NCBI GenBank assembly: GCA_951406725.2
Contig: OX597823.1
Location: 25,234,001-25,298,000, forward strand
Reading direction: 5' to 3'
From: Octopus vulgaris
Lineage: Eukaryota
Length of the DNA stretch: 64,000 nucleotides
In this document: piece after piece, positions 1 to 64,000 of the stretch
Position numbering within the stretch: the first letter of the stretch is position 1
Layout of the letters: each line of letters starts with the position of its first letter
The notes under the pieces: generated by a model
Told to the model about the DNA's origin: nothing
What the model saw: the letters and a program-made list of their open reading frames with translations, nothing else
The model's database searches: none
Program-made: the position numbers and the translations under genes

Positions 1-422
1 TGAGTGAGTGACAGAACATGAAAGATATTAATTGAAGTGGTTAGTAGAAACAATACTGTTGGTACAGACATATATGTGATATAATCAAAGATGGTGTTGA
101 TTAAAATGTGTTGCAAGCTGAAGGTGGGAAGTATGTAAGGCAGAGGAATATGAAGAAAAGCGTTGCAGTTGTTTCGCATGAAGTTGGCCCAGATCGAAGA
201 ATGAGTTTTCATATTGAAAGCATTCTATCCACGGCAATCACTATTGTTGTCAGGTATAGAATACTTTGGTGAAAATCTCCGAGCAAATTAATAACGTCTT
301 TATTTAGAGTATAATTTATGGGAGATTTAACTGCTATTTCTAGCATGTCGTGCGACAACATAGAGTCCCTATTTCTGCTCCGTGAGGGACACTTTTTCAA
401 AGAAGATCTAAGGATGTTGACT

Positions 423-820
423 GTAGTTTTGTCCGTCAATGCGATGAAGACCATCTAGTCATCCTTGGGTGGGGGTGGGATTGTTTAGTGAGGCCAATCT
501 GCGCCCGAAAGAGTCTTTGACAGTGTGGACAGGGAATGGTAGCGCCTGCTACCGGGTTGTTAGCTCTGTTCTTCCTGGCTTGTCTGCGGTATTTTGCAGC
601 AGCGATCCTATTGGTCTCGCATGTGTTGGCACCCTTGTGGACAGCTGATCGCCACCCTTCTCTGTCTAGAGCAGACTGCTCCCAAGTGTCATGGTCGATG
701 TTGAAGGCTTTCAGTGAGGCTTTCAGTGTGTTCTTAAAGCACTTCTTCTGGCTGCCTTGTGAGCGCTTTCCCTTTTGCAGCTCGCTAAAGAGCAATCATT
801 TTGGTAATCGATCGTCTGAC
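423..820 (-). mobile_element. RTE-clade LINE 3' fragment (copy 52091-52488)
   Basis: MSDDRLPK..LFSELQKGKRSQGSQKKCFKNTLKASLK...CPHCQRLFRAQIGL is typical of the RTE ORF C-terminus; candidate 9-bp TSD atgttgact at 414-422 / 821-829. Confidence 0.8.
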
Positions 821-1708
821 ATGTTGACTACTATGAAGATGGCGATGTAAGCTTTCAGGATGCTGGTCATCACAATAGAAATGACAAAGGAGAAGAAAAG
901 AATAGTAATATGATAAACAATCCAATCTAAAATGAGATGGTTCTGATGTAAGGGAAATTATTTCAGAGGCACGGGAGGTAAATCTGTTTAATCGTAATAT
1001 TTTTCGAAGCATATTTCAAGCTTAGTGCATTGAGACTAGACATTGAAAATCTTCTTGAAGAGATTAACGAAGTATACAAAATTAATGTATCAGACGGAAT
1101 TTAGCTGTAAATGAAATCCAGTCATATAACTTATGAAACGACATAAAACAGTTTTGTTCCCTAATAGCTATTTCATATATAAAACCATGCAAGCTATTTT
1201 AGCTGTTATATTTAGATATGGACCAAAGTCGAATATTCCAGACAAAGTCTCTCCACAATTGTGTGTTTGTTTTTCAGCTGCTAATTTGAAGAGAGGGTGC
1301 AACTTTTTCTGTAATTCTCTGTATATTAAAGCTTGTGTTCCTGTCCATTGTCAAAAGAGATGAACATCTTCACAGCCATAATATCCTCCTACCAATACAC
1401 CAGTTTAGCTATTACTGCGTTGCAAATTTTAAATATCTCTCTAGTGTATTTGTCTGACAAAGCAATTCATATGAAATCATATTGAATTAAATCTAAAAGA
1501 AGAATTTTAAAAAATTAAGAAGTAAATGTATCATGGTGGAAGTCTGTTTGCTATTTTGTAAACTGTTAAATAGTTAACACAAATGTATCATATATTTTCT
1601 ATAAATTATGCAACTGCAGATTGCGAAGGAATAAAAAAAACAATCATGCAATGCTTATCTTGCTTTATTATGTAAACATACATACATATATACATATATA
1701 TACATACA

Positions 1709-1784
<76 letters not shown>

Positions 1785-1789
<5 letters not shown>

Positions 1790-2290
1790 GTGAATGAATT
1801 ATCCTATGTTTATCGTCAGCATGGAAAATTTGTTTAACCGAAACCTGGGTAGCAAATTCACGTCAGAAACACGGTTGAAGCGACCTGTCCAAGGGTAGAA
1901 ACTCCGGGTTCATGTGCAGAAATTTGTGTGTTGTATATGAATAAATGAAAGAATGGAGTCGAACGAAGATCTTAGCAAAATTCAACGTACCCTTCCCTCT
2001 CCACTTGTTCCCTACCTATTATTCCTTTAACCCTTCTCTTCCTACTATCTATCTTTGACGTCAATTCTTCTAACGTTTTTTTTTTAAAAACACTCATTAT
2101 CCTTTTGTTTACCATGTAGGCAGTCATCGAAATTTTTGTTTGTCTTGTTGTCGAGAAGAGGCCCCCTTTCTTTCCCCGATGAGAAGATTGCATAATGCAC
2201 CCTTTATTCCTTCGGAATGAAAACATGTTGTCTTCGAAACATATGTCGAGAGTAAAGGAATTTTGTTAACATCTTCGTTCGACTCCATTC

Positions 2291-2296
<6 letters not shown>
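1785..2296 (+). mobile_element. Hammerhead-bearing Penelope-pLTR-like mini-element in (TA)n, copy A only
   Basis: Flanked by (TA)n; 39-bp inverted repeat 1945-1983 / 2258-2296; HHR motif 2171-2252; absent from duplicate B. Confidence 0.6.
2171..2252 (+). ncRNA. Degenerate type I hammerhead motif
   Basis: CCGATGA (U4>C)-gaagattgcat...atgttgtcttc-GAAA-catatg-TC-gagag. Confidence 0.55.
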
Positions 2297-2332
<36 letters not shown>

Positions 2333-2337
<5 letters not shown>

Positions 2338-2836
2338 TAATATAGGATAAAATTTTTCGAAAAAATTTTTTATCAATGGCCAGCATATTAAAAAATATCT
2401 TTAAAGGTTAAATTTATAAACAAGGGCAAAAGAAAAAAATTTCTAATCCCAAATATGCCGAAACTAGACACATCGTCCATAACCATATAATTCATCACTA
2501 TAAGCACGCGTCTCGAAGAAAGCCGACAGAAATTTCTAAAAAATTCCGTTATTACCACATCGGACCCAATATGGTAATAACGGAATTATACCCATGGGTA
2601 TAAGTAAGTATTTCATTTATTCCTTTGCCGCATTTATCACTGACGAAGAGAAGGTTCTTATGAACTAACTCTGAAATCGAGTCCGATATGGTAATAACGG
2701 AATTTTTTAGAAATTCCTGTCGGCTTTCTTCGAGACGCACTCTGATAGTGATGAATTATATGGTTATGGACGATGTGTCTAATTTCGGCATATTTGGCAT
2801 TAGAAATTTCTTTCTTTTGCCCTTGTTTATAAGTTG
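2333..2836 (+). mobile_element. Hammerhead-bearing foldback mini-element (copy ~54101-54603)
   Basis: ~150-bp inverted arms 2414-2565 / 2681-2832 around an HHR; flanked by (TA)n. Confidence 0.7.
2635..2688 (+). ncRNA. Type I hammerhead motif (copy at 54402-54455)
   Basis: tatc(a)-CTGACGA-agag..ggttc ttat gaact..ctct-GAAA-tcgag-TC-cgata; one stem I mismatch consistent with CpG decay. Confidence 0.7.
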
Positions 2837-2867
<31 letters not shown>

Positions 2868-3004
2868 TTTTGCTCTTAGGCAAGGCACATAACTCTACAT
2901 GTATCAATTTATCTGACTAACAAAACAACAACGATCGAAAATAGATGTAAAATGGTTTAATCATTCAAAATCCATTGAAAATTAGAAACAAAGAATGTGA
3001 TGAT

Positions 3005-3139
<135 letters not shown>

Positions 3140-4413
3140 TCATACATTTTTGACTTAGATTAACATTTTCTTATCAACGTAATAAATTAATAGTGTCCTA
3201 GTTGTGACATAGAATTCTGACAAGCCATAGTAGCAAATCATGATATTGGCTTAGAATTCTAACTGGTCATACTAACGTGTCATTATAAGGTATAGTGGTT
3301 ATAGTGTTCTGACGGGTCATAGTAACATGTCAGTGTTGTTGTTGTTCTTTGTTCCTTCTCGAGCCATGCCCGGCTCATAGGATATCAGAAGTAATACTGC
3401 ACTAACATAAAGACCAGATCTACTTCTACCTGCATTGTTTTTATTGTCTCAATATTTCAGTCAACTGATCTACCAGTACGGCATATACATTTTCCCATTA
3501 TTAATTTGTCCATTATTCAAACTTCAGCCGATAAAAGATTAATTGCTATGGTGAAAGCAAAGGCCAGCCATTTTGAATAGTAAATATATATAAAATATTG
3601 TCGATAAATATAGCACTCAGCCTGTTAGCATTCATCAACCAAAACATTAAACAATAATGGGTAAATATATATGCTACACTCGGTAATTGGAGTTAACGCT
3701 CTTGCTTGTTTTTAGATTTTAGACACAACTAGAGCGAAATTTTATCTACTAATAGCTTAGACAATCCCAGTTGATCAAAGTATTTTTTCAACTCACTATA
3801 TTACATACGTCAGATCCTAACGTAACTTAGAGTATGTTATTTTACTCTTTGATCATCAAATTCTAAACACCACCGAGGTTAACTTCTTTCCTCTGATTAT
3901 GGCATAAGTCTCAGTATTTTTGTAGCTAGAGAAATTATATTGGGACAGTCATGCTTTTATTAAGGGTTTTATAACAGTGCAATAAATGAGCTAAAAGCGG
4001 CTCTTTCTGGAATCGAAACTGCTTCATACACTCATCTATACAGTGTTTACTTCCTTCAAGACCACATTCATCATAAGATCAAAATTACATAAAATTTCTG
4101 TGCTTATGTCGTAAAACAAACAATGTATTAGTTTTCATTTTCTATAACAATTCCATTTATATTTAGGTCTATAAATGACACCAATACTTAACTAGCACCA
4201 TATTCCATCGACCACGGAAGATGAAAGCAAGGTTAATCCCAGCATGATAAGAACTCAGTTCATAGGGGGCCTTAATTAAATATCGCAAAACATTTTATCT
4301 GTCTCTAACAATTTTACTAGTCTACCGCATATGCGTCTGTGTGAATACATATGGATACAGACACTCAAATGGAGATGGGGAGAGGTAAAATAGAGAAGCA
4401 GGTTGTGATTTAC

Positions 4414-4679
4414 CTGTTTTTCACCAACCAGTAGTCCTGTCCATTTTCTGTTCCGTATCCAACCACCAAGATCCCATGGTTCAATTTGTGGTTACAATCA
4501 TCACTTACGTAAACGCCATGACTGTAGAATTGGAATGTAGTGGGACTTGCATCGATGGCAGCAGAGACCGGACCCACGTTGGCCACTGCTATTTGTAGTG
4601 CATGTTCTGACTTTAACACATCAACATAATTAGTATCAAAAGCGACTACTTTGCTCCTGTTATAACAACACATCTGTTG
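4414..4679 (-). CDS. Cathepsin L-like gene A, exon 6 (catalytic His and Asn)
   Basis: QQMCCYNRSKVVAF...VGPVSAAIDASPTTFQFYSHGVY...[25 protein letters not shown]; 266 nt with AG/GT boundaries. Confidence 0.96.
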
Positions 4680-5352
4680 CTATATATATTAAAAAAAATA
4701 GCGATATAGAAGTTAGATTAAACTGGTAAAACCAGTAAGCAAAAATTGCTTTTTAAATGTCAAAAAATTCTCGATGTCAGCAACAATTATAGAGCAAACA
4801 CACACATAAATACGCGCGCGCACACACACACACACATTCTAAAGTGTCTATGCTGTCATCAATGGATAAATAGTAACATGTATAAAAAGCAAATGGATTC
4901 AATAATGATAGTAAAGTAAATATTCGTCATTGAGTGCTGGAAGGATACTGTGTGGCGAAAGCATGTATCGCTGTAGAATCGCAAAGTACTCTCTTAATCG
5001 AGTTTATATGGCGTCATTGCATTTCATAGTGCTTGATATGAACAATCTTACATATAATAAAGCGCAATGTTTCACGTCAGTCACTCTGGTAGAGAGAAAC
5101 TAAAACAACAAACGGAGTAGGAGCGAATGATAGTCAGAGATGCTAAATCCAGGCGAACTGTAGAGAGACGTTTTGCTCTGAAGTCGCTGATATTTTAATC
5201 AAAATAAAATTGCAAATTTTTATCGTGAATTATATTTATTTTATCAATTTCAGATACACACACAAATATGAAATTAGTTATTAAACGCTTTTGCTTTCAA
5301 AATATTATCATTAACGCAACATTTATAACTTATATATATATATATATATATA

Positions 5353-6362
5353 TTAAATTAGAGATAAAACCACTATTAGGCAAATCAAACAGTGAAAAAC
5401 ATAAACCAAAACATAGATATAAAATTAATTAATATAATATACAAAATATATAAAATATAAAATTCAAAATTTAAATTATTTAAATTTAAAGTTAAAATTT
5501 AATAAATTTTTAAAATTATTAAATTATACTTATAAATTATATATATATATATTTTTTTTTATTATCTTTATTGTTTTAATTATATATTTATTTAATTTAA
5601 AAAAAAATATATATAACTATCAAAAATTATTAAAATGTTTAATATAAGATAAAAAGTAAAACCACTACGATCGTTTCATGCCCATAACCTAATTCGAATA
5701 GCAATAATTTAAATTCAATTAATAATTCGAATTACGGTTATAGTCAATCTTCATGTTAATGATAATATTTAAATAAACAATCAAATATATTTAAAGAATA
5801 TTTTTTTAAGAAATAAATAAAATAATAATTTTTCTTATAAAGTACTCTATTAGCAAACTAGAAACTTTAACGATTATGATTATGTCATACAATCGATTAT
5901 AATGTTAAATATTAATTTTTAAGTATTAATTTTTAAGGTAAGAATAGATAGAAAATGTAGTTATCTATTTTAAGGTAAGAATAGATAGAAAATGTATTTA
6001 TCTATTCAGATATAATATGGCTTTAAAAAAAACATAATAAACCTACAAATAATCTAACCTCAATTATATACAATATCTAATTACCTAAACATTTAACAAA
6101 AAAAAATTACTATTCATATTATTAAATTTAATTTCAAGTCAAATAATTATATAATATTTGAATAATATTTGAATTTTTTAAATTTAAATATTTTAATAAG
6201 TATTATTGTATAATTTTGTATTTTATATAAATACTTGTTGTTATGTAATGATTTAGTTTGATTTGCCTAATAGTGGTTTTATATATTAATATATATATTT
6301 ATACTGTAAAATTAGATTTAATCCTAAATCTAATTTTTCCCTGTAAGTTTGGATTTCCTCAC

Positions 6363-6365
<3 letters not shown>
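5353..6365. mobile_element. AT-rich hammerhead-bearing inverted-repeat element (rearranged relative to copy ~57221-58840)
   Basis: Terminal aaaaccactattaggcaaatcaaac / gtttgatttgcctaatagtggtttt inverted repeats; (TA)n flanks; HHR motif inside. Confidence 0.65.
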
Positions 6366-6396
<31 letters not shown>

Positions 6397-6449
6397 ATAT
6401 ATATACATATATATATATGTATATATATATATATGTATATATATATGTG

Positions 6450-6482
<33 letters not shown>

Positions 6483-6510
6483 GTATATATACGTATATCT
6501 ATATCTATAT

Positions 6511-6571
<61 letters not shown>

Positions 6572-7323
6572 TATATGTATATATAATATATATACACACA
6601 AACAAGGTGCATATGATATTTCAGGGCAGATTCATGTATAAAAAAACAGATATATAACAGATAATACCCTAACTTTAACCCTAATCCTAAACCTCATTCT
6701 GTCTCTCTTTCTCTCTTACTCCCTTTCTCCCCCCTCCCCCGAAAATACTCCTCTTCTAAACAAAACAACATCCTCTTTTCGATTTATATAAAAGACGGAA
6801 GAAATTTTCCCTGCATTAACTTAAAGAGTTCGATTGAAGGAACGAAAGCGCTAATATAGAATTATCCAATATTCTGTTTGTCTCCCACCACTGCTTGACA
6901 ACTGGTGTTAATTTGCTGACGTCCCCGTAATTTAGCGATAGAATAAGTAGTAGGTTTAAAGAATTAGTACTGGGATTGACTCATTTCACTAAAACCCATC
7001 AAGCCAGTGCCCTACCATTGACGCAGTCGCGAAGAATATGTTAGAAAGTGCAACTCATGTGGCTAAACTACAGCATATTTTCCAAAATATTGAATAGTAT
7101 ACCTATAAATAGTATATTATAGCAACACATAGTATAATAGGTGTTGGACCTAAGCACAGTATATTATAAACAAATATTTAGAAATTGAGTGTGTATATAT
7201 TACATACATGCCATATATACCTGTGTGTGTAACTACTTAACTGCATGGATATACTTGTGCCTGCTATATTTAATATTTCCGGATAGATAGAGGAATAACG
7301 GACATGGGTATATATCAACTCAC

Positions 7324-7421
7324 CATTGCGCGATATGGGTAGGATATTTCTGATTCTATACCAAATATTCGGATATATCTGAATGCTTGGTCCATAAGTC
7401 CTCCGTGGCAGCCATTGTTTC
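7324..7421 (-). CDS. Cathepsin L-like gene A, exon 5 (GCxGG loop)
   Basis: [33 protein letters not shown]; tttcag acceptor, GTGAGT donor; 98 nt. Confidence 0.95.
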
Positions 7422-7475
7422 CTGAAATGTTTGACAGGCAATTTTCTATATATTAATTCTAAACTTTACAACGCG

Positions 7476-7544
<69 letters not shown>

Positions 7545-7992
7545 TGCGGGGTTATATAAAATAAGTGTGGGATTCGGAAGTCATTGTTCCAAACTAATCA
7601 TGTAAGAACAGAAAAGGGAAAGAATGAAACACTTTATAATGCTTCTGCTTGACGTTGCGTTACTTAGACTGTCAGTAACTCTTTCACGTGATTAGAGAAA
7701 AAGAAAGAGAAAAGGAGAGAGAAATAGAGGGAGAGACATGCACCCGTGACGTGAGGCAGAGGAAATGTAATTGTAACGCTTTGAGGAGAAAGAAAATGGA
7801 GAGAGAAAATGAGGCGAAGAGTGAGACAGAAAGAGGGAGAGAGAAGCATTCATGACGTGAGGTAGGGGGAACGAAATGTTTATTACGTGATTAAAGAAGT
7901 TAGTTGGAGGTAGAGGAGAGTTAAAAATGTAATTTTAGCAGAGGGGTGAAGGTGAAGTTAAAGAAAGGCAGAGATAGAGAGAGAGAGAGAGA

Positions 7993-8033
<41 letters not shown>

Positions 8034-8598
8034 ATGGTGGCGGAGATAAAGGTTTTCGTAGTAATTGGATAGTAAAAAGTGTATTGTTTTAATTGAACTA
8101 AGTTTTTTTATATCACCTATTACTTAATGCATGCGCATAAGTGCAATTCCGCGAAATATTCACGCTTATTTACATGCCAGACATATGCAATTTAAATAAA
8201 GGTTGTATCATATGTACGAGATATATATTTTCATATTTGTTCATGGAAAAAATGGAAAATTAAGAGTGGATATATATTTTATGAGTACTGAGTATTAGGT
8301 CTAGAAAATTGTGCATAAAGCATATAAACTGTATATATATATATATATATATAAAGTACATTAATTTATCACTTAATTTTCTTTCACTTTTCAATGAGTA
8401 GCAGATAAGCGACTATCTTTCCACACTGACATAATACAAGCTACGCTTTCAGATTTTTGGGATGAAGTTTTCAGAAATAACCTAATAGGTTTACCATTAA
8501 TTCAGTGAGATATTCACGGGTCCCGCTAGTATTTGTATAAAGATGATACTCAAATATAGCTGTGTATTCTATATAAGATGTTTGAAAGAAAAGTTTTC

Positions 8599-8661
<63 letters not shown>

Positions 8662-8687
8662 TATGGGAAAACTTTATATATATCATA

Positions 8688-9539
8688 TTAATTAGAGAAA
8701 AACCACTATTATGTAATTCAAACAATGATAGACATAAACCAAATCATAAAGAAAATATAAAATATATTATAAAACATATAACTAGATCACAAAAAGTACA
8801 AAAATGAATAAACAATATATAAGTAAAAAGACTACGTTTATTTAATTTTATTATTCTGTATTTATTATATGTGAACTAAAATCTAAAAGTATCAAGTGTG
8901 ATTGTTTTGTAAAATAGTTTGTAACATAAAATATTAGAATATAACTAGTGAAAAGATATTCTATAGTTTGTTAATGCTATTCTCAAAACTAAAATATATC
9001 TTCACAGATAAATACATTTTTCTATCTATTTACTCTATTTTTTTTACCTTAGGTTTTTAACATGATAAATATATTATAGACACCTGGTCCTACTTTTAAG
9101 TTTCAGATTTAGTTAACGGAGTTTCTTCTATAAGAACAATCATGATTTTATTTCTTTAAGAAATATTGTTTAATTCTATTTAATTATTTATTTAACTATT
9201 AATGTTATTATTGTTGACCTGAGGAGTGACTATACTTTTAAATTGAATTGTTTTTTCGATTAAAATTAAATTTAATTGTAATTCAAATTGAAGTTATAGC
9301 CACGAAACGTACGTAGTCTTTTTTATTATATATTGTTTATTCATTTTTTGTACTTTTTGTGATCTAGTTATATGTTTTATAATATGTTTTATTTTTCTTT
9401 ATGTTTTGGTTTAAGTCTATCATTGTTTGAATTACATAATAGTGATTTTTCTCTAATTTATATATATTATATATTTATATAGTGAAATTTGAATTTGTAG
9501 TAAATTGAATTTTTCCCAGTAAGTTTGGAGCTATACTCC

Positions 9540-9543
<4 letters not shown>
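8688..9543 (+). mobile_element. AT-rich hammerhead-bearing inverted-repeat element (copy ~61320-62128)
   Basis: ~150-bp inverted arms ~8690-8837 / 9311-9458; HHR at 9216-9318; (TA)n flanks; terminal sequence related to the 5353-6365 element. Confidence 0.7.
9216..9318 (+). ncRNA. Type I hammerhead motif with extended stem II (mutated copy at 61848-61948, GAAA>GAAT)
   Basis: gac-CTGAGGA-gtgactata...tatagccac-GAAA-cgtacg-TA-gtc. Confidence 0.7.
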
Positions 9544-9584
<41 letters not shown>

Positions 9585-9889
9585 GCTAAAGAACCCCTTA
9601 AGGCACAAGTCTGGGCAAGGTCGTTTATGGAAGACTGGCAGTTGCCCATGCATACGAGCCTCCCCACACCACGCAACCGATGTTATCCAAGAGAAAGGCA
9701 AAGCTGACACAGCTTGGCACTAGTGACGCTGCAACTCATTTCTACAGCTGTGGGAAGAGGAACAACGTGAATTAAAGTGTCTTGCTCAAGAACACAATAC
9801 ATTGCCCGGTCCTGGAATCGAACTCATTACCTCATGATTGTGAGCCCGATGCTCTAACCACCGAGCCATGCGCCTTTATATATACATAT

Positions 9890-9971
<82 letters not shown>

Positions 9972-11222
9972 TACTAATATAGGATGAAGTGTTTTTTACA
10001 GAAAAAAAATTCCATTAAAAAAATGTGGCAGCATATTAAAATACCTTTACGGTTAAAATTATAAACAACTTATAAATAAGAGCTAAAGAAAATTATTTCA
10101 ATGCCAATATGCTGATAACAGACTTTTAAATCCTCAATTTCCACATATTATTTACTCGCAACAGAAAAAAACACGAACTGAAATCGGGGAAAACTGGCCG
10201 ATAGATTAAGATATTTACATGCGCCCATGGAAAGAAGCCGAAGCAAAAATAATGAGTACATACAAGTACCCTAGATATATCTAAAAATAAAATTATTTGG
10301 CCAGCCCCAGCACAACGTGTTGACTGTTCTCCACTACAGGTTATAGTGGTTACCAGTCCCTATAGCGAGTAGTAATATGTCTACTACTAATATAGGATGA
10401 AGTTTTTTTACAGAAAAAAAAATTCCATCAAAAAATGTGGCAGCATATTAAAATACCTTTACGGTTAAAATTATAAACAACTTACAAATAAGGGCTAAAG
10501 GTCCGAAAACATACAACAGAATAGACTCCGCTTAAGGCATCTAATGTGCCTGCCAAGTAGTGGTGTTAAACGGGCTGACGGATTAAGTCTACCACTCAAG
10601 CAGACCAAGATGGAGTTTGAATTTAGAACATCAAGAGTTGGGAAAAATACCACAACGCTCTGATTCATATTTGCTGGTCTAATACTTTTAACTAGTACTT
10701 TATTTTTATTGGTCCCGGAAAGACGAAATTTAAAGTTGACCCCGGCGGGATTTGAACTCAGAATGCACTGCAAGGCATTTCATTTGCAAAGTTCTAACAA
10801 TCTTGGCAATTCATCGCTTTGGACATTAGTAAGTAGTTTTAGCAGTTTTATTGTGGTGGTGTGCCAGATTAAATATTTTGCAGCATTAAGTTTCATTTCT
10901 TTATGCTCAATATTGGTCAAGGTCAGGTTTGCCTTTCGTCTGTGCAGATTTTATAAAACACCACAGACCAAAGACTGTATTATCCTTCTTCCAAAAATGT
11001 TAAGCAGTGTACCAAAACTCTTATTAATAGCGCATCCGAGACACCGAAGCTAGGTTCTTTGGTGACGTAATATTTTTTACCTTATTCTTCTGATTTAATA
11101 ACAGGTCTTCCTTTAAGTCATAATGGAAAAATATAATTAAATTTTAACTTTAGAATACGAAACATATATTGCAAGTGAGAGGTGTTAAATGTCACAGTAG
11201 AACAATTTCATAAACAATTTCA

Positions 11223-11405
<183 letters not shown>

Positions 11406-11599
11406 TCACGATGCAAATAAGTATGTGAATATATGAGTTTTCTTTGAATATTATTTAAGTTCTTATTAATAATGTTTAAACCGCTCGCTAACAAAGTGAC
11501 AAAGCTTTTTGAGTTAAGAGAGTTCCCGTTGTTTGTAGATATATGGTTGAGTGGAATGTTGGTTGAACTGTCGATGCACACGACCAAGTACGTGCATCT

Positions 11600-12810
11600 A
11601 TTCATCTAAAGAGTCTCAGATTGAGAATCTTCAGAATGTCTTGTAAATTTTTACTATGCCGTTAATAGGTTGGATCTGGAGAAAGCGCGTCAATTTCTTG
11701 TACTATTTCTTCGAAAAGCCTGGTTTTCTAGTTTTTTTGTGTGTAAATCTGTAGATATACAGTCCAATGCACTTATGATGATTGGTACAAATGAGAATTT
11801 ATATCCAGAGTAAAAGAACTGTAGGTCTCTCATTAATTCACCATAAATATTCTCATTTTCCTGAACTATTGATTGTACATTCACATCTGCTGGGCAGCTG
11901 GCCTCTGCAACAGTGTATGACTTTTGTTTTCTGTCCCACAGAACATTATCAGGTCCATTATGATAGTACCGAATTGCTGTTTTTTTGGAGTGTTCCACCA
12001 GCATTCCTTGTTTTTAAAGGTGTGAATACCTGTTAGTTGTGACAGTCCCTCTTGCAGATAGCATTGTAAAAAGTTTTTGTATTGTTGTCATGCCTCATGG
12101 GTACGCGGTATCTTATTTTGAAGCTGCTGCTGTTGGCATGGGTAATATCTTTCACACTGATATAGCATATCCGACATTGTCTATCACAACATGGGGGACT
12201 GGTGGTATCTTTGTCTCTCTTGTTTACCAGGTATTTACTAACTATCTTCTGTTCCTGGACAGTGAAGGTATATCTTAAGTGGGATGTAATGTATTTTTCA
12301 CAGGTCCAGGAGAAGCTACTCTTCCTGTTGATGCTGATGTTATCCTGTAGCTTATGAGATATTATCTATGTATTGCTTTTTGGTGATATGATGCGTGCTT
12401 CTCGAAGCCCTGTTTAGGGAGGCCAGTTCAACCTCCTTTTGATCACACAAGTCAGTTGCACTCTCAAAGTATCTGCTCAGTTCTTTCCCTATTCTGAAGA
12501 TGTTACTTTCTCTTTTGAGTATACATGTAATATACTCATTTCTTTCTTTACTGTACAGCAAGTGTTGTCTGAGTGATACAATGCGACATTCAAAAGGTGT
12601 TTGGATTGACGTTATGTTCCTGCCACCAGCTTTTCGTCTCACTGTTTGTTTGGTAGTGCTTTTAGAGAAACATTCAAACAATCTGTATAGTGTTTGTTTA
12701 TAAGATTCAAGCATGCTATTGGCTTATTGTGTTTGGCTACGTGGCTCTCGTTGTTCTTTGGGACAGGAGTAGTCCGCGCAACCTGGTATATCTAGCTCAA
12801 CGTTCATTGT
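11600..12810 (-). mobile_element. Decayed R4/Dong-like (restriction-like endonuclease) non-LTR retrotransposon 3' part, in gene A intron 3
   Basis: RRKAGGRNI (RKEGGRGL-like), degenerate CRIC zinc knuckle, HNGPDNVLWDRKQK..EASCPADVNV..FVPIIISALD (PD..E endonuclease region). Confidence 0.65.
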
Positions 12811-12932
12811 TTTTTTAAAAAGGGTCGTGAGAATTTCCCTATACATGCATGCACGTATGTATGTATGTATGTATGTATGTATGTATGTATGTATGTATGT
12901 ATGTATGTATGTATGTATGTATGTATGTATGC

Positions 12933-13017
<85 letters not shown>

Positions 13018-13144
13018 ATCTAATATATATCTCCCTATCTCTCGTTTCTTCTATTGATATCAATATATATGTATGTACACACACACAATATATATGTATA
13101 TATGTACACACAATATATATGTATGTATGTATGTAGACACACAT

Positions 13145-14700
13145 ATGCAGAGTCTGCTTCAGTACAGAGCAAGATAGGGCCACTGTTCGAAGAAAATGGC
13201 TCGCTGACTGCAGATCCCCAGAAGATCAGTGAAATACTGAATGTGCAATACAATACTTGCAAGTAACTATGCCTGATGAGTTCTTTGGCCTAATATGCCC
13301 ATAAGGAAGGTAGCAGAGCAGATGTTAAAAATTAGACCTGTCTCTCAGCAAAGTCATGGAGCGCATTGTCCAAAATAAACTAATTGCGTTCCTTGAAGAT
13401 AATAACTTGTTTCCTGACACCCTGCATGGTTTTCGGTCAGGAAGAAGCTGCCTTACACAGCTTTTGCAGCATTATGACTGGTTGTTGAAACAACGAATCG
13501 CTCAAACGGATGTGATATACCTCGACTTTGCAAAGGCTTTTGATGAGGTTGATCATAGGATGATATGTTACAAACTACGGAAACTCGGTATAACCGGGAA
13601 ACTTTGAGAGTGGTTGCATGTTTTAAAAGACAGAAGCCAGGCTGTGGCTACCAATGGAGCTGTTACCAAGGAGATAGTAACAGAGAGTGGAGTGCCTCAG
13701 TGGACAGACAGCCACACTTACTAGTAAAGCCAACAACAATTATGTAGTGCAAGTAGTCAAGGAACCTTCTGATGCTAAGCTTCTACAGAAAAACCTAGAT
13801 GCCATACATAAATGGGCTGAGGGAAGCAACATGCAATTTAATGCAGGCAAATTCCAAGCCCTCTGCTACCAGTTAATTGGTGTTCAGAAGCCGCACAACG
13901 ATACTTTGGACCAAAAGGAGCGGCATTCCCAGAATCACATACGGTGCGTGATCTCGAGTTTGATGTGAGTAACGATGCCTCGTTTAACATGCATATCACC
14001 AAGGTGTTGGCAGTATGCAGGCGAATAGCTGGATAGATTCTGAGAACCTTCAGAACAAGAGACTAGGAAACTATGCTGAGGTTATTTGTCCTCAGCCGTC
14101 TAGACTACTGCTCTCAACTGTGGTCACAGTGTCAAATTCATAGCGGAACTTGAGGCTGATCAGCGATGTTACATAAGGAAGATTGCATCAATTGAGCAGC
14201 TGGGCTACTGGGAGAGACTGAAATAGCTACCACACTACTCCCTGGAATGAAGACGGGAGAGTTATGCAATGAAATATATATATATAGAAGACATTGGAAG
14301 GGGCTGGCTCTAAACTTCGGAATTGAGTGCTATACCAGACCCCCAACTGGACGTCACTGCACTTTTCCAAAGGTCCTAGTTTTCCCATTTAGAGAGAGAA
14401 CCATGTACTGCAATAGTTTGAGATTCAAGGACCTACAGCTATTTAACGCCTTGCCAAAATATCTGAAGGATCTTCAAGGAGTAAGGTTAGATGATTTCAA
14501 GAAACAACTAGACCTCTTGCTATCCAGATGAATCCCAGATGAATCAATATCAATATCAAGGCAGGAGACTCAAATGAGGACAGCAGTGTCGAATTCCCTC
14601 CTTCACCAAAAGCCAAGCACATAAAATTGGTCATTAAAAAAGTGATTGCACTGGTGGTGCTCCAGCATGGCCACAGCCTTAGAGCTGAAATGCACAATAC
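13145..14700 (+). mobile_element. Decayed CR1/L2-group LINE (RT fragment)
   Basis: HGFRSGRSCLTQLL, DVIYLDFAKAFDEVDH, SGVPQ, WAEGSNMQFNAGKF; multiple stops and frameshifts. Confidence 0.85.
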
Positions 14701-14701
14701 A

Positions 14702-14744
<43 letters not shown>

Positions 14745-14859
14745 ATTTATATCTACTCCTCTTCTTAGGTGGGGGTATAAAGGGTTACTAGATAACTGTG
14801 TGACAATAGTAGTGAAGATAGCTAGCATAGCCATCTATTGTTCAAATACACTTTCTAAC

Positions 14860-15003
14860 CTGGTTCTTCACTCCTGTTACGTATCCATGTTGTCTCCAGT
14901 CTACCATACGAGGTAAGTATACAAGCTTGTCGCTGACAAATGTCTCGGTAATACTGTTCTGTGGAAGAAAGCCGTTCATCATTTCTACAAACTCTCTGTT
15001 ACT
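14860..15003 (-). CDS. Cathepsin L-like gene A, exon 3 (propeptide end, mature N-terminus, oxyanion Gln)
   Basis: SNREFVEMMNGFLPQNSITETFVSDKLVYLPRMVDWRQHGYVTGVKNQ; ctacag acceptor, GTTAG donor; 144 nt. Confidence 0.95.
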
Positions 15004-16136
15004 CTGTAGATTAAAGAAAAGAAACAAGAAGATGAATACATTAAAATGTAGAAGAGCAATTTAAAATATATCTTATAAAGTCGTTTGTTAATGTGTAAGA
15101 GTGCCTGTACAAAAGCGCAAAATGGTGACACACGAAAAATGAAATGGGATTGGGCTAGCTTGTGCAATTCCTGTTCGAGCAGAATTATATGACATACTAT
15201 AAAGCATATCTTAAGACAAGTGACGTATTTGATTATCTGCAAAATGATGAAAATTGCATACTGAAATTGATGTTTGCTATAGTTCTTGTGTCTGAGTGGC
15301 ATCGTAGTATTTGTAATCCTGCTCAGAACAAGTATGGCAAGTACCATAATTCGAAAACCACATTTTCGTTTACTCTTGCATCGATATTCACACTCTCACC
15401 TGTTTGTGTGTATAATTTAAATCAATATTTGATATTTGTTTCAAATTTAGGCTAAAGGTCAGTAATTTTGGAGAAGGGGTTAATTGGTTACATTGATCTA
15501 AGTATTTGATTGGTACTTTATGTTACTGATTACGAAAAGATGAAAGGCAAAGTTGACGCTGGCGGGATTTGAACTCAGAACCAGAAGCATTTTCCGATGC
15601 TCTAACGATTCTGCTGAGTAGCTATCTCTTTCTCTATATTTCTCAATGATTGTCTGTCTGTCTACCTGTCTGTGTCATTATTTCTGCCTTTCTCCCATCT
15701 TTATCGAGCTCTCTAATTTACTTTCTCTTAATTTGTCTGTATCTATATGTTTCTGTCCCTCAGTTTCACTCCGTTTATCTGTTATCATCTATTTTTTTCA
15801 CATTCTCTATATCTATCCATCAGACCGTCCTTATATAGACATATGTCTATCTCTGACAATCAATGCATTATTTTCTATCCCTCTTTCTCTCTCTCACCCT
15901 CATTCTCTCTCATTCATACTATTTCTCTACTTCTCTGTCTCTTTCTATATGCATCTCTCTCTCTATCTCTGTTTTACTCCGCCTGTCTGTTATTCTATCT
16001 TTCTCTCACTCTCGCTCTGTCTCTTTCACTCTGTCTCTACCTCTCTGTTTCAGTTTCTTATCTTATGTTTATAACTCCCATCTCTCTCTTCCTCCCCCAT
16101 CTCTCTCAACGAGCAATATAAAACACAACATCTCAC

Positions 16137-16242
16137 CAGATCTGCATATTCGTTCATATCCATCCAAAAGGTGTGAATACCCATGTCAGCTTCTAAATTG
16201 TGTTGATTGATATAATTACCATTCTCCTTCCATATAGCACGT
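16137..16242 (-). CDS. Cathepsin L-like gene A, exon 2 (ERFNIN/GNFD-type propeptide)
   Basis: RAIWKENGNYINQHNLEADMGIHTFWMDMNEYADL; ttttag acceptor, GTGAGA donor; 106 nt keeps frame with exon 1. Confidence 0.92.
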
Positions 16243-16697
16243 CTAAAACAAATAAAACATCAATATTACATAATTTTGTATCAATAGATTAACCATATAT
16301 ATACAACGCATTGTATTCACTAGGCAAACCAGGAAAATCAGGCAAATCCACCATCTCTTTTATGAACAACACCAAATAATATATTTATAATTAATCAGCC
16401 CAAACAGCACCCACAGAAAACGAAAATACCACACTTCTACAATTTTCAGGAAGTACATATTATACATAGCAAAGATAGTAAAACAACGAACAAATTAGGA
16501 ATTAACTTGCACAACATTTGGTCAACATAAAGAAACAGCACTAGGTTATAAGTATTACATTCAACTCCATCTTTGTGCTAGATCTGGCTGAGAGCCCACT
16601 TGATCTACAACGAATCACACATAGCACGAAGTTTATAAAACATCCCAGTTCGTTTCCTCAGAGATAGCACAGAGACCATATTGAAAAATTACTTATA

Positions 16698-17180
<483 letters not shown>

Positions 17181-18755
17181 ATGTAAAAGAATTGATTTGA
17201 AAATGTGCACGCCGATTCACGGCGTCTTGTCTTATGCAATACAGAATTCAAGTCCGAACCAAGTGCATTTCTCTGTAGATCGTGTTAATCGTGCTGTAGA
17301 TCGTTTTAATCAATATCATTTTAAATCATTTTTAGCCCCAGGTCAACCGTGATCAAGTATGGTAAAGGCATTCCAACTTGAGACGTGTCTTTTCAATAGA
17401 ATTTACTATTGCATTTCTAACGAGTCTTTGCTTTTTTTAATACGTAGAGTGTAATTTAAGGAAAATCTGACTACTAGTTCCAGAAGGCGAAGCCATCAAG
17501 TAGTGCCCCTTTGTTGATTGTCCTGTATGTCAAGAAGAATATCAATATGTCACTCTGTCGAAGTGTAGTCGTTGTAGTCCCTAATTATAATTAGGGAGGG
17601 ACTACAACGTCATGGTGGTCTACATCTATTGCATGTAGGTAATTTAGTTAATATAGGAAAAGTAATATAGCAATAGGTAACGTTTTAATATTCAATAAAG
17701 CTAAGTTAGACAACGATGTAGACCGTGACCATTTTGCAGGGCCTTTGAGACCAGTAGCGAAGAGCTAGGAAGAGTTATCCTCTGATCAGAGATCTGCTTT
17801 GAATAGAAAAGGACGATTGGGTGCAACTGTTTTTGTCCCGGTCATTTACTACAAACAGTTTTGATATCAATTTATTTGGTGACAGACGTTTTAGTACCAG
17901 GAAAGAATACCCTGGAGTAATTAGTCTTTATTCACAGATATAGCTGCCAGGAGGTATTCAATAATAATTTATCTTTCTACACACACACACACATCGCACA
18001 TAGATGGTGATCTGAAGAGTGCAACCTCTAGTTATGCAGCAGAAACCTCATGAAAATGTGTATTTAGCTCCCTTAGTATTTCTGTTGCTTTAGTATGCAG
18101 CCTTGATATGGTATAATTCTTGCTTCTCTTCACATCATTTATATTCACTATCAGCTTTGCCTGCTCTTCGAAGATGATGAGAAATCCATTACTCACAAGT
18201 TTTTCATTAATACATTTCGGTAATACTTCATCAGCTTTCATATGAATAAATGAATGGTATTTAATTAAAAATATACAAAAGGATGCCAGCAGAACAACGT
18301 TTTTTGCAGTGCACATGCATGCGTTACAATAAGATATCACATTTTGGGAAGAGCAGTAGCATGATTTGTAGCCTAAGTAAAGAGCTGAACTAGGTGTAGA
18401 AGTCGAGTAGTTTGGTAGTTTCAGCCCTTTAAAGGGTTATTCATAAAAATATGCTTAAAGTTTACTTTGATGTCACCAAATGGGTTTTATTGGCATGCAA
18501 AACAGCAATGCCAACACGTACTTGACACTGTTCTGAATACTGTAACAAAGCAGTAACCACTAAAAACACTGGAAGGGAAGTGGTATTGCTAAACTAAGTC
18601 ACACCAAAATTGTTATATGATTACGGAAATGGAGGAATACGTGAGGCGCTAAAGGCGCTAATATTTGGAAGTAAATAGATATTAACTGGAATATATATAT
18701 ATATATACATAAGATCACGGTGTTATGGGTGACAGGTTAAGTATTTTCAATACAG

Positions 18756-18827
<72 letters not shown>

Positions 18828-19548
18828 TATGTATGTATGTGTGTATATATATATATATATATGTATGTAAGTCTGCACATGCATATACAGATATATAATA
18901 TATATACATATAAACACACACGCACACAACATACACTCACAGACACACAGACACAGACACACACAGACACACACACACGCATACACCCATACACACACAC
19001 AGATATAAAACATAAGATTTCATATTTCTGGAGTTAATTCTCGTCATTAACGTGAAAACGAAGTGTAATACTATAACATACTAGACAATAGTAAAATAAA
19101 ACTAACTGGTGTGGACTAAGTAAAGTATGAATTATCTGTGATATTTAGAGAGGTAGACATTTATAACCCAGCAGGTGATTTGATCCCTAATCCATAACGC
19201 AGTTTATTCAGATTGCAATAGATACGAAACCTGAGTACTGTCCGAAGGTCTGCTGATTTTATGTTATTAGCATACAGTTATATCACGTTCACATACAGAT
19301 ACATGCACACATACATGTACAAATACGGGCACACACACATACACACACACAAACACACATAGATACGTGCACACAAAAACGTATGTATGTTGTATATAAA
19401 TATATCTATGCATTAGTACACATACATGCAATGTATGTATGTTATATATAACATATCAATGCATTTACATACACACACACGCGCGCACATCCACCTCATA
19501 CAGACGCGCACTCACCCCATATATTAACACATCTATAAATAATTTTAC

Positions 19549-19685
19549 CTGAAATTTTCTGTTTCTGCGTTTCTGTATTCCTTTCTGAAAGTGGATTTGT
19601 ACAGTTCCCAATTTTCATCGTTCGGAATCAACTTTGCCGAAACGAGAGTAAAACCAATTATAAATGTAAGTAAAGGCAACATCAT
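19549..19685 (-). CDS. Cathepsin L-like gene A, coding exon 1 (signal peptide + start of I29 propeptide)
   Basis: Reverse complement translates MMLPLLTFIIGFTLVSAKLIPNDENWELYKSTFRKEYRNAETENF-R; hydrophobic leader, W..YK..F.K.Y propeptide motif; GT donor at 19548-19547; 137 nt (phase 2). Confidence 0.9.
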
Positions 19686-19738
19686 ATTGAATAGTGATAT
19701 GGAAACATACAACGTATACAAGTATAGTGAAATATTCT

Positions 19739-19815
<77 letters not shown>

Positions 19816-20279
19816 ATACACGTATATTAATACAATCAGAAGAAGTTTGAAAAATCGCAACCGCTTTTCGTCGCGGAGCACCAATGTATGAATAAACTGT
19901 AATTGTTTTTAAAGAAATGATTATAAGAAAATGATGTATGGAAAGAGGTATAAATTTATAGAGTAGGAGAAAGAAGGACAGACAAACAGGACGAGAGAGC
20001 CTCATCCCATTCTTAAATGAGGAAATCTATTACTTTACAAGTGGAAAACAAACACCGCCAAAAGAGCAATTAATTCATAAAGCGATGCAAGAGATTTAGA
20101 AAATAACAAGTGAGTTAAGAGTGTTTCAGTCATCAGGAAATGGGGATTATTACAAGATGGGCTGAGAGAAGAATGATAAAAAAGCGGATGAATTACAGCT
20201 GATTATGCTGGGGACCAATAAATAAATATATAGATAAATGAATAAATAGATAAATAAATTTAGGTCCCAAGAATAAAAT

Positions 20280-22330
20280 ACCTGATTCTCGTAGTATTTT
20301 GAGGGAATTTTTTTTGCCTGAATTCACACAAATTTACATTACTCATTCAGGTTAGATTTTTGTGTAGTAAGCAATTTCCTTCTTAAAGACCGACATAATA
20401 ATACATTTATTAAAATATAAAAGACATAACTATATTTTAAAAAGTAGTTTAGTTTAGTTTCTTCTTTGCGTAATATAAGACTTGTCTTTCTTGAGAATTC
20501 TGTCAGCAAGCATACTGGGACTCCAGCTGCCTAGGTAACACTTTTCTATAGTAGGAATGTTCTGATGAATACGATCGTTTATCATCCCCAGATTTTCCGG
20601 AAAAAAGTTCCAGTGGGAGTTCAAGAAATGAATCTTTAATAATATATAACGCATCGTTAGGTAAGATTTACGAAGATGGTCATCTACTAGAACAGGATAG
20701 TTTTCATTTTGCCATTTACCCCGAAAATTAACATATCTATGTCTTTGAAACTTGTCGTGCAGTATTCTCAACATAATTCATATAGCTTTCAAACGTCAAG
20801 AATCTTAATTTTCTTATATGAGGGCCAACAAAAACTCCTTTTTCATCATGGCATCACTCACCCAGGGAAACTTATTTTGCAAGTATTTGAACCTAATTTG
20901 CGCTTTATCCATAACCATTACAAAATTTTTCAAGTTCAAGCTTGATATGCAACTGAATCTTCCAAAATATTTTTCTTGCCTGAAACAAGTGAGATAAGTT
21001 TTGGTCAATTATTCTGAACGTAGAGTTTTCTTTGTTTTATTTACATAAAAAGAAAAACAATTGTACTTGGGGTAACCAAGATGCAACCCAAATTAAATTA
21101 CAATGGACTTTAGATCTCAACAGATATTCTATTCATATTTCTGCTATTGACTCTTTTCCACAAGTAGCATCATTTTGTCACGAGCTCTTTGTGAGATCTG
21201 CAATATACGATATAGACACAGAAGAGAATCTATTTTCATTATGAAGGACCTCTTTGAAACTAACTCTAAGAAATTAAAGAAGAGTAACCACTTATCAACG
21301 TTATGTTAATGACCAAGAAGCTCACATCTGAATTATTAGTACACAAAATATATATCCATCTTCAGAACAGAATCATTCATTGAATTCTTCATTATAGTAT
21401 CTGTAGAAAGAACAAACTTTAGAGTCGTAGTTTGACTTCTATTTTGAACTTAAAATATCAGTCTGCCGTTTTAGATAAATTCAAATTAAGAACTTGGTCA
21501 TTCAGATTTTCTTGTGACAGAAAATGTGGCTGATTCGAGAAACAAGTAGCTTGCGAAGCTGGGTTAGAAAAGTCATGTTTTTATTTGTGCTTCCTCAGCA
21601 GTTAAAGTAATATGCTCAGAGGGATTTGGTACTAGAAGTTGAGCAGCATGTTGAACTGGGACTCACTGCAGAAGGCAGATTAGAGTAATTAATTAAGATT
21701 TTTATTTTTGAAGTGATCCCATTTGTATTCAAAAGACAGAAATAATCTCTTAATGCTCGAAATATCAAGTGGCAGGTGACATGAATGACGTATTCATCCC
21801 ATTAGTAGACTTACATATGTCACACAACAAATGAGGAGTTCAACTCTTCTCCTGATCAACCCATTTATAACATGTTTTTTTTTACTAATGGTATAAGATT
21901 GTTAGGCTATCACCTGTATAGCCAGGATAAAATAGATAATTCAGATAGTTCCGCAACCCTACAGAGCAGTTACAACGCTGAGGTAAAATCAACAAGAAGC
22001 AACGGACAACATCTAACAATATCGTGGGATTTGCAAATAAACTGACTTCGAGCTGTGTCATTCATACGAGTCAAGGCTCGTAGACTAAAGGCTCATATAT
22101 GAACAAATCTAAACTGTTAACTGCCCCCTGGATATAAAAAACGAATAGAGCATGTATATTAATATTAAAATCTATAATTATACTTATATTGACTAATATA
22201 TTATATCATTATGTTCTTATTTGGAGATTATGTTAGGTGAGAGAAAAATAGATACAGCATTATAAGTAAAATAAGCTTGGTAGGAGAAAATCAAATTTCA
22301 TATTTAGATTTAGCATAAAAATTATACACT
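20280..22330 (-). mobile_element. Decayed DNA transposon, Chapaev3-like transposase remnant
   Basis: LKIHFLNSHWNFFPENLG...RIHQNIPTIEKCYLGSWSPSMLAD and KNFVMVMDK..FKYLQNKFPWVSDAMMK resemble Chapaev3 transposase C-terminal motifs from memory; family name and boundaries approximate. Confidence 0.55.
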
Positions 22331-22566
22331 TAAAACATCAATAAAAAACGTGTTTCTGTGTATCAAATGTTCATCAGGGTCGGCTGAAAATACAAAAGGC
22401 AACTCGACTGTTCACCCCACTCAAATTTCAGGCCTTGTGCCTATAGTAGAAAGGATTATTATTATTTAATATCAAAGATTTCAATCCAGTATTTCTGACC
22501 AGCTGCTCAGTATAATTACCTCCATGAATAACCGTATCATAAATGCATGATAAAAATCTTTGAAAC

Positions 22567-22618
<52 letters not shown>

Positions 22619-23390
22619 CGACAATAGACGGTCATCAATTTGTAACGATAGTGTTGTATCGGAAAAATGAATGAGTGAAGAACAATATTAAGAGTATCGT
22701 TTATTGATATCATTACATTTGCCGTTACAATGTTGAAGATAACTTTCTATAGCTGTTTGTGTACACAAGTTATTTGTGGATTTCGAGTCCATTGTGTATG
22801 TCAGCTCCATCTCTGTGTGTTACTACCAAAGAATAAAAGATATGTAGGTAGATAGAAAGGGTGATAGATCTACTCCCGCGCATTAATCAGCATACTGAAA
22901 GAATTGCTCTTTATCCCCCCCCCCCCCAAAAAAAACGACAAAAAAAAAAAGAAAAACGGGTCGACACAAAGCGGAACAAAGCTTACTGGATCCTTGTATT
23001 TATATTCTTCATAACTAAATTAGGTCAAGCCGAAAACAAAGAACTTTTCTAGTCAGTCTTGACCAATGTATAACTGGAAAAGGTCCACAAAAAGCGAGAA
23101 TAGTTGACTGAAGACTTGTTTGAAATTGTGGATTCGATTTCGAATCCTAGCTTAAAACGTTGGTAGCTGTCGGCCACATATATTATTTAACAATATATGC
23201 ATATTGGAAGTTAACATGACGCTGCTACCAAGTTGCGATAAAAGATTACTTTATCAAGGCCGTATGTTTAAGAAGTTCACTTCATAACCATGTGGTTTCA
23301 GCTTCAGTCTAACTGTCCGGCACCTTATACTACAACACTGGGTTGTCCAAATCCCTATGAATATGATTGGAGAAAACTGGGAAGAAGCCC

Positions 23391-23425
<35 letters not shown>

Positions 23426-24319
23426 TAAATTGCAGTGTACAGTATTATATTTCCTTTTTCAGAACTGAAAAGATGGGGTACTATTATTTTAAGCCGTAAC
23501 CTACGATGCTTGAAACATTCACATTCGATGAAATTACCGTTTTTGACGCACTAGATAATTTCAGCACCATTGCATAAGCACTTCGATCCATACAAGTATA
23601 GAAAAGTAGATTTTAAAACGAGGACAACTTTGATAATGATGGTAATGCTGATGATTTTTATTATCGTCTTATTCATGGTGTACGATTTGTATATGAAATG
23701 TTTTACTCGAAACATGCATAAAAGTGTTCAAGACAAAGGAAATGTGTTAAATGTCCTCACAATATTGCATTTTTTTCTGGAACTTCTTTATATCTATTAG
23801 GAATTTGGGGGTATTATGATTCGACTAAGATGTAGCTATCTCACTCTTCTGCTGGTGGGTTGCTTAGATTCATTTTGCGTATTAAATTTTGAACTACGGA
23901 GTGTCGGCGTCCACCTAGCTGTATGTAGGTTCTACAAGGTGGTACAGTCTATCCAACCGTAAGTAGGTCCTGCAAGGTGGTGCAGCCTATCGAGCTGTAA
24001 GTTGTCGTAGAGAGTGTTACAGTACAGGGTGATGAAAAAGTGGTTCCTTCCTCGCACATGATGTCATTGTTTAACTCAAGGTCAGCGCTTATTGAGCATT
24101 AGTCTTTCAAGGATGTTTTTCCTGCTGCTGAAAACTTGCGTTTATTCAGAAGGAACACCAGCAGCTTTGATTTCGCCTGTCCATATCTCACAGTGGACAA
24201 ACAACAACAAAAACAACAATAACAGTAGTAGCAGTGGCAAGTGTAAATAAAAGAGTGAAAGAAAGGAGCAGATCTGCCATTTAAAAGTAACAGTGCCATT
24301 CTGAGACGACTCATGATGA

Positions 24320-24403
<84 letters not shown>

Positions 24404-24493
24404 ATACATGTACACATACATATACACCAGCTGAAAGATATCACTCATATCATCATCAGCTACTAAAAATGTCTACATAATACTACCTTCCCA

Positions 24494-25150
24494 CAAGGCG
24501 GCGAGCTGGCAGAAACGTTAGCACGCAGGGCGAAATGCGTAGCCGTATTTCGTTTGCTATTACGTTCTGAGTTCAAATTCCGCCGAGGTCGACTTTGCCT
24601 TTCATCCTTTCGGGATCGATAAATTAAGTACTAATTACGCACTGGGGATCGATATAATCGACTTAATCCGTTTGTCTATCCTTGTTTGTCATCTCTGTGC
24701 TTAGTCTCTTGTGGGTATTAAAGAAATAGGTATTTCAACTGCCGAAGGTGGTGAGCTGGCAGAAATGTTAGCACGCCGGGCGAAATGCGTAGCCGTATTT
24801 CGTCTGCCGCTACGTTCTGAGCTCAAATTCCGCCGAGGTCGACTTTGCCTTTCATCCTTTCGAGGTCGATTAAATAAGTACCAGTTACGCACTGGGGTCG
24901 ATATAATCGACTTAATCCGTTTGTCTGTCCTTGTTTGTCCTCTCTGTGTTTAGCCCCTTGTGGGTAGTAAAGAAATAGGTATTTAGTCTGCCGCTACGTT
25001 CTGAGCTCAAATTCCGCCGAGGTCGAATTTGCCTTTCATCCTTTCGAGATCGATAAATTAATTACTAGTTGGACATTGGGGGTAAATCTAATCGACTGCC
25101 TCACCTTCCCCTAAAATTTCTGGCCTTGTGCCTAGGGTAGAAAAGAATAT
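24494..25150 (+). mobile_element. Cluster of three tRNA-derived SINE units (Meta-domain-like body); related clusters at ~27205-27585 (-) and ~32490-32900 (-)
   Basis: ggcgagctggcagaaacgttagc (A-box-like), gagttcaaattcc (B-box), gactttgcctttcatcctttcggggtcgat body; fragments also at ~15470-15610 and ~10680-10800. Confidence 0.8.
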
Positions 25151-25154
25151 TAGA

Positions 25155-25520
25155 AATAAGAATACTGGTGGAATATACCAACAAAAACAGTATCTTGATT
25201 TATACACAACAGGCCGGATAAGGCTATATGGGACAGGGAGTTAAAGTCATGCATCGGTATAGAAATCAATTGGCCAGTGGATGTGGATGTTTCTTCAAAA
25301 ATTATGGAAAGGAGAGCATAAGTGGAGAACCGATGAGAAACCTACAACTCTTATATATTCAGGTTACAAAATTTAATATGTTCCTGTTATCATAGATGCA
25401 CTGGGCTACGTAACAACTGATTTGCACAGAAACCTATAAATGGTTTGGTTTTCAAAAAAGAACATAGATACAGTCGATCAGATGAAAGCAAACATTTGTA
25501 AAACATTTCATGAGATTTTA
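25155..25520 (+). mobile_element. R4/Dong-like endonuclease-domain remnant
   Basis: Fragments read KEYWWNIP..HNRPDKAIWDRELKSCIGIEINWPVDVDV..MRNLQLLY..VPVIIDALGYVTTDLH; similar to 11690-12004. Confidence 0.55.
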
Positions 25521-26010
25521 GTCCCTGATTTTAGTCCCTGATTCATGGGTCAGTATTTGCACGCAGCCACATATAGACATGGAATACATATACACACATA
25601 CATACATGTGTTTTATTGTGGCACGTATATCTACAAGTGTAAGGTTATCCACACGGCCCACACATGCATTCAACATGCATATATATAAATGGCAACGTCA
25701 ACCATTTCAAGTAATAACAGGAAAAATGCTTTTTAGTTTATTGGAGTTATCCCTCTTGGATTGGCTGCAAAACGGGTCACCACGACACGACAGAATATAG
25801 GGTGGTGTTGAGTCCGAGGTGAAGAAGGAGTTGGATAAAGGGCTGGAGTTGGGGAGTGGGAAATGTGGATAATGGGGGATAGTTAATTTTTAAATCATGT
25901 GTGATCACGTACATGTATATGTGCGTATGCGTACGTATGTATGTGTGTGTATGTATGTATGTATGTATGTATGTATGTATGTTTGTATGTATGTATGTTT
26001 GTATGTATGC

Positions 26011-26088
<78 letters not shown>

Positions 26089-27668
26089 ATGTATATGTCA
26101 CAATTGTGTCTGGCAAGTCTTATATGAATTTCTCAGATTTCAGTACAGGGAAAAAAAACCAACTGGTGTACTCCAATGTCTATATTCATGGTGCAGTCGG
26201 TCAGTATAGTAGGGAAAATTTTCGCTCATGAGTGCAGGAATAGAAAACCTCGCTTTTACAGTTTAGGCAGGTGTCTAGGTTGACAGAATTCTCAGAGCTT
26301 GCACTTCATACTACTGTTTAAGTAAGGTTTATTTGTCCAGTATTCTCCATTCGATAAGATGTGCGCAGCGTTTTCATTCAATGTCCAATGAAATGCTTAG
26401 AGGCATTTCGTCTGTTATTACGTCCTGAGTTTAAATTCTGCCGAGATCGACTTTATTAGCACTGTTATGGTCTTCTGTATTTTCGTTGTCTTTGGAATTG
26501 TTTCGGATTCTATATCTGCTAGCCAGCCTTTCTTATCATTTTGGCCTAGTCGCATAATCATTGCTCAAATGTTTCAAATATTTCTCGGTGCTGCCAGTCG
26601 CTGCAAATCCTTTTCCTCCCCTCGTATTGGTAATCCATTTCTATCTATTTTTTGCGTGCTAGCAGTCGCATATTGACAACTGCATTTATCCGGCTGCCGA
26701 GTGCGGTGCCTTCATCACTGATTCCAGTCCCATTTACGCTGTTATCTATGATACTTCTTTCTGACATTTCACTCACTTTCTGACATTTCAGTGGTGCCTT
26801 TTCATGAAACACCATCACTAGATGAATTATCAACCAAGGTTTGGAGAGACCCCCATCTACTCACTTTATGAAACAGTTATACTGCACCAGATTTTATACT
26901 GGTAGTACTGATACTGTATTGGCTCATTTTCAAAAATGTTTTTTTAGGTTGCTTGCTGTCAACTACTTACGAGTGCAACCTACTCGGATTATTTTTTGAC
27001 GTTTACTCCTCTAGAACTGCCGATTCCCGGCCAGATCTGGAAACGATAGTGGTTGAGAGATAATTCCACACTCCTCAAAACCGTGGAACTCCCGATGATA
27101 GCCCTACTACTGATGCAGTTTAACAGAAACAACAACAACTAGAATTTTGTCCGGCATGCTAACTCACTGCTTTGACAACAACAACAATAACAACAATAGC
27201 CCTTACTTAATTTAGCACATGGCCTGAAATTTGGTGGGAGAGGTCTAGTCGGTTACATCGACCCAAGTGCTTAACTGGTACTTATGCAATCGATCTCGAA
27301 AGGATGAAAAGCAAAGTCGACCTTGGCGGAATTTGAACCTAGAACATAAAGACGGAGGAAATACCTATTTCCTTATTACCCACAAGGGGCTAAACATAGA
27401 GGGGACAAACAAGGACAGACATAAGTATTAAGTCGATTACATCGACACCAGTGCATAACTGGTACTTAATTTATCGACCCCGAAAGGATGAAAGGCAAAG
27501 TCGACCTCGGCGGAATTTGAACCTAGAACATAAAGACGGAGGAAATACCGCTAAGCATAATGTTCGACGTGTTAACGATTCTGCATGTGCATAATACACA
27601 CAAACACATACACACATACATGCACGCTCACATACACGTAGGCAAACATACAAACACACGCACGCACG

Positions 27669-27703
<35 letters not shown>

Positions 27704-28157
27704 CCACTGAATCAGTAGATACTCTGTAATTTCCCAGGTCATCTACGTAACTGAATGAAGACTAAACAAGAACACCGAAGATAGTGAATGGATAGTTGTA
27801 TTTATGTGGTTGGATGCAGTCTGACATCACTCCTGTGAAGTATGAGCCATAAATTAGCAGAAAAATACTTAACCTTTGTGTGAAGAAAGAGTAGAAAACT
27901 TTCAGAGCATAGAGGTATTAAAACAAGAGGATAATGGCAGAGAGAAAGAAATAATTCATAACGTGGTTAGACTGTGGGATTTGGGGAGCAGGCACACGTA
28001 ATTAGTGAATAGTAGGGCTGAATGAAGCGAGTAATTGAAGGGACAAAGAAGGTTGTCAGAATTTACAAGGTGATATATATCACATGTTAACTATCACACG
28101 CACACACTCGCGCGCGAACACAGACATATGCACTCATACACATACATATACACAAAA

Positions 28158-28247
<90 letters not shown>

Positions 28248-28269
28248 CGTGGTTCAACTGTTAAGGATG

Positions 28270-29150
28270 ATTGCTCGTTCAAATGGATTTCAGGTGTGGC
28301 AACGTCTGCATTACCTATACAATATTTTGATTATCCTCCGACACGGGTTTGACAGATCAGATATCAAAGGTTTGAGTATTAAATGCATGCACAATGGACT
28401 TCGGGACTGTTCGGTTCTGAACTGGCTGTTGTTTGAATGTATCTATAAGTTTCATAAGATACATGTGAAAAAAAGCAGCACTAGTTTATCTCGGTCGAAA
28501 AGAGGTAATTACCTTACTAGGATACAATTTTGCACTCTATGAAACGACATTAGGTCCCCCGCAGGGATCTGTTCTTGGTCGCCTAGTTTATTGCAAATAT
28601 TAACAACATATTTGCTAACCTGAAACATGTTACTGTCTTAAAATACGCAGACAATATTACACTGGGCCTTAAGATAAAAAGAGCAGATCCTATGCGCTGT
28701 AGATCTTTCCTGTCTTGAATGTCATACTTCTTAGGGCACTGGCACTCTAATGCTTCGACCTCCAGCAGCAAAATGGGTAGAAGCTCAGAAGATTACCCAC
28801 CATATGTCCAACAAATTCAGCAACCTATTTTTAGGTTAATATCTCTTTGACCTGCGTACATAATTATAAAGCAAAAGGTATTGCGGCATCTACGACTTTC
28901 GGAACATTTTTATCATGCACAGGATTGTCGAAGCATGGCATAAACTAAATGCTTTAGCTGTTAGCTGTAGGACATTGCAACCTTAAAAGATTCCATGCTT
29001 CCTGAAATTCAGCACTGAGTCTGACGTTCTTGTGTACTCTTTCTTTTTTTTATGGAACCGTCATTCTTCCCTTTTCTGGTTTCTTGGGTTCCATTCTATG
29101 TGCATTGTGTTATTGTTGCTTTTTGTCCTCTCTTTACTTTTTAGGACTAC
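28270..29150 (+). mobile_element. Highly decayed LINE RT remnant
   Basis: GPPQGSVLG at ~28553 and KYADN at ~28641; boundaries uncertain. Confidence 0.4.
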
Positions 29151-29206
29151 TTGTCGTACATCTGAACATTGTAAGCAATAAGTTTATCATTATTATTATA
29201 GGTGAA

Positions 29207-29500
29207 GGCGCATGGCTCAGTAGTTAGAGTGTCGAGCTTACGATCGGGAGGTTGTGAGTTCGATTCCCGGACCGGGCTGCGTGTTGTGTTCTTGAGCAAG
29301 ACACTTTATTTCACGTTGCTCCAGTTAACTCAGCTGGAGAAATGAGTTGCGACATTACTGGTGCCAAGCTGTATCGGCCTTTTCCTTTCCCTTGGATAAC
29401 ATCAGCGGTGTGGAGAGGGGAGGCTGGTATGCATGGGCGGCTGCTGGCCTTCCACAGACAACCTTTATCGAACTTGTGCCTCGGAGGATAACTTTCGGAT
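29207..29500 (+). mobile_element. tRNA-derived SINE (related copies 9586-9875 and ~62185-62425 on minus strand)
   Basis: ggcgcatggctcagtagttagagtg (A box), gagttcgattccc (B box), CORE-like gtgttcttgagcaagacactt. Confidence 0.75.
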
Positions 29501-30305
29501 CTTTTCGGTTTGAACGGCAGTTTGTAACATAATTTCTAGGTAACTAAAAAATTTTAAACTTCGTATACTGGTAGAATGTGTTTATAAAACATCATTTTCT
29601 CTTGGCTTTATTGAGAAAATTCTATAGTTTGCAACATATTTCGTCTAAAATTTCTTGCATTTCGGCAATTTTAACCAATCGCTGACCGTCCATTGAGGTG
29701 AAAGCATTCTGTGCCGCATCAATATGTCCCTCGTTTAAGAAACAGATTGGGTTTATTTACATTTGTGAAGAAAAAAAGATACCCTTCCCCCACCCTAACC
29801 ATAACCCTAACTAACCCTTTCTCTCTTTTCTCAATACTGTGACCTGTAACAATTCGCATGACCTGCACAGATTCTCTTTCGACTGATCGTCGACTCTTTC
29901 AGTCACGCATCTCTACTTTCAACACGGTTTGTTTTTTTTCACTGTTCGTTTCTTCACTTTTCATTCTACCCTTCATTCTGTCCACTTTTGAGTCATTTAA
30001 GACAATTTCTGTTGCGTTAGAATTCTCTTGCCTCGAGCCTTTATTTTGTTTGTTTTATTCTTTTATTCACATTTTTGTGTCGTTTTTGTTTTTGTCACTG
30101 CTTAATAGTTCGCTCGCTATTCTCAACAACTTTTCGCTATTGACGCTATTAAAACTGAATACTATTATCATTAAAGGCGTGAACGTGTAATGATATTTTT
30201 GGAATATAACTGATGAAGAAAGAACCATTCTATGTCCTGTGTGTGAATTTTCTGTTCGTTCCTTTGTCGAGCTTCTCTTTTAAACTGTACACGCGCGCAC
30301 GCACG

Positions 30306-30396
<91 letters not shown>

Positions 30397-30733
30397 ATGA
30401 AGATATGAATTACACTCTACAGGCGTATCATAATTAATAGAGTTTATATAGTTATATAAGCTATTAAATTTTCAACAGTATTTCATACATCGACGATAAT
30501 TTGTACAAATGTGTAAACTAAAAGGAATTAAACAATTAAGACAGTTGTGTAATCTTTATTCAGCCTAAATTTTTATATATATAGATGTACAAAAAATTAT
30601 GACCAGTTGCATATGTGCAGTGGAAACACGTATAGGTCGTCGTAATAATAATAATATGCTGTATGATTGTAAAATAAAGGAAATAATTATAGAGATGCAC
30701 TACTCTCCACGTTCTCTATCGTTATAATTATTA

Positions 30734-30821
<88 letters not shown>

Positions 30822-31198
30822 TAGTCGTCTAATCATTCATAAATCAGAAAGAACAGGAACTTGTACATTTATCACTAGAGTGTGTATATTAACCTTTATA
30901 CTATATAGTATTACAGATCCATCTCAGCCGTTTTTAGAAATCGTTTCGCACATGAATTAGTGGAAACATTGAACGGCGCTCGTCAGTGGAGCAAGTATGA
31001 CTATTATAGTGACAGCTCTCCGCTAGTGAAAAACCGAACGAAGCAATAGAAGTTTAGTATAAGGTTTCTGAAAGAGCTATATTCCTTGTACAAGACGATT
31101 AAGTGATAGGTAACTACCTAACAAAACAGCAATGATCAAAAATAGATGTAATGTGGTTTAAAAAGAAAATTCATAAAAAATTTCAAACGATGAGTATG

Positions 31199-31301
31199 CT
31201 ATCTCAAAATAGGGTAACTAGCAAGGGTCGCAATACTACACATGTTGTTATAGTTCCTAGCCATTTTGATATAACCATGGTCACCCCACCGCTGACCCCA
31301 A
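31199..31301 (-). CDS. Cathepsin L-like module C, terminal exon 7
   Basis: [37 protein letters not shown]; ttttcag acceptor. Confidence 0.8.
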
Positions 31302-31350
31302 CTGAAAAGAAAAAAATTGATAATAAATCATACATTATTGACATGTATTA

Positions 31351-31491
31351 ACATTTTCTTATTAACGCAATATAATTAACAGGCAAACATTTTCTTATTA
31401 ATGCAATATAATTAACAGGTTAACATTTTCTTATTAATGCAATATAATTAACAAGTTAACATTTTCTTATTAATGCAATATAGTTAACAGG
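31351..31491. repeat. 36-bp minisatellite x4 in module C intron 6
   Basis: acattttcttattaa(c/t)gcaatataattaacagg.. repeated four times; single copy at the paralogous site ~3163. Confidence 0.8.
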
Positions 31492-33280
31492 CTGTGACAA
31501 ACAAATCTGACTGACCATACATGCCATCAGAATTCTGAATACTCATACTAACGTGTGTAGCGGTTATAGTATTGTGACGTGTCTTAGTAACTTATTCTGA
31601 ATGGTCGTGTAATTTTATAGGATTCAGATGGGTCATAGTAACATGTCATTGTGGTTATAAAGATTTCTGTACAATCATAGTGTTATGGAATGTCTTTCGG
31701 TCACATTAGTAGATTTGTGTCTGTGCGCCTCCGAAGATGCAGTACGGTGTTTTTAGGGTGGTATTTTAATAGTGTTCATAGTTGTTATAGATAAGCTTGT
31801 TATAGTGTTCATAGTTGTTATAGATTAGCTGGGGTTGCTATTGAAGGGAACACTAGGCGTTAGAGTTTTCTACAACACTGTGTCTTGCATATTCAAGTGA
31901 TCTTATATTTTGAGTGGGAGATAGAATAATTAAAATTCGTGTGCTATCAAGAATTGTGGAAGGTATGAAATATGGTTTATGTATGACACGGGGAAAATTT
32001 CTCTGCAGAACCACCCCCAAAAACATACCCTCCCTTAAATTTTAAGCATTCTGTTTCAGAGATGTTTTGCTTGCCTTTCTTTAACGCTAATGATTTTTTA
32101 AAAATCTACGTTACGGATGGAATTTTTATTGATTGCACACATTTTTGGTTCAGTTCATTAAAATATATTCCACACTCAACTGTATAATTTATAATGTTCT
32201 GTTATTTCTCCCTAAAACTCCACATGCGAGTATAAACTTTGCTATTTATTATTTTAAACAATTTTTTTAAAGATCACTGGTATGTCAAAAGTGGCAGAAC
32301 GCCAGGCTGTATATCTTGCATAAAAACCAGACCCAGTCCAGTCTGCAATGTTTAGATTTCTAAAAATTTTATATCAACTGATTTAGCTGGAGTTAACACG
32401 TTTGTTTTTAGATTTTTAAACACCACTATTGACATTTTTTGCTGATTATAGTTTAAAAACTAAGTATTCTTGTAGGTGGATAAATTAAATATTTATTTCT
32501 TCATTGCCCACCAGGGGCTAAACATAGAGAGGTCAAACAAAGGGATTAAGTCGATTACATCGAACCAGTACACAACTGGTATTTATTTAATGGACCCCAA
32601 AGGGATGAAAGGCAAAGTCAACCTCGGCGGAATTTGAACTCAGAACATAGCGGCAGAGGAAATACCTATTTCTTTATTACCCACAAGGGGCTAAACACAG
32701 AGAGGACAAACAAGGACAGACAAACGGATTAAGTCGATTGTATCGACCACAGTGCGTAACTGGTACTTATTTAATCGCCCCCGAAAGGATGAAAGGCAAA
32801 GTCAACCTCGGCGGAATTTGAACTCAGAACGTAACGGCAGACGAAATACAGCTACGCATTTCGCCCGGCGTGCTTACGTTTCTGCCAGCTCGCTGCCGCG
32901 GATAAATTAAGTTTTGTGACAGTCATGTCTTTACCAGTAGTATCATCATAACAGTATAATAAGTGACCTAAAAACGTCTCTAACTAGAATCGAAACTGCT
33001 TCACACTTTCCAGGTGTCTACTTTCTTTTCAATTATATCCAACGTAAGAGTAAATAGTATAAAATTTCTATACTTATGTCGTAAAACAAAGTATCAGTTT
33101 TCATTTTCTACTACATTTCCATTCAGATTTGGAACTAAAAATGACACCAGTGTTTGACACCGTATTTTATCGATCTCGTGGATGAAAGCAAAATTGTTTA
33201 AAGCGTGACTGGAAATCAGTCCATAGAGGGTCGTAATTAACGCAAGATATTTTATGTCTAATAATTTTGCTAGTCTACCG

Positions 33281-33373
<93 letters not shown>

Positions 33374-33427
33374 TCATACAGATAAAAATGGGGAGAGTTA
33401 AAGTAAAAAAAAAACATTGTGATTTAC

Positions 33428-33693
33428 CTGTTTTTCACCAACCAGTAGTCCTGTCCATTTTCTGTTCCGTATCCAACCACCAAGATCGCATGATTTGCTT
33501 GGTGATTACAATCATTTCTTTTGTAAATGCCATGCTTGTAGAATTGGAATGCCTTGGAATGGGCATCGATGGCAGCAGAGATTGGACCCACACCGGCCAC
33601 TGCTACTTGTAGTGCGCGCTCTCTCTTGTGCACATTAATGTAAGAACTGACAAAAGTGACTACTTTCCTACGGTCATACTTACACACTTGTTT
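33428..33693 (-). CDS. Cathepsin L-like module C, exon 6 (orphan; no exons 1-5 found upstream)
   Basis: [89 protein letters not shown]; 266 nt, same phases as A/B, intact splice sites. Confidence 0.8.
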
Positions 33694-34119
33694 CTATATA
33701 ATAAAATAACGATATAGAAGTTAGATTAAATTGGTAAAACCAAAGAACATGTATCTAAATTTTGAAAGAATTAACAATAAATAATTATCGATTTCAGTCA
33801 CAATTACACGGTAAACGCACACCCATACGCGCCTGCGCACGCACACACACGCACACAAAGCAAAACATTCAAAAGAAGAACGGGTCAGTATGATGTCATC
33901 AATGGATAAATACTAATACCTATTCTCAATATATAATTATCTTAACATATAACAAAACGCATAAACAAATATTCTTATTGGCTTCCATTCAACCCCTTCG
34001 GCAGAAATAATATTTTTACTACCCTACTAAAATTACATCTAATTAACACTATGTGTAGCTGTTCTCGTAAATAGCTAAAAACTTTTCCCTAGCCTGAAGC
34101 ATTCTTGCTTTATTAATCT

Positions 34120-36636
34120 TTTCGGACGATGCTCATTTACTCGAAGCGATAAGATTCGTTTCAGCTTCGCATGACTGTTTGGTACTAGGAGACTTCAACG
34201 CTCCCACGATCGATTGGCCCGCATCAATTTGTACATCTTCCCGGTTCGGCCAGGCCCTTCTTGACGTGGCTGAAGATTGTTTTCTATCGCAACATGTTGA
34301 ATATCCGACAAGGCATCGGTCTGGGCAGCAGCCATCTATGCTAGATCTGGTATTCTCCCGCTATCCAAGATCAGTGTCAGACGTATCTGTGTGCGCCCCT
34401 CTTGCCAAGAGTGATCATGCGGTCCTGAAGTTCGTCATGCACACAACTTTTTCTACGCCCACGACTACTTCGCTGCCACGTAGAGTCTTCTCTGCAATTA
34501 ATCTTGAAATTCTAACCGAGGCTTCCGCGCTTCTGGACTGGCGATCCCTGATGACGTTGTCCTCAGTTGACGAACTATGGTTATCCCTCAAAGCATATGT
34601 AATATGTTTGACTGACCAGGCAGTTCCCGTTGGGCTTCCCAAGAAGAAGAAACACAAGCCCTGGGTGACGAAGAAGGTTAAACGAGAACGTCGACTCAGA
34701 GATATTGCTTGGGCTGAATTCAAAAATCTGGGTTCGACTGCAGCTTTTGAGGTGTACAAAACTCAACGAGACCGAGCCGTGAAAATTGAAAAGAAAGAAC
34801 GCTTCAGTTATGAATACAAAATCGCGGCAAATGCCAGTAGCAATCCAAAAACCTTCTTTGCCCATGTCCAGCGGAATTCCCGCTTGAACAACCAGATTGC
34901 AACGTTGGTAGACTCAACAGGCGTATCGATTGAGGACCCTTATCAACAGTCAATTATTTGCCGAGGCTTTTTCAACTATTTTCAAACAAGATGATGGTCG
35001 TGAACCCCCTCCATTTGATAGATCGGTACCTCCAATGCTTCGATTGGTCATCACGCGGGATGAAGTCAAACGTGTTATTCAAGGCCTCGATGTCAACAAG
35101 GGTCACGGCCCCGACGGCATACACCCACGGGTTATCAAAGCGTTGGCTCCGGTCATCTGCGAGCCCTTAACACGACTATTCAATATGTCATTGGCGACGG
35201 GTGTTATACCTGTAGACTGGAGAACAGCGATAATCTGCCCAATTTTCAAGAAAGGGAGCCGCGAAGACCCGCTTAACTACCGACCGGTTTCCCTTACATC
35301 AATAATCAGCAAGATGTTCGAAACCATCCTTAAGAAAAGTATGATACTCCACCTCCTAAACACAGCCTCTATCTCTGATTCCCAACACAGCTTCGTGCCG
35401 AAGAGATCATGCTTGACCAACTTACTAGTAATGGAAGAATTGGTGACGCGCATCCTCGATGATAGTGATGCTGTTGACATCGTTTTATTGGACTTTGCCA
35501 AAGCTTTTGACTCGGTAAACCACCGCCTATTACTTGTCAAGCTTCAAGCATATAGTTTCCATCCGGATATTATACGATAGGTTGGTGCCTTCCTCTCAGA
35601 TCGCTCCTTCCAAGTCCAAGTTAATAGTTCGCGGTCCGACGTCTCCAGTGCGAGCAGTGGCGTGCCTCAAGGTTCAGTGCTTGGGCCCTTGTTGTTCTTA
35701 GTCTTCATAAATGACTTGCCCGACGACCTCACGCAACACACCCTTCTATTTGCCGACGATATCAAACTGGTCGCTCCTCGCGGTAATATAGAGGATCTTC
35801 GTCGATGCCTCCACCAAATTTGGAAGTGGTCTAACGATTGGGACCTGTGTCTGAACGTGTCAAAGTGCTGTCATCTGCCTGTCGGCTCTACTCCTGCAAC
35901 TCAACTTGATTTCGAGCCGGGTCGTCTGCTGCTGGAGAGGACCGATCAGGTAAAGGACCTGGGTATCTTGGTGGATTCCTCCTTTTCGCCTTCGGCCCAG
36001 TGCGTCCATGCTGCCAACAAAGCACGCGGAATTCTGTTCTTGATTCGACGGTCATTCGGAATGCTCACAGCAGCCATATTCCTACCACTCTATGTCACGC
36101 TGGTGAGACCCATATTGGAGTATGGGATTCAAGCCTCTTCTCCTTATCTCCTCAAAGACATACAGCATCTCGAAAGAGTCCAGAAGCTGGCTACCCGCAT
36201 GGTTCATGGTCTCAAAAATTTGTCCTACGAAGAAAGGCTGAGGACGCTCGACCTTTATTCTCTTGAAAAACGCCGCCGCCGTGGTGATCTCATTCTCGCC
36301 CACAACATCATAAGTGGAAAGTGTAACCTCTCGAAAGAGCTGTTCTTCACTCCTGCTCCAGAGCGTCGGCTGCGGGGTCATTCCGAAAAGCTCTACCTGC
36401 GACGATTTCATCTCAATCGAAGGAGAGGAGCTTTCTCCGTTCGGGTTGCGGATCCGTGGAACAAGCTGCCAGACGAGATGGTGAAGATGCCGACGACCGC
36501 TTTGTTCAAAGCCTCCCTGGACCTCAAGTGGCCTGAACTCTTTACATGAACACCACCCTGTACTTAACTCCATGTCCCCCTACATGGCCTTGCTATTTGC
36601 TTTTGAGCCAAATTAACTAACTAACTAACTAACTAA
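34120..36636 (+). mobile_element. Relatively young 5'-truncated CR1-group LINE (APE end + RT), inactivated
   Basis: VLGDFN, LDLVFS, SDHAVL (APE); GPDGIHP, NYRPVSLTS, LDFAKAFDSV, PQGSVLGP, LFADD (RT); one frameshift ~34930-34990, TAG at 35578; (TAAC)n tail. Confidence 0.92.
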
Positions 36637-38036
36637 CATACACTTTTATTGTAATTCAGTTTTGAATCAATTAACAAGTGATTTACTGTCCATTTATGTC
36701 TCTGGACAGCCTTACACGTGGTTTTCTTAATTGTATTTATTTCAATTATCACCTTTATTTGACTGTAAAAAATGTGCACCTTTTATCTTTTACTTGCGTC
36801 AGTCGTTAGACTGCAACCATGTAATTAATACAAGGGTTTTAGTTGAAGGAATCGACCTCAGTACTTATGTTTTGAGCCTGGTACGTATTCTGTTGTTCTC
36901 ATTTGCCGAACCGCTAAGTTACGGGGACGTAAACAAACTAAGCAGTGTTGAAGGATAAACACAGACACAAAAACACACACAGATATATATACGAGAAGCT
37001 CCTTACAGTTTCCGTCTACCAAATCCACTCACGAAGCTTTGCTCGACCTGGTGCTAAAGTATGGTCGAGCAACAAATTTCTAATCACACAGTCATACACT
37101 CACACGGACGCGCATACACACACAGACACACGCGCACACACACACACACACATACATACATACATACATACATACATACATACATACATACATACATACA
37201 TACATACATACATACATACATACATTTTATCAGAGTCCATTCTAATGCAAGCATTTCAGCCAGATCTCTAGTTTAAGGATACTTTCCTCTCTACTTCTCA
37301 TTGATCTTTGAGGCCTTGTAATGAGTTACAAGCCATCGCCTTTCCTGCTGGTTAAAAGATTAAAGAGTCCACCAGAGATACAATGTAATATATAGTAAAC
37401 TGACTGACTAAGGGACTTATGAAGATGATAGTTGCACAGGTGTATTTGTAAGTGGAAGCACCAATGATATGCTGGGAGGGTTCACCAGACAATAGTTTCC
37501 ACCAGGTGAGTGAGCCAAGTTGTACTGCAGGCTGTTATATTGAAAGCGTAATATCTAGTGTAAGGAAGGAATGGTGTTCTGGTAATACTGAGAATTCCTA
37601 TTTAATTGACTGCAATACAAGGAAAACAACCACATATCTCCCCAATCAGAACAAATTATAAGTCTTTAAAAAATATCTCATGATGTTATCCAAAATACAC
37701 CATATCCTGATCATAAGACTGTTTATTCAGGGTTAATCTGGGGTTAGACAACAACAGCAAAGAGTTTCTTAATGAAAAAGGAAAACTGTTGAATGTTGAA
37801 TAAGAAGATCTCCAGGAGTAGAAGATAAATATAATGGATACAATCTTATTAGACAAATACACTGAGAGAGTTGCTGGGCAAGGCAGAGTAGATATTAGTT
37901 GAAATGAGCATTGAAAACAATACCATTGGTAATGTGATATAATCCTACCTACCTACCTACCTACCTACCTACCTACCTACCTACCTACCTACCTACCTAC
38001 CTACCTACCTACCTACATACCTACCTATCTACCTAC

Positions 38037-38119
<83 letters not shown>

Positions 38120-39633
38120 GCTAGCTAGCTAGCTATCTGTTTATCTGCCTGCCTATCTGTCTGTCATGATAAATAGACATATAGCTAGCTAGCTAGATAG
38201 ATAGATAGGTGGATTACTGGGAAAATGTCCAGAAGTAAGATAGGAATGCATTGGACGCGATCATATTACACAAATGAACTGAGAGAGTGACAGAACATGA
38301 AAGATATTAATTGAAGTGGTTAGTAGAGAGAATACTGTTGGTACAGACAAAGATGTTTCCTAGTTGAAGATGTATTGGTGACTTCAGGTGGAATAACCCA
38401 CGGCAAAAAAATATCAAGAAAAACAATTGTTTAGCCTGAATTCAGCCATGATCGAGCAATGAGATCCAATATCGAAAGCAATCCATCCATGACAATCACC
38501 TTTGTTTTCAGGTATAGTGGAGAAAAACCTAAAATAAATGATGTAATGTTATGGGAGATTTGATTGCTATTTCTAGCATTTCGAACAACATTATACAGGC
38601 TCTGTTTTTGGCCCATGAGGAAATTTGTTACGGAACATATGAGGAAGAAATGATAACTTTGAGGCAAATGGTAATATGCAGTACGTTCAATCTAAATTAA
38701 TACGAAACGGTTCTAATCTAAGGGAAATAAATCCTATACACGGGAGGTAACTCGGTCTAATCGTAATATTTTCCGATGCTTTACAGCATATTTCAAGCGA
38801 AGCGCATTGAGGTTACGAGTCATAGAAAATCTTCTTAAAGAAGTTAACGAGGCATATGTAATGAATGATTCAGACGGAGTTTATCTATACATGACACTCA
38901 GTGTTATTAACATGTCATATAATGAATGAAATGACAAAACAGTTCTGTTTCCTAAAACTGCTTTTTCAATGTAAAAACCAGGTAAGCAATTTTAGCTATT
39001 ATACGTTAAAAGCTTTTAATATTTCTTCCGTGTATTTGTTTGAAAATTCATTTGAAATGAGATCGTGGTGTGTTGAAACTAAAAAAAACAAAACAAAAAA
39101 AAACAAAAAAGATGTATTCTGAAAATATTTCATTTTGCATTTTCGTATTTTATTACATAGTCGGAATAGAGTGGAATTTCCACGGATATTTTGAAAATTG
39201 TAAGATGTAATTCGATATTTTTCTGAACTATTTGACGTTTGAGATTGCATAAAAGACAACATAGATAAAAGTAAAGGTGGAATCCGAAGAAACATGGTCT
39301 CTATACTTTCTATATTCTAGTGTGCTTTCCTTTGTAAGTTTTATCCATCAATTTTCGCTTTATGTAAAGAAGTAAACTATCTTTAAAAGAGAATAACATT
39401 GAAAATATCATTTATAATATTCTCTAACTATATGTTGCTAAAGCTTTTACAGAACTTTGTACATTTATTTGATGAAAAAACCCCTCTAAAAACACCGTAC
39501 TTAAAACGTTGTCACTTTCTCTTTACGTCAATTGTCGTCCATATTTGTCTATTTGAGCAGACGACAATTGATTGTGCAAACGCGCATGCGTTAAATGATA
39601 GCCGATGTTACTATTACTATTAGCATCCCATTC

Positions 39634-39728
<95 letters not shown>

Positions 39729-39757
39729 GTCTGTCTGTTTGCTTGCCTGCCTGCACG

Positions 39758-39848
<91 letters not shown>

Positions 39849-40759
39849 TTCATGTTCTGTCACTCGGAGTTTATCTATACGTGACACTCAGTGTTGTTAA
39901 CATGATATATAATGTATGAAATGACAAAACAGTTTTGTTTCCTAAAACTGCTTTTTCAAAATAGAATTCAGGTAAGCAATTTTTACTTTTATACGTTAAA
40001 AACTAAATATTTCTTTCAAGCGCATTTAAATATTTGTTTTGTTGACAATTCACTTGCTATGAGATTGTGGTGTGTTGAAGCTAATGGAAAAAAAATGTAT
40101 CGTGGAAGTATTTTCTTTGACATAGTAGGAATAGAGTGGAATTTCCACGGATATTTTGGAAATTGTAAGATGAAATTCTATATTTTTCTGAACTATTTGA
40201 GTTTTGAGATTGTATAAAAGACAACATAGATAGAACTAAAGTTGAAATCTAAACGAGGCATATCTAATGAATGCTTCAGACGGAGTTTATCTATACATGA
40301 CAATCAGAGTTATTAACATGTCATATAATGTATGTAGATAGAACTAAAGGATAAATCTGAAGAAACAATGTTTCTGACTGCTATATTCTAGCATGTTTTA
40401 CTCTGTGAGTTTTATCTATCATTTTTCACTTTATGTAAAGAAGTAAGCAATCTTAAAACTTGAACAATATTGAAAATATTTATCGCAATATTCAGTAACT
40501 GTATGCAAGTAAAGTTTTTACAGAATTTTGTACGGTTACTTGAAAGAAAAACAAATGAAAAAAATCTTAATAACACCGTACTTAAAACCTTGCCACTTTT
40601 TCTCTTACGTCAGCTGTTGTCCCTTTTTGACTATTTGAGCAGACGACAATCAATTGTGCTAATGCGCATGCGTTAAATATAAAAAGTAATGAAAAAATAA
40701 ACCATTCTTTTCGCTGTCCGTAACCAAATAATCTCTGCTAATATCACCACCACCATCAC

Positions 40760-40862
<103 letters not shown>

Positions 40863-40907
40863 ATATCTACCTGTCGGTCTGTGTGTCTGTCTGTTTGTGT
40901 GTCTGTT

Positions 40908-40944
<37 letters not shown>

Positions 40945-41974
40945 CTGTCTGTTCATCTGTCTGTCTGTCTGTCAGTGTGCCTGTCCGTCTCTGTGTCTGC
41001 TTACCTATCGAACTACTGTACGTTGGTAAAATTTTCACAAATACGCCAGTGAAAAAAAAAAAGGGGGTAAATAAAATGAATTAATGAAAATAGATCCGTA
41101 ATCATTCTTTCTCTTGATGTGTTTCTCTTGCGTGCCTACATATCTACGGCTATAGTAAGTTGGTAAAGTTTGTACAATACGGCTGTGAAAAAAAAAATAA
41201 ATACATAAGTTAATTAATTAAAATAAGTTAATTAACTAAAATGTACCCGTACTCACTCTTTCTTTTGATATGTAATGTTAACAATATGTTATAAATAAAT
41301 GAATATATGTTACGATTGAGCTGTCGACATTTAATTGCATGAACGCACATGCATTAAGTGAAGGGCAATATTTAAAATAAGTACCCTTTCACTGACCAAT
41401 CAGTACCCAGGCATCCTTAAACTAATATGACCTCCATATTAGTTCAATACGGCTGTGAAAATTAAATAAATACATAAGTTAATTAATTAAAATAAGTTAA
41501 TTGCCTAAAATGTACCCGTCCTCACTCATTCTCTTGACGTTTAATTTTGACAATATGTTATAAATATATGAATATAAGTTGCGATTGAGCAGATGACAAT
41601 TAATTGCATGAACACACATGAATTAAGTGAAGGGCAATATTAACAAAAATCTTTTCACTGACCAATCACTCTCTAGGCTTCTTAAGCCTGTATGTGGCCA
41701 ACTTCTTTACTAGGAAAATGGCCGCTGTTTCTTTCCCAACGGAAAAAGACAAGTCTATGATGAACCATTCAAACAAATATAAGGGAAAACATACATGAAT
41801 TAACGGGAAGATGTCCAGAAGTAAGAGAAGAATGCAATGGATACGATCATATTACACAAAAAACTGTGATAATATGCGTCAAGTAAAAAAGGCAATAAAA
41901 ATATAAACTATTCTTTTCGCTGTCCAAATTGCTACGTCCGTAACTAAATAATCTCCATTAATATCACCACCACC

Positions 41975-44900
41975 AAGAACAACAACCACCACCACCACAA
42001 CCAACAACTACTACCACAACCAAAACACCGGAATAAAAGCACTACTACCCACACCACCATCAACACAGAAGACGACAGAAGAAGCACACCAAGCAAATCC
42101 ATCAACAATCGAAAATAATGAAACACCTGAGAAAATACCAACACCACCACCAACAGCAAGAACTAAAGAAATAGAAAAAGATACAAAAACTGATTCCCCA
42201 TCCCCTATACCGTACATACCACACACTAACAGTCAACAACCAACATCAACGAAAACAACAACTCAACACTTACACAAACATACATAGAAGCCTACAACAT
42301 GCCCCTACCCCCTTCTGATTCCTCAGAAATTTCGTCGGAGGACGAAAGCAGTGAGGAATGGCAAATAGCCAGAAAAGGAAAGAGGAAAAGGAGCAAAAAA
42401 AAAAAAAAAGAACCAAACCAAATACAAACGCAAACAAAGCAGGGAGATATACATCTCCCGAAGACATTTCGAAACCTACCACAAACAACAGCAACACCGA
42501 CACCAACACCACAAACATATATACAGCAAACATGCTCACAGCTATAGACACTAAAGACACAGAGTTGATGGAATACATCAAATCAAAAACAAACCTAACA
42601 AAAGATGACATAAAAGCAAACAATCACCCACACACAACACTACCGGAGCACATGAAAATACTACACATCTCACGAAGCCTACACCACACACTAAAATGCA
42701 TTTTCCCCGGTGCGGTTGGTAAATGCCAAAAATACCTTTCGAAAAAACTTTATTGGGATCTCCTCGATAACAAACCGAAGGAGGAGAAAGCAAAAACTTT
42801 CGAGCAGTAAGTAACCCTCTGTTCCTTTCATTTGTGTTTTAACTCACTAAGATTATGATGAAGATTGGTTGTGTGGATGCGCGTGGCTTGGGGTCCCCTT
42901 GGAAGCAAGGGTACCTCTTAAATGACATAAAGTCACACAAGTTAGAAATCATAGCTATAAGTGAGACCAGACTCCATAATCCACGGGCCCTAAAGTTTAT
43001 GTTTGGCGGACAGTTTAACAGTTATTTTTTTCCTTGATTGCCGACCATGGGCGGTAGTGGCACGGTGGTACTTTTTCGCAAGAGTCTGGATCTCGAAGTA
43101 AAGACAATATTCGTAGACCTGGAGGGTAGACTGGTTGTCCTGGATGTCGACGGCAGCAATGAGTACGCTTTTCGACTCGTATTAGTCTACGCACCGCCTT
43201 TAACAGGTCGGCTGGATTTCTTTCGACGTCTAGAAGTATTCCTAGGAACGTCTCGTCCCTTACTTTTAGTGGGGGATTGGAATGCTACCTGGGACACACA
43301 TGTAGACTACGTGGGCAGAGATAGGAATAGACGGGGATGCAAATGCCTCAGAGACCTGCTCAGACGCTTTCAACTGTCTGACAGGTACCGACTCGACCAC
43401 CCGAATGCGCCAGCGTGGACATGGAGCAACCGCATCAGGTCGTCAAGATCGTATCTAGATAGGATACTGTGTAGAACAGTAGATAGAGATAGCGTAGGGT
43501 GTCCATAATTCCACATAGTCAGCTACACGGATCACAAACTTGTGACGTGTACGCTAGACTTAGATAAGACACATAGGCAGGGTCCCGGGTACTGGAAACT
43601 AAACGCGTCTTTCCCATCGAGACAGGTTTTCAGAGACCGGATTAGCACGCTAATAAAGAGGACTTTGACGGGAGCCATCATCAACAACAAAAGGTGGTTT
43701 GCCCTCAAGAGAGCAATAAAAGCAGAAGCTATTAGCTATAGCAAAGCACTAGCCATAGATAGAAACAGAGTAGAGGGTGACCTAGTTAAGAAGCTAGAAG
43801 AGGCGATTAGAAGTGGCATCGTATCCGACGTTTTGGCGGCGAGGTTGGCCCTCGATCAACACTTCAACGCCAAACATGAAGGGTGTGTTGTCAGAGCTAG
43901 GATGCGTGCTGTCAGGAACGAAGGTGTTGGAGTCGCGCGAGAGGCCCGATTGGCTGAGGCGCAACAGGGCAATAAAGCCACCATTTGGTCTCTGGTGGTT
44001 GAACAGGGACGCGAATTACTCGAGCCAAGTAAAATGTATGAGGCCTTTCAACAGCATTTTGCCCGACTGTTCGAGACGAGTGGCGAGCGAGAACGCAGGG
44101 TGGACTTCAGTGCCTATCTGCACAGCCTGCCACGACTCTTGACAAGAGAGGCAGGGTGCTGCGAAGGTGCCATCACGCAGCGGAAGTGCAGGACGCGATG
44201 GCAGAATGCTCGAGAGACAAATCGCCGGGTTTGGATGGTCTACCCAACAAGCTTTACAGTTGTATACCAGACTTGTTTGGAGACGTCTTGGCAACAGTGT
44301 ACTGCAACTGGCAATAAAACAAGAGCATCCCCGGTTTTGTAAGCCGAGGAGCCGTAACGCTGCTGAAGAAAGACCCAAACAAGGGGAACGTAGTAGATAA
44401 CTTTAGACCCATCACTCTGCTCAAAGCAGACTTAAAAATTTTGGCCAAGGTGTTAGCCAAGAGGTTGGCGCTTTTTATCGAGAAACTGGTGGACAATGCG
44501 CATACATGCACCGTGCCGGGCTGGAAACAACCATGATAACCTCCATCTGATGCGCTACATCATAGACAGGGTAGTTAAGGAGCCTGGCATGGGTGGGGCC
44601 CTGATCAATTAGGATCAATCCAAAGCTTTCGATAGGGTAGACCATCGATACTTTGAGGCTGTCCTCATAGCGGATGGTTTCGGTCCCGTCTTCCGCGACT
44701 GGGTAGCTGCTTTGTAGAGGCATCCGTTCGGTAATTCGCATAAATGGACAATCGAGAGCCTTCAACATTGCACGTTGAGTCCGTCAAGGATGCCCCCTCA
44801 GGTCGCTTCTATACGTATTGACTCTCGAGCAACTACTGCGGAAGCTGGCGACGCTGAGGGGCATCCCACGAGAATTGGGATGCGGGACGAGCGTGTCTGC

Positions 44901-46586
44901 ATACGTGGACGACGTCACCGTCATAGTGTCTAGCCAGAAGCACATCGAGTGGTCGGCGAGACACTGAAAGACTACGAAGCGGTAACAGGAGCGAAAACCA
45001 ACCGGGAAAAGTCAGTGGGCTTGCGGCTCAGCACCTGGAGAAGCAAGCCCATGCCATCCACCAGCGCCTCCGTCATGGGACGCTGGACCGACGGTCCAGT
45101 TGAGTTGCTCGGGGTCTGGTTTGATCCGGACCTCAAACGGAGGAGAACTGGAACAAGATAACGAGTAGGGTGGTTACTCACGCCCGGCAATGGGCCGAGA
45201 GGAAACTCCCTAAAAGGTCGGGCGGAGGTGGCGAACACGTACATCGCGTCCGTCATCTACAACCGCCTGACCGTCGTGCCTTGTCCTGACCCTACCATCA
45301 CCAAACTAGAACGCATTCTCTTCCGCTTCTTGTGGAAAGGATGCGTCCCGATGGTCAGGTGATCCATTTGCTGCCAACACCCTTTAAAAGGAGGACTGGG
45401 CATGCCGTGGTTGACGATACGCAGACTCGTGCTGAGACTGCGACATCTCAGGATGTACGTAGACGGTGGTGAACAGGTGTGGTCGCTGTTTGTGACGCTC
45501 GCTTTCCCGCAGCTCGTCTCTATGACCGAACTGCAGTCGTGGATAAAAAAGAGGCCGAGGAAGGGCGAATGGCACCGCAAGTGTCGCGTTGCTCTCAAGC
45601 AACTATGCCGTCCCGGGTCGACCTTGAGCGACTTCAATACAACAAAAGCATTCTATAGGGGATTAGTGGAGGGGAGGAATGACGATGATCTCATGGCGAA
45701 CCTGGGTGTCGACGAGGAATACCTGACCTGCATTTTCAAGACGATTTTCGGGCCGAGACCTATGGACAACTTCCAGCGATCCCTAGCCTGGCAGTGCTAT
45801 CGAGAAGCGCTACCCGTTCGGAATAAGCTCTACAGACATGGCTCGAGAAACACGGGGCCGACCTGCCCGAGATGCGGTCAGAACGACGAAACCGTCCTGT
45901 CCGCACTCGTACAGTGTCCAACTGTTTCCGACCTGTAGGCTTATGTCGAACGACTGCTGTCACGTGTGGGACGAGTCGGTTTATCAACCGAGTCTATCGT
46001 GAATATTGTCACACCTCCATCCTTCAAACGTGAAGGAAGAGCCATTTTCATCGTACTTGTGACTATGGAAAAAGAATGTGTATAGTGGACGCGTCTGAAA
46101 GGTCTAGAGACAAACATTTTCCTCACTGGTCAATCTCTCACCAACTTCTTCAAGTATCACCTGAAGAGGAAGGTGAGGGTAGAGAAGGAAGGTTTGTCTC
46201 GTGAATGTTTCAAATAAAGATGGGTGAAAGTAGCAAGGATGGCACGTGTGAATGACGGAGCCAGCTTGAGCATAATCCTAGGAACCAAAAAAAGAAGAGG
46301 AAAAAAGAGAGACTCTGTAATGTGTTTTTTTTTGCATGACATTATTGCCCAAGGTTATGGTGGTCTTTTCCGTAGGCTTTTCTTTCCACGGATAAACCTA
46401 ATCAGTTTTCCATTTTTACATTGACATTTCTGTGATACACGATCCCTATTGATCGGCTATTTTTTTTCTAAGATCCATTTTGATCGAAATTCGACCCACT
46501 TTTTTTTCTCTTCTTCCCAAAAAGAAAAGCTCTACTTTGTATTTTGTCCCCTCTGTGTTCAGCCCTGTGTGGCCAAAAAAGAAACA
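41975..46586 (+). mobile_element. Near full-length decayed Tx1/L1-clade LINE
   Basis: ORF1 remnant; EN (ISET, LVYAP, VGDWN, SYLDRIL), GPGYWKLN, NFRPITLL, YVDD, KGGLGMP, zf-RVT CPRCGQNDET; many stops; ends in (TATC)n. Confidence 0.88.
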
Positions 46587-46659
<73 letters not shown>

Positions 46660-46666
46660 GTCTGTC

Positions 46667-46706
<40 letters not shown>

Positions 46707-48619
46707 TGCATGTCTGTTTGTGTGTGTGTGTGTGTGTACGTCTGTGTGTCTGCTTACGTATCGAACTACATAACTGTTTGCCTGCCTACATGTCTACGGC
46801 TACTGTACGTTGGTAAAATTTTCACAAATACGCCAGTGAAAAAAAAAAAAGGGGTAAATAAAATGAATTAATCAAAATAGATCCGTAATCATTCTTTCTC
46901 TTGATGTGTTTCTCTTGCGTGCCTACATATCTAAGGCTATAGTAAGCTGGTAAAGTTTGTACAATACGGCTGTGAAAATTAAATAAATACATAAGTTAAT
47001 TAACTAAAATGTGCCCGTACTCACGCTTTCTGTTGACGTTTAATGTTAACAATATGCTATAAACAAATGAATATAAGTTACGATTGAGCAGACGACGATT
47101 AATTGCATGAACGTATATGCATTAAATGAAGGGCAATATTTAAAAAAAGTACCTTTTCACTGACCAATCACTATCTAGGCATCTTAAGCCTGTATGTGGG
47201 CGACTGGTTTACTAGGAAGAGCATCCACATAATCCTCTGATTACAGATGAAGTCTTAAAAAATACATCACATATAATCCCAGACACGCCATTTGATAAAC
47301 ATGATCATAAGGTTGTTTTCTCAGAGGTGACAAGGGGTAGAAAATGGCAGCTGTTTCTTTCCCAACAGAAAAAGACAAATCTATGTTGAAACATTTAAAC
47401 AAATATAAAGAAAATCATACGTGGATTAACGGGAAGATGTCCAGAAGTAAGAGGGCAATGCATTGGATACGATCATATTACACAAATGAACTGAGAGAGT
47501 GACAGAACATGAAAGATATTAACTAAAATGGCTAGCGGAGACAATATTGTTACTACAGATAAAGATGGGTGTTAGTTAAAGATGCAATGGTGGAAAGAAT
47601 CCACGGCAAAGGAATTTCAAGAAAAGCAGTTATTTAGCTTGAAGTCATACCTGATCGAGCGATGAGATCCAACATCGAAGGCAATTCATTCATGACAATC
47701 ACCTTTGTTTTCAGGTATAGTGTACTTTGGAGAAAATCCTAAAATAAATGATGTAATGTTAAGGGAGATTTCATTGCTATTTCTAGCATTTTGTGCAAAA
47801 TTATACAGGCTCTATCTTTGGCTCATGAGGATTTTTGTTACGAGAGATATGAGGAAGAAATGTTAGCTTTCAGGATGTTGTTAATCACAAAAGAGATGAC
47901 AAAAGATAAGTGGCGAATGGTAATACGTAATACGTTCAATCTGAATCAGAATGAACTGGTTCTGGTCTAAGGGAAATAAATCCTACGCACGGGAGGCAAC
48001 TCGGTCCAATCGTAACATTTTCCGATGCTTTACAGCATATTTCAAGCGAAGTGCGTTGAGGTTACGAGGCATAGAAAATCTTCTTAAAGGAGTTAACGAG
48101 GCATATGTAATGAATGCTTCAGACGGAGTTTATCTATACATGACACTCAGTGTTATTAACATGTTATATAATGTATGTAGATAGAACTAAAGGAGAAATC
48201 TGAAGAAACAATGTTTCTGACTGCTATATTCTAGCATGTTTTACCTTGTGAGTTTTATCCATCATTTTTCACTTTATGTAAAGAAGTAAGCAATCTTAAA
48301 ACTCGAACAATATTGAAAATATCATTTATCGCAATATTCAGTAACTGTATGCAAGTAAAGTTTTTACAGAATTTTGGACTGTTATTTGAAAGAAAAACAA
48401 ATGAAAAAAAATCCTAATAACACCGTACTTAAAACCTTGCCACCTTTTCTCTTAACGTCAGCTGTTGTCCATATTTGACTATTTAAGCAGACGACAATCG
48501 ATTGTGCTAACGCGCATGCGTTAAATATAAAAGGTAATGAAAAAATAAACCATTCTTTTCGCTGTCCAAATACTACGTCCGTAACCAAATAATCTCTGCT
48601 AATATCGCCACCACCATCA

Positions 48620-48729
<110 letters not shown>

Positions 48730-48730
48730 G

Positions 48731-50325
48731 CCTTGCGGCTCGGTACCTGGAGAAGCAAGCCCATGCCATCCACCAGCACCCCCGTCGTAGGACGCTGGAC
48801 CGACGGTCCGGTCGAGTTGCTCGGGGTCTAGTTTGGTCCGGACCTCAAACGGAGGAGAACTGGAACAAGATAACGAGTAGGGTGGTCACTCTCGCCCGGC
48901 AATGGGCCGAGAGGAAACTGTCCCTAAAAGGTCGGGCGGAGGTGGCGAACACGTACATTGCGTCCGTCATCTACTACCGCCTGACCATCGTGCCTTGACC
49001 TGACCCTACCATTACCAAACTAGAACGCCTTCTCTTTCGCTTCTAGTGGAAAGGATGCGTCCCGATGGTCAGGTGGTCCATTTGCTGTCAAATCCCGTTA
49101 AAAGGAGGACTGGGCATGCCGTGGATGATGATGCGCAGACTCGCGCTGAGACTGCGACATCTCAGGATGTACGTAGACGGTGGTGAACAGGTGTGGTCGC
49201 CGTTTGTGAGGCACGCTTTCCCACAGCTCGTCTCTATGACCGAACTGCAGTCGTGGATCAAAAAGAGGCCGAGGAAGTGCGAATGGCACCGCAAGTGTCG
49301 CGTTGCTCTCAAGCAACTATGCCGTCCCGGGTCGACCTTGAGCGACTTCAATACAACTAAAGCATTCTATAGGGGATTAGTGGAGGGGAGGAATGACGAC
49401 GATCTCATGGCGAACCTGGGTGTCGACGAGGAATACCTGACCTGCATTTTCAAGACGATTTTCGGGCCGAGACCTATGGACAACTTCCAGCGATCCCTGG
49501 CCTGGCAGTGCTATTGAGAAGCGCTACCCGTTCGGAATAAGCTCTACAGACATGGCTCGAGAAACACAGGGCCGACCTGCCCGAGATGCGGTCAGAACGA
49601 CGAAACCGTCCTGTCCGCACTCGTACAGTGTCCAACTATTTCCGACCTGTAGGCTTATGTCGAACGACTGCTGTCACGTGTGGGACGAGTCGGTTTATCA
49701 ACCGAGTCTATCGTGAATATTGTCACACCTCCATCCTTCAAACGGGAAGGAAGAGCTATTTTCATCATTCTTGTGGCAATGGTGAAAGAATGTATCTGGT
49801 AGACGCGTCTGAAAGGATTGGAGACAAACAATTTCCCCTCTGGTCAATCTCTCAACTTCTTCAAGTATCACTTGAAAAGGAAAGTGAGGGTAGAGAGGCA
49901 AGTTTTGTCTAACGAATGTTTAAAAAAAAGATGGGTGAATGTAGCAAGGATGGTACGTATGAATGACGAAGCCACCTTAAGCATAATCCTATGAACCCGG
50001 AAAAATTTAAAACATAGGGTTACCTACTTGCAGACACATGTGGTAACATGTAATATTATTGACCGAGGTTACGGTGGTCTTTTCCGTAGGCTTTTCTGTC
50101 CACGAATAAACCTTATCTGCTTCTCCCTTTACACTTTACATCATGGCATTTCTGTGATCCACGATCCCTATTGATCGTTTTTTCTTGTTTTCTTTTTTTT
50201 TCTTTCCCTTTTACGACCCTTTTTGATCGAAAACCTACCACACTTTTTTTTCTCCCCAAAAAGAAAAGGTCTACTTTGCAATCTGTCCCGTCAGTGTGCA
50301 GCCCTGTGTGGCTAATACTGAAACA
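48731..50325 (+). mobile_element. 5'-truncated copy of the same Tx1-like LINE
   Basis: Matches ~45020-46586; embedded in (TATC)n/(TGTC)n. Confidence 0.88.
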
Positions 50326-50490
<165 letters not shown>

Positions 50491-50494
50491 GTTT

Positions 50495-50552
<58 letters not shown>

Positions 50553-50556
50553 ATGT

Positions 50557-50656
<100 letters not shown>

Positions 50657-53343
50657 ACGTCTGTGTGTCTGCTTACGTATCGAACTACATTACTGCTTGC
50701 CTGCCTACATGTTTACGGCTACTGTACGTGATCATCCCGTGATCATCCTTTCTCTTGACGTCTTTCTCTTGCGTGCCTACATATCTATGGCTATAGTAAG
50801 TTGGTAAAGTTTGTACAATACGGCTGTGAAAAAATGAATAAGTAAATACATAAATAAGTTAATTAATTAACTAAAATGTACCCGTACTCACTCTTTCTCT
50901 TGACGTTTAATGTTGACCATATGTTATAAATAAATGAATATAAGTTACGAGTGAGCAGAGGACAATTTATTGCATGAATGCACATGCATTAAGTGATGGG
51001 CAACATTTAAAAAAAAGTACCCTTTCGCTGACCAATCACTACCTATGCATCCTTAAGCCAATACAACCACCGTCCGTCCGTCTGCTCATCCTCCCTTTCC
51101 TCCATCAACCAGCCACTGCCTTCTTGACTAAAGGTTTTTAAAAAATCCACAAGAAATGCAGTGTGGTGTATAGTGAACTAACAAAGTGAGGACATCATAT
51201 GAAGGTGATAGTTACACAGAAACAGTTGTAAGTCGAAGCATCAATGAAATGAAGTACATGTACTGCTTTAAGTGGTTTTATGGAATGAATGACCCTATTA
51301 GTTCAGCACGTAGCTGTAGAGAATACATAAAATTTGGTGTAATGAAGGAGAGTTGTGTCTGGTAGCAATTGACGCTTGTATGTGGGCGACTGCTATATTA
51401 GGAAGAGCATCCACATAATCCTCTAATTACAGATGAAATCTTAAAGAAACACATCTCATATAATCCAAGACACACCATTTGATAAACACGATCATAAGGC
51501 TGATTTTTCAGGGTTGACAGTGTTTAGAAAATGGCAACTGTTTCTTTCTCAACAGAAAAGACAGGTCTATCATGAAACATTTTCAAAAATATGGTAGGAA
51601 ACAGGAGTGATGAATGACAAGTGGTAAGAGAGGAATGCGTTGGATAGGATCATATTACATAACTCAACTGAGTGAGTGACAGAACATGAAAGATATTAAT
51701 TGAAGTGGTTAGTAGAGACAATACTGTTGGTACAGACATATATGTGATATAATCAAAGATGGTGTTGATTAAAATGTGTTGCAAGCTGAAGGTGGGAAGT
51801 ATGTAAGGCAGAGGAATATGAAGAAAAGCGTTGCAGTTGTTTCGCATGAAGTCGGCCCAGATCGAAGAATGAGTTTTCATATTGAAAGCATTCTATCCAC
51901 GGCAATCACTATTGTTGTCAGGTATAGAATACTTTGGTGAAAATCTCCGAGCAAATTAATAACGTCTTTATTTAGAGTATAATTTATGGGAGATTTAACT
52001 GCTATTTCTAGCATGTCGTGCGACAACATAGAGTCCCTATTTCTGCTCCGTGAGGGACACTTTTTCAAAGAAGATCTAAGGATGTTGACTGTAGTTTTGT
52101 CCGTCAATGCGATGAAGACCATCTAGTCATCCTTGGGTGGGGGTGGGATTGTTTAGTGAGGCCAATCTGCGCCCGAAAGAGTCTTTGACAGTGTGGACAG
52201 GGAATGGTAGCGCCTGCTACCGGGTTGTTAGCTCTGTTCTTCCTGGCTTGTCTGCGGTATTTTGTAGCAGCGATCCTATTGGTCTCGCATGTGTTTGCAC
52301 CCTTGTGGACAGCTGATCGCCACCCTTCTCTGTCTAGAGCAGACTGCTCCCAAGTGTCATGGTCGATGTTGAAGGCTTTCAGTGAGGCTTTCAGTGTGTT
52401 CTTAAAGCACTTCTTCTGGCTGCCTTGTGAGCGCTTTCCCTTTTGCAGCTCGCTAAAGAGCAATCATTTTGGTAATCGATCGTCTGACATGTTGACTACT
52501 ATGAAGATGGCGATGTAAGCCTTCAGGATGCTGGTCATCACAATAGAAACGACAAAGGAGAAGAAAAGAATAGTAATATGATAAACAATCCAATCTAAAA
52601 TGAGATGGTTCTGATGTAAGGGAAATTATTTCAGAGGCACGGGAGGTAAATCTGTTTAATCGTAATATTTTTCGAAGCATATTTCAAGCTTAGTGCATTG
52701 AGACTAGACATTGAAAATCTTCTTGAAGAGATTAACGAAGTATACAAAATTAATGTATCAGACGGAATTTAGCTGTAAATGAAATCCAGTCATATAACTT
52801 ATGAAACGACATAAAACAGTTTTGTTCCCTAATAGCTATTTCATATATAAAACCATGCAAGCTATTTTAGCTGTTATATTTAGATATGGACCAAAGTCGA
52901 ATATTCCAGACAAAGTCTCTCCACAATTGTGTGTTTGTTTTTCAGCTGCTAATTTGAAGAGAGGGTGCAACTTTTTCTGTAATTCTCTGTATATTAAAGC
53001 TTGTGTTCCTGTCCATTGTCAAAAGAGATGAACATCTTCACAGCCATAATATCCTCCTACCAATACACCAGTTTACACCAAATTTTAAATATCTCTCTAG
53101 TGTATTTGTCTGACAAAGCAATTCATATGAAATCATATTGAATTAAAACCAAAAGAAGAATTTTAAAAAATTAAGAAGTAAATGTATCATGGTGGAAGTC
53201 TGTTTGCTATTTTGTAAACTGTTAAATAGTTAACACAAATGTATCATATATTTTCTATAAATTATGCAACTGCAGATTGCGAAGGAAAAAAACAATGATG
53301 CAATGCTTATCTTGCTTTATTATGTAAACATACATACATACAT

Positions 53344-54046
<703 letters not shown>

Positions 54047-54047
54047 G

Positions 54048-54105
<58 letters not shown>

Positions 54106-54601
54106 TAATATAGGATAAAATTTTTCGAAAAAATATTTTATCAATGGCCAGCATATTAAAAAATACCTTTAAAGGTTAAATTTATAAACAAGGGCAAAAG
54201 AAAAAAATTCTAATGCCAAATATGCCGAAACTAGACACATCGTCCATAACCATATAATTCATCACTATAAGCACGCGACTCGAAGAAAGCCGACAGAAAT
54301 TTCTAAAAAATTCCGTTATTACCATATCGGACCCAATATGGTAATAACGGAATTATACCCATGGGTATAAGTAAGTATTTCATTTATTCCTTTGCCGCAT
54401 TTATCACTGACGAAGAGAAGGTTCTTATGAACTAACTCTGAAATCGGGTCCGATATGGTAATAACGGAATTTTTTAGAAATTTCTGTCGGCTTTCTTCGA
54501 GACGCGTTCTGATAGTGATGAATTATATGGTTATGGACGATGTGTCTAGTTTCGGCATATTTGGCATTAGAAAATTTTTTCTTTTGCCCTTGTTTATAAG
54601 T

Positions 54602-54645
<44 letters not shown>

Positions 54646-54852
54646 CATCCCATTAGAGTTCTTTTATTGACCATTTCAATCATCAAAAAAATTTACTAGT
54701 ACAGCCAAAATGTGCTTTTGCTCTTAGGCAAGGCACATAACTCTACATGTATCAATTTATCTGACTAACAAAACAATAACGATCGAAAATAGATGTAAAA
54801 TAGTTTAATCATTCAAAATCCATTGAAAATTAGAAACAAAGAATGTGATGAT

Positions 54853-54987
<135 letters not shown>

Positions 54988-56291
54988 TCATACATTTTTG
55001 ACTTAGATTATCAACGTAATAAATTATCAGTGTCCTATCAACGTAATAAATTAACAGTGTCCTAGTTGTGACATAGAATTCTGACAAGCCATAGTAGCAA
55101 ATCATGATATTGGCTTAGAATTCTAACTGGTCATACTAACGTGTCATTATAAGGTATAGTGGTTATAGTGTTCTGACGGGTCATAGTAACATGTCAGTGT
55201 TGTTGTTGTTCTTTGTTCCTTCTCGTGCCATGCCCGGCTCATAGGATATCAGAAGTAATACTGCACTGGGATATATATCTAACATAAAGACCAGATCTAC
55301 TTCTACCTGCATTGTTTTTATTGTCTCAATATTTCAGTCGACTGATCTACCAGTACGGCATATACATTTTCCCATTATTAATTTGTCCATTATTCAAACT
55401 TCAGCCGATAAAAGATTAATTGCTATGGTGAAAGCAAAGGCCAGCCATTTTGAATAGTAAATATATATAAAATATTGTCGATAAATATAGCACTCAGCCT
55501 GTTAGCATTCATCAACCAAAACATTAAACAATAATGGGTAAATATATATGCTACACTCGGTAATTGGAGTTAACGCTCTTGCTTGTTTTTAGATTTTAGA
55601 CACAACTAGAGCGAAATTTTATCTACTAATAGCTTAGACAATCCCAGTTGATCAAAGTATTTTTTCAACTCACTATATTACATACGTCAGATCCTAACGT
55701 AACTTAGAGTATGTTATTTTACTCTTTGATCATCAAATTCTAAACACCACCGAGGTTAACTTCTTTCCTCTGATTATGGTGTAAGTCTCAGTATTTTTGT
55801 AGCTAGAGAAATTATATTGGGACAGTCATGCTTTTATTAAGGGTTTTATAACAGTGCAATAAATGAGCTAAAAGCGGCTCTTTCTGGAATCGAAACTGCT
55901 TCATACACTCATCTATACAGTGTTTACTTCCTTCAAGACTACATTCATCATAAGATCAAAATTACATAAAATTTCTGTGCTTATGTCGTAAAACAAACAA
56001 TGTATTAGTTTTCATTTTCTATAACAATTCCATTTATATTTAGGTCTATAAATGACACCAATACTTAACTAGCACCATATTTCATCGACCACGGAAGATG
56101 AAAGCAAGGTTAATCCCAGCATGATAAGAACTCAGTTCATAGGGGGCCTTAATTAAATATCGCAAAACATTTTTATCTGTCTCTAACAATTTTACTAGGC
56201 TACTGCATATGCGTGTGTGTGAATACATATGGATACAGACACTCAAATGGAGATGAGGAGAGGTAAAATAGAGAAGCAGGTTGTGATTTAC

Positions 56292-56557
56292 CTGTTTTTC
56301 ACCAACCAGTAGTCCTGTCCATTTTCTGTTCCGTATCCAACCACCAAGATCCCATGGTTCAATTTGTGGTTACAATCATCACTTACGTAAACGCCATGAC
56401 TGTAGAATTGGAATGTAGTGGGACTTGCATCGATGGAAGCAGAGACCGGACCCACGTTGGCCACTGCTATTTGTAGTGCTTGTTCTGTCTTTAGCACATC
56501 AACATAATTAGTATCAAAAGCGACTACTTTGCTCCTGTTATACCAACACGTCTGTTG
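56292..56557 (-). CDS. Cathepsin L-like gene B, exon 6
   Basis: QQTCWYNRSK...LKTEQALQIAVANVGPVSASIDA...KLNHGILVVGYG...WLVKN-S; 266 nt. Confidence 0.94.
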
Positions 56558-58246
56558 CTATATATATTAAAAAAAATAGCGATATAGAAGTTAGATTAAA
56601 CTGGTAAAACCAGTAAGCAAAAATTGCTTTTTAAATGTCAAAAAATTCTCGATGTCAGCAACAATTATAGAGCAAACACACACATAAATACGCGCGCGCA
56701 CACACACACACATTCTAAAGTGTCTATGCTGTCATCAATGGATAAATAGTAACATGTATAAAAAGCAAATGGATTCAATAATGATAGTAAAGTAAATATT
56801 CGTCATTGAGTGCTGGAAGGATACTGTGTGGCGAAAGCATGTATCGCTGTAGAATCGCAAAGTACTCTCTTAATCGAGTTTATATGGCGTCATAGCATTT
56901 CATAGTGCTTGATATGAACAATCTTACATATAATAAAGCGCAATATTTCACGTCAGTCACTCTGGTAGAGAGAAACTAAAACAACAAACGGAGTAGGAGC
57001 GAATGATAGTCAGAGATGCTAAATCCAGGCGAACTGTAGAGAGACGTTTTGCTCTGAAGTCGCTGATATTTTAATCAAAATAAAACTGCAAATTTTTATC
57101 GTGAATTATATTTATTTTATCTATTTCAGATACACACACATATATGAAATTAGTTATTAAACGCTTTTGCTTTCAAAATATTATCATTAACACAATATTT
57201 ATAACTTATATATATATATATTAAATTAGAAATAAAACCACTATTAGGCAAATCAAACAGTGAAAAACATAAACCAAAACATAGAAATAAAATTAACATA
57301 ATATACAAAATATATAATATATAAAATTCAAAATTTAAATTATTTAAATTTAAAGTTAAAATTTTAAAAAAAATTTCAAATTATTTAATTATACTTATAA
57401 ACTATATATATATATATACATATATTATTATCTTTATTTTTTCAATAATATATTTATTTAATTTTAAAAATATATATATATAACTATCAAAAATTATTAA
57501 AATGTTTAATATAAGATAGTACTATCAATTATCGATTGAAAAAAGCAATATATAAGATATAATAACAATTATAAAATATTTAAAATAACTATCAACCAAT
57601 ATAGTTATTAAAGACTAAAATCTATGCTATCAATACATGTATATACATGAAACCTAACTTTAAAAAAACTCGTATAACTGTTAACGATCTATACATCTCT
57701 TTGGCTAAGTAAAGTCTTATGAATAAACGTAGAGTTAAAATCTAATAATTATATAGAAAAAACTACGATAACTAAATCATTACATAACAACAAGAATTTA
57801 TATAAAATACAAAATTATACAATAATACTTATTAAAATATTTAAATTAAAAAATTAAAAAATTAAAAAATCTTAAATCTTAAAAAATTCAAATATTATTC
57901 AAATATTATATAATTATTTGACTTGAAATTAAATTTAATAATATGAATTGTGATATTTTTGTTAAATGTTTAGGTAATTAGATATTGACTATAACTCAGG
58001 TTAGATTATTTGTAGGTTTATTATGTTTTTTTAAGCCATATTATATCTGAATAGATAAATACATTTTCTATCTATTCTTACCTTAAAAATTAATACTTAA
58101 AAATTAACATTTAACATTATAATCGATTGTATGACATAATGATAAACGTTTGATAATAGAGTTTTTTATAAGAAAAATTATTATTTTATTTATTTCTTAA
58201 AAAAATATTCTTTAAATATATTTGATTATTTATTTAAATATTATCA

Positions 58247-58345
58247 TTAACCTGAAGATTGACTATAACCATAATTCGAATTATTAACTGAATTTAAATT
58301 ATTGTTTTTCGAATTAGGTTATGGGCATGAAACGATCGTAGTGGT
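58247..58345 (+). ncRNA. Type I hammerhead motif with extended stem II (copy at 5661-5759 on minus strand has C3>A)
   Basis: CTGAAGA(58252)-ttgactataacc...ggttatgggcat-GAAA-cgatcg-TA-gtggt; stems I and II imperfect. Confidence 0.6.
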
Positions 58346-58475
58346 TTTACTTTTTATCTTATATTAAACATTTTAATAATTTCTGATAGTTATATATATT
58401 TAAAAAAAATTTAATAAATATATAATTAAAAAAATAATATATATATATATATCTATATCTATATATATATCTATA

Positions 58476-58557
<82 letters not shown>

Positions 58558-58835
58558 TATATATATTTATATATATATATAAAATTTAAAACTATAATAT
58601 AATAATTTAAAAATTTTTTAAAATTTTAACTTTAAATTTAAATAATTTAAATGTTGAATTTTATATTTTATATATTTTATATATTATATTAATTAATTTT
58701 ATTTCTATGTTTTGGTTTATGTTTTTCACTGTTTGATTTGCCTAATAGTGGTTTTATCTCTAATTCAATATATATATTTATACTGTAAAATTAGATTTAA
58801 TCCTAAATCTAATTTTTCCCTGTAATTTTTCCTCA

Positions 58836-58932
<97 letters not shown>

Positions 58933-59131
58933 GTATGTATGTATGTATATATATATATATATGCATATATATATATGTATATATATATATGTATATATAT
59001 ATATGTGTATATATATGTATGTATATATGTATATATATACGTATAGGTATATATATGTGTATATATATATGTATATATATGTATATATATATCAATCTAT
59101 CATTCTATCTACCTATCTATCTATCTCTCTC

Positions 59132-59225
<94 letters not shown>

Positions 59226-59975
59226 TATATGTATATATAATATATATACACACAAACAGGGTGCATATGATATTTGAGGGCAGATTTATGTATAAAAAAA
59301 CAGATATATAACAGATAATACCCTAACTTTAACCCTAATGCTAAACCTCATTCTGTCTCTCTTTCTCCCTTACTCCTTTTCTCTTCCCCCCCCCGAAAAT
59401 ACTCCTCTTCTAAACAAAACAACATCCTCTTTTCGATTTATATAAAAGACGGAAGAAATTTTCCCTGCATTAACTTAAAGAGTTCGATTGAAGGAACGAA
59501 AGCGCTAATATAGAATTATCCAAAATTCTGTTTGTCTCCCACCATTGCTTGACAACCGGTGTTGATTTGTTGACGTCCCCGTAACTTAGCGATAGAATAA
59601 GTAGTACGTTTAAAGAATTAGTACTAGGATTGACTCATTTCACTAAAACCCATCAAGCCAGTGCCCTACCATTGACGCAGTCTCGAAGAATATGTTAGAA
59701 AGTGCCACTCATGTGGCTAAACTACAGCATATTTTCCAAAATATTGAATAGTATACCTATAAATAGTATATTATAGCAACAAATAGTATAATAGGTGTTG
59801 GACCTAAGCACAGTATATTATAAACAAATATTTAGAAATTGAGTGTGTATATATTACATACATGCCATATATACCTGTGTGTAACTACTTAACTGCATGC
59901 ATATACTTGTGCCTGCTATATTTAATATTTGCGGATAGATAGAGGAATAACGGACATGGGTATATATCAACTCAC

Positions 59976-60073
59976 CATTGCGCGGTATGGGTAGGATATT
60001 TCTGATTCTATACCAAATATTCGGATATATCTGAATGCTTGGTCCATAAGTCCTCCGTCGCAGCCAGTGCTTC
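59976..60073 (-). CDS. Cathepsin L-like gene B, exon 5
   Basis: [33 protein letters not shown]; 98 nt, AG/GT intact. Confidence 0.94.
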
Positions 60074-60127
60074 CTGAAATGTTTGACAGGCAATTTTCTA
60101 TATATTAATTCTAAACTTTACAACGCG

Positions 60128-60168
<41 letters not shown>

Positions 60169-60607
60169 TGCGGGGTTATATAAAATAAGTGTGGGATTCG
60201 GAAGTCATTGTTCCAAACTAATCATGTAAGAACAGAAAAGGGAAAAAATGAAACACCTTATGCTTGTCATTGCGTTACTTAGACTGTCAGTAACTCTTTC
60301 ACGTGATTAGAGAAAAAGAAAGAGAAAAGGAGAGAGAAATATAGGGAGAGACATGCATCCGTGACGTGAGGCAGAGGGAATGTAATTGTAACGCTTTGAG
60401 GAGAAAGAAAAAGGAGAGAGAAAATGAGGCGAAGAGTGAGACAGAAAGAGGGAGAGAGAAGCATTCATGACGTGAGGTAGGGGGAACGAAATGTTTATTA
60501 CGTGATTAAAGAAGTTAGTTGGAGGTAGAGGAGAGTTAAAAATGTAATTTTAGCAGAGGGGTGAAGGTGAAGTTAAAGAAAGGCAGAGATAGAGAAAGAG
60601 AGAGAGA

Positions 60608-60642
<35 letters not shown>

Positions 60643-60937
60643 ATGGTGGCGGAGATAAAGGTTTTCGTAGTAATTGGATAGTAAAAAGTGTATTGTTTTA
60701 ATTGAACTAAGTTTTTTTATATCACCTATTACTTAATGCATGCGCATAAGTGCAATTCCGCGAAATATTCACGCTTATTTACATGCCAGACATATGCAAT
60801 TTAAATAAAGGTTGAATCATATGTACGAGATATATATTTTCATATTTGTTCATGGAAAAAATGGAAAATTAAGAGTGGATATATATTTTATGAGTACTGA
60901 GTATTAGGTCTAGAAAATTGTGCATAAAGCATATAAA

Positions 60938-61010
<73 letters not shown>

Positions 61011-61256
61011 ACATTAAGTTATCATCGTATTCCATTTTCTTTCAATTTACAATGAGTAGCAGATAAGCGACTATCTTTCCACACTGACATAATACAAGCT
61101 ACGCTTTCAGATTCTTAGGATAAAGTTTTCAGAAATAACCTAATAGGTTTACCATTAATTCAGTGAGATATTCACGGGTCCCGCTAGTATTTGTATAAAT
61201 ATGATACTCAAATATAGCTGTGTATTCTATATAAGATGTTTGAAAGAAAAGTTTTC

Positions 61257-61293
<37 letters not shown>

Positions 61294-62125
61294 TGTGGGA
61301 AAACTTTATATATATCATATTAATTAGAGAAAAACCACTATTATGTAATTCAAACAATGATAGACATAAACTAAATCATAAATAAAATATAAAATATATT
61401 ATAAAACATATAACTAGATCACAAAAAGTACAAAAAATGAATATACAAAATATAAGTAAAAAGACTACGTTTATTTAATTTTATTAATCTGTATTTATTA
61501 TATGTGAACTAAAATCTAAAATTATTAAGTGTGATTGTTTTGTAAAATAGTTTGTAACATAAAATATTAGAGTATAACTAGTGAAAAGATATTTTATAGT
61601 TTGTTAATGCTATTCTCAAAACTAAAATATATCTTCACAGATAAATACATTTTTGTATCTATTTACTCTATTTTTTTACCTTAGGTTTTTAACATGATAA
61701 ATGTATTATAGACACCTGGTCCTACTTTTAAGTTTCAGATTTAGTTAACGGAGTTTCTTCTATAAGAACAATCATGATTTTATTTCTTTAAGAAATATTG
61801 TTTAATTCTATTTAATTATTTATTTAACTACTAATGTTATTATTGTTGACCTGAGGAGTGACTATACTTTCAACTGAATTGTTTTTCGATTAAAATTAAA
61901 TTTAATTGTAATTCAAATTGAAGTTATAGCCACGAATAGTACGTAGTCTTTTTTATTATATATTGTTTATTCATTTTTTGTACTTTTTGTGATCTAGTTA
62001 TATGTTTTATAATATGTTTTATTTTTCTTTAGAATATATAAGTCTATCATTGTTTGAATTACATAATAGTGATTTTTCTCTAATTTATATATATTATATA
62101 TTTATATAGTGAAAATTGATTTAGT

Positions 62126-62183
<58 letters not shown>

Positions 62184-62423
62184 GTTAAAGAACCCCTTAA
62201 GGCACAAGTCTGGGCATACGAGCCTCCCCACACCACGCAACCGATGTTATCCAATGACACAGCTTTGCACTAGTGACGCCGCACCTCATTTCTACAGCTG
62301 TGTGAATAGGAGCAACGTGAAATAAAGTGTCTTGCTCAAGAACACAATACACTGCCCGGTCCTGGAATCGAACTCATTACCTCATGATTGTGAGCCCGAT
62401 GCTCTGACCACCGAGCCATGCGC

Positions 62424-62484
<61 letters not shown>

Positions 62485-62488
<4 letters not shown>

Positions 62489-63107
62489 GAATGAAGTGTT
62501 TTTTACAGAAAAAAAATTCCATCAAAAAATGTGGCAGCATATTAAAATACCTTTACGGTTAAAATTATAAACAACTTATAAATAAGAGCTAAAGAAAATT
62601 ATTTCAATGCCAATATGCTGATAACAGACTTTTAAATCGTCAATTTCCACATATTATTTACTCGCAACAGAAAAAAATACGAAGAACTGAAATCGGGGAA
62701 AGCTGGCCGATAGAATTTTAAAAAAAAGTTCGTTATTTCTATATTGAATCAATTTCGGAATTAATCTCATAATAGATTCTTTCCTCTTCAGTAGAACATA
62801 CGAAAGGATATAATTAAGATATTTACATGCGCCCATGGAAAGAAGCCGAGGCAAAAATCATGAGTACATATGAGTACCCTAGATATATCTAAAAATAAAA
62901 TTCTTTGGTCAGCCCCAGCACAACGTGTTGACTGTTCTCCACTACAGGTTATAGTGGTTACCAGTCCCTATAGCGAGTAGTAATATGTCTACTACTAATA
63001 TAGGTTGAAGTTTTTTTACAGAAAAAAAATTCCATCAAAAAATGTGGCAGCATATTAAAATACCTTTACGGTTAAAATTATAAACAACTTACAAATAAGG
63101 GCTAAAG
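62485..63107 (-). mobile_element. Partial-tandem (~0.5 kb monomer) hammerhead element; copy 9971-10499 lacks the ribozyme
   Basis: ~115-bp direct repeat at both ends (9971 and 10384 in A); ends similar to the 2333-2836 family; HHR at 62737-62796. Confidence 0.7.
62737..62796 (-). ncRNA. Type I hammerhead ribozyme, core intact, sense in gene B intron 4
   Basis: Minus strand: ttcta-CTGAAGA-ggaa(ag)aatct..agatt(aa)ttcc-GAAA-ttgattcaa-TA-tagaa; 5-bp stem I, stem II and stem III present, AUA cleavage triplet. Confidence 0.85.
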
Positions 63108-63829
63108 GTCCGAAAACATACAACAGAATAGACTCCGCTTAAGGCATCTAATGTGCCTGCCAAGTAGCGGTGTTAAACGGGCTGACGGATTAAGTCTACC
63201 ACCCAAGTAGACCAAGATGGAGTTTGAATTTAGAACATCAAGAGCTGGAAAAAATACCACAACGCTCTGATTCATATTTGCTGGTCTAATACTTTTAACT
63301 AGTACTTTATTTTTATTGGTCCCGGAAAGACGAAATTTAAAGTTGACCCCGGCGGGATTTGAACTCAGAATGCACTGCAAGGCATTTCGTTTGTAAAGTT
63401 CTAACAATCTTGCCAATTCATCGCTTTGGACATAAGTAAGTAGTTTTAGCAGTTTTATTGTGGTGGTGTGCCAGATTAAATATTTTGCAGTATTAAGTTT
63501 CATTTCTTTATGCTCAATTTTGGTCAAGGTCAGGTTTGCCTTTCGTCTGTTCAGATTTTATAAAACACCACAGACCAAAGACTGTATTATCCTTCTTCCA
63601 AAAATGTTAAGCAGTGTACCAAAACTCTTATTAATAGCGCATCCGAGACACCAAAGCTAGGTTCTTTGGGGACGTAATATTTTTTACCTTATTCTTCTGA
63701 TTTAATAACAGGTCTTCCTTTAAGTCATAATGGAAAAATATAATTAAATTTTAACTTTAGAATACGAAACATATATTGCAAGTGAGAGGTGTTAAATGTC
63801 ACAGTAGAACAATTTCATAAACAATTTCA

Positions 63830-64000
<171 letters not shown>

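Follow-up and report, generated by a model that had tools for sequence, protein, structure and literature searches.

Metazoan non-LTR retrozymes are non-coding, low-GC repeats of a few hundred bases that carry one type I hammerhead ribozyme per unit, occur in head-to-tail and in numerous solo copies, and are found alongside Penelope-like elements. Units of 150-450 bp have been described (Cervera & de la Peña 2020, PMC7229834), and a recent preprint reports 51-972 bp (Li, Clavereau & Pollet 2026, 10.64898/2026.07.22.740005). Their cleavage rates are 0.8/min in coral and 0.1/min in mussel (PMC7229834). In Xenopus, solo intronic retrozymes are common (42-44% of copies), and introns are depleted of retrozymes (10.64898/2026.07.22.740005), which implies a cost. 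Fast intronic ribozymes reportedly lower splicing, and slow ones are reported to be without effect (Fong 2009, cited in PMC10274809). The known domesticated intronic ribozymes are highly conserved: the HDV-like ribozyme of CPEB3, which has a measured effect on mRNA (PMC10274809), and the intronic hammerheads of amniotes, which are described in these terms (de la Peña & García-Robles 2010, cited at second hand). For cephalopods, 235 hammerhead hits have been reported in the giant squid (PMC6962438). No cephalopod family was encountered in the text of the two retrozyme studies (PMC7229834, 10.64898/2026.07.22.740005); nor was the 514-nt hammerhead family presented below found described in the main texts of the literature, the supplements of which could list it.

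The window, i.e., the whole 64,000-nt stretch of Octopus vulgaris DNA analysed here (contig OX597823.1, positions 25,234,001 to 25,298,000), contains cathepsin L gene A and part of its duplicate, gene B. A sequence-only reading had recognized a complete type I hammerhead in sense orientation in gene B, and this assignment holds. The predicted motif reads from 62796 to 62737 (minus strand) with the core bases C3-U4-G5-A6-A7-G8-A9, G12-A13-A14-A15.1, U16.1 and A17 in order, so that CUGANGA, GAAA and NUH follow one another among helices I, II/IIb and III. Stem I comprises 5 bp; helix I is open-ended and continues into a distal extension of another 5 bp (62804-62800 pairing with 62729-62733), with which the motif spans 62729-62804. 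Stem II, GGAA/UUCC, is prolonged by helix IIb, AAUCU/AGAUU, and stem III has 4 bp, counting the 15.1-16.1 pair, and an AUU loop. With A17 at 62742 and the pairs checked, the cut is predicted between 62742 and 62741, as had been proposed. A structural descriptor matched three hammerheads in the window, compared to a mean of 0.01 per shuffle (one of 100 shuffles had a match). Helix II reads GGAA/UUCC, AGAG/CUCU and GGGG/CCCC in three related repeat families, helices I and IIb differ among all three and helix III differs in the second, with pairing retained throughout; these pairs were read via a motif pattern that itself demanded most of helices I and II to be paired. Rfam models gave no hammerhead match to the B motif, neither at the gathering score nor at E≤10; the long helix II/IIb may put it outside the Rfam hammerhead models.

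Nearest-neighbour folding, which ignores tertiary contacts, does not favour the active form of the monomer: the active fold has an energy of -12.2 kcal/mol versus -16.1 kcal/mol for an inactive one, a gap of 3.9 kcal/mol, and in the latter the core pairs with helix III. The pair probability of helix III is low, at most 0.02 both for the motif alone and within its intron context, and the folding z-score of the motif is only -1.2 to -1.6. Two copies arranged as a double hammerhead reach -34.7 kcal/mol versus -32.2 for two monomers, and the best co-fold, at -37.8 kcal/mol, is inactive, again computed without tertiary contacts. The near-palindromic helix III suits a double hammerhead, as in the hammerheads of Penelope pseudo-LTRs, in which, however, helix III has the minimal form instead of the full 4 bp seen here (PMC4209133); gene B holds only one copy.

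Both host genes lie on the minus strand and have seven coding exons with a 324-codon open frame, GT-AG boundaries at all six introns, and the Cys, His and Asn motifs. Gene A spans 3005-19685 (exons 1-4: 19685-19549, 16242-16137, 15003-14860 and 11381-11258; exons 5-7: 7421-7324, 4679-4414 and 3104-3005). Exons 1-3 of gene B are outside the window, in locus L043, and are followed inside it by exon 4 (63865-63988), which encodes CGSCWAF with the catalytic Cys and is seen spliced in RNA contigs, exon 5 (59976-60073), likewise seen in RNA contigs, exon 6 (56292-56557), a Peptidase_C1 segment with the catalytic His and Asn whose best solved relatives are cathepsin L, and exon 7 (54853-54952). The hammerhead is positioned in sense orientation in intron 4 of gene B (63864-60074), with the donor 1,123 nt upstream and the acceptor 2,668 nt downstream; the strand given by the earlier reading was thus correct. 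Paralog C is more distant, with 74% amino-acid identity to B; its full exon set is found in L045-L046, and window positions 31202-33693 hold a partial copy with the last two exons only, made by the duplication breakpoint. Between A and B, 18 amino-acid differences stand next to only four silent codon differences (pN/pS ~1.1, versus ~0.5 for B and C); seven of the changes are assigned to the A lineage, eight to the B lineage and three are unpolarised, and several are located beside the catalytic Cys and the CxGG loop. These changes may reflect relaxed or positive selection on duplicated proteases.

What the earlier reading had called a host element is a repeat of several hundred copies. The hammerhead is an integral component of this 514-nt non-coding repeat and is normally present in its copies. 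One full unit occupies 62484-62997 (minus strand, 32% GC, longest ATG-ORF 60 aa). At its 5' end, the insertion repeats ~110 nt from the 3' end of the unit as a partial tandem (62998-63107, minus strand) that contains no second hammerhead, and a (TA)n tract (62427-62483) closes the 3' end of the element. In the genome (2.8 Gb, 227 contigs), the 30-nt 3' half of the motif has 230 exact matches and a reversed control none. A search with the surrounding 391 bp returned 1,611 first-look candidates and a further search 1,402; of the 1,611, 40 were scored, with 90-95% identity, the window's own copy aside. All 29 of the other top loci have the 99-bp segment that gene A lacks, in a set biased by a query that contained the segment; the core is intact in 22 of these 29 copies, and the core together with all of helices I-III in 14. 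A query placed entirely downstream of the ribozyme gave 28 other matches, of which 20 include the whole ribozyme and eight are 5'-truncated; none of the 28 has an internal deletion of it.

The anatomy of the family was surveyed at 71 distinct loci (87 before removal of overlaps). Termination at (TA)n is seen at 69 of the 71 other loci, inverted 5' pieces at 24, and a length beyond one unit at 20, the longest copy extending over 1.8 units and none reaching two full units. Copy ends cluster at two points, corresponding to ~62566 and ~62484, and copy starts are scattered; such a pattern would be expected from a continuous circular or multimeric template. Four two-ribozyme copies (L012, L024, L055 and L057), most with one damaged ribozyme, define monomers of 489-520 nt, the circular-fold z-scores of which range from -1.1 to -6.7 (30 shuffles). 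Two candidate genomic copies beginning at the cleavage site were discarded as, on inspection, they start 7-9 nt downstream of it, and a TA tract joined directly to the post-cut sequence had no match in the genome search, where three control motifs gave 0, 1 and 1. The RNA-like run X1 includes, at 62500-63110, contigs that derive from further members of the retrozyme family.

The 514-nt repeat is likely a non-LTR retrozyme or non-autonomous Penelope-type element, judging from its sequence organization. It resembles the metazoan non-LTR retrozymes in the presence of one type I hammerhead per unit, in the size (a few hundred bases), low GC content and non-coding nature of that unit, in its head-to-tail two-ribozyme copies, which exist at the level of the family but not in gene B with its single ribozyme, in its numerous solo copies and in the co-occurrence of Penelope-like elements. 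It differs from them, as far as their published descriptions go, by a unit that exceeds the 150-450 bp of the 2020 study (PMC7229834) and still lies within the 51-972 bp of the preprint, by the lack of any copy with two full units among the 71 loci, and by the strictness of its (TA)n targeting and the inversion of 5' pieces. Partial tandems, inverted 5'-truncated pieces and insertion into a (TA)n microsatellite are, in turn, shared with Penelope-like elements (PMC4209133, PMC8557442); a (TA)n target would obscure a target-site duplication, as noted for these elements (Craig et al. 2021, PMC8557442). Unlike them, the unit has no ORF: an RT plus GIY-YIG frame is absent from the unit, and no long ORF is joined to it in the loci scanned. 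A candidate driver exists elsewhere in the genome in the form of intact 781-aa RT+GIY-YIG ORFs, whose elements also close at (TA)n. Comparison of the unit with the bodies of 20 of the 148 GIY-YIG matches revealed no clear sequence homology, and the Penelope-like partner is therefore a putative one; the sole match in this comparison is a separate, related insertion in the TA tail of L086. The repeat thus adds a family, probably a cephalopod one, and two related families to the known hammerhead retrozymes; its (TA)n targeting is clear and its anatomy of the Penelope type.

Several observations concern these Penelope-like elements themselves. The insertion in L086 (2822-3264) represents the third related hammerhead family, lies inside the (TA)n tail of an autonomous Penelope-like element and has helices that covary with those of the other two families. 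L125-L128 and L130 (e.g., L125 1745-4087) belong to a young Penelope-like family in which numerous 781-aa RT+GIY-YIG frames and an upstream ORF of ~360-380 aa are found; ~100 nt before their (TA)n end, a putative minimal hammerhead with a U3-A8 core variant was recognized by eye.

Genes A and B lie in a tandem duplicate of 52-53 kb, whose junction at ~37224 (37220-37228) is a clean transition from a tetranucleotide microsatellite to unique sequence, with no N in 184 kb; substitution divergence between the duplicates is 2.05% over 34.5 kb. The insertion is present in both. In gene A (9962-10500, minus strand), it lacks exactly the 99 bp at 62715-62813 (with a 1-nt ambiguity), leaving a junction at 10205, in line with the ~99 bp estimated by the earlier reading. 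The flanks of the insertion have seven private changes that are common to A and B and absent from the family majority, indicating a single insertion before the duplication and a deletion in A afterwards. Together with the presence of the segment in all 29 other copies, these shared changes confirm that A lost the segment and B did not gain it. A gain in B with a target-site duplication was rejected, as the family itself carries the segment, and a deleted subfamily as the source of A found no match across A's junction at 39 other scored places (query spanning the junction). Intron 4 of paralog C contains no copy of the repeat, and the insertion, ~3-4% from the family majority, is young.

The ends of the deletion adjoin a 9-nt near-repeat, with eight of nine letters identical here and seven of nine in most other copies; one of the matches is a letter present in both A and B and missing from most other copies. 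The junction in A misses an in-register join by one base. To judge from these ends, the segment was likely lost through slippage or through end-joining across the hairpin. At two of the 71 other loci the whole ribozyme is gone as well, independently, in a set biased towards ribozyme-bearing copies: L067, where an inverted piece is affected, lacks it from ~62796 to 62719, and L020 has lost 184 nt. On the other hand, if 11 clean A/B indels picked by hand were placed uniformly, the whole 60 nt would be removed in 0.3% and the core hit in 3% of cases, which, although calculated post hoc, makes an accidental loss of the motif unlikely a priori. Other rearrangements separate the duplicates: a 2.5-kb LINE-like insertion with endonuclease and RT frames (34125-36636) is found in the A-side unit only, and in intron 5 a segment is inverted and rearranged between A (5339-6258) and B (57770-58782). 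A dispersed repeat with tandem units of ~180-250 bp in both orientations occupies 24495-25131, 27215-27584 and 32486-32897, in which the structural descriptor detects no hammerhead.

Contigs of two runs, X1 and X2, show that transcripts of B include the ribozyme and that intron 4 is removed by splicing. The runs come from different studies with differing organism labels; none of the runs listed as containing the sequence is recorded as RNA, and X1 and X2 were taken as such only since their contigs are spliced: they connect exons 3 and 4 as well as exon 4 and the B-type exon 5. The exon 4 contig of X2 has no difference from B, from which A differs there at four sites, and the intron contigs of X1 and X2 that run into the ribozyme are likewise identical to B, with A differing at six sites; one X1 contig has the A-type letter at 63924. 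Such contigs drop minor variants, give no expression levels and cannot show RNA ends. The stop of the B-type intron contig of X1 at 62743, one base from the predicted site, was rejected as an RNA end: B has a private letter at 62773, exactly 30 nt away, and the stop is a break of the 31-mer graph. The X2 intron contig disagrees, stopping at 62786, and the gap in X2 cover at 62704-62754 carries no evidential weight. At mammalian polymerase speeds, the calculated share of transcripts cut before exon 5 would be 6-46% for the mussel and coral rates of 0.1-0.8/min and ~1% for 0.01/min, so that a side effect on the splicing of B is conceivable.

The proposal that the ribozyme serves as a pre-mRNA cleavage device distinguishing the two paralogs finds no support in these comparisons. 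The ribozyme belongs to the repeat and differs from the family majority at one of 60 positions, compared to 11 of 311 in the flanks (p=0.70), which means that, by sequence comparison, it is no better conserved than its surroundings and lacks the conservation of a domesticated ribozyme; moreover, C has no copy in intron 4, the ribozyme has been deleted independently at two of 71 loci, and B-type mRNA is spliced across intron 4 in the RNA contigs of two studies. Like the CPEB3 ribozyme and the amniote intronic hammerheads, the motif has sense orientation within an intron, and the following exon begins a few kb further downstream; unlike them, this predicted ribozyme is a young member of a large repeat family and shows no excess conservation.

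Most likely, the locus represents a retrozyme-type repeat, probably moved by Penelope-like retroelements, which resides as a passenger in intron 4 and whose ribozyme was lost from A by what was probably a neutral accident. Such a history could have unfolded as follows: the family, whose copies normally carry the ribozyme and display Penelope-type insertion anatomy, would employ it to process multimeric transcripts to monomers or circles, and a Penelope-like RT/GIY-YIG protein may copy these into (TA)n tracts, in analogy to the systems in the literature. A 1.2-unit copy with a single ribozyme entered intron 4 after the split from C and before the A/B duplication; A then lost its 99 bp, probably by slippage or end-joining across the hairpin at the 9-nt near-repeat. 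The lone ribozyme of B presumably cuts slowly or cuts only a minority of nascent transcripts, and mRNA output would thus be little affected. The loss in A was most probably a plain deletion and not a regulatory switch, and a regulatory role of the B ribozyme is improbable.

Three other readings have to be weighed against this passenger history. The ribozyme of B could be harmful, aborting a fraction of co-transcriptional splicing at a mild cost, so that A's deletion was favoured. An intact core in sense orientation 2,668 nt upstream of a 3' splice site, the reduction of splicing by fast intronic ribozymes (Fong 2009, cited in PMC10274809), the intron depletion in Xenopus (10.64898/2026.07.22.740005) and a deletion that spans the entire motif (0.3-3% under uniform placement, post hoc) are consistent with such a cost; nevertheless, the reading is unlikely, given that the ribozyme-keeping B is the type seen spliced in X1 and X2, in contigs that drop minor variants, that misfolding is predicted when tertiary contacts are left aside, and that the same kind of deletion occurred at L067 and L020. 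The related proposal that a sense retrozyme in an intron of a highly expressed cathepsin L gene caps the output of B by cutting nascent transcripts fast enough, with A having escaped by deleting precisely the ribozyme, seems equally doubtful; if true, A and B would form a natural plus/minus ribozyme pair in which the catalytic RNA of a transposon sets the dosage of two diverging proteases. Even less probable, and in our view quite unlikely, is co-option of the ribozyme as a CPEB3-like tuner that sets the expression of B relative to A. The motif has only one difference from the family majority over 60 nt, B-identical intron contigs reach into it in two runs with different organism labels, and the 18 amino-acid versus four silent differences suggest that A and B may be diverging in function. 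Against these points stand a conservation not above that of the flanks (p=0.70), the equally intact state of about half of the family copies (14 of 29), the youth of the insertion (~3-4% from the family majority) and its absence from C, and the high conservation of the domesticated intronic ribozymes described so far.

There is also a slim chance that A and B are alleles of one gene that the assembly has set in tandem, which would make the 99 bp an allelic indel. Divergence of ~2% is near allelic levels for marine invertebrates, and the duplicates differ by 2.05% over 34.5 kb; the DNA runs X18 and X19 each have one version with many A-type letters, and the joint that skips the 99 bp is listed in none of four runs. 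The contigs drop variants, so that a single or mosaic version is also expected from collapsed paralogs, and for this reason the DNA contigs were set aside as proof of allelism. Two genes are favoured by the junction, where the sequences are newly and cleanly joined in 184 kb free of N, and by the 18 amino-acid differences, which are divided between both copies. The A/B pair provides a convenient natural control for the question of whether a host gene loses mRNA through a solo retrozyme on its sense strand, a question that arises from the depletion of retrozymes in Xenopus introns (10.64898/2026.07.22.740005).

A second hammerhead, of a related repeat family, is predicted at 2632-2696 (plus strand), downstream of the stop codon of gene A and antisense to it, and again at 54399-54463. 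The repeat copies concerned (2295-2866 and 54063-54633) include an inverted 5' piece and have been retained in both duplicates, the ribozyme lying ~300-400 bp past the cathepsin stop codon; the family has 2,881 first-look candidates in the genome. For this hammerhead, the predicted minimum-energy fold is the active one.
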